From Candidatus Kuenenia stuttgartensis (GTDB lineage Bacteria; Planctomycetota; Brocadiia; Brocadiales; Brocadiaceae), in NCBI RefSeq assembly GCF_900232105.1, contig NZ_LT934425.1:1560001-1592000 (forward strand): 32,000 bases of DNA, given 5' to 3'. The notes under the pieces are model-generated. The model was not told where the DNA came from. It did no database searches and saw nothing but the letters and a program-made list of their open reading frames with translations. How positions within the stretch are numbered: position 1 is the first letter of the stretch; every line of letters begins with the position of its first letter. This document shows, one piece after another, positions 1-32,000 of this stretch. Made by a program: the position numbers and the translations under genes.

Positions 1-885
1 TTTTTCAACCCGAACCTTTGATTCCATAAGGATATCCACTGCTGCAATACATGCCGCCACATCAGGGGAGGTTGCAGCGCTTGAAAAAAGAAAAGGGCGC
101 CCTTTTTGGGACAGATAGTCCGTCAATTTTTTACTCCCCGCTACATAACCACCTACTACTCCAAATGCCTTTGACAGCGTGCCAACCTCGATATCTACTT
201 TCCCCTGCAGTTTAAAATAATCAACAATGCCTCTCCCGCCTTCCCCTAAAACACCCTCGCCATGTGCATCATCAACAATCGTAATGGCATTGAATTCATC
301 CGCAATGTTAACAATTTCCGGCAAGGGAGCGATATCTCCTTCCATGCTGAACACGCCGTCCGTGATTATCAACCGTTTTCCGGCATTACTTTCCTGCGAA
401 ATTTTTCCTCTCAGATCATCAGGGTTACAATGTCCATACCTGATAATTTTTGCCCCGGAAAGGCGGCATCCATCAATAATGCTCGCATGATTCAGTTCAT
501 CAGAAAAAATGACGTCATTTTTGCCAGCAATAGCGGGAATGACTGCCAGGTTTGCGCAAAATCCTGATTGAAAGGAAATGGTGCTCTCCACGTCCTTAAA
601 AAGAGCAAGTTTCCTCTCCAGCTCACAATGCAACACAGTGGTTCCTGAAATTGTCCTTACCGCAGAAGGCCCTACGCCATATGCATCTATCGCCCCCTTC
701 GCAGCAGATTTCAACCGGGGGCTATTCGCAAACCCGAGATAATTATTTGAGCAGAGATTTAACACCTTCTTTCCATCTGCGGTGATCCATGCATCCTGAG
801 GGCCTTCAATGGTTCTTATGTTGACGAAAAGCCCCTCTTCTTCAAGTTTTTCCAGTTCGTCATGAATAAAATTAAGGCGGCTCAT
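1..885 (-). CDS. kbl: Glycine C-acetyltransferase (2-amino-3-ketobutyrate CoA ligase). Start is present; the 3' end runs off the window start.
   Basis: Absent from the ORF track because it is open to the window edge. Manual minus-strand translation from ATG 885..883 gives [59 protein letters not shown]...[15 protein letters not shown]...VGTLSKAFG..., in frame to base 1 (295 codons). This looks like the AONS/Kbl PLP family with the lysine in a TLSKA context. It lies 63 nt downstream of tdh, the classical tdh/kbl pairing. Confidence 0.8.
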
Positions 886-948
886 TACTCCAGAATCCTT
901 TCTTTAACAGTTGCAGGGGTCTTTCAAATCCATGCAAACGGAATGAAA

Positions 949-1983
949 TTACGGCATGACCTGCAAAACAACCTTTCCACACATGCCATCTCTCATTAGC
1001 TGCATGCCCTTTTCGTAATCTTCCAGTAAAAACGTGTGTGTAATAACCGGTCCAGGATCCACCAGCCCGGAAGACAGAAACCTGGACGTCTTATACCACG
1101 TAGAAAATATCTTTCTGCCGGTAATCCCATATATGCGTATTTTTTTAAAAATAACCTCTCTATTCAGATCAATATCAACAGGGGTTTCATATATCCCCAA
1201 AATCGATATTCTTCCACCGGGAGTAAGAGACTTAAGTCCCTGATCAAGCGCCAGTTTATTGCCGGAAAACTCCAGAACCACATCTACGCCATTTCCCTCC
1301 GTCGCTTCCAGCACACAATTCAGGATATCTGTGTTTTTCGGATTCGCCACAATATCCGCACCCATCTTTTTACCGATATCCAGCCGATAATCATTTGGGT
1401 CAGAAACAATAATGAGAGACGCCCCGCATGCCCTTGCTATACCTACGGCAAAGAGACCAATGGGACCTGCCCCCAAAATAAGCACCGTTTTTGAAGATAT
1501 ATCCTCAGACATTACCGTGTCAACAGCATTTCCAAACGGCTCCTGAATTGTCGCCCATTCATCAGGAATACGAGGATCATCTTTCCACAATACATGCTCA
1601 GGCAGGCTAAGGTATTCGGCGAACGTTCCATCGTAATCAATCCCTAACAATTTACTTTTTCTGCATACTTCTCTGTATCCATTCTTGCATTGGTAGCAGT
1701 AGCCGCATGAAATGTGAGTTTCCGCAGAAACCCTCTCCCCAGCTTTAACAAACGTAACCTCCTTCCCAACCTCCTGCACATAACCGGCAAACTCATGGCC
1801 TATAATACGGGGCGGCGTAAAGCGCTGCTGCGCCCAATATGTCCAGTCATCTATATGAACATCCGTTCCGCATATAGAGGCAACCTGAACCTTAATTAAA
1901 ACATCTTTTGGGCCAAGCTTTGGTTCCGGCATCTTTACCAATTCCAGCCCACTGGCACGATTTGCTTTCACTACCGCCTTCAC
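949..1983 (-). CDS. tdh: L-threonine 3-dehydrogenase (Zn-dependent medium-chain dehydrogenase)
   Basis: 344 aa. MKAVVK...GPKDVLIKVQVASICGTDVHIDDW...GHEFAGYV...CGYCYQCKNG (structural Zn Cys cluster)...LILGAGPIGL (Rossmann fold). Adjacent to kbl. Confidence 0.85.
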   Translation of the reverse strand: MKAVVKANRASGLELVKMPEPKLGPKDVLIKVQVASICGTDVHIDDWTYWAQQRFTPPRIIGHEFAGYVQEVGKEVTFVKAGERVSAETHISCGYCYQCKNGYREVCRKSKLLGIDYDGTFAEYLSLPEHVLWKDDPRIPDEWATIQEPFGNAVDTVMSEDISSKTVLILGAGPIGLFAVGIARACGASLIIVSDPNDYRLDIGKKMGADIVANPKNTDILNCVLEATEGNGVDVVLEFSGNKLALDQGLKSLTPGGRISILGIYETPVDIDLNREVIFKKIRIYGITGRKIFSTWYKTSRFLSSGLVDPGPVITHTFLLEDYEKGMQLMRDGMCGKVVLQVMP

Positions 1984-2129
1984 ACAAAAATCCTTTCACA
2001 AGAACCGTATATTTATAACGCAACTACAAGCGGTATTAAGGAAACCTGTCTGCCGCATAATCAGACGTCGGAAGTCAGAATCCGGAGATCAGTCCTCAGA
2101 CTTCTGATTAAATCGATTTGCATTCATAG

Positions 2130-2864
2130 TCATAGACAATATTCATACAACAGCATGGAGGAAACGGCTATTGCGGCAGTCTCAATTCTTAGAGTCGAAC
2201 TTCCCAGAGTTACCGGAATGCAGCCTTTTTCAACGGCACGTTCAATTTCATTATCAGTAAAACCACCCTCAGGGCCTATAAGGCAAACAATCTTTTTTGC
2301 AGAAGGCCTTTCGCGTAATACAGCTTTCAGGGACATTGCATGACGCCTTAAGCATGGCATGAGTGAAAGGTCGTAATCGCATAAAGTTTTCAAAAAATCT
2401 TCTATCGCCACACCAGTCGTAATTTCAGTAAGAATATTCCGTTTGCATTGTTTGGAGGATTCAATGACTATCTTATTCCATCTCTCCCGCTTTTCCGCTG
2501 ACGTTTCTTTTATCGCCACAACGCTCCTTTCACAATGAAGCGGGGTCAAAGTGTGTATCCCCAATTCAGAACATTTTTGGATTAAGATGTCGGAAAATTT
2601 TCCTTTAGGAATAGAAACGGCTATTGTAATTGAGACGTTCGGCTCCCTGTCAACGACCAGGGAACTCTCAATAAATACTTTTAACCTGGCACGTTGCGTT
2701 TCAACAACAACCGCCTTGTATTCAATGCCTTTTCCATCAAAAAGGGTAATTTTGTTTCCCTGTTTTGCTCTTTTGACGTGTAAGATGTGGTGTGCTTCTT
2801 TTCCTTCAATCCAAATCTCTGAATCTATGGAAACATTGGGTATGAAAAACCGATCCTGGTGCAT
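2130..2864 (-). CDS. rsmE: 16S rRNA (uracil1498-N3)-methyltransferase RsmE
   Basis: 244 aa. N-terminal RFFIP...EAHHILHVKRAKQGNKITLFDGKG (PUA-like) and C-terminal LIGPEGGFTDNEI...LGSSTLRIETAAI (SPOUT knot). Its start abuts the stop of the upstream gene (2864/2865). Confidence 0.8.
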   Translation of the reverse strand: MHQDRFFIPNVSIDSEIWIEGKEAHHILHVKRAKQGNKITLFDGKGIEYKAVVVETQRARLKVFIESSLVVDREPNVSITIAVSIPKGKFSDILIQKCSELGIHTLTPLHCERSVVAIKETSAEKRERWNKIVIESSKQCKRNILTEITTGVAIEDFLKTLCDYDLSLMPCLRRHAMSLKAVLRERPSAKKIVCLIGPEGGFTDNEIERAVEKGCIPVTLGSSTLRIETAAIAVSSMLLYEYCL

Positions 2865-3689
2865 TTATTGAGATGAGACCGTTGAGGCGGAACTTAACGC
2901 TCTTGCATAATTTATTATCGTATGGTTGGGGCAGACATCAACACATTTGCCGCATGATGTACACTTTTGATAATCAATTACTGCAAGATTGTTTTGCACA
3001 TGAATTGCGTCATATGGACATTCCTTTTCGCAGCGTTTACAAGCAATGCAGGAATCCTGGCATATTTTCTTTGCAACAGCGCCTTTATCTAAGGATTTAC
3101 ATCTCACATGCACCATTTTTGATTCAGGCAATATACTGATGATCTCCCTTGGGCAAACTTCCGCACATTTTCCACAACCTGTGCAGCGTTCCCTTATTAC
3201 TTTTGGCAAACCGTCCTTCCCCATGTACATAGCTTCAAATTTACATGCTTCAACACAAGTACCTAAGCCCAAACATCCATAATCACAGCCAAAAAAACCG
3301 CCGCTAATAATGTTTGCCGCACGGCAATCCTTTACTCCGTTATAGATAAATTTGTTAGTAACACCTTTTGCATGACACATTACAACGGAAAAAACCCGTT
3401 CCTTATTTTCAAATTCGACCCCCATAATATTGGCAACACGTTCCGCCACGGAAGATTGTCCAACAGTACAGCCTGTAACAGGCGATTTCCCTTCCACTAT
3501 CGCCTGGGCAAAGCCGCCACAACCGGGCTGACCACATGCCCCGCAATTTGCGCCGGGAAGCACCTCGTTAATTCTTTCGATACGGGGATCCACTTTCACG
3601 GCAAAGGTATCCGAGGCAATGGCCAAACCTATGCCAAAGATCATTCCTAATATGCCGAGTGTAATTGTTGCGCTTAAAATTAATTCCAT
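2865..3689 (-). CDS. RnfB/RsxB-like polyferredoxin: N-terminal TM helix, CGACGQPGC Fe-S domain and several 4Fe-4S ferredoxin motifs
   Basis: MELILSATITLGILGMIFGIGLAIA (TM), LPGANCGACGQPGCGGFAQAIVEG (RnfB-type motif), then CTGCGKCAEVCP, CIACKRCEKECP and CTSCGKCVDVCP. The track start at 3740 is a TTG. The ATG at 3689 is preceded by AGGA about 8 nt upstream, so I prefer it. No other rnf genes lie nearby. Confidence 0.6.
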   Translation of the reverse strand: MELILSATITLGILGMIFGIGLAIASDTFAVKVDPRIERINEVLPGANCGACGQPGCGGFAQAIVEGKSPVTGCTVGQSSVAERVANIMGVEFENKERVFSVVMCHAKGVTNKFIYNGVKDCRAANIISGGFFGCDYGCLGLGTCVEACKFEAMYMGKDGLPKVIRERCTGCGKCAEVCPREIISILPESKMVHVRCKSLDKGAVAKKICQDSCIACKRCEKECPYDAIHVQNNLAVIDYQKCTSCGKCVDVCPNHTIINYARALSSASTVSSQ

Positions 3690-3770
3690 TTTTGTATCCT
3701 GTACGTGCTTCGTATTTAATATATTTCTGACTAAAGACAAGTTATGTCTTATAATTATAACAATGTACTG

Positions 3771-5444
3771 TTATGCCATTGTTCCAATCATTTGATGGAT
3801 TGGTTTGCCTGAGGGGACCATCGGAAAAACATTTTCATTAGGGTCGACCCTGAAATCCATGACTACGGGTTGTTTTGTGAAAAATGCTTTTTCCAACGTG
3901 GGACGCACATCCTCTTTCTTTTCTATCAAAAATCCTTTCGCTCCATACGATTCCGCCAACTTTACGAAATCCGGATTCCCGTTTAAACTTACACTGGAGT
4001 AACGTTTATCGTAAAATAACTCCTGCCATTGCCGTACCATACCAAGGTACCCGTTATTAAGGATAACAATCTTTACCGGAATATTCAACCGAACCACGGT
4101 GCTCAGTTCCTGAATATTCATCTGGATACTGCCATCCCCTGCAATATCCACCACAATTTTATCCGGGCATCCCAATTGCGCTCCAATTGCCGCAGGAAAT
4201 CCGTATCCCATTGTACCCAATCCCCCGGATGAAAGGAATGTTCGCGGCTTAGTATATGTATAATACTGTGCCGCCCACATCTGATTCTGTCCAACTTCCG
4301 TGGTTATAATTGCCTCACCATTCGTTGCTTCATATATTTGTTCTATCACATACTGAGGCTTTATAAGATCTCCACTATTATTATATGTTAATGGATTTTG
4401 TTCTTTCCATTGCTTGATTTTATCGAACCATTCTCTTCTCTCGACAAAACTGATATGTTTATTAAGTTCTCTCAAGGTATTTTGGGCGTACCCCACAACC
4501 GGTATATCTACCTTGATATTTTTACTTATGGAAGAAGGGTCTATGTCAATGTGGATAATTTTTGCGTTTGGTGCAAATTCATCAATTTTACCCGTGATAC
4601 GGTCGTCAAACCGCGCACCAATTGCAATCAATATATCACATGTCGTAACTGCAAAATTCGCATACGCAGTCCCGTGCATTCCCAGCATACCCAAAGATAA
4701 ATTATGATTTTCCGGAAAGCCCCCAAGACCCATAAGGGTTGTGGTGACGGGGATATTCCCTTTTTCCGCAAGTTCCAATAATTCCTTTGCGCTATCTGAA
4801 GCAATAATGCCGCCACCTGTATACAATACAGGGCGCCTTGCATTATTAATTACCTCTGCGGCAATTTTTATCTGACGGATATTACCTTCATACGTGGGTT
4901 TGTATCCTGGCAAATCTATTTCCGGAGGTATTATTTCTTCACATTCAGCCATAGTAACATCTACGGGCAAATCTATTAATACGGGACCTTGTCTGCCGGA
5001 ATTTGCCAAATAAAATGCTTCTTTTACTACTCTTGCTAAATCTTTAACATCCTTAACTAAATAGCTGTGTTTTGTTATGGGGCGGGTTATTCCAATAATA
5101 TCAACTTCCTGGAAGGCGTCATTACCGATAAGAAATGTTTTTACCTGTCCCGTCAAAGCAACCATCGGAACGGAATCCATGTATGCCGTTGCTATAGCAG
5201 TTGTTAAGTTTGTAGCGCCAGGGCCTGAGGTCGCCAAACATACACCTACTTTGCCTGTTGCCCTCGCAAATCCATCCGCCGCATGGCCTGCGCCCTGCTC
5301 ATGTCTCGTTAAAATAAATTTAATCTGCGATTCATATAATGCGTCAAACAAAGGAAGAACAGCGCCGCCTGGAATGCCAAACACGTATTCTACCCCTTCC
5401 CGTATCAATGCATTTATTAGAATGTGAGAACCTGTTTTAATCAT
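3771..5444 (-). CDS. ilvB: Acetolactate synthase (acetohydroxyacid synthase) large subunit, ThDP-dependent
   Basis: [32 protein letters not shown]...[34 protein letters not shown]...[17 protein letters not shown]...[14 protein letters not shown]. The track start at 5468 is a GTG. The ATG at 5444 (MIKTGS...) gives the usual N-terminus, but the start remains ambiguous. Confidence 0.85.
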
Positions 5445-5642
5445 TGGTTTTTGTAAAAGATAACACAAAAGTTTAAAGCAAACATAAGAACACCTTCAGA
5501 AAACACACTTTCGCGTTCTATTTCTTTACGGTATGTTCAAAGAGGTATGTTTAAATTGAACAGCAAGAAGTCAATTGATGTGAAAATATTGAGTTGTGAA
5601 CTCTTATATTTCTATCCGTAAGGTTTTACTACTTTGCAGACC

Positions 5643-6098
5643 TCATACATCTTCGCTATCAAAATCGCTGGAATCCAAATCATCCATATCTTCATATTTT
5701 GGAGGCTTGTAACCTGGCAGTTTAGACCTTTCCACTTCTTCTTTATAGGCGGCAAGAACTTTTTCCTGTATTTCTTCTCTGCATTTTGAATTTATCGGAT
5801 GTGCGGTATCTGCATGTAATTTTAACCTTCCCGCACCCTTTGATGCCCGCTTTTCATCTAGTCTTGTACCACAATCGTTACAGTATTGAGACATAAGGTG
5901 GTTTTTCCCGCCACAACCCGGGCATCGGTCTGTAAGCTTTCTGCTTGGCATTGCCACAAAAGCCCCTTTATGCCCCTCGATAACCTTCAGATCTCTAACA
6001 ACAAAATCGTTATCAATTGTAATGCTGCAAAACGCTTGTAATCTGTTTTTTTTCGCTTCGGTCAGCTTCACCCTAACTTCAGTTATATTCACGGCCAT
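5643..6098 (-). CDS. spoVG: SpoVG-family protein with an inserted 4-Cys zinc-ribbon and an acidic C-terminal tail
   Basis: MAVNITEVRVKL...LQAFCSITIDNDFVVRDLKVIEGHKGAFVAMPSRK...AHPINSKCREEIQEKVL matches the SpoVG core. CPGC...CNDC is inserted between the MPSRK and AHPIN blocks. The tail reads EDMDDLDSSDFDSEDV. Confidence 0.75.
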   Translation of the reverse strand: MAVNITEVRVKLTEAKKNRLQAFCSITIDNDFVVRDLKVIEGHKGAFVAMPSRKLTDRCPGCGGKNHLMSQYCNDCGTRLDEKRASKGAGRLKLHADTAHPINSKCREEIQEKVLAAYKEEVERSKLPGYKPPKYEDMDDLDSSDFDSEDV

Positions 6099-6110
6099 CC
6101 CCTTTCCTGT

Positions 6111-6998
6111 TCACTTAGTTATGCCTTCGAAATCACTGGCTACCACAAAAACATCACCAATACCAAACGTTTTTAATTTTTGTCCTATATTATTTGCATC
6201 ACTTCCACTTCTGCATAATCCATACACTGCAGAACCACTTCCAGATAAAAGCACTCCACAAAAATCAAATTTTCTAAATTTCTGTCTAATTTCTTCAAGT
6301 TGAGGATAGAGCTTAAAAACGACGTCTTCTAATCGATTGTGCAAATACTTCCCCAGCAGAGTAGCATCGTCTGCCTCTAAGAAACGCAAGGTGAAACTAA
6401 CATCTTTCAAATTTTTTGTCAAGCCAATTTTGAAATTTTTATATATGGTAGCAGTACTTACCTCAAAGCCCGGATACACTATTACATAATGATATATTAC
6501 ACGGGATGGGAATGGCTGAATAATTTCCCCCCTTCCTCTGCAAACAGCAGTATTCTCGCCTATAAAAAAAGGGACATCGGAACCAAGCCTGCTTGCAAAC
6601 AACATTAATTTTTCACTATCATACCCAAGCCGCCACATCTTATTTATGCCGATTAAAGTGGCTGCAGCGTCACTACTCCCGCCGCCAAGACCTGCCCCCA
6701 CCGGTATATTTTTTTCTAAAAATATCTTTACCCCTCTGGAAATACCCGATTCTTTTTGCAACAATCGCACCGCTTTAATAATCAGGTTATTTTCACCCGT
6801 TTCAAGTCCTGGATTTGAACAACTGAATTCCAAACCTTCATTATCTTCCAAATAAAGGTAATCGTATAAACACACCTTTTGCATAACGGTTTCGATTTCA
6901 TGATATCCATCTGGACGTTTCCCTAAAATCTCAAGGAACAAATTGATTTTTGCTGGTGCTGCAATTTTTAATTTCCCCCGATCTTCCCAAAACTTCAT
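6111..6998 (-). CDS. ispE: 4-diphosphocytidyl-2-C-methyl-D-erythritol kinase (MEP pathway)
   Basis: 295 aa. APAKINLFLEILGKRPDGYHEIETVM...KNIPVGAGLGGGSSDAAA (GHMP kinase motif). Its start overlaps the rsmD stop by 4 nt (ATGA). Confidence 0.85.
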   Translation of the reverse strand: MKFWEDRGKLKIAAPAKINLFLEILGKRPDGYHEIETVMQKVCLYDYLYLEDNEGLEFSCSNPGLETGENNLIIKAVRLLQKESGISRGVKIFLEKNIPVGAGLGGGSSDAAATLIGINKMWRLGYDSEKLMLFASRLGSDVPFFIGENTAVCRGRGEIIQPFPSRVIYHYVIVYPGFEVSTATIYKNFKIGLTKNLKDVSFTLRFLEADDATLLGKYLHNRLEDVVFKLYPQLEEIRQKFRKFDFCGVLLSGSGSAVYGLCRSGSDANNIGQKLKTFGIGDVFVVASDFEGITK

Positions 6999-7591
6999 GA
7001 CATGTTTCCCACTGTGATTTTTTTTTCGAAAAAAGATATTTGTGTTTCTCTATAACTTCTAGTATCGTACAACTTTAAAAACGAAGCACCTGGAGGTATC
7101 TCCAGCGTTATCTTTCTATGTTGAAACACAACAATTCCTCCCGGACACACAATGTCTTTTTCGAATAATATTGACAAGAGCATCAGCAATTTTTCTCTAT
7201 AAGAACTGTTGTCGGCGAGGGGGTATGGCGGACAGGCAAAAACAATATCAATCCCGTCGGTATTCTGCTCCAGAAAGGGGATGGTTTTAAGCACATCACA
7301 TCTTACGGTTACCGACTTGTTAAGCAGTTTTGTTGCGCTGATGTTTTTTTTTATCGACTGGATTGCAAACGTGCCATTCTCCACAAACAAACATGATTTA
7401 GCACCCCTGCTTAATGCCTCTATTCCAACAGCCCCCGTACCGGCATATAAATCCAGCACACGACTGTCCGGGATGATCTCCGCCAATATGTTAAACAGTG
7501 ATTCTTTCACATTATCCGGTATTGGCCTTGTTTTGTTCCCCTTAGGAGAACAAAGCAAAATACCCTTTGCACTTCCCGCAATTACACGCAC
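6995..7591 (-). CDS. rsmD: 16S rRNA (guanine966-N2)-methyltransferase RsmD
   Basis: 198 aa. MRVIAGSAKG...TRPIPDNVKESLFNIL...VLDLYAGTGAVGIEALSRGA...VFACPPY (DPPY-like N-methyltransferase motif). Confidence 0.8.
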   Translation of the reverse strand: MRVIAGSAKGILLCSPKGNKTRPIPDNVKESLFNILAEIIPDSRVLDLYAGTGAVGIEALSRGAKSCLFVENGTFAIQSIKKNISATKLLNKSVTVRCDVLKTIPFLEQNTDGIDIVFACPPYPLADNSSYREKLLMLLSILFEKDIVCPGGIVVFQHRKITLEIPPGASFLKLYDTRSYRETQISFFEKKITVGNMS

Positions 7592-7973
7592 AATTTTGTA
7601 TCAGACTCTCTCTTATTATTAATACATTGATAAAAAACAAACGACGACACAAAAACCTTCTGTTTATTCACAACATTGCCCACTTTTAGAAAACCTTTAT
7701 ATGAAATAACTAATGCTTTCAAACCTCAGCCATCCCCGGGCTAACACCATACAACCCCTGATAAATTTACCCCCATAATCACAAACTGATTTTAGAAATT
7801 TAAGCATTCAACTATGGCTTAAAATTGTAATATTCTTTAAATACTTTCCGGAAAATATTTATTTTGTTATATCTCCTTCCAAATACGAACAAGCAACCCA
7901 TGTTGTTTTATAAAAATCTCTAGCGCACAAATGGTACGTATATATTAGTCCCAAGTCAAATACAAATTCCGTA

Positions 7974-8002
7974 TTGACACATTTAATAGTTTTTTGTAAT
8001 AT
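7974..8002 (+). promoter_or_regulatory. Candidate sigma-70-type promoter upstream of prfB
   Basis: TTGACA (7974-7979), a 17-nt spacer, then TAATAT (7997-8002). It sits in the 644-bp AT-rich divergent spacer, about 230 nt upstream of the prfB ATG. This is a pattern match only. Confidence 0.3.
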
Positions 8003-8235
8003 TCATGCTTATATATCGGATATTTATCAGACATTACCGATACTATTTCACGATAAAAATATCTTCATAAAACTCACAAATAAAACAAATTCTATTTCCG
8101 TCCGGAATTTTTAAATAATGGTTTTTATATTCAAGATTACCTCTTAAAATTATTAATTCTCTCTTTTGTTGATTTCACACCAAAAATGCCCTTTTTGGAA
8201 TCTTATAACTTTTTAAACAAAGAAACAGGAAAAAA

Positions 8236-9382
8236 ATGACCGAAAATATCAGAAAAGATCTCCCTAACCTTCGTGAACGTCTCATTAACATAAAGGACTC
8301 TCTTTGATGTAGTAAGCAAAGAAAAGGAGCTAATCGAACTTGAAAACAAACTATCTTTTCCGGGATTTTGGGAAAACAAAGATAAGGCGCAGCAGATTAT
8401 TAATAAATTAAAAACTCTCAAAGGAATTGTTTTGCCTCTGCAGGAATTACAAAAAACTTACGAAGAGATAGAATTTCTGGTTGACCTTATGGACGAAGAA
8501 AGCGATGAAAGAACAACAGCGGAGATAGTTGGGGATATTGCATTATTTACACAAAAACTTGAAAAACTCGAGCTACATACAATGCTTGGCGAAGCCCATG
8601 ACCATTGCAATGCTTACCTGAGTATTTACGCCGGGGCCGGAGGAACAGAATCATGTGATTGGGTTTCAATGCTTTTTCGTATGTATTCACGCTGGGCAGA
8701 AAAAAATGGTCACACACTCTCTCTCATTGATTCACTCGCGGGGGAAGAAGCCGGATTAAAAAGAATTACCGTTCTCATCGAAGGCGAATATGTTTATGGG
8801 CATTTAAAATCTGAAATTGGTGTACACCGTTTAGTAAGAATTTCTCCATTTGATTCCAATGCCAGAAGACATACTTCGTTTGCTGCTGTTGATGTACTGC
8901 CGGAAATAGAAGAGGAAGAGGAAATAGAAATAAACGACAATGAATTACAGGTAGATACATACCGTTCATCAGGGGCGGGTGGGCAGCATGTAAATAAAAC
9001 ATCTTCTGCGGTTCGTATTACTCATTTGCCTACCGGAATTGTAATAGCATGCCAAAGTGAACGCTCACAGCATCAAAACCGAAGACGAGCAATCAACATG
9101 TTAAAAGCAAAGATATATCAAATAAAGGAGAAAGAAAAGGAAAGGGAATTATCTGCAGCCTATGACGAAAAAGGTGAAATCGCCTGGGGAAACCAGATAC
9201 GATCATATGTATTACAACCGTACTCGCTCGTTAAAGATTTAAGAACTGGCAAGGAAAGTGGTAATACACAGGCAATGTTAGATGGTGAAATAGAGGGGTT
9301 TATTGAAGCTTATTTAAAATGGAAAATGGCAAAATCAAATTTATTAACAAAAACGAGGAATTATGACAACGTTAAAACATGA
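8236..9382 (+). CDS. prfB: Peptide chain release factor 2, made by a programmed +1 frameshift (frame-0 codons 8236-8304 joined to 8306-9382)
   Basis: Frame 0 reads ATG 8236 [23 protein letters not shown], then in-frame TGA at 8305-8307. Shifting +1 after CTT gives [49 protein letters not shown]..., which runs straight into the track ORF 8432..9382 (same frame as 8306). The SPF tripeptide (RISPFDS) and GGQ ([10 protein letters not shown]) are both present. Confidence 0.9.
8293..8308 (+). promoter_or_regulatory. RF2 autoregulatory +1 frameshift site (SD-like AAGGA, slippery CTT, TGA stop)
   Basis: The sequence is AAGGAC TCT CTT TGA T. It has the same CUU-UGA architecture as the E. coli prfB site, with an internal Shine-Dalgarno-like AAGGA a few nt upstream. 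Confidence 0.85.
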
Positions 9383-10622
9383 CGACCCGGAAGTCTGGAA
9401 TGCCATACAGGAAGAAGCAAAAAGGCAACAGGAAACAATTGATTTAATCGCATCAGAAAATATATGCAGCCTTGCCGTACAAGAAGCACAAGGCTCTCTC
9501 ATGACCAACAAATATGCTGAGGGATATGTTAACAAACGATGGTATGCAGGATGTGCGAATGTAGATACCGTAGAGCATTTGGCCGTGCAAAGGGCAAAGC
9601 AGATATTTGGCGCTGAACATGCTAATGTACAGCCAAATGCAGGTTCGCAGGCAAATATGGCGGTATGTTTTGCCGTACTAAAGCCGGGAGACCGGGTACT
9701 GGGCATGGATCTCTCACATGGCGGACACTTAACTCACGGCTTTAAAAAGAATTTTTCCGGGATGATGTACGAAATATCCCACTATGGTGTAAAAAGAGAA
9801 ACCGGCTGCATAGATTATGATGAGTTGCGCAACATCGCTCTTGCATTTAAGCCAAAACTCATTATTGCCGGGGCAAGCGCTTATCCGCGAATTATTGACT
9901 TTAAAAAATTCAGGGCTGTTGCAGATGAAGTCGGCGCTTATTTTATGGCAGATATCGCGCATATCGCAGGCCTGATTGCGGCAGGCGTTCATCCTTCTCC
10001 GGTTCCTTTTGCCGATTTTGTTACCACAACAACCCACAAAACATTACGCGGGCCTAGAGGAGGTCTTATTTTGTGCAAATCCAAATATGCAAAACAGATT
10101 GACGCAATGGTGTTTCCCGGAATCCAGGGAGGCCCTTTTATGCATAGTATCGCTGCAAAGGCAGTAGCCTTTAAGGAAGCGATGTCTGAAGAATTTAAAA
10201 AATGCCAGCAACAAACAGTTAAAAATGCACAAGCCATGGCCAATGAATTTGTTAAAAAGGGATACGACATAGTTTCCGGCGGTACGGATAATCACTTATT
10301 TCTCGTTGATTTACGCAACAAGAATATCACCGGCAAAGAAGCGCAAATACTGCTTGAAACTGTTAATATAGTACTGAACAGAAACACTGTTCCTTATGAT
10401 GAAAGAGGCGCAAATGAACCGAGCGGTATTCGTATCGGAACGCCGACAATTGCTTCCAGAGGAATGGATGAAAAGGATTCGGTAAAGATTGCGGAATGCA
10501 TTGACAAAATTTTATCCCGTCCACACAATGACCAGGCAAAAAGGGATGTTAAAAACATAGTAAAAGATTTATGCGCTGCTTATCCATTGCACGAATCAGG
10601 TGCTTGCCCGTCTACAAAATAA
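9363..10622 (+). CDS. glyA: Serine hydroxymethyltransferase
   Basis: 419 aa. IDLIASENI...NKYAEGY...RWYAGC...[15 protein letters not shown] (PLP-lysine motif). Its start overlaps the prfB 3' end by 20 nt. Confidence 0.95.
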
Positions 10623-10666
10623 AGATTAATGTACACATTAGTTTTTATTTACAAACTATCTTATGC

Positions 10667-10698
10667 AACAGGCTGGATTTAATCCAGCCTGTTTTTAT
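10667..10698 (+). terminator. Rho-independent terminator after glyA
   Basis: AACAGGCTGGATT (10667-10679) pairs perfectly with AATCCAGCCTGTT (10681-10693), followed by a T-run. It lies inside the extended N-terminus given for the next ORF in the track, which argues for a later gpsA start. Confidence 0.6.
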
Positions 10699-10710
10699 AT
10701 GCAAATAAAA

Positions 10711-11733
10711 ATGACTCAAAACTTTAGTGCAAAAAATATTACTGTCATTGGAAATGGTGGCTGGGGAACTGCTCTCGCCATTTTATTATACAATAAAGGC
10801 AATAAAATCGGTCTTTGGGGACATGACAAGTCTTACACTGATTATTTAAACGAAAAAAGGGAAAACACAAAATATTTAAAAGGCATTATCATCCCACCGG
10901 ATATTGCTATTACTTCTGAAATTACCGCCACATTAATGGATACGCAATTTATTCTATCCGCGACTCCCACTCCTTATTTGCGTTCAGTGCTGCTTAAATT
11001 TAAGGAGGTATTTGTCAATAAAACTCCCATCATTAGTATCACAAAAGGGATCGAAAACGAAACACTCATGCGGCCAAGCGAAATTATCCGCGATGTACTA
11101 GGAGACCCGCCGGTATCTTTGCTTTTGGGACCTAGTCATGCAGAAGAGGTTGCCCATGGCTTGCCAACTACTATTGTTGCATCTTCAAATGATTTATCTT
11201 TAGCACAAACCGTACAGGAACTTTTTACAACTGATCGGTTTAGGGTTTATACGAATACGGATATAATTGGTGTAGAAATAGGAGCTGCCCTGAAAAATGT
11301 GATTGCAATTGCCGCCGGCATATGCGACGGATTAAGTCTGGGAGACACTACAAAAGCGGCGCTAATCACCCGCGGTTTAGCGGAAATAAGCCGTCTTGGC
11401 ACTGCTATGGGTGCAAAAAAAATAACCTTTTCAGGGCTTTCCGGACTGGGCGATTTAATAACTACCTGTATCAGCCCTTATGGAAGAAACAGATGGGTGG
11501 GAGAACAAATCGGCAAAGGAAAGATGTTGGAGGAAATATTACGTGATATGAAGCAAATTGCGGAAGGGGTGTGGACAACTAAATCGGTTATCGAACTTTC
11601 AAAGAAATACCGTATTGAAATGCCGATTACCCATGAAATTTATTCCGTGTTGTTCTCTGGGAAAAAACCATTGGAGGCGCTCAACAACCTAATGCTGCGC
11701 ACCCCAAAATCAGAGATAGAAGAAATTTATTAA
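10711..11733 (+). CDS. gpsA: NAD(P)H-dependent glycerol-3-phosphate dehydrogenase
   Basis: KNITVIGNGGWGTALAILL (Rossmann fold)...GPSHAEEVA...NVIAIAAGICDGL...TRGLAEI. The start is either ATG 10711 or ATG 10699. The track start at 10663 lies before the glyA terminator hairpin (the hairpin at 10667-10698 would fall inside the extended N-terminus). Confidence 0.9.
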   Translation: MTQNFSAKNITVIGNGGWGTALAILLYNKGNKIGLWGHDKSYTDYLNEKRENTKYLKGIIIPPDIAITSEITATLMDTQFILSATPTPYLRSVLLKFKEVFVNKTPIISITKGIENETLMRPSEIIRDVLGDPPVSLLLGPSHAEEVAHGLPTTIVASSNDLSLAQTVQELFTTDRFRVYTNTDIIGVEIGAALKNVIAIAAGICDGLSLGDTTKAALITRGLAEISRLGTAMGAKKITFSGLSGLGDLITTCISPYGRNRWVGEQIGKGKMLEEILRDMKQIAEGVWTTKSVIELSKKYRIEMPITHEIYSVLFSGKKPLEALNNLMLRTPKSEIEEIY

Positions 11734-11792
11734 AATAAGGCATTAAAATATTTGTAAAAACCCTCCTAACATTTTTAAGACGTTCCATTAAC

Positions 11793-11835
11793 AAAAAAAT
11801 CCTGGCGATACGCACAGTCCGCCAGGATTTTTTTG
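11793..11835. terminator. Bidirectional intrinsic terminator between convergent gpsA (+) and the last gene of the nxr cluster (-)
   Basis: AAAAAAATCCTGGCG, a 12-nt loop, then CGCCAGGATTTTTTT. This is a 9-bp GC-rich stem flanked by an A-run on one side and a T-run on the other, so it reads as hairpin plus U-tract on both strands. Confidence 0.65.
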
Positions 11836-11849
11836 ATGTATAAAGTTGC

Positions 11850-12578
11850 TTATCTTCTTCTGGCTAATTGGAAATCTATCGTAGCAGTTTTTCCTGTCTC
11901 TACCGTGACCTCTTGTGATAATTCTTTGAGTTTTTCATGCCAGGTCTTCACCGTATATTTTCCGGGAGGAATATTATTGATGGTATAATTCCCTTCCTTG
12001 TCAGTCATAGCGAAATAAGGATTTGCCAGTGAAAGAACATAACCCGCCATTTCCGCGTGCACATTGCAAAGAAGTGGTGTTTCTCCCAAAACATCAAATT
12101 TCACTTCTTTTATAACGCCCGTTGGGTATGTACCCAGATTAAACTGTAACGCCGCGGTCGGTGGAGAAAAGACATTGTGGCGAACCGCATCACTATTGGG
12201 GAAATCCACTACTGTACCCTTTTGCAAAGCCACAACCCTTGGCACATACGTTAGGTTAAGCTGATCAACAACCGCATGTTCAGTCGGTGGTGGGAAATCA
12301 TTATTGTCGACTTTTTCAAGGAAAACGACGACATTCTCATTTGTCCTTTCCCTTTTACATGTTACTTTCCCTGTAATAGAACCACCGTTCTCAATCTTTG
12401 GGATATTTTGAACCACCCTCTTCAATTTTTGTTGCGCTTCTTCCAATTTCTTCAGGGCATCTGCTGCCTCCTCGGCACTTAAAGCTGCTTTTTCTTCTGC
12501 ATAGAGAGTTTTCAATACATTTGGCATTGATACTGCAAACATCATCGCAAGAATACCAGAAATTAAAATTCTTTTCAT
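11850..12578 (-). CDS. Secreted cupredoxin-like (type-1 Cu motif) protein with a C-terminal carboxypeptidase-regulatory-like beta-sandwich. Paralog of 30791..31534.
   Basis: MKRILISGILAMMFAVSMPNVLKTLYA looks like a signal peptide. The candidate Cu ligands are RHNVF and CNVHAEM (Cys-x2-His-x2-Met, amicyanin-like spacing). The tail YFAMTDKEGNYTINNIPPGKYTVKTW is typical of CarboxypepD_reg. I prefer the ATG at 12578, which has GGAGGAAGG upstream. The 21 extra codons in the track read through a 16-bp hairpin. Confidence 0.6.
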   Translation of the reverse strand: MKRILISGILAMMFAVSMPNVLKTLYAEEKAALSAEEAADALKKLEEAQQKLKRVVQNIPKIENGGSITGKVTCKRERTNENVVVFLEKVDNNDFPPPTEHAVVDQLNLTYVPRVVALQKGTVVDFPNSDAVRHNVFSPPTAALQFNLGTYPTGVIKEVKFDVLGETPLLCNVHAEMAGYVLSLANPYFAMTDKEGNYTINNIPPGKYTVKTWHEKLKELSQEVTVETGKTATIDFQLARRR

Positions 12579-12620
12579 AAGCCTTCGCCTTCCTCCATTT
12601 GAAAATTTACATAAAATTAC

Positions 12621-12666
12621 ACGAGCTAACAAATGTATCAACTTAAGTCAACATTTGTTAGCTCGT
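12621..12666 (-). terminator. Perfect 16-bp-stem hairpin 28 nt after the nxrA stop. Candidate partial terminator or mRNA-stability element.
   Basis: ACGAGCTAACAAATGT (12621-12636) and ACATTTGTTAGCTCGT (12651-12666) are exact reverse complements separated by a 14-nt loop. On the transcribed (minus) strand the hairpin is followed by GTAATTTTATGTAAATTTTC. Confidence 0.45.
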
Positions 12667-12693
12667 TATCACTATCGCTTTATATCTAAAAAA

Positions 12694-15600
12694 TTATGCA
12701 TCAACCTTTATTAATTCACCATTCAAAAACTTCTTCATGAAATCATTCTCATTGCCGGCAGTGTATCCGGTTTTAACAGGATCCCAAACACCTTTTCCTC
12801 CCATGCCACCATTCTCAGCCTTTGTGATCTTTACCAATGTTTCCTTTGGCACGGTATTAATACAATGATTATCCGCTTCGAAACCAAAAATAAACTTCAT
12901 CCCGATTTTAGCCTTATGGAAAAGGCTATCCAACTGGTGCATTGGCATCGACCAATCTCTTGTAATACTCTGCTGTGAACCGTAGCGGAAGCTGGACTGA
13001 TAACCGCTCGGAGACAACGCCCTACCATCCGGTCTTGTCTCATGCGCTTGTACCGTTTTGTCGGAAGAAATCCAGGCAGAATGTTTCATCATCGTACAAT
13101 TATACGGGTATGCAGGGTTGTACTTCGCCCTCAACATAAGCCTAGATACCTTATAAAAAGAATCGTTTGGCTTCCATCCTTCATATGGTCTGTCGGCAGG
13201 GTTTGCATCAACATAAACATAGTCTCCGTCCTCAATCCCTAAATCTCTTGCGGCCTGAGGATGAATATGTATTTGATGTTCACCGACACCAGGCATTCTC
13301 TTATCCATCCTGTACGGATCTCCGAAGTTATTGTTCCAGATAAAGTTCCAATCCGTAACTGCCCACTGCGAATGCACGGTATGCCTTGATTTTGGAGTCA
13401 CGCAGTAGAAGTGATACCCTTTTTCCCACAGGAAATTCTTAGTCTTCTTTGTCTCTTCCCATGATTTCTTGATATTCCTGACAGTCCTATCCTCCCAGTA
13501 TTCAGCATTTTCCGGGATGCCATAGTCATCCGGCCGAATATAAGGATTCGTACTCACAATCGCATTTGGTAAATATGGCGTAGCTTCAGGTCCTTCGCGA
13601 TGGACAATAAAGTTTTCTCCATATTCAATAATTTCAGGCTCATCATTATAAGCCTGTAGCCTTCCAGTTGGGGTATAAAATGGCAAGCTCTCGTGTACCT
13701 GTTCCCAGAATGGATGTCTCGGATATGTCCGGAATAACAGCATCGCCACACCCGGTTCTCCATACTTTCCGTTCAATATATCCTCGCATGTGTATCCCTT
13801 CATGGTCGTGCTACCATCGAGCAATCTGTTGATATACACACTCGCTCTTCCTTCAATGGCAAATTTCCAATTGTCTTCAAATCTCTTATCTCTTAGCAAT
13901 TCACCCAATTTCGACGCCATACCCGCAAGTATTTTCACATCATCTTTTGATTCATACACAGGAGTGATACCCGTTTTCCCCCATATTTGAATAAAAGGAT
14001 TTGAACAGGAATTGGTGATTTCAAATTCCTGGAATTCAACCCATGAATTTGCCGGAAACGCAAAGTCCGCGTATTCTATCGAACCTGTTATCTCAATATC
14101 GGTTGACATAATCTGTTCAATGTTTGGATTAACATTCTTCAACATTTGATAGACATGCTTCGCATTATTGATAAGATTTACGTTGGTAAACCAGAGAACC
14201 TTAGTTGGCGAAGGCATGTGCGTTTTTCCGGTAAACACCTTACGCCCATATTTTGGAGTATTCACAATCAAAGGCCTTTCACTGTGATTCCAATAGGCAA
14301 CTTCTTCATCCAGGGCACGCCCTTTAATATTTAAATCTTTCGCAGATGCATATGGGTCTAAATTTGGTTTAAACACATCTTCCGCTACCCACCCATAAAA
14401 CCCTGGGCCACTCCATTTAGAAGCCTGAAAGTTGCCAGCTTTATAATTTCCTGCCCACGTATGTGAACCAGACCCAAAGTATCCAACATTGCCCGTTAAC
14501 ATTACCGGTAAATAGTAAGACCTGTTCATCAACGTTGCATGGAAATAGTGATTTACACCTTCCCCGTAATGGATTGCAACAGGTTTTATCGTGGCAATGT
14601 CTTTCGCCAGCCTTTCGATCAGATCTTTAGGAGAATTGGTCATGCTAACCACAGAATCAATATCATAATCCCGAAGATGTATCTTATACATTTCGAGCAG
14701 CGTCATTACCTCGATTTCTTTTCCATCGATGGTTTTCAACTTAAACGAACCTTCCAAAACAGGATCTATACCTTTTTTAACCAACGTCTCACCAACATCG
14801 TCCCGTGTTATAGCTTTTGGACCTTTTGATTTTGCATCCCAGACAACAAAATCTCCGATTATCTCCCTTTGTTCATCCTTCAGACCTTGAATATGATAAC
14901 TCGGTCCATCGGAAATATCCTGTAATTTGTAATTCGGAATAATATCTTTTGGAGAAACCCTCTTTAAAGTATCAGTCCTTATCAGCAACGGGAAGTCGGT
15001 AAACTTCTTTACATAATCGGCATCATACCATTTGTTGTCAATAAGTATTTTTGTAATACCGAGGAACAGCGCAGTATCGGTGTTGTTCCGAATAGGAATC
15101 CAGTAATCCGCCTTTTGAGCTGAAGGACTATACTCAGGGGTAATAACAACAATCTTTCCACCCCTCTCCATTACCTCTGTGACCCAATGTGCTTCCGGCA
15201 TCTTGTTTTCTATTAAGTTCTTTCCTGTTTGGATCAACAACTTTGAAAAGCGGACGTCGTTCATATCAACATCCGAAGTCTGCAGGCCGTGAGAAAAAGG
15301 ATGTCCTGGAGCCTGGTCACCATGCCATGTATAGTTCGACCAGTTTCTGCCGCCTAATGCCTGGTCAGGACCAACGCCCCGGTTATGTGCATCTACAATG
15401 GCAAGGCAATTATTAAACCGATACATTCCATATTTTCCAATTACCCCAAGAAGACCCATGCCACCACGTCCTTTGAATGTACGTGTGCCGGCGCCCTGCA
15501 TCCTGTCAACCATCTCCTTTGGATACCCCTGGTCAATAAGTTTTTGCGCGCCTTCCGGGCCGCTGTATTTTTTCGTAATATGGATTATGCCCTTTGACGC

Positions 15601-16140
15601 ATAGGTAAAGGCTTCATCCCAAGATGCCCTTAATAATTCATCATTGCCCCTGTTGTCAAACATATACTTCGTCTTGTTCTCCGGCGTCAGTTCCGGAAAA
15701 CCGTCATCCGCCCATCGCTTCCACCCTTTTCGAATCAAAGGGTATCTAAGCCGGTATGGACCGTAAACTCGCCTATGAAACGTGTACCCCTTTAAACACA
15801 TCCTCGGATTCCAGTTCCTTGTCGCCTTGTTTCCATACAAATCGCTATAATTCTGGTGGTCATAGTTTTGTTCAACCCTCATCATTACATTGTTTCTAAC
15901 AAATGCTCGTATTCTGCATGCATGTGTGTCATTCGGAGAACAACAATAAGTAAATGTACGGTCATACTGATACTGATCTCTGTATACACTTTCCCATCTT
16001 CGGTCGGGATAGGTATCTAAAGGATTATCTACCACGACTGCAGGCTTTAGCAACCTGAACGCCATTGCATTCTTAGCAAGCGTCAGGGTCGCTCCGGTTG
16101 CACCGGCTACCTGTAGGAAAGCCCTCCTAGTTAGCTTCAT
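12694..16140 (-). CDS. nxrA: Nitrite oxidoreductase / nitrate reductase catalytic alpha subunit (Mo-bisPGD, type II DMSO-reductase family) with a Tat signal
   Basis: 1148 aa. The twin-arginine signal is MKLTRRAFLQVAGATGATLTLAKNAMA. An N-terminal Cys/His cluster (YCCSPNDTHACRIRAF) is the presumed FS0 site. It is NarG-sized, and its neighbours are nxrB, an NxrC-type gamma subunit and a TorD-like chaperone. Confidence 0.9.
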   Translation of the reverse strand: MKLTRRAFLQVAGATGATLTLAKNAMAFRLLKPAVVVDNPLDTYPDRRWESVYRDQYQYDRTFTYCCSPNDTHACRIRAFVRNNVMMRVEQNYDHQNYSDLYGNKATRNWNPRMCLKGYTFHRRVYGPYRLRYPLIRKGWKRWADDGFPELTPENKTKYMFDNRGNDELLRASWDEAFTYASKGIIHITKKYSGPEGAQKLIDQGYPKEMVDRMQGAGTRTFKGRGGMGLLGVIGKYGMYRFNNCLAIVDAHNRGVGPDQALGGRNWSNYTWHGDQAPGHPFSHGLQTSDVDMNDVRFSKLLIQTGKNLIENKMPEAHWVTEVMERGGKIVVITPEYSPSAQKADYWIPIRNNTDTALFLGITKILIDNKWYDADYVKKFTDFPLLIRTDTLKRVSPKDIIPNYKLQDISDGPSYHIQGLKDEQREIIGDFVVWDAKSKGPKAITRDDVGETLVKKGIDPVLEGSFKLKTIDGKEIEVMTLLEMYKIHLRDYDIDSVVSMTNSPKDLIERLAKDIATIKPVAIHYGEGVNHYFHATLMNRSYYLPVMLTGNVGYFGSGSHTWAGNYKAGNFQASKWSGPGFYGWVAEDVFKPNLDPYASAKDLNIKGRALDEEVAYWNHSERPLIVNTPKYGRKVFTGKTHMPSPTKVLWFTNVNLINNAKHVYQMLKNVNPNIEQIMSTDIEITGSIEYADFAFPANSWVEFQEFEITNSCSNPFIQIWGKTGITPVYESKDDVKILAGMASKLGELLRDKRFEDNWKFAIEGRASVYINRLLDGSTTMKGYTCEDILNGKYGEPGVAMLLFRTYPRHPFWEQVHESLPFYTPTGRLQAYNDEPEIIEYGENFIVHREGPEATPYLPNAIVSTNPYIRPDDYGIPENAEYWEDRTVRNIKKSWEETKKTKNFLWEKGYHFYCVTPKSRHTVHSQWAVTDWNFIWNNNFGDPYRMDKRMPGVGEHQIHIHPQAARDLGIEDGDYVYVDANPADRPYEGWKPNDSFYKVSRLMLRAKYNPAYPYNCTMMKHSAWISSDKTVQAHETRPDGRALSPSGYQSSFRYGSQQSITRDWSMPMHQLDSLFHKAKIGMKFIFGFEADNHCINTVPKETLVKITKAENGGMGGKGVWDPVKTGYTAGNENDFMKKFLNGELIKVDA

Positions 16141-16185
16141 AATTTCCTACTCCTTTCTAAAAAACATTTAATAGTAATACAAAAG

Positions 16186-17157
16186 TTATATAATGTGATG
16201 AGAAATCGCTTTTCTCGATTTATACATTTCAACACATCGGTCACAAGCTCCATCTTCCGCTGACCAGTTGGGAAAGTCCTGCCTTATATCTTGAACCGTT
16301 TCTATGTCTTCTTCAAGATTTTCGACCCATTTGTATGTCCTAAACTGGCACAAGGGGCAAAGAGCGCCTGGCAAAAGAATTTTTTTCTTCTGTCTTAGAT
16401 TTTCAGGAATTTTGTCATCAGATAATCTCAGAACTTTATTAACATCATCTGCCAATTCCAATATCTTTCCGTGTGTGAGGTTTTCATCATTCCAGAGTAC
16501 ATCAAAAATCGCCTTTTTTTCCTCTTCAGAGAACCCCATATAGAGGGCAGAAAATTCTTCAAATCTGCTTTCCCTACTACCAATAGTCTCTTTGCCATCC
16601 TTCAATATGCGGCTATCTACATAAATATCCCAAAAAGTGCTGTATCGCTCCGTTACAATGCACTGTTCCATAGGATTTCCCCCCAGAAACTCACTTCTAT
16701 AACCAAACGCATCGCTTAACATATCAAGTATGTGCATTATTTCGTGCCGCAAAAATTTCTCCAGAAAAATATGATCACGAAAACGCTCCGCCAAAAGCTT
16801 TACTTTCATCCTTTTTTTTGCATTTTTCCGATTCAAATCACTTACAAGGTCAGACCCTTCATCATGCTTGCTTTTTGCTTTCACTATTACTGCACCAGCC
16901 ATTAAGTCCTCTAACTCTTTAAATTCATCAAGCGCCTTTTCCACCAGCGCAACAAATCCTAGCTTGTGAAAGAAATCCCACTCCACTTTTCTGAACTGTA
17001 TTGGTCGTTCTTCAAGAGAAAAATCCTCGTATATAGGATCAACCCGAAGATGATATTCCTCTGAAAGCTTTGTATCCCCTTGTTCTTCCTTCGCCCTAAT
17101 CGCAGTGAATACAACCTCTTCAATCAAACCGGGGTCAAACTCAAGCTTCATCATCAA
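16186..17157 (-). CDS. Hypothetical cytoplasmic protein with an HExxH metallopeptidase-like motif and a C-terminal 4-Cys zinc ribbon
   Basis: 323 aa with no signal peptide. HEIMH is at residues 138-142 (nt 16732-16746, checked on the DNA) in the context FLRHEIMHILDM. CPLC (267-270) and CDRC (305-308) lie near the C-terminus. The start ATG overlaps the chaperone stop by 4 nt (ATGA at 17154-17157). Confidence 0.7.
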   Translation of the reverse strand: MMMKLEFDPGLIEEVVFTAIRAKEEQGDTKLSEEYHLRVDPIYEDFSLEERPIQFRKVEWDFFHKLGFVALVEKALDEFKELEDLMAGAVIVKAKSKHDEGSDLVSDLNRKNAKKRMKVKLLAERFRDHIFLEKFLRHEIMHILDMLSDAFGYRSEFLGGNPMEQCIVTERYSTFWDIYVDSRILKDGKETIGSRESRFEEFSALYMGFSEEEKKAIFDVLWNDENLTHGKILELADDVNKVLRLSDDKIPENLRQKKKILLPGALCPLCQFRTYKWVENLEEDIETVQDIRQDFPNWSAEDGACDRCVEMYKSRKAISHHII

Positions 17158-17963
17158 TTATCTCCCATCTCGTCAACAGAAGAAGCGCACGATAAACATT
17201 CATCAGGAGCCCCTGCTACAACATCCTGATTTAGATCTGACTCTGTGAATGTTTCGGTCTGAACGCCCAACAAGTCCATTTCTAACTTTATAAACTCCTT
17301 CATTACTTCAGAAATGGCAAAATAAAAACCGTCTATAGATTTTCTCCCGAAAAGAAGGGCAAAAAGAGGTATCCATTTACCTGCATGTTCTTTTAAAAAT
17401 TTTTTCTGAGCATCCAGGCAAATTTCAGCCTCTTCATTTCCATGATTTTCTATTGCATACGCTTGTTTATAAAGAAGAAATTGCAGAAACTCTAATTCCA
17501 CGCTGATATGATCACAGCGTTCTTTTTCTTCTTCAGAAATATCCAGACCAAACGCACGGTAAAACCCTTGTATGTCCGCTAAATCCTGCACCTGCTGAAA
17601 CACATGAGCAGCACCATATTGACCCTCATACAGAGGACAATCCTTCGATATGGTATGCCCAACTATGCGATTATATATCCGTTGTAATTTTTCTATGTCC
17701 GCTGTACTATAGAACTCCTGTACATTTTTTAAAGATTCCAACATCGCCGTCAAACTATCACCTTCCGTGTAACATCCTTTGATCTTATCCACAAGTTCAT
17801 TAAAATCCTCGCCCTCTAAAACGGAAAGTTTTTTTTCTTCAGGAAATAGATAGCATGTTGACAATACCTGATACAAAGCACTTCTCGCCAGCAAATTCCC
17901 GACTTCTGCAACTTGGTCAGTTTCCTGTAGATCACTATTATTCACAACCATAAAATACCTCAA
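17154..17963 (-). CDS. TorD/NarJ/DdhD-like redox-enzyme maturation chaperone for NxrA
   Basis: 269 aa, cytoplasmic and all-helical in appearance. LLARSALYQVLSTCYLFPEE...FYRAFGL...ELEFLQFL is the pattern I associate with TorD-family chaperones. It lies 2 nt after the nxrB stop and has a CLSC motif near its acidic C-terminus. Confidence 0.7.
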   Translation of the reverse strand: MRYFMVVNNSDLQETDQVAEVGNLLARSALYQVLSTCYLFPEEKKLSVLEGEDFNELVDKIKGCYTEGDSLTAMLESLKNVQEFYSTADIEKLQRIYNRIVGHTISKDCPLYEGQYGAAHVFQQVQDLADIQGFYRAFGLDISEEEKERCDHISVELEFLQFLLYKQAYAIENHGNEEAEICLDAQKKFLKEHAGKWIPLFALLFGRKSIDGFYFAISEVMKEFIKLEMDLLGVQTETFTESDLNQDVVAGAPDECLSCASSVDEMGDN

Positions 17964-17965
17964 AA

Positions 17966-19198
17966 TTAAATCGAGTTATAATGCTTATCGGGTCTAATGT
18001 GTATCGGTTCTTCCACCGTAGTTCGTACCACTTCCTTGCCATCTTCGCCAAATCCAATTACCGTGTCATTATACATCGTAAATTTTTTACCGTGGATCTC
18101 CGTCTCAAACACCTTCGGGCCTTCTTCGATCTTATATTCATACACAATTGTCTGAGTCATCCTGAACAATGACATTACCGCTAGCAATTCCCTTGAAGGC
18201 ACCATAAACTTTTCAATTGCCTCATCCACACCTGGCCCAAACATCTGTCTTAAATATGCCCTTGGAGCCCATCTTGGAGGAATATAATAAATGTTAGGTT
18301 CCGTGCCAAACTGTGGATACAGTGGCAGTGCTATCTTTTGATGTCTTATTAACCATGTAATCGGATTTTTCGGGTTGTCGTCAAGGAATCCCTGTAAACG
18401 TATTTGCCCAACACAAGCAGACATACATCTCGTTTCCATCGGACGTCCGTCCGTCAGTGAATCACGACCCTCAATTCTCGGATAACAGGCAATACACTTT
18501 TCACTAACCCTGGTCAAACCCCTATACATCGGCTTCTTATAAGGACACTGCTCCACACACTTCCTGTAGCCACGGCACCGTTTTTGGTCTATCAGCACAA
18601 TCCCATCTTCTTTTCTTTTGTAAATAGCCTTTCTGGGACAGGCCGCCAAACATCCGGGATAAGTACAATGATTACATATCCTCTGAAGGTAAAAAAACCA
18701 GCGGCTATGCTCCGGCAACGTTGAATATTCTCCCGGCTGATTGCTGCTCTTCGCTGTATCTTCTCCAAAATTCGGCGACCGCCACTCCTTGTCTTCCGGA
18801 ATATACCCCACTGCCCACTGGTTAATATTCTTCTTTTTTGCCACCTCGAAAATGGTATCCCCCTCATAGGTGCCATAAGGCGCTCCTGTACCATATTGCG
18901 AGGTCTCTTTGTCTTTATCATCTGTGTACCAAATGTTATCAGGACTATCAATCAACTTGAGCGTCTTAACATCCCATGATTGCGGAAATCCACCGTAAGG
19001 TTTTGTCTCGACGTTATTCCACCACATGAACTCCTGCCCTTTATTAAAAGTCCAGGTACTTTTACATGCCATGGTGCATGTTTGACATGCAATACACCTG
19101 TTAATATTAAACACGGCAGCAAATTGATGTTTCGGCCTGGATTCAAAATAGGGATACTCCATACGTCTCCCTAAATGCCAGTTATGTACAAGTGTCAT
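17966..19198 (-). CDS. nxrB: Nitrite oxidoreductase / nitrate reductase beta subunit (four Fe-S clusters)
   Basis: 410 aa. CIACQTCTMAC, CNHCTYPGCLAACP, CRGYRKCVEQCP and CIACYPR...CMSAC are NarH-type ferredoxin motifs. It has no signal peptide, so export would be by Tat hitch-hiking with NxrA. Confidence 0.9.
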   Translation of the reverse strand: MTLVHNWHLGRRMEYPYFESRPKHQFAAVFNINRCIACQTCTMACKSTWTFNKGQEFMWWNNVETKPYGGFPQSWDVKTLKLIDSPDNIWYTDDKDKETSQYGTGAPYGTYEGDTIFEVAKKKNINQWAVGYIPEDKEWRSPNFGEDTAKSSNQPGEYSTLPEHSRWFFYLQRICNHCTYPGCLAACPRKAIYKRKEDGIVLIDQKRCRGYRKCVEQCPYKKPMYRGLTRVSEKCIACYPRIEGRDSLTDGRPMETRCMSACVGQIRLQGFLDDNPKNPITWLIRHQKIALPLYPQFGTEPNIYYIPPRWAPRAYLRQMFGPGVDEAIEKFMVPSRELLAVMSLFRMTQTIVYEYKIEEGPKVFETEIHGKKFTMYNDTVIGFGEDGKEVVRTTVEEPIHIRPDKHYNSI

Positions 19199-19251
19199 CT
19201 TCTAACTCTCCTTTCGATCAACAACACAAATCTAACATTTTTAAAATTTAT

Positions 19252-20220
19252 TTATTGCCATGCAATTCTTTCCAACGACAGCGGGTGCCATTGTATAGAA
19301 ATGTTTTTTTGCCCGTTTCTATCTTCTCTATCACCATTCCACACTGCCATATTGAAGTAAGTGCTTTCCCCCGGCACAAACTGAACATCCAGAGGATCTC
19401 CCGTATTTAACGACCGGCAAAACACCACAGTCCATTTCTTGTTTTCAAATTTACTGCACCCATCCACGTCCTGATGATCCTGTGACGTTAATGTACCAAA
19501 ACCTTCAGCATTTAAATCTTCAACGGCTCTACCCCGAGGCAAAGAAAGCAAATTATGAGCAGCATACCCACCTGACAATTCAGCAGCACTCTGTATCACT
19601 CCTTTATGATAATTTACACTGTGCGGGTTAGTACTGAAATCATCGTGCATGTTAGGATATCTCGCCGGACATTCCTCTATGCCACCAGTAGCTAGCAAAT
19701 CTGCTTCCCAGTCAGCCTTCCAATGCCACAAATTTACAGGCTTTTGCCTATCGCCCATTCTAGGGCTGAATGGCTCTTCCGGACTTATCGTAATCTTCCC
19801 CAAGGGAAACATTAGTGCAGCCCCATCTCTAAACTCTTGAGTTGCGATAGCCTGTTTATTATCGGTGGCATCGTCCCATATCACCTGGAAATAAATCGTA
19901 ATTCCATCGTGAATAGCCTTTATCTCTGCAGAATTCACCGAGCCCCCTCCGTTGGGAAACGCCTTATCTTGCTTTTGTAATTTAACCTGTACCCCTTCGG
20001 CATTTTTAAACGCACCTTCCAAAGCACCAACGGTGATATGCGCGGGGACATCAATTTGCATATATTTCACGTTCAAAACTTCTTTTGCCGGCGTAAGCTC
20101 TTCTTCCGCCACGCCTTTTACCCCTTCCGCTTCCTCCGCGATACATAGCGCAACGCTCAAAAACAAACATCCCAGGAGGGCTACACTACTACTCCCCAAT
20201 AAGCGATAAAATTTTTTCAT
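19252..20220 (-). CDS. nxrC: NXR gamma subunit, heme-b-binding EbdC/DdhC/ClrC family, Sec signal
   Basis: 322 aa. The signal is MKKFYRLLGSSSVALLGCLFLSVALCIAEEA. There is no CxxCH. The blocks WDDATDN...FRDGAALMFP...PRMGD...VNLWHWKADW...AVWNGDREDRNGQK are shared with the C-terminal half of ORF 25052..26659. A strong SD (GGGAGGAG) precedes the start. Confidence 0.8.
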   Translation of the reverse strand: MKKFYRLLGSSSVALLGCLFLSVALCIAEEAEGVKGVAEEELTPAKEVLNVKYMQIDVPAHITVGALEGAFKNAEGVQVKLQKQDKAFPNGGGSVNSAEIKAIHDGITIYFQVIWDDATDNKQAIATQEFRDGAALMFPLGKITISPEEPFSPRMGDRQKPVNLWHWKADWEADLLATGGIEECPARYPNMHDDFSTNPHSVNYHKGVIQSAAELSGGYAAHNLLSLPRGRAVEDLNAEGFGTLTSQDHQDVDGCSKFENKKWTVVFCRSLNTGDPLDVQFVPGESTYFNMAVWNGDREDRNGQKNISIQWHPLSLERIAWQ

Positions 20221-20606
20221 CCCTCTCCTCCCTTAAATTTTTACAGACAATTAGAATTTGTCACAAAATGAATGCCATAATTTAAAATTGACTTCCTTAA
20301 AATTATGAATACTTACTTTCCTTCTTACCAACCTCCTTCCCGAAACACTACCCAAAAAAATACTCAGACAGTGCAAAATTTGTAAGTTTTATTCCATTAT
20401 ATTTCTAATTTTTTGGTTTTTAGAGAAAAATCGACGAATTCTTTACTCACAAGAAGACAAACTTGTCTGAAATATTTAATGCAACACTTAACAACAATGC
20501 AACTAATTTGAGAGCGCTATTGTAATAGGTATATACCTGTTTTTGTTAGCATAATACATTCTTACAACTCAAATCAAGGAAATGTTTTATTACAGACGCA
20601 TCCCAA

Positions 20607-21167
20607 CTACCGACCAGGACCATGGCTGCCTGGCTGATCAAATAGCCAATCCCTGTTTTTTTTATGACAAGCAAAACATGTTTTTTCTATAAGGTCAGCA
20701 AAAGCCTTTAACGTTTCCTCCTGACTCCCCTCCATTGCCATCTTTCTCACATTCAATGCTTTATAGACTATTCCACTTTGGAACAAAGCAAATTCCTCTC
20801 TAAGTTTTGTTATTTTTCCGGCGTCTTTAGGGTCAATACCCGCGCGTTCAAACCATTCGTTCTTTTTAGGATCAAACGGAAAGAAGAACTCACTTATTTT
20901 GTAACTTTGATCTACTACAGCGCCAGCCTCATTTGCCACATATTTCAAATTATTTTCCAGAATACCCGATAACATATTAGTCAGACGTTTTTCAATATCC
21001 TTCATCAACTCCTGCGTTGGCTCAATAACCCCTTCATGTTCAGCAGCTTTTCCGCTTGAACCCATAGCCTTGTGAGTAAACATGCTATTCCCAATACCTA
21101 ACATAATTAATGCCAACACGCCAAAAACAACATATTTCATTTTTATCATACCCATAAAATCCCACAC
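20607..21167 (-). CDS. Small secreted or anchored monoheme cytochrome c with CxxCH near the C-terminus (class-II / four-helix-bundle-like)
   Basis: 186 aa in the track. The hydrophobic N-terminus is MKYVVFGVLALIMLGIGNSMF, and a single CFACH lies 18 residues from the C-terminus (nt 20664-20678). The body looks helical. The track start is a GTG; ATGs at 21155, 21149 and 21140 are alternatives. From memory, this position corresponds to the Kuenenia gene reported as the NXR tubule-forming subunit (unverified). Confidence 0.6.
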   Translation of the reverse strand: MWDFMGMIKMKYVVFGVLALIMLGIGNSMFTHKAMGSSGKAAEHEGVIEPTQELMKDIEKRLTNMLSGILENNLKYVANEAGAVVDQSYKISEFFFPFDPKKNEWFERAGIDPKDAGKITKLREEFALFQSGIVYKALNVRKMAMEGSQEETLKAFADLIEKTCFACHKKNRDWLFDQPGSHGPGR

Positions 21168-21615
21168 CTTTCTTCGTAATTTTCACTAACAGAGAACTTT
21201 GCGCAAAAAAACCTTTCCTTAAACCAAAGCTAGAACTGCGCAAACTTCATTCCCTTTAAAAGATGTTCGCTTGACAACAAATAAAAACAAATTGTTACTC
21301 ATTTAATTACGCCATTATACAACATTACAAAACTACCCTTTTTTATACTGTCAATAAATGGACACCGTATCATAGTATTTCTATTTTGAAATCTATAATT
21401 CAAAAATGCAAACGAATGTCGCTTTCATATTTTGTATTTAGCATTTCGGATTTCGCAATTAAATATTAGGGCGTATTTTAGCCTATCGGCATCTGTATCA
21501 AAAAACGCTAGTAACGCATTGCCTGAACAGAACTAAAAGGAGCAACATGTGAAATGTTTTGTCTATTGTTATGGAAGGAAATCAACTGCGGCTGTACGAG
21601 GCTATGCCAGAAAAA

Positions 21616-22920
21616 TTAGTGCGAATGGGATAAATCTTTTCCCATATATTGAGATTTTACCTCATTCACTATTTCTTCCGTAATTTCCTTATAGCCTTTC
21701 TCATTGGCATATTTCTCTATTCTTTTCCTCACTATACCCCTGATAAAAGAAGGAATACGTTCGGTTTGTTCACGCGCCACATTCGTCCAAATTAAAGGCA
21801 GGCATTCCGTGGAAGAATCTTTTTCCTCATCCTCCCCCAAACCGGCTAAAACAGTTTTCAGTGTACGATCCTTTGCATCGCCAACAGTTTTTTCCGATAC
21901 CTCAACAGAACGTACTGTGGGATCTGCAACTGATGCTATGTTGCCTCCGGTTAACATAATATTGCACGGTGCAAGTCTTAGCAAGTTTTCGGCTGTACTA
22001 CCGATGTCTAAGCCATTTGTATTATGAATCCCTGTTTTTCCTACAACCAGCAGCGAAGGCTGTCCTTTTTTCAAGTACCGCAACACCTGGTCAAATGGTT
22101 TTCCGTCCAATAAGATGGAAGATATTGCTACGCCCTCTTTTTTTGCGATACAACATGCGTTATCAAGATGGCTTTGATAAATCTTAGCAAGTCCTTTATC
22201 TATTATTTCCTCATGAAGAGTTTCTTGTTCCTTAAATCTGAAAATTTTTCCGGCTTCTTCAGAAAGTACTTTTGCTATACTTTCAAATGCCACGCGGTGA
22301 TAATGAGGATCGTATATCGATATCGCATCGATCTTTAAATGAAATGACCTTGAAAAAGAAACTGCCGACTTAATCCCTTCTAACGATTGCATACTACCAT
22401 CGACCGCAACAACAAGACGCTCCCCCAACTCTCTTTTCTTTACCACGAGAACATCTGTTTTTAAGCGCCTTACAACACGTTCGCAAACACTTCCAATAAG
22501 ATTTTCATTGACAGAAGCAAGCCCTAGTGCCCCTATGATTACCAAATCATAACCACCGCGTCTTGCTTCCTTGATTATTTCACAATAATTTTTACCTTCC
22601 AGCAAAATGTCTTCATGTTCAACATTTGCGCTTCTGCATTTCTTCTTGAAGACATCAAGGTACGACTCTGAAATCATCTTCAAACCCTGGTTAATTAGTG
22701 ACGTATGTAATTCGCGCTGTCTTTGCAACTCTTTTTCATCCTGGTACTTTTCCGGCAATCCTTCCTCCATGTCACGAAAGCGCCTCTGGTGCAATGACGC
22801 GTCATAAACATGGCAACCTACCAGAAGTGAGCCGTATTTTAACGAGATCGCAATGCCTATATCGATACAATAATCAGAGTATATTGAATTATCTATCGGT
22901 ATTAATATCTTTTTATACAT
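21616..22920 (-). CDS. Cytoplasmic tandem universal-stress-protein (USP) domains plus a C-terminal PCP_red-like (ChlB/BchB C-terminal) domain
   Basis: 434 aa with no signal peptide. Both USP domains keep the ATP-binding G-x2-G-x9-G-[ST] motif (GALGLASVNENLIGS at 130-144; GKTGIHNTNGLDIGST at 294-309). The tail LIWTNVAREQTERIPSFIRGIVRKRIEKYANEKGYKEITEEIVNEVK resembles the W..A...L..IP.FVRG.VR...E..A.E.G...IT pattern of Pfam PCP_red, recalled from memory. Confidence 0.7.
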   Translation of the reverse strand: MYKKILIPIDNSIYSDYCIDIGIAISLKYGSLLVGCHVYDASLHQRRFRDMEEGLPEKYQDEKELQRQRELHTSLINQGLKMISESYLDVFKKKCRSANVEHEDILLEGKNYCEIIKEARRGGYDLVIIGALGLASVNENLIGSVCERVVRRLKTDVLVVKKRELGERLVVAVDGSMQSLEGIKSAVSFSRSFHLKIDAISIYDPHYHRVAFESIAKVLSEEAGKIFRFKEQETLHEEIIDKGLAKIYQSHLDNACCIAKKEGVAISSILLDGKPFDQVLRYLKKGQPSLLVVGKTGIHNTNGLDIGSTAENLLRLAPCNIMLTGGNIASVADPTVRSVEVSEKTVGDAKDRTLKTVLAGLGEDEEKDSSTECLPLIWTNVAREQTERIPSFIRGIVRKRIEKYANEKGYKEITEEIVNEVKSQYMGKDLSHSH

Positions 22921-22964
22921 AACTCTATTTCTTTAAATACAAATTAAAAAAAATTCTCTGCGAT

Positions 22965-23531
22965 TTAAACAGATTCGCTTTTCAACTTCTTCCACTCACT
23001 GATTGCGCCGCCAGCCAAAGCCACAGTGATTACCGCAATAAATAACCATCGAAATGCAGTTTTCAAATCAGCGGTCTTTCCTCCCTCAACAACAGATTCT
23101 TTCTCGGCTGCAGCAATTTTTATTGTTTTTTCAACAGAAAGCCCCTTAATAAAACCTGCCAGTTCTTTAATTCTGTTCTCGGTAAAGACATTTCCCCACG
23201 GCGGACAAAGATTGGATTTTCCAATGGAAGCCGTTCCACTGGTAATTGATTTGATTAAATCCGATTCCGGCCTCGTCGCCATGTACGCCGCATCCGTAAA
23301 ATTTCTTGGCTTAGGGTTCAAGTCTATCGTGTAAAAGGTACCCCGACCATCGCCGTTTTTTCCGTGACACGGCGAACAATAATACTCAAATGAAGCTTTT
23401 GCCGAAATCAAAAACTCTGTTTCCCTTGCAGAGGTTATCAATTCCTTCGCAAAACAGACACCGCCCGTCAAAAATAAAACAAACACCGGAATGATAAAAA
23501 CTCTCCCTTTTAAAAACAAAAAATGATTCAT
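22965..23531 (-). CDS. Monoheme cytochrome c with an N-terminal signal and a C-terminal TM anchor
   Basis: 188 aa. One CSPCHGKNGDG motif and a C-terminal hydrophobic helix (WLFIAVITVALAGGAISEW). The start is 2 nt after the upstream stop. Confidence 0.75.
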   Translation of the reverse strand: MNHFLFLKGRVFIIPVFVLFLTGGVCFAKELITSARETEFLISAKASFEYYCSPCHGKNGDGRGTFYTIDLNPKPRNFTDAAYMATRPESDLIKSITSGTASIGKSNLCPPWGNVFTENRIKELAGFIKGLSVEKTIKIAAAEKESVVEGGKTADLKTAFRWLFIAVITVALAGGAISEWKKLKSESV

Positions 23532-23533
23532 TG

Positions 23534-25036
23534 TTAATTTCCCTCTTTTCCCTTGACGTGATCAATCAAGAATCCAACCAACGACTTGATTTCCTGATCA
23601 GATAAAGCATAATTAGGTTCTATTGCCCTCGGATTCACCAATATCGGATTTTTCAAGTGATGAAACATATATGCAGGCTGCAACCGATCGCCAACGGTGC
23701 CCAGATTTGGCCCTACAACACCGCCACCCTTAGTTCCTTCTGCGTGACAGGCATTGCACCCTTTATCGTAAAACAAGTTCTTCCCTGCCTCAACTACCTC
23801 CTGAGATGGCTTTTCATTGTCAAAAATTCCCGAAGGAAGCTTCTTGTTTGTAAGATATTTTTCCATAAATTCAGTAGCAAAAGTGGCATCTTCTCCCGTC
23901 AAGTTAAATTTTGGCATCTGCTGGCTCAGAGGCCGTATAATATCAGGTGCCTTTAAAAATTCATTTTCCCAATCCATTTTCATCTTTGTTCCAGCTTCTG
24001 TAAGATTGGGAGCATAAGTACCCCCTTTTTTCTGAATGGTGTGGCAGGTTAAACATCTAATTTCATACAAAACCTTCTCAAATCCTTCAAGTTTTTCCCT
24101 ATTTCTCTCAACAACCGGCATTAACTCACTCAAGCCTTTTATATCGTGACAAACGAAACAACGCGATCTTTCAACAACCTCTTTTCCTTTTGATATAAGG
24201 GCGCTGTCACCTTTAATTGTACTGTATTCAGCATTAGTCAAAAACTTTGTTTCTTCGATAGTTTTCGGAGTGCCACCATCCTGTCCGTCTTCACCTTCGT
24301 CTTCGTATTCCTCTTCAGGCATAAACTGAGTGTCACGCATAACATACTCAACCAGTCCTCGTATTTCTTCATCTGAAAATCTGAACTGCGCCATCAGTGT
24401 ATCAGGAAAATGCATCTTTGTATTTGCAAGCCAGTCATACAACCAATCCCTGTTAACCTTTGTAACAATACTTCCTAAATCAGGCCCGACGCCAACGTTT
24501 CCACCAAGACCTTTAACCGGATGACAAATGGTACAACGCGCACGACCCCAAACCCCTTTTCCCATCTGAAATATTTGGTCCATTTTATCATATTCTTCGT
24601 CTGTCATATCGTCTTCGCGTTTTAACAAATATTCATCCCATTTAACCTTTGAAAGCCCATCATCTGCAATGCTCCCCAAATAAACAATCACCGCTTTAAT
24701 CTCGTCAAACTCAAGACCCAGGTCAGGCATCTTTGCATTTGATATGACCTCCTTTGGGTTGGCGATCCATCTAGATATCCATTCAATGTTTGCCTTATGC
24801 GTAACATTAGCAAGTATAGGCCCGTTTTTTACTCTTTTATATGGATCCTCAAGTTCAAACGGAAGAATAGACCATCCTTCAGGTATTTGGTATTTTTTAT
24901 CTATTTCCAAAAACATTGGTTCAATACTTCTTTCTTGCGCCAAAGCTATACCAATACCAACAAACAATGCAAAGCACAACAGTATCGCCGACACAATTAA
25001 TCTGTCACAAAATCCTGATATTAATTTTAACTGCAT
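23534..25036 (-). CDS. Membrane-anchored tetraheme cytochrome c
   Basis: 500 aa. The N-terminal TM is LIVSAILLCFALFVGIGIALA. Four CxxCH motifs are present: CTICH, CFVCH, CLTCH and CNACH. An acidic linker reads EEEYEDEGEDGQDGG. Confidence 0.8.
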   Translation of the reverse strand: MQLKLISGFCDRLIVSAILLCFALFVGIGIALAQERSIEPMFLEIDKKYQIPEGWSILPFELEDPYKRVKNGPILANVTHKANIEWISRWIANPKEVISNAKMPDLGLEFDEIKAVIVYLGSIADDGLSKVKWDEYLLKREDDMTDEEYDKMDQIFQMGKGVWGRARCTICHPVKGLGGNVGVGPDLGSIVTKVNRDWLYDWLANTKMHFPDTLMAQFRFSDEEIRGLVEYVMRDTQFMPEEEYEDEGEDGQDGGTPKTIEETKFLTNAEYSTIKGDSALISKGKEVVERSRCFVCHDIKGLSELMPVVERNREKLEGFEKVLYEIRCLTCHTIQKKGGTYAPNLTEAGTKMKMDWENEFLKAPDIIRPLSQQMPKFNLTGEDATFATEFMEKYLTNKKLPSGIFDNEKPSQEVVEAGKNLFYDKGCNACHAEGTKGGGVVGPNLGTVGDRLQPAYMFHHLKNPILVNPRAIEPNYALSDQEIKSLVGFLIDHVKGKEGN

Positions 25037-25051
25037 AAAAGCTCCTTGATA

Positions 25052-26659
25052 TTATTGATCCTCTTCTTCTGACTTAGGCGGAAACCTTCTTAATCGAGCA
25101 AGGAACCAAAGCTCTACACTCGCTCCCATAACAACAGCAACTAATACATAGACAAATACCGTTTTAGGCATTGGTTTTTCAAGTAAGATATAATACCATG
25201 ATGATACCGATTTTTGACTGCCCGCATCACCATTAGAACCATCCCACACTGCAAAGGCAATTGGTATCAGCTTACCTATCTCAAATTGTATATCCTTCTT
25301 CCCGTCCTCTGTCTTTAAAGGCCGTTTAAATACTACCTTCCACCGACCATTATCATGCAATCCTTCCCCCATGACATCCTGATTTTCCGGCGACTGTATA
25401 GAAATTTTCTTAAATCCCTTAGCATTTAGCTCTACGATCTCGCCTGGTTCATTTGCAGGCATTTCTGCTATTGAACCAAAACCTTCTTTCCAACAGGCCT
25501 TCCATTGCCACAGGTTGACCACCCCGCCGGAATCACCCATTCCAAAATAAGGTTTTTTTAGCGATTCGGGTATTTTTACGGGAAATTGCAACGAAACGGC
25601 ATCCCTGAAAATATCCTCCTGCAGGTTTGTACGATCATCCCATTCTACGAGAAAAGCAATCTCTCTATCATTGTATAGCCCCCGAATCATCATAGAATCG
25701 ATCGCAGGCTCCCACAACCGTGGATGTGCAACGATCTGCCCTGCTAATGGAATCTCCAGAGGCGCTGCTAATCCCCAAACTTCATCTGCAGGATGGTCAG
25801 GCAATTCACCTTCTTCCAAAAGCTTTACCTTTACAACAACATCAGAAGCCATTTTCTTTGACAGACTTTCCACATAGTGGGCCAAACTCCACCGTTCCTC
25901 ATCACTAAGCGTTTCTTTATAAGAACCCATCGGAGTCTCGTTAAATCCGGTAGAAATCGTCCGATAAATATCACCAGCCGTGCTCCCCCCTTTATAGTTC
26001 CACGATTGCGTCAAATCCCTCGCACGATAAGGCATGCCCCACTGCGTTTGCAAAGCAACCGTGAGCGGCCCATTACCCCGCCCTTCTTCCCCGTGACAAT
26101 TAAAACATTTCACTTGTTTAAATAGTTCTCGGCCTTTATCAATACTCTCCTGGGTAGCAACTGCGCTTTCGACACTCAACACTGCAGGAGCTGTTTCTTT
26201 CTTAAATTGTTCATTAAACGTCTTTATATAATAAATTACCTGCCATCTTTCCGCTTCGCTGATAGTACTCCAGAACGGCATCGCCGTTCCCTCTATACCG
26301 CTCGTTATGATACGAAAAAGATCTTCATCCGTCGGCACAGAACCAAATGGCGTGGACCTTACCTTAAACTCATTACGGGTAAAGTTCCGCGGTCTGGGAA
26401 ACATAGTTCTGGAAGATGGTCCATCACCGGTACCGGTTATACCGTGACAATACCAGCATCTTTTTTCGTAAACCTTTTTTCCTTCTGCTACCGCATTCTG
26501 GTCTTCCGGTAATTTTTGAGGCGTCTCACGTTTGTACGTTCTGAAAAAGTGAGAGGCTTGCGCCTCAACCATATCCGCTTTGCAAAAAGCCACAATACCA
26601 AAAGCAATCAAGCTAAAATTAATTACTTTACTTTTAAACAGTTTTATCATTGTAGTCAT
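25052..26659 (-). CDS. Fusion protein: diheme cytochrome c, an NxrC/EbdC-like heme-b domain and a C-terminal TM anchor
   Basis: 535 aa with a signal peptide. CWYCHGITGTGDG and CFNCHGEEGRGNG are followed by VEWDDRTN...FRDAVSLQFP...FGMGD...VNLWQWKACW...AVWDGSNGDAGSQK, which is block-for-block similar to NxrC (19252..20220). It ends in the TM helix VFVYVLVAVVMGASVELWFLA. Confidence 0.8.
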   Translation of the reverse strand: MTTMIKLFKSKVINFSLIAFGIVAFCKADMVEAQASHFFRTYKRETPQKLPEDQNAVAEGKKVYEKRCWYCHGITGTGDGPSSRTMFPRPRNFTRNEFKVRSTPFGSVPTDEDLFRIITSGIEGTAMPFWSTISEAERWQVIYYIKTFNEQFKKETAPAVLSVESAVATQESIDKGRELFKQVKCFNCHGEEGRGNGPLTVALQTQWGMPYRARDLTQSWNYKGGSTAGDIYRTISTGFNETPMGSYKETLSDEERWSLAHYVESLSKKMASDVVVKVKLLEEGELPDHPADEVWGLAAPLEIPLAGQIVAHPRLWEPAIDSMMIRGLYNDREIAFLVEWDDRTNLQEDIFRDAVSLQFPVKIPESLKKPYFGMGDSGGVVNLWQWKACWKEGFGSIAEMPANEPGEIVELNAKGFKKISIQSPENQDVMGEGLHDNGRWKVVFKRPLKTEDGKKDIQFEIGKLIPIAFAVWDGSNGDAGSQKSVSSWYYILLEKPMPKTVFVYVLVAVVMGASVELWFLARLRRFPPKSEEEDQ

Positions 26660-26736
26660 TAGCTCTTCATTAAAATTAACATTAATTTCAAATTTTTAAA
26701 TACCGACAAAGCTGGACGCCGCCAGACAAGGTTCTC

Positions 26737-27507
26737 TTATTCTGCTTTTTCTCTTTGCCGCGGCATCACACCTGCCGTATCGTATTCTCCCATGATAATC
26801 TTCCACATTTGCTCATCTTCCAAATCACCTTCCCATGCAGGCATTGCAGAGTCCCACGGTGTGGATTCTGAGGGGAGACCAGGACCTCCCTCCTTAATTC
26901 TCCAGAAAAGATAGTTGTCAACCACCGTTGCAATTGTACCAGGGTCCTGGAAATTAATTGGCCTCAGGCGAAAAGAATTCGCAAACGGCCCGTTGCCGTC
27001 GGCCTTTGAGCCATGGCATGGGCGGCAATACGCCTGAAAAAGCACCTTCCCTTCCTCAACACATCGCCTTTGAGTATCCGCATCTTTTCCTCTAAATGGA
27101 TTTTCAAGCTTCTCATATTTTTGCGGCAGGGTAGGGTGCTGAATTCTTAATTCAACGGGTGAAGCTGCTCCAGGCAGAGAATAAGAATAAACAAACCAAC
27201 CTACAACAAGCGGAAAGGCCATAAGAAATATTTTCTGCAAAAACATCTTAAGGAAGGCCCCTTTACCCGGCAATAAAAACCCTAAAAAATCGGCAAATTT
27301 CTGATTACTTGTCGTAGCGTAAACCAAACCTGCCAAAATCCCCATAATCAAGTACCATGTCATCAGCGTACTTGGAGTCGGCATAGGATGCCCTTTATCC
27401 ATTAATACCTGAAAAACCCACGGAGATACATATTTCAAGAATAAAAATAAAAATACGACTGCCGCAACAACCCAAAACATTAAATACGGACTTCGCTTAT
27501 TCCCCAT
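26737..27507 (-). CDS. Polytopic (about 3 TM) membrane protein with a C-terminal monoheme cytochrome c domain
   Basis: 256 aa. Hydrophobic segments are MFWVVAAVVFLFLFL, WYLIMGILAGLVYA and IFLMAFPLVVGWFVY, followed by CRPCHGSKADGNG. Confidence 0.75.
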   Translation of the reverse strand: MGNKRSPYLMFWVVAAVVFLFLFLKYVSPWVFQVLMDKGHPMPTPSTLMTWYLIMGILAGLVYATTSNQKFADFLGFLLPGKGAFLKMFLQKIFLMAFPLVVGWFVYSYSLPGAASPVELRIQHPTLPQKYEKLENPFRGKDADTQRRCVEEGKVLFQAYCRPCHGSKADGNGPFANSFRLRPINFQDPGTIATVVDNYLFWRIKEGGPGLPSESTPWDSAMPAWEGDLEDEQMWKIIMGEYDTAGVMPRQREKAE

Positions 27508-27557
27508 TAATAAACACTCCTAACGTTAACCATCGCCCTAACCATCTCAACCAAGAC

Positions 27558-28508
27558 CTACTTTAAACTTCTCAAATATTCGATTACTGCATAAAACTGG
27601 CGCACACTTAACAACTCACCTATATTTCCAGGCATAATAGAGACTTCCTGCTTCTTCATATCTTCAATCTCATCTTTCGGAATAACCACCTCTTCCACAG
27701 AACCGCTTTCTTCCAGTATCAACGTAAGTTCTTCTTCAGTATCGCTTTTTATTAGTCCGTTGTAAGGGATACCATCTGCTGTTATTACAAAGACCGTCTC
27801 ATAGCCCTTTACGATAACAGCGCTTGGCTCCAAGATAGACTCAACAAAATACTGTGGAGTCTGAATTGCGCCAATGCCTGTGAGTTCTGGCCCTACTTTT
27901 TGACCCTTGCCGTTTACCATATGACATTTGCCACAAGTAACATCAAGCGATTCATCAAAAAATACCTGTTCCCCCTCTTCCGCGGTAACTGCCAAAGGTG
28001 GAACCCAAGGCTTCACCTTTGTCTTAGAAGCTTCCGGTATTTTATCCTTAAACTTCATAATGGCATCTAAATCCGGCTCCCCCCCCAGGGATTGCAAATA
28101 GGCCAGAACAGCAAGTATTTTCTCACGCGACAACATGATCGGGGGATCATACACCCTCGGCATAATCTTATCGAACCCCTCCACCACGTATTTTTCCGGG
28201 TCAATTATCGATTCTACTAAATACTCTAAACCACTGGACAAACCAAGCTCTTTCGCCCTTTCCTCCGCCCTCTCTGCCAATCCTTCCTGATCAGGCCCTC
28301 TTGTAGCACTGCCGCTGGAACCTATTTTGTGGCATGTACTACACTGCCCGTCGCCCCAGAAAATTTGCTCTCCGGCTTCAGCAGAAACACCGGTTGCTGT
28401 CCCCCCCCCGCCCGTACCAGACAAACCAGTAACATAGACGGTGATATACATGTAAAACCCTATGACAGCAACTCCAAATGCAACAATTTTTAACATCGTC
28501 TTATTCAT
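27558..28508 (-). CDS. Membrane-anchored diheme cytochrome c
   Basis: 316 aa. The N-terminal TM is MLKIVAFGVAVIGFYMYITVYV, followed by a Gly-rich linker. CSTCHKIGSSG and CGKCHMVNGKG are present. Confidence 0.8.
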   Translation of the reverse strand: MNKTMLKIVAFGVAVIGFYMYITVYVTGLSGTGGGGTATGVSAEAGEQIFWGDGQCSTCHKIGSSGSATRGPDQEGLAERAEERAKELGLSSGLEYLVESIIDPEKYVVEGFDKIMPRVYDPPIMLSREKILAVLAYLQSLGGEPDLDAIMKFKDKIPEASKTKVKPWVPPLAVTAEEGEQVFFDESLDVTCGKCHMVNGKGQKVGPELTGIGAIQTPQYFVESILEPSAVIVKGYETVFVITADGIPYNGLIKSDTEEELTLILEESGSVEEVVIPKDEIEDMKKQEVSIMPGNIGELLSVRQFYAVIEYLRSLK

Positions 28509-28633
28509 AAGCCTTCTTTTGCCTTCTTCTTACCACCATGATCTTAAAAATTTATCAACACAATCATTATTCATCATAATGAGTCAATCACTAAGGCTGT
28601 CAAATGATAAATCAATAAACAGTCTATACAACA

Positions 28634-30733
28634 CTATACTTCGGCCTCAGTTTTCACTTTTTTATCTCCCAGGTTTGCCAGCCAAAACACAAATGCCACC
28701 AAGCCAAGGAATAACGCCACAATCAAGCCAACAATCCTTCCCATATAAGCAAGCGTCGGAGTATACGCCCCTTGAGATGTATCCTGCATAAGCCCGTATA
28801 CATGCCAATCCATACGCAAGCCAGAGCGAATAAACCCCATAAGCCCCATCAAAATGACAATTACTATACATAGCATTAGCAATGCATATTGAGACCTTAC
28901 TGGCATTTTACCCCAAACTATGTCACCCACGACTTTTGCTTTACGGAATACCAAAATATCAATAACCGTATTCATAATCAAACAGCTCATCACAATCGAA
29001 ACCTGGGTCACAGATAAATAGCGTAGCACAATATTAGCCTTCTGCATAACCTGAAAACCATAATACCAAAAATAGAGCACGGCAATGCCTGCCGTCACCA
29101 GAAACAACATGGATTGCGCAAGCTTGCCTTTATTCCTGAATGTTAAAAAGGCAGCAAGACAAACAGCAAACGACTGTATATAAAGTGCTGTGACCAATGG
29201 TTTCACATAAATCTTCGTTTGTGCTTCCAGATCGACAAAACTTAACGAAACCGCATAAGAAAGCAGCATCAGCAAACAAAAGCCCAGCGCAGAGAAAATA
29301 CCTATCATGCCCACCTTGCCTTGCTCAGAAAAGCGTACTGTCTCGCCCTTATTACTTCTGCGATATATGAGAAAAGAAAAAAATGTCGACAAAATAATAA
29401 GATTTACCACTGCATTCTTGGCAGCCATGACCCCAAAATATTTTGAGAAAGGATGATACTGCTCGCCAATCATCGCCCTTTCTTCTCCGCTGAGAGGTAG
29501 ATTATGGGGGGTAAGCCATACTGCAAAACACATAAAAATAACAACATTAAGGTATTTAATATACCCCGTGTACCTCTCTGACCCCTTTATCCTTCCCATC
29601 CCAAGCCATAAATAATAGTTAGCGCCTATAAACAACATGCCGATAAGTATCGCCTGGATAATAAATGTCCATGAAAAAGCCCCACCCATCATAATATTGC
29701 CCATCACAGGACTAGCACTATAAACCTCACGTCCCAGCCAATATCCCGCAAAAGGCAATGGAATTAATGCTCCAATACCTATAAAATTCCCAACATAGCC
29801 CATCCAGTCATAATGCGCCCTTTCTTCTTTGGTCTTCGAATTTAAGAATTTAACCGCGGCATAAGCACCGACCACAAAACCGCCAAAACATACATTCGCA
29901 ATCAAACGATGAAGATTGACGGGCATCCACAGCTCATTATAAAATGCTTCGTACAAACTCAGCAGCCTGCCAGTTTTCATACTAACACCTGAAGGACTCA
30001 TCATATATGTCGCCCATGAATTAGTTATAAACATAAGCCCTGTGCCAAAGAGATTAAGCATGATGCCAAGCGCAATGTGGCACCACTTCTTCGTCGAAGT
30101 CCCTTTTAGGACATCCCACGAATAATAGTAACCATACAATGTGAACGCCTCGCCAAAAAACATTAGCGAATAGACATACATTGTTGGAGCAAACACACTG
30201 GTCAAATGGCTCATAAATTCAGGGTATAAACCGAACAAACAAAAGGCCAGCAGCCCCCCTAGCGAGGCTGTTGTTGCAAATGCAGCAGACAACAACTTGG
30301 TAAACTCCTTCGCCATCTTATCATATTTTATATCGCCGCTTTTAAATCCAACGATCTCGACAATAACCGCAAATATTGGCACACCAAGTACAAATGCTGC
30401 GAACATCAGATGCAGCTCAGACACGATCCATACAACCACACGCGAATCCAGTCCAAAGAATGACCGGTATTGAACCGGCTCCAACTCACCCTCTTCTTCG
30501 GCTGGCGCCGCGCCTTCTACCACACCTTCAGCAGTACCCTCCGCAGATTGCGGCGCTCCGGAATCCGTCTCGCCCTCAAACGCAGGCAATTCAACACCGA
30601 TGTCTTCAGCATGCGCAACAGAGAGCAGCGAGATATCCTGCCGGAAAAAAGAAAGAGCCGCACCGAATGCAATAACCAACAAAAGTACAAAAATGCTTTT
30701 TTGCTTTATCGACAATAACTTATAATTATTCAT
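28634..30733 (-). CDS. Cytochrome bd oxidase subunit I (CydA)-like polytopic membrane protein. It is enlarged and has no CydB partner.
   Basis: 699 aa. By-eye alignment to E. coli CydA gives SRVVVWIVSELHLMFAAFVLGVP vs SRLQFALTAMYHFLFVPLTLG (His19 equivalent), FFGEAF vs FFLESTF, KKWCHIALGIMLNLFGTGLMFITNSW vs VQHMCVTWLVALGSNLSALWILVANGW, and PVNLHRLIANVCFGGFVVGAY vs QVKFVHTVASGYVTGAMF (His186 equivalent). An extra N-terminal TM and an acidic Ala/Glu/Gly-rich stretch are present. No cydB-like gene lies next to it. Confidence 0.75.
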   Translation of the reverse strand: MNNYKLLSIKQKSIFVLLLVIAFGAALSFFRQDISLLSVAHAEDIGVELPAFEGETDSGAPQSAEGTAEGVVEGAAPAEEEGELEPVQYRSFFGLDSRVVVWIVSELHLMFAAFVLGVPIFAVIVEIVGFKSGDIKYDKMAKEFTKLLSAAFATTASLGGLLAFCLFGLYPEFMSHLTSVFAPTMYVYSLMFFGEAFTLYGYYYSWDVLKGTSTKKWCHIALGIMLNLFGTGLMFITNSWATYMMSPSGVSMKTGRLLSLYEAFYNELWMPVNLHRLIANVCFGGFVVGAYAAVKFLNSKTKEERAHYDWMGYVGNFIGIGALIPLPFAGYWLGREVYSASPVMGNIMMGGAFSWTFIIQAILIGMLFIGANYYLWLGMGRIKGSERYTGYIKYLNVVIFMCFAVWLTPHNLPLSGEERAMIGEQYHPFSKYFGVMAAKNAVVNLIILSTFFSFLIYRRSNKGETVRFSEQGKVGMIGIFSALGFCLLMLLSYAVSLSFVDLEAQTKIYVKPLVTALYIQSFAVCLAAFLTFRNKGKLAQSMLFLVTAGIAVLYFWYYGFQVMQKANIVLRYLSVTQVSIVMSCLIMNTVIDILVFRKAKVVGDIVWGKMPVRSQYALLMLCIVIVILMGLMGFIRSGLRMDWHVYGLMQDTSQGAYTPTLAYMGRIVGLIVALFLGLVAFVFWLANLGDKKVKTEAEV

Positions 30734-30790
30734 TAATGGTACGCCTTTTCACAAGTAAGTTACACAAACCATAAAAACCCATCATCACAC

Positions 30791-31534
30791 TTATTTTTTC
30801 TGATACACAAAATCTACGACCACTTCCCCACCGGCCGTTACGACAGCCTCACTCTTTCTCTTACCCAGCTTCTCTTGCCATACTGATATCTCATACGTAC
30901 CGGCAGGAACATTGTCTATCCTGAATTTACCATCAGCATCCGTAACCGCAAAGTAAGGATTCCCCTTCACCAAAAGGTACGAACTCATCCACTTATGAAC
31001 ATCACACGTTATTTTCACTATTTCAGGAACATCAAACTTCTTTACCATTTTGCCATTACCGGAAACACCTTCATTAAAAGCAGGGTTTCTAATCGACCAT
31101 GAGTGCAGATTATGCATAATGGGGTCACTGTTCAGCAAATTCACTTCGGTACCCGCACACACCGCAACAACGTGTGGTTCAAATACGCAGCCTTTCTGGT
31201 CCAAGGAAACAGGAGTCGTATCCAATGCCTTTCCAACCTCAATACTGTCCAAAGACACAACCGCATTCTTGATGCCCATATTGCCCGAATTAATCACCAG
31301 ATCTTCTGACGCCTTCAACCCATGACCACATGTCTGCTCATCTTTATCAATCTTCAACATCTTTGCGGCAGGCACACCACCCTCAAGCTTTACCGTACCT
31401 GCAATTGTCCCGCCGTTTTTCACTTCAATCACATTATAAACAGGCGCTTTCCCCTTTGCCATTACCGTTTGATTAACGCTCACCAAACTTAGCACAATAC
31501 CACTTACCAAGATAACAATGTTTAAGCTTTTCAT
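30791..31534 (-). CDS. Secreted cupredoxin-like protein with a CarboxypepD_reg-like C-terminal domain. First gene of the cluster and paralog of 11850..12578.
   Basis: The signal is MKSLNIVILVSGIVLSLVSVNQTVMA. Candidate Cu ligands are MHNLHS and CDVHKWM (C-x2-H-x2-M). The tail is YFAVTDADGKFRIDNVPAGTYEISVW. I prefer the ATG at 31534 because the 5 upstream codons in the track (ATGGAGGGTGGAGTG) read as its Shine-Dalgarno sequence. Confidence 0.6.
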   Translation of the reverse strand: MKSLNIVILVSGIVLSLVSVNQTVMAKGKAPVYNVIEVKNGGTIAGTVKLEGGVPAAKMLKIDKDEQTCGHGLKASEDLVINSGNMGIKNAVVSLDSIEVGKALDTTPVSLDQKGCVFEPHVVAVCAGTEVNLLNSDPIMHNLHSWSIRNPAFNEGVSGNGKMVKKFDVPEIVKITCDVHKWMSSYLLVKGNPYFAVTDADGKFRIDNVPAGTYEISVWQEKLGKRKSEAVVTAGGEVVVDFVYQKK

Positions 31535-31630
31535 CACTCCACCCTCCATACTTCCAAATATCCAAAATTAACAACAGAAACCATCTGTTAAATGCACAAC
31601 AAAATACGAATCATATCAAAACGGTCGGAT

Positions 31631-31659
31631 ATGATACTTTTGCAAAATTAAATTGTCAA
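31631..31659 (-). promoter_or_regulatory. Candidate sigma-70-type promoter for the nxr supercluster
   Basis: On the minus strand: TTGACA (31659-31654), a 17-nt spacer, then TATCAT (31636-31631). This is about 85-100 nt upstream of the first cluster gene. An 8-bp inverted repeat (31610-31617 / 31628-31635) overlaps the -10 region. Confidence 0.35.
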
Positions 31660-32000
31660 CCAGAAACTTACAGACAAACCGGTAAAAATTCTCCGACACG
31701 TGAAATTTCAGCAATAGCCAAAACACACGTACAATATGCGTGCCTTTTTCAAAAAAAATATAAAAAAATAAAATAAATTGTGTAACTAATGAATCTTCAA
31801 TTTCTTAGTTTCTCGAAAGGGGAAGGGTAGTCTATCACGACTCAAAAAAATGAGTTTCACAAATGAAATGACCGTTTCGCTTTTACAATGCAAGCCTTTC
31901 AGCGTAACGATGAAAAAATTTTTGTACTTTTTATTATTAGTTTAACGTTCTTTTCAAAATTTCAATGTCTCTCGGTTTTATTGTTTTCCCGGACTCCACA

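Follow-up and report, generated by a model that had tools for sequence, protein, structure and literature searches.

What does the gene lodged between the chaperone gene and nxrA contribute to the NXR of Candidatus Kuenenia stuttgartiensis? Most nitrate on Earth is made by periplasmic-type NXR (PMC8387239), and in the searchable literature the assembly of this enzyme is represented by a presumed TorD-like chaperone only. In the window analyzed here, a stretch of 32,000 nucleotides, the minus strand between 11.8 and 20.2 kb carries, in order, nxrC, nxrB, the chaperone gene, the accessory gene in question (X), nxrA, and a gene for a 263-aa CarboxypepD_reg-domain protein. The structural genes are nxrC for the heme b subunit of the EB_dh family (kustd1704; 19252..20220, minus strand), nxrB for the Fe-S subunit (kustd1703; 17966..19198, minus strand), and nxrA for the Mo-bisPGD catalytic alpha subunit, which has 1148 aa and a Tat signal (kustd1700; 12694..16140, minus strand). 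The chaperone gene (kustd1702, Q1PZD6; 17154..17963, minus strand) encodes a NarJ/TorD-family protein of 269 aa counted from a TTG. In profile searches, this protein matched the Pfam family Nitrate_red_del (PF02613) at 2.9e-20 and the type II DMSO reductase chaperone profile TIGR03482 at 6.4e-27, the latter with a score of 94.8 bits that lies below the curated cutoff of 152.3; its C-terminal tail contains the motif CLSC (about 17187-17198).

The gene for X (the kustd1701 / KsCSTR_07990 orthologue) occupies 16186..17154 on the minus strand, specifying 322 aa from the ATG at 17154 and ending in a stop codon at 16188-16186. Its open reading frame (16186..17157, minus strand) offers three starts, namely a TTG at 17157 (323 aa), the ATG at 17154 (322 aa), and a second ATG at 17151 (321 aa), and it is with the second ATG that the N-termini of the orthologues (MKIEFDP...) align best. 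At the junction of the chaperone stop and the X start (17149..17157, minus strand; TTGATGATG), the TGA stop codon (17156-17154) overlaps both the TTG and the first ATG: the first ATG (17154-17152) has one base in common with the stop (TGATG) and the TTG has two, the minus-strand bases from 17157 to 17154 reading TTGA. A Shine-Dalgarno-like run, GGGAG, lies upstream of the X start, and nxrA, preceded by AGGAG, begins 45 nt past the X stop. The preliminary description of this locus had assigned X 323 aa and an ATG overlapping the chaperone stop as ATGA; the reading frame between the chaperone gene and nxrA is real and the overlap exists, but the length of 323 aa holds only from the TTG, with 322 aa from the first ATG, and the shared bases read TGATG (or TTGA) rather than ATGA.

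The encoded protein shares 99% identity with KsCSTR_07990 of Candidatus Kuenenia stuttgartiensis. The published nxr cluster of this organism comprises kustd1699-1713, with kustd1700, kustd1703 and kustd1704 as NXR-A, -B and -C, respectively (PMC8387239), and because the gene layout in the window is that of the kustd1699-1713 cluster, X corresponds to kustd1701, a gene annotated as 'Unknown protein' (PMC6423088). This gene is transcribed and was down-regulated 2.4- and 5.5-fold with the cluster when NO replaced nitrite, and kustd1702 was likewise transcribed and down-regulated together with the nxr cluster (PMC6423088). Neither kustd1701 nor kustd1702 was detected as a protein in K. stuttgartiensis proteomes in which NxrA, NxrB and NxrC were abundant (PMC6423088), a result that lends no support to the earlier suggestion of stoichiometric co-expression of X with the chaperone. 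Preparations of purified NXR and its tubules contained A, B, C and T only (PMC8387239), and a structural NXR subunit role for X was rejected on the grounds of its absence from both the purified enzyme and the proteomes. X itself has been noticed in the earlier literature, with no prior family definition or function assignment: Lucker et al. (2013) included 'one putative zinc finger' protein, most likely kustd1701, in the set conserved among the nxr regions of Kuenenia, Nitrospira and Nitrospina (PMC3578206), and a 2025 comparative study placed the Nitrospirales NxrC/TorD cluster with 'several proteins of unknown function' (PMC12342949).

A cytoplasmic location of X, as initially proposed, fits the protein because it has no hydrophobic segment (the maximum Kyte-Doolittle value over 19 residues was 0.82), a pI of 5.2 and an acidic N-terminus, and it is reasonable to regard X, on these sequence properties, as a soluble cytoplasmic protein without a signal peptide. 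The full-length AlphaFold2 model (pLDDT 86.6, pTM 0.76) consisted of a helical N-terminal domain, followed by three strands, the motif helix and five helices, and then by a C-terminal ribbon and helix. The N-terminal domain (aa 1-83; 16906..17154, minus strand) was predicted to be all-helical, with pLDDT values of about 90-96, and contains the conserved residues Y42, R50, F54 and F62. The central alpha/beta domain (aa 84-250; 16405..16905, minus strand) comprises three beta-strands, the motif helix and further helices, and residues 82-250 modelled alone reached a pLDDT of 92.1; its residues conserved across the family are E138, D144, F150, Y152, R170, W175 and R182. Within this domain, the motif HEIMH (aa 137-141; 16732..16746, minus strand) is embedded in the signature xHExxHxxDML(D)xxFGY and falls in a predicted helix (residues 128-146) that comes after the strands 87-92, 100-104 and 115-120. 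The C-terminal Cys4 zinc-ribbon-like domain (aa 260-322; 16189..16377, minus strand) carries CPLC (16348-16359) and CDRC (16234-16245), and the spacing of these two CxxC knuckles (C266/C269 and C304/C307), about 35 residues apart, is that of a putative Cys4 zinc ribbon or treble clef. The positions first given for HEIMH (16732-16746) and CPLC...CDRC (16234-16359) were confirmed. The chance expectation for HExxH in a protein of this composition is about 0.03, and the motifs of X, as judged from the sequence, are not chance.

X belongs to a large family for which we found no named relative. When 1.84 billion cluster representatives were searched by profile, 928 clusters (defined at 50% identity) passed E <= 1e-3, and 243 of these reached E <= 1e-30; almost all are about 300-340 aa in length and matched end to end. 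X matched nothing in Pfam or NCBIfam, including the NarJ/TorD profiles PF02613 and TIGR03482, and three profiles matched none of the PDB sequences. When 64 members were compared with Pfam at E <= 10, the zincin and zinc-finger matches among the 25 families listed (of 40 matched) were all sub-threshold, the zincin families being M76/Atp23 (4 members), M91 (3), M90 (1) and WLM (1) (E = 0.16). One UniRef relative carries the automatic name 'SprT-like domain-containing'; SprT membership was rejected, there being no SprT-like match among the same 25 of the 40 families matched by the 64 members at E <= 10. Extra Pfam domains, sought as Rosetta-stone fusions in eight longer family members, were not present. 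Foldseek comparison of both models with 350,542 PDB chains gave no match at E <= 0.001, the best E values being 0.25 (vibriolysin, M4; full-length model) and 0.5 with TM-scores of about 0.2. Thus, the X family is without a named family or structural relative in Pfam, NCBIfam and the PDB, in agreement with the preliminary description, which could not place it. The zincin-like context proposed there for HEIMH is weakened, no zincin family having been matched by sequence or Foldseek: the resemblance extends to motif and local topology only, because the sequence and Foldseek matches were non-significant.

Conservation of the individual motifs differed with the breadth of the comparison. Among 17 anammox orthologues, down to 49% identity, H137, E138, H141, D144 and the four Cys were invariant. 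In an alignment of 64 diverse full-length members, C266, C269, C304, C307, W175 and W297 were present in every sequence, D144 (16723-16725, minus strand), F150 and R182 in 63, E138 in 62, W276 in 61, and R170 and Y152 in 59. H137 was kept in 52 of the 64 (with Arg in 10) and H141 in 56; an intact HExxH was found in 46/64, a figure less biased than the count from a targeted search, while the other 18 (about 28%) were without one or both His or Glu. The family signature derived from this alignment was [HR]ExxHxxDML(D)PxFGY ... RYRxLWDIxIDGRL ... PGxxCPLCxFPTxxW ... DFPxWxPxxGxCxRCxExY. Replacement of the first His was systematic in one large cluster, in which 78/97 sequences have RExxH and the source-named members are Phycisphaerae or Planctomycetes MAGs, and HExxH replacements were also scattered in other lineages of the family; both His are affected by these changes, Arg being the most frequent substitute. 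HExxH is strictly conserved in the clades of the anammox bacteria, the Nitrospirales and the Verrucomicrobia-labelled MAGs (153/159 and 78/84), the first of these two counts being that of the Verrucomicrobia-labelled cluster. The initial expectation that the motif would be conserved among homologs was thus borne out within the anammox bacteria, but it did not extend to the family, in which a whole clade is of the RExxH type. Furthermore, members of a subclade of about 246-280 aa stop just past the central domain, without a Cys4 module. Candidates for a third metal ligand, by sequence, are D144, D/E at 169 or 180, and H228.

Genomic context was surveyed at 166 X loci drawn from genomes, metagenomes and look-ups of distant relatives. 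The genome scan, with one genome per GTDB species, yielded 463 confirmed loci, of which the best 80 were inspected; the metagenome scan was seeded with the most motif-variable clade, and 80 of its 187 matches were inspected. X loci from anammox bacteria, Nitrospirales, and MAGs labelled Verrucomicrobia or Phycisphaerae were linked to NarJ-like chaperones and NxrA/NxrB-like genes. In the genome set, the periplasmic (Tat-type) NxrA/NxrB clade and the chaperone co-occurred with X in 80/80 loci (the best 80 of 463), and NxrA-, NxrB- or chaperone-like genes stood beside X in 43 of the 47 metagenome loci that had at least 3 kb of flank, the NxrA-like neighbors there being 57-90% identical to a reference NxrA. 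Every anammox locus (23/23) had the order NxrC-NxrB-chaperone-X-NxrA, usually followed by the CarboxypepD_reg gene. In all 57 Nitrospirales loci a TorD-like chaperone lay about 0.9-1.6 kb downstream of X, with an NxrC-like gene after it wherever the locus was long enough, and nxrAB was not within 10 kb of X. One of these lineages, Nitrospira sp. DJ (L053), has a 203-aa NapF-like 4Fe-4S ferredoxin with a twin-arginine motif encoded between X and the chaperone; X in this locus is also downstream of a two-component/sigma-54 regulator pair.

The six further loci obtained by look-ups of distant relatives, in two of which (L081 and L083) X has 27-33% identity to the Kuenenia protein, presented the order cytochrome c-EB_dh gamma subunit, alpha subunit of 1153-1166 aa, small ORF, beta subunit of 423-425 aa, Nitrate_red_del chaperone, X. 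Tat signals are present on the alpha subunits of L081 and L083 (the latter locus from a MAG labelled Verrucomicrobia), which share 61-62% identity with Kuenenia NxrA. L085, from a MAG labelled Phycisphaerales, has two additional hemerythrin genes in its operon. Among the loci of the RExxH clade, L085 and L087 carry RExxH and L086 carries GExxH, L087 being also without the ribbon, and in such His-less or ribbon-less members the chaperone-X operon position was unchanged. At least five gene orders were found in the metagenomes (B-chaperone-X-A; X-A-small-B-chaperone-C; C-A-small-B-chaperone-X-MOSC-MobA; A-small-B-chaperone-X-C; X-ferredoxin-A), and in many Verrucomicrobia-MAG-type loci MOSC and MobA-like NTP transferase genes come directly after X. 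In L124, genes for a NUBPL/Mrp Fe-S NTPase and a NapF-like ferredoxin come after X; in L132 it stands between a different Mo-bisPGD oxidoreductase, of 762 aa, and MOSC; in L099 a Tat-signal start comes after it, where the contig ends; and in L162 X itself is at the contig end. The only clear exception was L166, where the 2 kb upstream and the 5 kb downstream of X contain no NXR gene. Spacing was measured in the 77 loci with the chaperone directly upstream, where 16 chaperone-X pairs overlapped (mostly by -4 or -1) and 43 were separated by 0-30 nt, for a total of 59/77. X is thus shown to be co-transcribed with the NarJ/TorD-type chaperone, in most cases with translational coupling, and X, the chaperone and the NxrA/NxrB-like genes have been inherited together through repeated gene-order reshuffling. 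Outside this enzyme type, the NXR of Nitrotoga is a more distant type II DMSO reductase whose operon consists of nxrABC and a chaperone gene, nxrD, and has no X (bioRxiv 10.1101/317552).

X is probably a second assembly helper, because its family adjoins the NXR assembly chaperone in several bacterial lineages. Specifically, sequence and context make it probable that X is a cytoplasmic, non-structural accessory of the periplasmic (Nitrospira/Nitrospina/anammox-type) NXR that serves with the chaperone as an FdhE-like assembly or proofreading factor. The proposal that X is an additional maturation factor peculiar to this type of NXR therefore survives, given its co-occurrence with periplasmic-type NxrA/NxrB and the chaperone (80/80 genome and 43/47 metagenome loci) and the Nitrotoga nxrABCD operon without it. 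X and the chaperone would together engage apo-NxrA (or NxrAB) in the cytoplasm while cofactors are being inserted, ahead of Tat export. In X, the conserved N-terminal and central domains would bind its partners, and the Cys4 ribbon would serve as an auxiliary interaction module stabilized by metal; a metal at the HExxH site, where that site is present, would most likely have a structural or ligand-binding role and be replaceable by Arg. Since His-less and ribbon-less members keep their operon slot, the function common to the family appears to be independent of both the zincin catalytic centre and the ribbon and, being so, would have its seat in the N-terminal and central domains, which are conserved. 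Speculatively, the systematic change of His to Arg suggests a cationic centre, metal or guanidinium, that binds an anionic or peptide ligand. A more specific version of the assembly role is possible and put forward tentatively, namely that X is a zincin-derived peptide-binding module of new structure that joins apo-NxrA and the NarJ-like chaperone in a ternary complex and acts as a Tat-export checkpoint for periplasmic NXR-type enzymes, the metal site (or the Arg replacing it) clamping a particular peptide, for example the twin-arginine signal of NxrA or the conserved C-terminal tail, containing Cys, of the chaperone. If this were true, X would be the missing component for active periplasmic NXR made heterologously.

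An alternative is that X is an active zincin-type metalloprotease that processes NxrA or a partner during maturation, for example in Tat-signal trimming or quality control, much as hydrogenase maturation endopeptidases do. In its favor, the topology around HExxH is zincin-like, the predicted motif helix being immediately preceded by a three-stranded sheet, and both His and the Glu are invariant in the anammox orthologues and kept in 153/159 members of the Verrucomicrobia-labelled cluster; the sub-threshold Pfam matches are to minimal zincins (M76/Atp23, M91, M90 and WLM), and vibriolysin, an M4 peptidase, was the top Foldseek match of the full model, albeit a non-significant one (E = 0.25). 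However, 18/64 diverse members are without one or both His or the Glu, RExxH prevails in the Phycisphaerae-containing cluster (78/97), and these motif variants keep the chaperone-X operon position. There was also no significant match, by sequence or by structure, to a peptidase in Pfam, NCBIfam, the PDB or Foldseek, and for the third metal ligand there are sequence candidates only. In the maturation of type II DMSO reductases, removal of the signal peptide is, to our knowledge, the one processing step described so far. We therefore regard the metalloprotease explanation as unlikely, and HExxH is unlikely to mark a proteolytic centre that every member needs; its strict retention in the anammox, Nitrospirales and Verrucomicrobia-labelled clades would allow a lineage-specific proteolytic role.

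The genes around X raise the further possibility that it is not a general co-chaperone but a cofactor-specific carrier or insertase that delivers Mo-bisPGD or the Fe-S cluster FS0 to NxrA. MOSC and MobA-like genes directly after X in many Verrucomicrobia-MAG-type loci, the NapF-like ferredoxin in L053 and L124, the NUBPL/Mrp Fe-S NTPase near X, and the place of X in L132 between the 762-aa Mo-bisPGD oxidoreductase and MOSC are all consistent with such a role, as is the unusual Asp ligand of FS0 in NxrA (PMC8387239). On the other hand, neither Foldseek nor Pfam recognized a nucleotide-, pterin- or Fe-S-binding fold in X, one subclade is without the Cys4 module, and the adjoining cofactor genes vary by lineage, and we consider a cofactor carrier distinctly improbable. 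The Cys4 ribbon and the name 'putative zinc finger' in the literature (PMC3578206) would instead suit a zinc-finger (post-)transcriptional regulator of nxr, a rubredoxin-like electron carrier or a hidden NXR subunit, and the regulator has the two-component/sigma-54 pair upstream of X in L053 to its credit. The ribbon is dispensable in one subclade, however. The regulator was rejected for the acidity of X (pI 5.2) and the lack of a match to an HTH or other DNA- or nucleic-acid-binding domain, and in most lineages X is coupled to the chaperone and not to regulators; a hidden subunit is at odds with the absence of X from purified NXR and tubules and with its lack of a signal peptide. Any of these three roles is thus very improbable.

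By analogy, the closest functional counterpart of X would be FdhE. E. coli FdhE has about 300 aa and a helical N-terminal part. FdhE binds metal, is rich in Cys, and shows a systematic genetic link to the formate dehydrogenases exported by Tat, beside a second chaperone, FdhD; proofreading before export has been suggested for it (PMC10609526). Like FdhE (IPR024064), an accessory protein of the formate dehydrogenases N/O, X is predicted to be cytoplasmic with CxxC metal sites, stays outside the final enzyme, is tied to Tat-exported Mo-bisPGD enzymes, and is accompanied by a separate chaperone. The likeness does not reach homology, of which none was found: the 64 members gave no Pfam FdhE match at E <= 10 in the listed tables, and the P. 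aeruginosa FdhE structure 2fiy was not among the listed Foldseek matches of X. Moreover, X has two CxxC pairs and FdhE four, X has a central domain bearing HExxH, and the partner chaperone of X is of the NarJ/TorD type whereas that of FdhE is FdhD. NarJ, TorD and DmsD (PF02613, TIGR03482) are, as X would be, operon-encoded cytoplasmic non-structural factors for Mo-bisPGD enzymes; X, however, is without similarity to them and accompanies a NarJ-like chaperone instead of replacing it. We know of no counterpart of X in the canonical narGHJI, ebdABCD, serABDC, ddhABDC and pcrABCD operons. The minimal zincins (Atp23/M76, MtfA/M90, SprT/WLM) share with the X model an HExxH helix after a small beta-sheet, but the matches were non-significant and X has lost its His ligands in about 28% of diverse members. 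Atp23 is itself a zincin whose role as an assembly chaperone does not need proteolysis. The periplasmic nitrate reductase, also a Tat-exported Mo-bisPGD enzyme, offers a parallel in having two dedicated cytoplasmic helpers, NapD and NapF, and a NapF-like ferredoxin gene adjoins X in L053 and L124; the sequences and folds of these helpers are unrelated to X, however, and their enzyme belongs to another clade.

X is best described as a new, structurally unassigned addition to the maturation proteins that serve individual enzymes, a class already known. As a second gene that accompanies the NXR chaperone in four bacterial groups and lies amid cofactor-maturation genes, X is a concrete candidate for an essential step of NXR maturation that parallels the division of labor between FdhD and FdhE and is relevant to both NXR biogenesis and heterologous expression. 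The recurrent change of His to Arg in the family may, in addition, represent a natural replacement of a metal site in a pseudo-enzyme.

In the Kuenenia nxr cluster, a possible TTG start of the ORF for the NarJ/TorD-family chaperone (kustd1702) lies just 2 nt past the nxrB stop (junction at 17955-17975, minus strand); nxrB, the chaperone and kustd1701, the accessory gene whose product combines an HExxH motif with a Cys4 ribbon, would therefore make up one translational unit with almost no gaps. nxrA differs in having an AT-rich spacer of 45 nt in front of it, with an AGGAG of its own. The NarJ-like chaperones adjoining kustd1701 relatives in the surveyed loci (L001-L167) share a short, conserved C-terminal tail that contains Cys; in the window chaperone, its CLSC is encoded at about 17187-17198 (minus strand). 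The tail reads DECLSCA in anammox chaperones, ERLCAxCG in those of L081-, L083- and L105-type loci, FECGAQD in Nitrospirales and FxCG in L085 and L086. A CxxC was found in the tails of 23/23 anammox loci and 46/60 other loci, while none of the 55 Nitrospirales loci had one, a single Cys being present there instead. We know of no such Cys tail in classical NarJ/TorD proteins. The tail might serve the neighboring kustd1701-family protein as a site for docking or for sharing a metal.

Genes related to cofactor maturation were also found beside kustd1701 relatives. Many L081-type loci contain a chaperone-kustd1701-MOSC-MobA block in which a MOSC-domain gene comes directly after the kustd1701 relative and is itself followed by one for a MobA-like NTP transferase (L081, 10921-11965; also L114, L125, L133, L136, L147, L149, L160 and others). 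In Nitrospira sp. DJ (L053, 11067-11678) and in some metagenome loci, including L092-L094, the relative adjoins a gene for a NapF-like poly-ferredoxin whose N-terminus is twin-arginine-like; in L124 (region 3074-4616), a gene for a NUBPL/Mrp Fe-S-transfer NTPase lies between the two. An NBP35-like NTPase has been reported 3' of Nitrotoga nxr operons (bioRxiv 10.1101/317552).

Members of one subclade of the family (P0395-P0422; ~246-280 aa) stop right past the central domain and are without the Cys4 ribbon. The ribbon-less member of L087 (10001-10843) is still positioned after the chaperone, and that of L168 (139-879) is followed by a B12-binding radical SAM gene; a radical SAM/B12 gene likewise occurs in Nitrospira L053, 3' of NxrC. 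L166 is the one clear exception to NXR linkage: its family member (1551-3137), which has an insertion of ~45 residues in the central domain, is located away from any NXR gene and has CcoG/FixH-like and DsbD-like genes as neighbors.

Two further genes accompany the NXR subunit genes. Non-anammox, non-Nitrospirales clusters conserve a small ORF (94-175 aa, starting MPKDEFD...) between the NxrA-like and NxrB-like genes (L081, 7649-7933; L083, 7045-7569; 'small' matches in L096-L165); it is missing from the Kuenenia window, and a Pfam search with the L081 copy returned no match. The gene next after nxrA, kustd1699 (11850-12641, minus strand), encodes a 263-aa protein with a signal-anchor-like N-terminus and a CarboxypepD_reg/prealbumin-like C-terminal domain, and is kept 3' of nxrA, at 67-84% identity, in all anammox loci that extend far enough.

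Follow-up and report, generated by a model that had tools for sequence, protein, structure and literature searches.

A cytochrome and cupredoxin block beside nxr in Candidatus Kuenenia stuttgartiensis: a possible high-potential electron hub around a bd-like membrane protein

The window that we analyse is a 32,000-nt stretch of DNA from Candidatus Kuenenia stuttgartensis. Our interest lies in a block of seven ORFs at positions 22965-31549, all of them co-directional on the minus strand (Table 1). From kustd1713 to kustd1707 the intergenic gaps measure 57, 125, 50, 77, 15 and 2 nt, and so the tight spacing of 2-125 nt given in the first-pass annotation is confirmed by the ORF coordinates; the motif counts likewise agree with its five c-type cytochromes carrying ten CxxCH motifs together (2+1+2+4+1). 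All seven proteins are exact matches to Ca. Kuenenia stuttgartiensis kustd1707-kustd1713, an already described part of the Kuenenia nxr gene cluster; the block is not new. NxrA and kustd1699 are likewise exact Kuenenia sequence matches, and kustd1705 has no exact database match with the start codon used here. The gene order and haem counts of the window agree with the published kustd1699-1713 table.

Table 1. Features of the nxr region, with positions counted from the first nucleotide of the window.
Feature	Position	Strand	Description and basis
Promoter match	31631-31659	-	Sigma-70-like, TTGACA-17-TATCAT; about 80 nt upstream of first gene; 11/12 matches; best of scan
kustd1713	30791-31549	-	Secreted type-1 copper (cupredoxin) domain and C-terminal CarboxypepD_reg-like beta-sandwich; 252 aa
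kustd1712	28634-30733	-	Orphan CydA-like polytopic membrane protein, OR-N type; signal-like N-terminus, acidic linker, about 15 TM helices
kustd1711	27558-28508	-	Strongly acidic class-I cytochrome c with two haems, net charge -19; CxxCH at 56, 192
kustd1710	26737-27507	-	Monohaem cytochrome c with two or three TM helices bundled at the N-terminus; CxxCH at 161
kustd1709	25052-26659	-	Signal peptide, dihaem c domain, NxrC/EbdC-like haem-b domain, C-terminal TM helix (about 497-521); CxxCH at 68, 185
kustd1708	23534-25036	-	Tetrahaem cytochrome c, four class-I/SoxX-like domains; four CxxCH
kustd1707	22965-23531	-	Monohaem cytochrome c, signal peptide and C-terminal TM helix (about 156-180); CxxCH at 52
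kustd1706	21616-22920	-	Cytoplasmic tandem-Usp protein with C-terminal PCP_red domain; PF00582 9e-36, PF08369 1e-12
kustd1705 (NXR-T)	20607-21167	-	Monohaem tubule-inducing NXR subunit; CxxCH; tubule role from literature
nxr core	12694-20220	-	Pfam matches; gene numbering from published table
NxrC	19252-20220	-	nxr core
NxrB	17966-19198	-	nxr core
NarJ-like chaperone	17154-17963	-	nxr core
kustd1701	16186-17157	-	nxr core
NxrA	12694-16140	-	nxr core; exact match to Kuenenia protein
kustd1699	11850-12641	-	Second cupredoxin and beta-sandwich protein, kustd1713 paralogue; closes cluster

The promoter scan returned 47 matches where 44.8 were expected, and the terminator scan was at chance level as well. 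The promoter match listed in Table 1 is therefore only a lead, and the scans say nothing firm about operon structure. On the other side of the block, kustd1706 begins 44 nt downstream; a homologue of this gene adjoins the module in about 25 non-anammox loci from many phyla. The gene for kustd1705 is separated from its neighbours on the two sides by 448 and 386 nt. In a Pfam scan of the window ORFs of at least 150 aa, none matched the NarI-type dihaem-b quinol dehydrogenases, whose Pfam family we take to be Nitrate_red_gam, in keeping with the initial reading of an nxr core that has no such subunit.

The first protein of the block, kustd1713, is identical to CAJ72458.1, whose source names are ‘blue copper protein’ or ‘plastocyanin’. 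An alternative start at 31534 (the second Met) yields a 247-aa form, and both forms occur in databases. The beta-sandwich is recognised by PF13620 at 8e-9. In Pfam the cupredoxin domain goes undetected up to E 10, although the family profile run against the PDB retrieves the type-1 blue copper protein 5fc9_A (7e-7), amicyanin (5e-5) and plastocyanin (2e-3), and although His146, Cys182, His185 and Met188 are invariant among 33 homologues. The type-1 copper ligand set His...Cys-x2-His-x2-Met, in a cupredoxin fold, is present in kustd1713 and also in kustd1699, which shares 31% identity with kustd1713 and is named ‘blue copper protein’ in databases. The description of kustd1713 as a secreted cupredoxin-like protein is thus borne out.

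Several lines of evidence place kustd1712 with CydA. PF01654 matches at E 2.8e-22 (79 bits against a cut-off of 26), phmmer finds 5doq_A at 5e-13, the AF2 model scores pLDDT 83.4 and pTM 0.84, and the best ten PDB matches reported by Foldseek are all CydA, at probability 1.00. The homology holds for fold and sequence alike over TM1-5. The Pfam scan of the window, which took in all ORFs of 150 aa or more, found no cydB, and so the earlier label of an orphan CydA-like protein stands. His108, Glu195 and His275 of kustd1712 align with His21, Glu108 and His186 of G. thermodenitrificans CydA. Among 97 homologues His108 is conserved in 97% and His275 in 100%, and the aligned haem-ligand and channel residues are at least 97% conserved. 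Only one of the two channel glutamates is present, with an invariant Tyr188 in place of G. thermodenitrificans Glu101. In that numbering, Glu101 sits beside the O2-reducing haems. Beyond TM5 nothing aligns with any solved CydA, and within kustd1712 we detected neither a Q-loop, nor the quinol-binding residues, nor the Met ligand of haem b558. The lack of a quinol site is stated independently by Lucker 2013 and by the OR-N family analysis (Murali, Gennis & Hemp 2021).

A highly conserved motif of kustd1712, AHYDWMG at 306-312 together with His219, may represent a quinone or metal site not yet recognised as such; it is placed on the cytoplasmic side solely from helix order and the positive-inside rule. 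The protein is 65-88% identical across anammox genera, and it groups with the paralogue that follows a cupredoxin gene (51-54% versus 44-46% identity). The notion of a fused CydA-CydB is unsupported, given a length of 699 aa, about 15 TM helices and weak CydB matches (E > 0.04). In the literature, the OR-N family comprises bd-like proteins with about 14 TM helices and without a quinol site, encoded in operons with alternative electron donors (Murali, Gennis & Hemp 2021). Cytochrome c is the likely donor and O2 reduction has been proposed, as a hypothesis only; according to the same literature no family member has been characterised biochemically or structurally, and no activity has been measured. 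By the published definition, and as judged from its sequence, kustd1712 belongs to this family.

The cytochrome kustd1709, the so-called ‘alternative NxrC’, carries an EB_dh domain (PF09459, 2.7e-29, 103 bits against a cut-off of 33) and is matched by ‘Nitrite oxidoreductase subunit C’ (7b04_C, 8e-21) and by 2ivf_C (6e-11). Its TIGR03477 score (DMSO-reductase type II gamma) of 119 bits falls under the curated cut-off of 170, which makes it a divergent relative. Met374 and Lys483 align with the NxrC haem-b ligands Met155 and Lys305. Together, the domain match, the match to 7b04_C and the conserved ligands substantiate the NxrC-like haem-b domain that had been noted on one of the cytochromes. 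We read the ligand columns from a query-anchored domain alignment, the full-length MAFFT alignment being too gappy. Among homologues the Met/Lys pair occurs only in the anammox copies and in copies adjoining nxrAB, with an uncertain alignment for the distant ones; most homologues from non-anammox modules have other residues in these columns, where the alignment is again uncertain. Residues 56-267 match the dihaem cytochrome 6h5l_B at E 3.5e-53; this chain is presumably Kustc0457, which has two haems and forms crystals together with its partner Kustc0458. The subunit present in soluble NXR, as purified, is kustd1704 and not kustd1709.

Of the remaining cytochromes, kustd1711 is identical to PDB entries 7ZS0, 7ZS1, 7ZS2 and 9FBK. 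Its haems lie near +350 mV and are calcium-tuned, and its crystallographers treat the protein as secreted with a signal peptide. In kustd1710, hydrophobic segments span 9-27 and 84-111, with another, read from the sequence, around 48-66, and PF13442 matches at 2.5e-9. PF00034 and PF13442 each match three stretches of kustd1708, for which we found no solved relative; its sole hydrophobic segment is N-terminal, ends with ALA followed by QE, and looks cleavable. The claim that every cytochrome of the block has a TM anchor or bundle is therefore overstated: it holds for kustd1707, kustd1709 and kustd1710, and apparently not for kustd1708 and kustd1711.

Published measurements show the whole cluster kustd1699-1713 to be down-regulated together when NO replaces nitrite, with transcripts of the block 13-76 times lower than those of nxrA. 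The products of kustd1705-1712 are found to 84-99.5% in the membrane fraction. Both cupredoxins are abundant, kustd1699 being soluble and kustd1713 mostly in the soluble fraction; cupredoxin abundance is similar to that of the NXR subunits, and the membrane subunits are about 10-fold lower. This pattern fits shuttles feeding a minor complex.

Five of the genes form a core (cupredoxin, bd-like protein, dihaem c, monohaem c, and dihaem c with haem b) that is syntenic over many phyla, in 68 non-anammox loci. Only three of these, in Poribacteria, Rokubacteria and Nitrospinota, have nxrAB within 10 kb of the core, and 65 do not. Iodate/arsenite-type molybdoenzymes, bc complexes, ACIII and haem-copper oxidases are commoner neighbours: Rieske/cytochrome b complexes occur at about 6 loci, ActB-like ACIII subunits at 5, and COX1/COX2 at about 8. 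Such neighbours make up a genomic position typical of terminal oxidases. Among the anammox loci, the six of Kuenenia/Brocadia type that have sufficient flanking sequence all carry nxrC and nxrB after the block.

Mundinger 2019 credits Kartal 2013 with the hypothesis of an NXR-quinone link, and later papers cite de Almeida 2016, a complexome study, for a ‘membrane-bound NXR’; complexome profiling is also the experiment that the first-pass annotation proposes. An NXR-quinone membrane complex was proposed in 2011-2013 (Lucker 2013, citing de Almeida 2011). Published over ten years ago, the link is still a hypothesis, and our comparisons point away from quinone. The first-pass annotation, which arrived at the same idea anew, had read the block as a dedicated membrane module that couples NXR to the quinone pool; this reading is supported in part. 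In its favour are the tight block next to nxr, the nxrC and nxrB genes that follow it in the six anammox loci, the co-regulation, the membrane fraction and the NxrC-type ligands of kustd1709. The specific coupling to quinone is unsupported, given that there is no Q-loop or quinol site, no other quinone-type subunit, a single measured cofactor potential of about +350 mV, and a core that stands without nxrAB in 65 of 68 loci, often in the position of a terminal oxidase.

Because kustd1712 lacks a detectable Q-loop, because the cofactor types are all high-potential (type-1 copper, class-I c haems, and a Met/Lys haem b as in NxrC), and because the neighbours resemble those of terminal oxidases, we lean towards a high-potential electron hub or terminal reductase on the lumen side, fed by NXR, rather than a quinone reductase; we rate this at somewhat less than an even chance. 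How the subunits assemble, in which sequence electrons move through them and what is finally reduced, we infer as follows. The complex would be membrane-bound on the anammoxosome-lumen side and built around kustd1712 as an OR-N-type subunit. Electrons from nitrite oxidation would leave the haem b of NxrC, to be carried to the module by the soluble cupredoxins kustd1713 and kustd1699 and by the acidic dihaem kustd1711; alternatively, NxrAB might dock directly on the NxrC-like domain of the membrane-anchored kustd1709. From the class-I c haems of kustd1707-1711 the electrons would pass to b haems held by His108 and His275 of kustd1712, where a high-potential acceptor would be reduced: by homology trace O2, or perhaps another small oxidant. 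The invariant tyrosine at the Glu101 position speaks against this reading. Moreover, since Kuenenia is a strict anaerobe and the block is 65-88% conserved across anammox genera and lies beside nxr, a core role seems more plausible than O2 scavenging. In Scalindua, recent work credits a cbb3 oxidase with the reduction of O2. A role as membrane-bound nitrite reductase is rejected, as more than 98% of the NO-forming activity is soluble. The adjacency to iodate-reductase-like clusters is just as compatible with an electron donor that depends on quinol.

The hub or terminal reductase has to be weighed against other readings of the same genes. The published idea makes the module the membrane part of NXR: kustd1709 would replace the soluble NxrC as anchor and kustd1712 would exchange electrons with menaquinone, in pmf-driven nitrite:quinone reverse flow or in quinol:nitrate reduction. 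Besides its standing in the literature, this idea draws on the restricted occurrence of the Met/Lys pair, on the block adjoining nxr in anammox bacteria and three other lineages and being co-regulated with it, on the missing NarI, and on the conserved His/Asp/Tyr/Trp motif at the cytoplasmic face of kustd1712. We nevertheless consider it unlikely, while giving it serious weight, since kustd1712 lacks the Q-loop and quinol-site residues, the core mostly occurs without nxrAB, and recent anammox work sends NXR electrons to soluble nitrite reductases, not to quinone. The energetics weigh against it too. Nitrite/nitrate stands at +0.42 V and menaquinone at about -0.07 V, a gap of about 0.5 V per electron, so that several protons per electron pair would be needed, and no pump-like subunit is present. 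If the module were instead independent of NXR, a general respiratory complex that adjoins nxr in anammox bacteria by shared ancestry or by horizontal transfer of a larger island, its wide occurrence without nxr, the 448- and 386-nt gaps and the low transcript levels would all be natural. The chance of this appears slim to us: the adjacency is kept in every Kuenenia/Brocadia-type locus whose flank is long enough, nxrAB also adjoins the core in the three other lineages, the block and nxr respond alike in direction when nitrite is withdrawn, and kustd1709 has NxrC-type ligands.

The match of kustd1709 to 6h5l_B raises a further scenario, in which this protein tethers NXR to an HAO-like nitrite reductase. 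The NxrC-like domain would bind NxrAB and the dihaem domain would dock on Kustc0458 in the manner of its close paralogue, wiring nitrite disproportionation to nitrate and NO at the anammoxosome membrane and leaving the bd-like protein as scaffold or side branch. NXR electrons are indeed thought to serve nitrite reduction, and HAOr localises near the anammoxosome membrane. However, HAOr already has its own equimolar dihaem subunit, the identity of 6h5l_B as Kustc0457 is presumptive, and the architecture of dihaem, haem b and TM helix is found in many phyla without HAO or the anammox pathway, which makes the dihaem domain ancestral to the module, not an anammox adaptation. We hold this tether to be the slimmest of the prospects. 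A broader and still quite unlikely proposal sees in the module of cupredoxin, OR-N bd-like protein and cytochromes a membrane partner that serves high-potential molybdoenzymes of the periplasm at large (NXR in anammox bacteria, Nitrospinota, Poribacteria and Rokubacteria; the iodate-reductase-like IdrAB in marine Proteobacteria), working without O2 in anammox bacteria. Here kustd1709 would bridge NxrAB to the membrane and possibly, through its Kustc0457-like domain, to an HAO-type nitrite reductase, and a non-canonical quinone site at AHYDWMG of kustd1712 would make the complex energy-coupled. If true, this would be a previously uncharacterised respiratory complex.

Most of the nitrate on Earth is made or consumed by anammox bacteria, Nitrospira and Nitrospina taken together, and all three raise the question of how electrons leave a lumen-facing or periplasmic NXR. 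The OR-N bd-like complex is the leading candidate for the NXR link and, in Nitrospira, also for the role of terminal oxidase. The window adds no new object, and the comparison adds a constraint on function. Since the five-gene core is self-standing, spans many phyla and lies beside several electron-transfer systems, one should seek a general high-potential reaction and not an NXR-specific quinone link.

Among known systems, canonical CydAB shares with kustd1712 the fold of subunit I, the ligands corresponding to G. thermodenitrificans His21/His186 (E. coli His19/His186) and one channel glutamate. It differs in that kustd1712 has no CydB, Q-loop or quinol site, has Tyr for Glu101 and about six extra TM helices, and is partnered by c-type cytochromes and a cupredoxin. 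With the OR-N family, kustd1712 shares the CydA-like first helices, the His19-equivalent ligand, the lack of a quinol site, about 14 TM helices and a donor-carrying operon. As for alternative complex III, the window contains no NrfD-like (ActC/ActF) or ActB-like gene, and only weak cytochrome-domain matches lead to ActE (6btm_E, 5.5e-7). With NarGHI the block has in common the general principle that a haem-b subunit connects a Mo-bisPGD enzyme to the membrane. Here, in contrast, there is no NarI homologue in the window, NXR faces the lumen, and in place of a dihaem quinol dehydrogenase the candidate anchor has a haem-b domain of the EbdC/NxrC type and one TM helix.

The remaining comparisons are with nxr-bearing organisms themselves. 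The published cluster kustd1699-kustd1713 (Strous 2006; de Almeida 2011, 2016; Kartal 2013; Chicano 2021) is the same locus, with no difference. The ‘bd-like_3 + alt_NxrC_2 + two cytochromes c’ cluster of Nitrospira and Nitrospina (Lucker 2010, 2013; Mundinger 2019) shares the bd-like protein, one cytochrome c each of the dihaem and monohaem kinds, and an alternative NxrC that bears a TM helix and two c haems; at 53-58% identity we recovered the core in loci of Nitrospirota and Nitrospinota. That cluster is highly transcribed, and the same hypothesis of an anchor and reverse electron flow has been proposed for it (Lucker 2013, Mundinger 2019). Nitrospira carries the module as a tandem duplicate that does not adjoin nxrAB, whereas in anammox bacteria it is a single copy directly upstream of nxr, with the tetrahaem kustd1708 and the monohaem kustd1707 in addition.

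The first-pass annotation described seven co-directional, tightly spaced genes, among them five c-type cytochromes with ten CxxCH motifs. Both points are confirmed: all seven genes lie on the minus strand of the window, separated by 57, 125, 50, 77, 15 and 2 nt, and motif counts of 2, 1, 2, 4 and 1 across five of the proteins sum to 10. The genes belong to a cluster of 15. By exact-sequence look-up, the seven module proteins, together with NxrA and the terminal cupredoxin, are present among public Candidatus Kuenenia stuttgartiensis entries (such as CAJ72458.1 and 'hypothetical protein kustd1699'), and the table published for the nxr cluster, kustd1699-kustd1713, agrees with the window in gene order, lengths and haem counts. 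Therefore, the seven genes are kustd1707-kustd1713.

Coordinates of features in the window; designations of kustd1707-kustd1713 follow the published nxr-cluster table
Feature	Coordinates	Strand	Designation or content
15-gene cluster	31549 down to 11850	-	
Module, seven genes	22965-31549	-	
kustd1713			conserved hypothetical
kustd1712	28634-30733	-	cydA-like; conserved residues 219, 306-312
kustd1711			dihaem
kustd1710			monohaem
kustd1709	25052-26659	-	dihaem
kustd1708			tetrahaem
kustd1707			monohaem
kustd1706	21616-22920	-	tandem-Usp, PCP_red
prfB	8236-9382	+	release factor 2
SpoVG homologue	5643-6098	-	zinc-ribbon-like insertion

Elsewhere in the window, prfB carries a classical programmed +1 frameshift: a 23-codon ORF stops at CTT TGA (8302-8307), and the RF2 frame resumes at +1 and runs to 9382. 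The insertion in the SpoVG homologue occupies residues 54-80, inside the SpoVG domain, and gives weak Pfam DZR/DUF7577 matches below the gathering score.

The module is already known and brings no new object. The nxr cluster has been reported as conserved across anammox genera, and Lucker et al. noted that the bd-like protein retains the haem-b ligands, whereas its Q-loop is missing along with every residue that binds quinol. The proposal that the module couples NXR to quinone is likewise in the literature (a passage of Mundinger et al. 2019 restates it for Nitrospira, with Kartal et al. 2013 as its source), and so the first-pass annotation re-derived a published hypothesis. Published proteomics places 84-99.5% of kustd1705-1712 in the membrane fraction and both blue copper proteins mainly in the soluble fraction; the whole cluster is down-regulated when NO replaces nitrite. 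That the membrane module has no biochemical or structural assignment holds for the module as a whole: only kustd1711 (crystal structures 7ZS0-2 and 9FBK, haems near +350 mV) and the neighbouring NXR-ABC-T, whose tubule-inducing subunit NXR-T is kustd1705, have been characterised.

The designation of kustd1712 as an orphan CydA-like protein is well founded. Residues 97-343 match Pfam Cyt_bd_oxida_I (E 2.8e-22). A confident AlphaFold2 model built with 69 homologues (pLDDT 83.4, pTM 0.84) has a signal-like helix at the N terminus, followed by a disordered acidic linker and about 15 TM helices, and its ten best Foldseek matches in the PDB are CydA chains without exception; that search returned no solved structure for a bd-like protein of the kustd1712 type. 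The alignment with Geobacillus thermodenitrificans CydA is confined to TM1-5, where His108, Glu195 and His275 correspond to His21, Glu108 and His186, whereas Glu101 is replaced by Tyr188. Because nothing past TM5 aligns, the Q-loop is unrecognisable in kustd1712. AHYDWMG, the motif most conserved in the bd-like family, lies at the predicted cytoplasmic end of TM6, and His219, which is invariant, at that of TM4, both far from the lumen-side haem ligands; two histidines in lumen-side loops, His427 and His644, are at least 98% conserved. Additional haem, metal or quinone sites are therefore possible.

Pfam does not recognise the cupredoxin domain of kustd1713. The cupredoxin-like call nevertheless stands, since a profile of 33 homologues matches type-1 blue copper protein (7e-7), amicyanin (5e-5) and plastocyanin (2e-3), and His146, Cys182, His185 and Met188 are invariant among them. 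The claim that every cytochrome carries a TM anchor was overstated, because kustd1708 has only an N-terminal signal that looks cleavable (ALA|QE) and the crystallised kustd1711 had been expressed as a secreted soluble protein. Next to the module, kustd1706 encodes a tandem-Usp protein that is cytoplasmic and has a PCP_red domain at its C terminus. About 25 non-anammox loci likewise have it alongside the module, and in six loci (L012, L019, L050, L052, L070, L071) a radical-SAM/SPASM protein with the same PCP_red domain adjoins it.

From N to C terminus, kustd1709 comprises a dihaem c domain, an EB_dh haem-b domain and a TM helix. The NxrC-like haem-b domain that had been assigned to one cytochrome is found here, as PF09459 and as a match to 7b04_C, 'Nitrite oxidoreductase subunit C' (E 8e-21). 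The haem axial ligands of NxrC have been published as Met155 and Lys305, and these align with Met374 and Lys483, so that the ligand pair is conserved. Among the 80 loci sampled below (L001-L080), anammox kustd1709 retains the pair, as do the nxrAB-adjacent copies of L012 and L018; other module-linked homologues mostly have R/M, F/R, L/R, M/M or M/H in these columns, reflecting either different haem ligation or a shifted alignment. The dihaem domain (residues 56-267) matches 6h5l_B with E 3.5e-53 and, judged by this similarity, is a close paralogue of that chain, which we take to be Kustc0457, the dihaem protein that partners Kustc0458, an HAO-like nitrite reductase. A weak match to the same chain (1e-7) is found in kustd1710.

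A search with the kustd1712 alignment against one genome per GTDB species found relatives in at least 582 species. We mapped the 15 window proteins onto the best 80 of these loci, including flanks of at most 10 kb to either side. All 12 anammox loci have the cupredoxin, bd-like, dihaem c and monohaem c genes in the same order, with kustd1709, 1708, 1707 and 1706 also present where the contig permits, and all six Kuenenia/Brocadia-type loci with enough flank run on into nxrC and nxrB. Two Scalinduaceae loci (L009, L010) have, upstream of the cupredoxin gene, an additional tetrahaem gene of the kustd1708 type. Since nxrC and nxrB were not seen in the 2.6 kb past the Usp gene of L009, Scalindua may have a looser linkage to nxr than Kuenenia and Brocadia do.

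Beyond anammox bacteria, a five-gene core (cupredoxin, bd-like, dihaem c, monohaem c with TM helices, and dihaem c with EB_dh and TM) is syntenic in the 68 other loci of these best 80. Among the phyla represented are Poribacteria, Latescibacterota, Methylomirabilota/Rokubacteria, Nitrospinota, Nitrospirota, KSB1, Gemmatimonadota, Acidobacteriota, Myxococcota, Chloroflexota, non-anammox Planctomycetota, and Alpha- and Gammaproteobacteria. Only 3 of the 68 have nxrA/B within 10 kb: L012 (Poribacteria), L017 (Rokubacteria) and L018 (Nitrospinota). In proteobacterial loci the module is a tandem duplicate; kustd1712 is 51-54% identical to the paralogue after the cupredoxin gene, versus 44-46% to the other copy, and both copies retain all conserved His, Met and Glu examined.

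The remaining flanking ORFs of the best 80 loci were clustered and representatives scanned. An AioA/IdrA-type molybdoenzyme occurs in 17 loci and its Rieske small subunit in 11; di-haem peroxidases in 15; a Rieske/cytochrome b complex in about six (L021, L022, L059, L063, L067, L069); an ActB-like subunit of Alternative complex III (ACIII) in five (L062, L065, L070, L077, L079); COX1/COX2 in about eight (L059, L063, L069, L072, L073, L075, L076, L080); and sigma-54 two-component regulators in about eight. In Poribacteria, for example, Rieske and cytochrome b genes come first, followed by tetrahaem, monohaem, cupredoxin, bd-like and so on. In 13 of 17 loci the molybdoenzyme is accompanied by one or more di-haem peroxidase genes, usually two directly upstream, an arrangement published as the synteny signature of the idrABP1P2 iodate reductase. 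About 15 marine or subsurface proteobacterial MAGs (L027-L029, L031-L035, L037-L039, L041, L046, L052) carry tandem modules of the OR-N family immediately downstream of, and on the same strand as, a five-gene idr-like set: two di-haem peroxidases, the Rieske small subunit, the molybdoenzyme (TIGR02693, 389 bits) and a HEAT-repeat protein. In L029 the set occupies 1155-9899 and the module 9917-22055. These sets show the published idrABP1P2 pattern for iodate reductase, and among the papers searched none joins iodate-reductase with bd-like/OR-N terms. Only this cross-phylum synteny, the idr-like association included, may be new.

How electrons leave NXR is an important question. The module exists, is conserved and, in anammox bacteria, is tied to NXR, and that much of the proposed NXR-to-quinone coupling stands; it is not an NXR-specific device. 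As had been claimed, the nxr core lacks a NarI-type subunit, and none of the window's genes encodes a NarI-like protein. Coupling to quinone would accord with the true NxrC ligands of kustd1709, with the predicted cytoplasmic position of AHYDWMG and His219, which could form an unrecognised quinone or metal site, and with the iodate-reductase adjacency, which is also compatible with an electron-donating quinol dehydrogenase. Against it, all cofactors of the module belong to high-potential types, the membrane subunit lacks the known quinol site, in other phyla the module occupies the usual terminal-oxidase position (after bc or ACIII, beside haem-copper oxidases), and it also adjoins another periplasmic high-potential molybdoenzyme. 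Menaquinone has a potential of about -0.07 V. With nitrite/nitrate at +0.42 V, transfer from nitrite to menaquinone would be uphill by about 0.5 V per electron, and a pump-like subunit is absent. We consider quinone coupling unlikely.

Because cofactors, quinol site, neighbours and energy cost argue in this direction, we tentatively favour a different role, in which NXR would pass electrons, by way of the abundant cupredoxins, kustd1711 and/or the NxrC-like kustd1709, to a high-potential electron hub or terminal reductase on the lumen side. The strong resemblance of the kustd1709 dihaem domain to 6h5l_B would also suit a tether between NXR and Kustc0458, but the same architecture occurs in non-anammox phyla, and we regard a tether as quite improbable. 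For a hub or terminal reductase, the comparison is with the OR-N family of the cytochrome bd superfamily: like kustd1712, the membrane subunit that lacks the known quinol site, these widespread bacterial proteins are bd-like, with 14 TM helices and no quinol site (Murali et al. 2021), and later genome papers regard them, though uncharacterised, as putative cytochrome-c-oxidising O2 reductases.

Follow-up and report, generated by a model that had tools for sequence, protein, structure and literature searches.

A cytochrome bd-like CydA homologue of the OR-N2 type in a conserved five-gene module in front of nxrCBA of Candidatus Kuenenia stuttgartiensis

Introduction

The closest described systems are the "cytochrome bd-like oxidases" of Nitrospira, Nitrospina and anammox bacteria (Lücker 2010, 2013; de Almeida 2011; Mundinger 2019, there bd-like_3/4), to which kustd1712, the protein studied here, itself belongs. 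They were described as partially similar to CydA, with 14 helices, retained haem-b ligands, membrane helices in place of the Q-loop, and an alt-NxrC and two cytochromes c encoded near nxr. Identical features and the idea of a "repurposed" protein were published for Kuenenia, Nitrospina and Nitrospira by Lücker 2013 (PMC3578206), where alternative complex III was proposed as a functional analogue of the module. The features of kustd1712 and the repurposing idea are therefore already known from the Kuenenia annotation and the literature of 2010-2021. Expression and membrane location of the kustd1705-1712 products have been reported (PMC6423088, PMC11897245), and kustd1713 was named a blue copper protein (PMC11897245). 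The genes of the kustd1709-1713-type module are unmentioned in the NXR structure paper (PMC8387239).

The OR-N2 proteins of Murali, Gennis and Hemp (2021) carry the signature H99/Y183/E190/Y197/Y199/H213/H269/M430-N434/S563/W569 (their Supplementary Table 6; reference proteins TKS59798.1 and WP_062484563.1) and have 14 TM helices. Their operons "typically" contain several cytochromes c and an EbdC homologue, and an adjacent second CydA-like gene is not obligatory. In the OR-C family, which comprises CydA homologues fused to cytochrome c, the quinol site is also lost and the c-type haem is the presumed donor; OR-C proteins, with 8 helices, retain both Glu99 and Glu107, whereas kustd1712 has no CxxCH motif and the c-type haems are on separate subunits. 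Alternative complex III (ActABCDEF) resembles the module in being a membrane complex of multiple subunits in which several c-type cytochromes are membrane-anchored. It has an NrfD-like quinone subunit (ActC/ActF) and the Fe-S protein ActB, in contrast to the bd-like module, which has no such domains. In the searchable literature we found no purification, cryo-EM, activity or other biochemistry of bd-like or OR-N2 proteins, and any biochemistry on the module would matter.

Results

The gene was analysed within a stretch of 32,000 nucleotides, here called the window (Table 1). The ORF starts with ATG and codes for 699 amino acids that exactly match a K. stuttgartiensis database protein. Comparison of the Pfam annotation with the published gene order showed that the window follows the order kustd1699-1713. 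It is nearly certain that this is the kustd1712 gene of Ca. Kuenenia stuttgartiensis and that it codes for the polytopic membrane subunit of a conserved five-gene module. Names given to proteins of this type in databases include "cytochrome ubiquinol oxidase subunit I". A comparison of kustd1712 with NCBIfam gave no meaningful match and none to a CydA equivalog.

Table 1. Features of the window and of kustd1712 (nucleotide positions of the window)
Feature	Position	Strand	Basis
NXR core, downstream of the module, same orientation	12694-20220	-	Pfam; order as kustd1700-1704
NxrA	12694-16140	-	Pfam
Protein without known identity, NXR core	16186-17157	-	between NxrA and TorD-like
TorD-like protein	17154-17963	-	Pfam
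NxrB	17966-19198	-	Pfam
NxrC	19252-20220	-	Pfam
alt-NxrC (kustd1709): two cytochrome c domains, EB_dh haem-b domain, C-terminal TM anchor	25052-26659	-	Pfam
Membrane-bound monohaem cytochrome c (kustd1710)	26737-27507	-	one CxxCH, TM segments
Membrane-anchored dihaem cytochrome c (kustd1711)	27558-28508	-	two CxxCH, N-terminal TM
bd-like CydA homologue, OR-N2 type (kustd1712)	28634-30733	-	ORF, Pfam PF01654, residue signature
RSGLRMDWH (aa 636-644), counterpart of canonical E445-x-G-R-Q-P-W	28802-28828	-	C-terminal hhalign
Clade-specific two-helix insert, TM10-TM11 (aa 460-536)	29126-29356	-	length comparison across the family
Met436, p-side start of TM9, candidate second ligand of a b558-type haem (as Met393)	29426-29428	-	invariance, spacing
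Q-loop replacement (aa 350-435): two extra TM helices, conserved p-side loop with His410 and His427	29429-29686	-	AF2, hhalign
Core homologous to CydA TM1-TM6 (aa 97-348)	29690-30445	-	hhalign E=3e-13, Foldseek 5doq_A
Acidic low-complexity tail (aa 43-85), predicted disordered, p-side	30479-30607	-	composition, pLDDT
Probable Sec signal peptide: hydrophobic segment ending AHA|ED (aa 1-42)	30608-30733	-	hydropathy, AF2, family
Cupredoxin-like protein (kustd1713), first operon gene	30791-31549	-	H...C-x2-H-x2-M pattern; Pfam CarboxypepD_reg C-terminally
Promoter-like site, weak, 5' of the first operon gene	31631-31659	-	11/12 match; site total not above shuffle expectation

Homology to CydA was far beyond chance. 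Pfam Cyt_bd_oxida_I (PF01654) matched kustd1712 with E=2.8e-22 and 79.3 bits (cut-off 26.2), limited to aa 97-343 and profile positions 2-243 of 418. A phmmer search of the PDB returned 5doq_A with 5e-13. Alignment of the profile of the bd-like family with that of canonical CydA by hhalign gave a probability of 97.9% and an E-value of 3e-13, pairing aa 102-348 of kustd1712 with residues 13-256 of E. coli CydA. The AF2 model of kustd1712 had a pLDDT of 84.5; all of its ten top Foldseek matches were CydA, and it superimposed on 5doq_A at 2.3 A over 253 columns. These data bear out the CydA-like N-terminal helices of a preliminary description made from the sequence by eye. The similarity that it had also seen in the last two helices is weak: hhalign restricted to the C-terminal parts set the sequence RSGLRMDWH against the canonical motif with E=1.6e-4 and a probability of 50%. 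Weak PDB matches gave the identical register. The C-terminal half modelled alone (AF2, pLDDT 75.5) produced only noise in Foldseek against the PDB (best E=0.45). Nor was there evidence for a CydA-CydB fusion or an internal duplication: hhalign of aa 345-699 against CydB and against the protein's own N-terminal half gave no match (E-values of 0.5-0.7).

Conservation was counted in 90 bd-like proteins from 80 genomes. The histidines previously noticed at the positions of the E. coli ligands His19 and His186 were confirmed by phmmer, the PDB matches and hhalign as His108 (nt 30410-30412; 89/90) and His275 (nt 29909-29911; 90/90). All CydA paralogues are said to share the His19 ligand. Core residues of kustd1712 were generally present in 88 to 90 of the 90 proteins, among them Glu195 (nt 30149-30151; 88/90), which corresponds to E. 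coli Glu107, and His219 (90/90), which corresponds to His126. Asn238-Ser-Trp is the equivalent of the Asn148 motif. Of the proton-channel pair Glu107 is kept as Glu195, whereas Glu99 is lost and replaced by Tyr188. Met436 was invariant (90/90). Because of this invariance and its spacing from His275, which agrees with that of H269 and M430 in the OR-N2 reference, it is a candidate equivalent of Met393; the direct alignment of the two by hhalign was not significant (E=0.24). Across more than 15 phyla His108, His219, His275, Met436, Glu195, Lys439, Arg636, Arg640 and His644 (89/90) were nearly invariant. At the position of Glu445 kustd1712 has Ser637; serine was found here in 85 family members and glutamate in none of the 90. 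The haem content of kustd1712 is predicted from the conserved ligands only. With Glu99 and Glu445 lost, kustd1712 may lack the canonical di-haem O2 site.

The Q-loop with Lys252 and Glu257 was absent from kustd1712: the hhalign match ended before it and Lys252 had no equivalent. The hydrophobic segments suspected in its place are indeed there, as the AF2 secondary structure has TM helices at aa 354-381 and 389-406. His427 in the loop that follows was conserved in 88/90 proteins. Four more helices are inserted beyond the Q-loop position, and the model comprises 15 core TM helices and an N-terminal signal segment. Relatives without aa 460-536 would have 13 + 1. The region of this insert measured about 77-82 aa in the clade that contains the anammox proteins and all NXR-linked loci, and 13-26 aa in most others. 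The distance from Met to Ser was 133 residues in the Nitrospira OR-N2 reference and 201 in kustd1712, equal to two more TM helices.

At all ten tabulated OR-N2 positions kustd1712 agreed with the published signature (H108/Y188/E195/Y202/Y204/H219/H275/M436-N440/S637/W643). Relative to E. coli CydA, both OR-N2 and kustd1712 keep H19, E107, H126, H186 and the Trp six residues past the Ser, have E99 replaced by Tyr, M393 by an M/N pair and E445 by Ser, and lack a quinol site. Together with the operon this identifies kustd1712 as OR-N2-like. The published helix count is 14 for OR-N2 and for the bd-like oxidases, against 15 core helices and a signal segment in our model. In essentials kustd1712 agrees with the published description of the bd-like oxidases. 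Canonical CydA (E. coli 6RKO, Geobacillus 5DOQ) has in common with kustd1712 the fold and sequence of TM1-6, His19, His186, Glu107, His126, Asn148-x-Trp and a weak R-x2-W before the last helix. It differs in that kustd1712 has no Q-loop with Lys252, carries Tyr for Glu99 and Ser for Glu445, has six extra TM helices and a probable signal peptide, is without CydB or CydX in the window and has c-type cytochromes as partners.

The N-terminal hydrophobic segment had been taken for an extra TM helix. Its Kyte-Doolittle peak lies at aa 12-30, and AF2 placed a helix of low confidence at aa 10-36. AxA-type sites occur at the equivalent place throughout the bd-like family, and together with the AHA|ED end they make a cleavable signal peptide, shared by the whole family, the most likely identity of the segment. 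The acidic low-complexity stretch that follows is present as described; its coordinates are nt 30479-30607, with 30479 in place of 30464. It contains 14 D/E and no K/R, and the pLDDT was below 50 over aa 30-85. The tail is specific to some lineages and is variable or absent in the Scalindua orthologues. An independent poly-D/E tail is present in another family member (P0165).

In anammox bacteria the module is transcribed in front of nxrCBA. The alt-NxrC of the window matched EB_dh (2.7e-29) and cytochrome c in Pfam and has two CxxCH motifs and a TM segment at aa 497-515. By their sequences the partners of kustd1712 are membrane-anchored haem proteins on the p-side. The genes at 25052-28508 fit the description of OR-N2 operons, as do those of 68-78 of the 80 related loci. 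No second CydA-like gene lies next to kustd1712. The DNA upstream of the operon is AT-rich and non-coding; scans for promoters and terminators did not rise above background.

Spread over more than 15 phyla, the 80 related loci contained a fixed module of cupredoxin-like protein, bd-like protein, dihaem cytochrome c, monohaem cytochrome c and EB_dh/dihaem alt-NxrC. The dihaem cytochrome c was present in 78/80 loci and was the immediate downstream neighbour of 78 bd-like genes. Monohaem cytochrome c was encoded in 68/80, alt-NxrC in 70/80 and the cupredoxin-like protein in 60/80; the latter was the upstream neighbour of 44 bd-like genes. The absence of an adjacent CydB/CydX-like gene stands, with no CydB or CydX match among the ORFs of the window and no CydB at the 80 loci, but to call the gene an orphan was misleading, since it belongs to this module. 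E. coli-type CydA and CydB were found at 0/80 loci by phmmer of all ORFs, an insensitive search given that CydB is poorly conserved. In the positive control cydB was directly downstream of canonical plasmid cydA genes in 8/8 cases. Furthermore, the tight packing of the genes leaves no room for cydB inside the module.

The module was present in at least 595 species genomes of many phyla, usually with no NXR nearby. NXR genes were located within 10 kb in 11/80 loci. All 11, from four phyla, fell into the clade with the two-helix insert in an internal NJ tree of the family. A haem-copper oxidase was encoded beside the module in 17-21/80 loci, so the module need not itself be an oxidase. The family splits into an NXR-associated and a haem-copper-oxidase-associated clade that differ by the insert. 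To the published picture the present analysis adds the spread over many phyla without nearby NXR, the clade split, the clade-specific insert, the lineage specificity of the acidic tail and the signal peptide, all of them small additions.

Discussion

NXR makes nearly all nitrate on Earth, and the exit of electrons from NXR is a question common to nitrite oxidisers and anammox bacteria. For the membrane link of NXR the bd-like module is the leading candidate, and in Nitrospira and Nitrospina it is the candidate terminal oxidase too. That it is a cytochrome-c-linked haem-b module of the OR-N2 type and not a CydAB quinol oxidase we regard as nearly certain; the mechanism proposed below, taken as a whole, is somewhat more likely than not. 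Input of electrons from cytochrome c is quite likely, while terminal chemistry at the His108 haem is a plausible proposal that falls somewhat short of probable. The notion of a bd scaffold repurposed for quinone/haem-b electron transfer holds with respect to the loss of quinol oxidase function, which is indicated by the missing Q-loop, Tyr188, Ser637 and the absence of CydB from the window and the 80 loci. The link to quinone is not supported: no quinone-binding residue or subunit was found, and the partners are c-type cytochromes, an EB_dh haem-b protein and a cupredoxin-like protein.

The names in the databases and the Pfam match could be taken to mean that kustd1712 belongs, as subunit I, to an ordinary cytochrome bd oxidase that oxidises quinol and has its CydB and CydX encoded elsewhere in the genome. 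Yet the Pfam match covers only the N-terminal 243 of 418 positions, no CydA equivalog of NCBIfam is matched, Q-loop, Lys252, Glu99 and Glu445 are absent, and there are 15 core TM helices instead of 9. In addition, CydB was seen at none of the 80 loci, while cydB adjoined all canonical cydA genes of the control. This reading is close to refuted. The same losses of Glu99, Glu445 and the Q-loop would suit a protein without a catalytic site that mainly serves as a membrane anchor or scaffold, holding the cytochromes c, alt-NxrC and NXR (tubules) at the membrane of the anammoxosome, with haems that are a wire or vestigial. In favour of such a role, alt-NxrC has a domain of the type to which AB subunits dock in type II DMSO-reductase enzymes, and the lineage-specific acidic p-side tail could serve docking. 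We regard it as improbable: over more than 15 phyla the ligand and channel residues hardly vary, which speaks for cofactor and proton chemistry having been kept rather than for a passive anchor, and the partner subunits carry TM anchors of their own.

A stronger competitor is the hypothesis of Lücker 2013 (PMC3578206), Kartal 2013 and Mundinger 2019, in essence also that of the preliminary description, in which the module is an "alternative-complex-III-like" NXR/cytochrome c : menaquinone oxidoreductase and the bd-like subunit holds a new intramembrane quinone site. Electrons from nitrite would be driven uphill to the quinone pool, or electrons from quinol would reach NXR for nitrate reduction. 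This proposal was published for exactly this gene cluster and addresses the established need of anammox bacteria for a route from NXR to a low-potential acceptor. The two TM helices that replace the Q-loop and the highly conserved loops at aa 306-355 and 408-431 offer a possible new pocket, and the NXR-linked loci, 11 of 11, belong to the clade with the extra insert. On the other hand, none of the canonical quinol-binding residues is kept, a subunit resembling NrfD/PsrC/ActC or NarI is missing from the module, and the Foldseek match of the model to ActC (6btm_C) was noise (E=2.8, probability 0.21). NXR is missing within 10 kb at 69/80 loci. By standard potentials, each electron passing from nitrite (+430 mV) to menaquinone (-74 mV) has to be lifted by about 0.5 V, and to our knowledge the bd scaffold includes no pump, which leaves the energy coupling unexplained. 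We consider a menaquinone oxidoreductase rather unlikely.

For the favored OR-N2 haem-b module we propose the following mechanism. The signal peptide would put the N-terminus and the acidic tail on the p-side, the lumen of the anammoxosome in the case of anammox bacteria. The CydA core, consisting of TM1-6 and the helix of Met436, would hold a low-spin b558-type haem near the p-side via His275 and Met436, and a second haem would be bound under His108, at what is the O2-reduction site in true bd oxidases. The third haem site, ligated by Glu445 in canonical CydA, is probably altered by Ser637, and the quinol-binding Q-loop is gone; electrons would therefore pass in or out by way of the partner subunits, which could dock NxrAB and contribute the c-type haems and the EB_dh haem b, and not via quinol. 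The retention of the n-side proton path (Glu195, His219, Asn238) suggests a proton-consuming reduction at the His108 haem. In aerobic lineages this would be reduction of O2. Kuenenia is an anaerobe, and because of this O2 reduction cannot be its main role there; the haem may instead scavenge O2 or NO, or reduce another acceptor with electrons from NXR or cytochrome c. More speculatively still, and unlikely by our own estimate, the insert-bearing "long" OR-N2 clade could form a dedicated respiratory complex, an energy-transducing link between NXR and the membrane, with a bd-derived haem site for chemistry other than that of O2 in a strict anaerobe. Such chemistry may be, for example, pmf-linked electron exchange with menaquinone or N-oxide reduction.

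The preliminary description had supposed a loss of O2 reduction. As an observation that bears on this point, kustd1712 still has the equivalents of Glu107, His126 and Asn148, and it also keeps the His19 ligand of the site that reduces O2.

Identity of the bd-like protein

Gene for gene the window corresponds to the kustd1699-kustd1713 nxr cluster. The bd-like open reading frame is kustd1712, which was named cydA and reported to be transcribed by Hu et al. 2019 (PMC6423088), and a 2025 fractionation study assigned the kustd1705-1712 proteins to the membrane fraction (PMC11897245). From Kuenenia, Nitrospira and Nitrospina, Lücker et al. 2013 described a "conspicuous cytochrome bd-like oxidase" with 14 TM helices, an N-terminal part alignable with CydA, conserved haem-b ligands, membrane helices in place of the Q-loop and missing quinol-binding residues, and suggested that it serves reverse electron transport in the manner of ACIII (PMC3578206). 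Mundinger et al. 2019 restated this description for Nitrospira bd-like_3/4, and Murali, Gennis and Hemp 2021 classed such proteins as the OR-N family. The window protein matched the OR-N2 signature of their Supplementary Table 6 position for position, and the operon content is the same, OR-N2 operons typically encoding several cytochromes c and an EbdC homologue. The protein is already known and classified, and the interpretation in the preliminary description is the standing hypothesis of the literature. According to later genome papers, composition and function still await experimental confirmation.

Features and their coordinates (window positions unless a related locus, L-number, is named)
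Feature	Position	Strand	Remark
bd-like ORF	28634-30733	-	699 aa
Acidic stretch	30479-30607	-	aa 43-85; 14 D/E, 0 K/R
Two-helix insert	29126-29356		aa 460-536
p-side loops with His644, His427, His410, His307	28802-28828, 29453-29455, 29504-29506, 29813-29815
Cytochromes c and EbdC homologue	25052-28508
Cupredoxin-like paralogues	30791-31549, 11850-12641	-	both ends of the cluster
PCP_red proteins	21616-22920; L076:6245-9885; L078:14684-16105, 18569-19945		PF08369, C-terminal
Respiratory island	L069:15058-19887; L059:3157-5012, 19094-21697		COX2/COX1, haem O synthase
323-aa protein	16186-17157	-	kustd1701 position
prfB (RF2)	8236-9382	+	CTT TGA T at about 8302-8308
SpoVG homologue	5643-6098	-	double zinc-ribbon (DZR), aa 54-80

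Homology to CydA

The window protein is a CydA homologue, as its sequence had suggested in the preliminary description. Pfam Cyt_bd_oxida_I was matched with E=2.8e-22, over residues 97-343 only (profile positions 2-243 of 418), while NCBIfam gave no match to the CydA equivalog. Searches of PDB sequences with phmmer and with a family profile yielded CydA chains only, over the N-terminal 190-230 residues only (5doq_A, E=5e-13 and 3.5e-18, respectively). A canonical profile was made of E. coli CydA and eight plasmid-borne cydA genes; its invariant columns are the known functional residues H19, E99, E107, S140, N148, H186, K252, M393, E445 and GRQP. It aligned to the family profile with a probability of 97.9% (E=3e-13), aa 102-348 falling on E. 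coli 13-256. The histidines proposed at the His19 and His186 positions are His108 and His275; Glu195 corresponds to Glu107, His219 to His126 and Asn238-Ser-Trp to Asn148-Gly-Trp. These equivalents are kept and Met436 is invariant. Tyr188 stands at the Glu99 position, no counterparts of Lys252 and Glu257 were found in this alignment, and Glu99, Glu445 and the Q-loop are lost.

Predicted structure

A confident AF2 model from 28 diverse homologues (pLDDT 84.5, pTM 0.83) showed 15 membrane helices. Extra hydrophobic segments had been proposed in place of the Q-loop, and the model contains two extra helices there (354-381, 389-406), followed by a conserved p-side loop (407-435). Four further helices (468-596) separate the Met436 helix from the one ending in Arg636-Ser637. 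The ten best Foldseek matches in the PDB were CydA chains (4.5e-8 to 9e-5); superposition was tight in the N-terminal part alone, with 2.3 A over 253 columns for 5doq_A, and CydB chains ranked after them with E >= 0.04. The proposed likeness of the last two helices to CydA was weak: restricted hhalign placed aa 567-698 on E. coli 382-506 (E=1.6e-4), pairing Ser637/Glu445, Arg640/Arg448 and Trp643/Trp451, but with a probability of 50%, and the C-terminal half modelled alone had no PDB match. The alternative pairing of Met436/Met393 alone was not significant (E=0.24). Sequence comparison linked the C-terminal half neither with CydB nor with the N-terminal half. Four p-side loop histidines outside the canonical ligand set stand out: His644 (in 89 of 90 family members) and His427 (88/90) hardly vary, and His307 (82/90) and His410 (63/90) are common; all four could be haem or metal ligands.

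The model begins with a helix (aa 10-36) and a disordered segment (aa 30-85). Ala-His-Ala closes the hydrophobic N-terminal segment, with Glu-Asp next, and the same layout with AxA-type sites, e.g. ...TGMA/EE, ...ALAQG and ...AFAQG, was seen in orthologues and distant relatives. Therefore the segment, previously taken for an extra TM, is most plausibly a signal peptide that is cleaved off. Since CydA has its N-terminus on the p-side, a long tail at this end would require one. The acidic stretch is present; its length varies, and several Scalindua orthologues are devoid of it. P0165, an unrelated family member from the representative search, has a separate extreme poly-D/E tail at the same position (36 D/E in 115 residues), which suggests that acidic p-side tails evolved more than once.

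Genomic context and clades

When one genome per species was scanned, relatives turned up in at least 595 genomes of Planctomycetota (anammox bacteria and others), Nitrospirota, Nitrospinota, Poribacteria, Methylomirabilota/Rokubacteria, Gemmatimonadota, Acidobacteriota, Chloroflexota, Myxococcota, Latescibacterota and KSB1, among others. In the best 80 loci a dihaem cytochrome c directly followed the bd-like gene in 78 cases, with a monohaem cytochrome c in 68, the EB_dh/dihaem alt-NxrC in 70 and the cupredoxin-like protein in 60; Pfam scans of example loci confirmed the domain assignments. The reported absence of an adjacent CydB extended to the related loci: none of the 80 encoded E. coli-type CydA or CydB, whereas cydB lay directly downstream in 8/8 canonical cydA genes used as controls. 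Within 10 kb, NxrA or NxrB occurred in only 11 loci (anammox bacteria, one Poribacteria, one Rokubacteria, one Nitrospinota), haem-copper oxidase genes in 17-21 and cytochrome b genes in 6. The association with membrane-anchored c-type cytochromes and the EB_dh haem-b protein was constant.

In a neighbour-joining tree of 90 bd-like proteins (variable region left out, no bootstrap values) the family fell into two clades. That of the window protein carries a two-helix insert of 77-82 residues, and all 11 NXR-linked loci belong to it. In the other clade 26 residues align at this position, with independent inserts at the same spot in a few members; most haem-copper oxidase-linked loci fall here. 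Nitrospirota loci (L027, L033, L035, L041) hold tandem modules, one per clade. The two clades do not differ in how well ligand and channel residues are conserved.

The module is part of a respiratory island in Gemmatimonadota and in Poribacteria, where cytochrome b/petD genes are present as well in the latter. Proteins with a C-terminal PCP_red domain recur beside it (Usp+PCP_red of the kustd1706 type in 42/80 loci, radical SAM+SPASM+PCP_red in 22/80, small PCP_red-only in 26/80), as do ParA/NUBPL-like ATPases (12/80); together these genes may serve to mature the module.

Proposed function

We propose that the protein binds two haems, one of the b558 type on His275/Met436 and a second on His108. 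The c-haems of its partners would exchange electrons with it on the p-side, reaching NxrAB through alt-NxrC, and an n-side proton path would serve the His108 haem. We favor an oxidase-like, proton-consuming reduction as the terminal reaction, with O2 as the presumable acceptor in aerobes; in anammox bacteria it might scavenge O2 or NO or use another acceptor.

A quinone-linked role is a serious rival. The preliminary description had proposed a bd scaffold repurposed for quinone/haem-b electron transfer, and a CydA scaffold without Q-loop, Glu99, Glu445 and CydB bears out the first part; for the quinone part, no quinone-binding element was detectable. Moreover, the best-conserved part of the scaffold is the O2-site half, and electrons passing from nitrite to menaquinone would have to climb about 0.5 V with no evident coupling device. 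For these reasons we rank the oxidase-like reduction above the quinone-linked role by a small margin.

Further features of the window

In both cupredoxin-like paralogues a CarboxypepD_reg-like beta-sandwich comes after an H...C-x2-H-x2-M motif. No Pfam family matched the 323-aa protein, whose gene separates nxrA from that of the TorD-like chaperone, and its homologues adjoin nxrA in only 2/80 loci (Poribacteria L017, Rokubacteria L023). In the SpoVG homologue the double zinc-ribbon segment is an insertion. prfB apparently relies on the classical +1 programmed frameshift: CTT TGA T ends a short ORF that begins with the ATG at 8236, and the +1 frame then holds the continuing main ORF. The ORF as listed begins at PCRF profile position 41.
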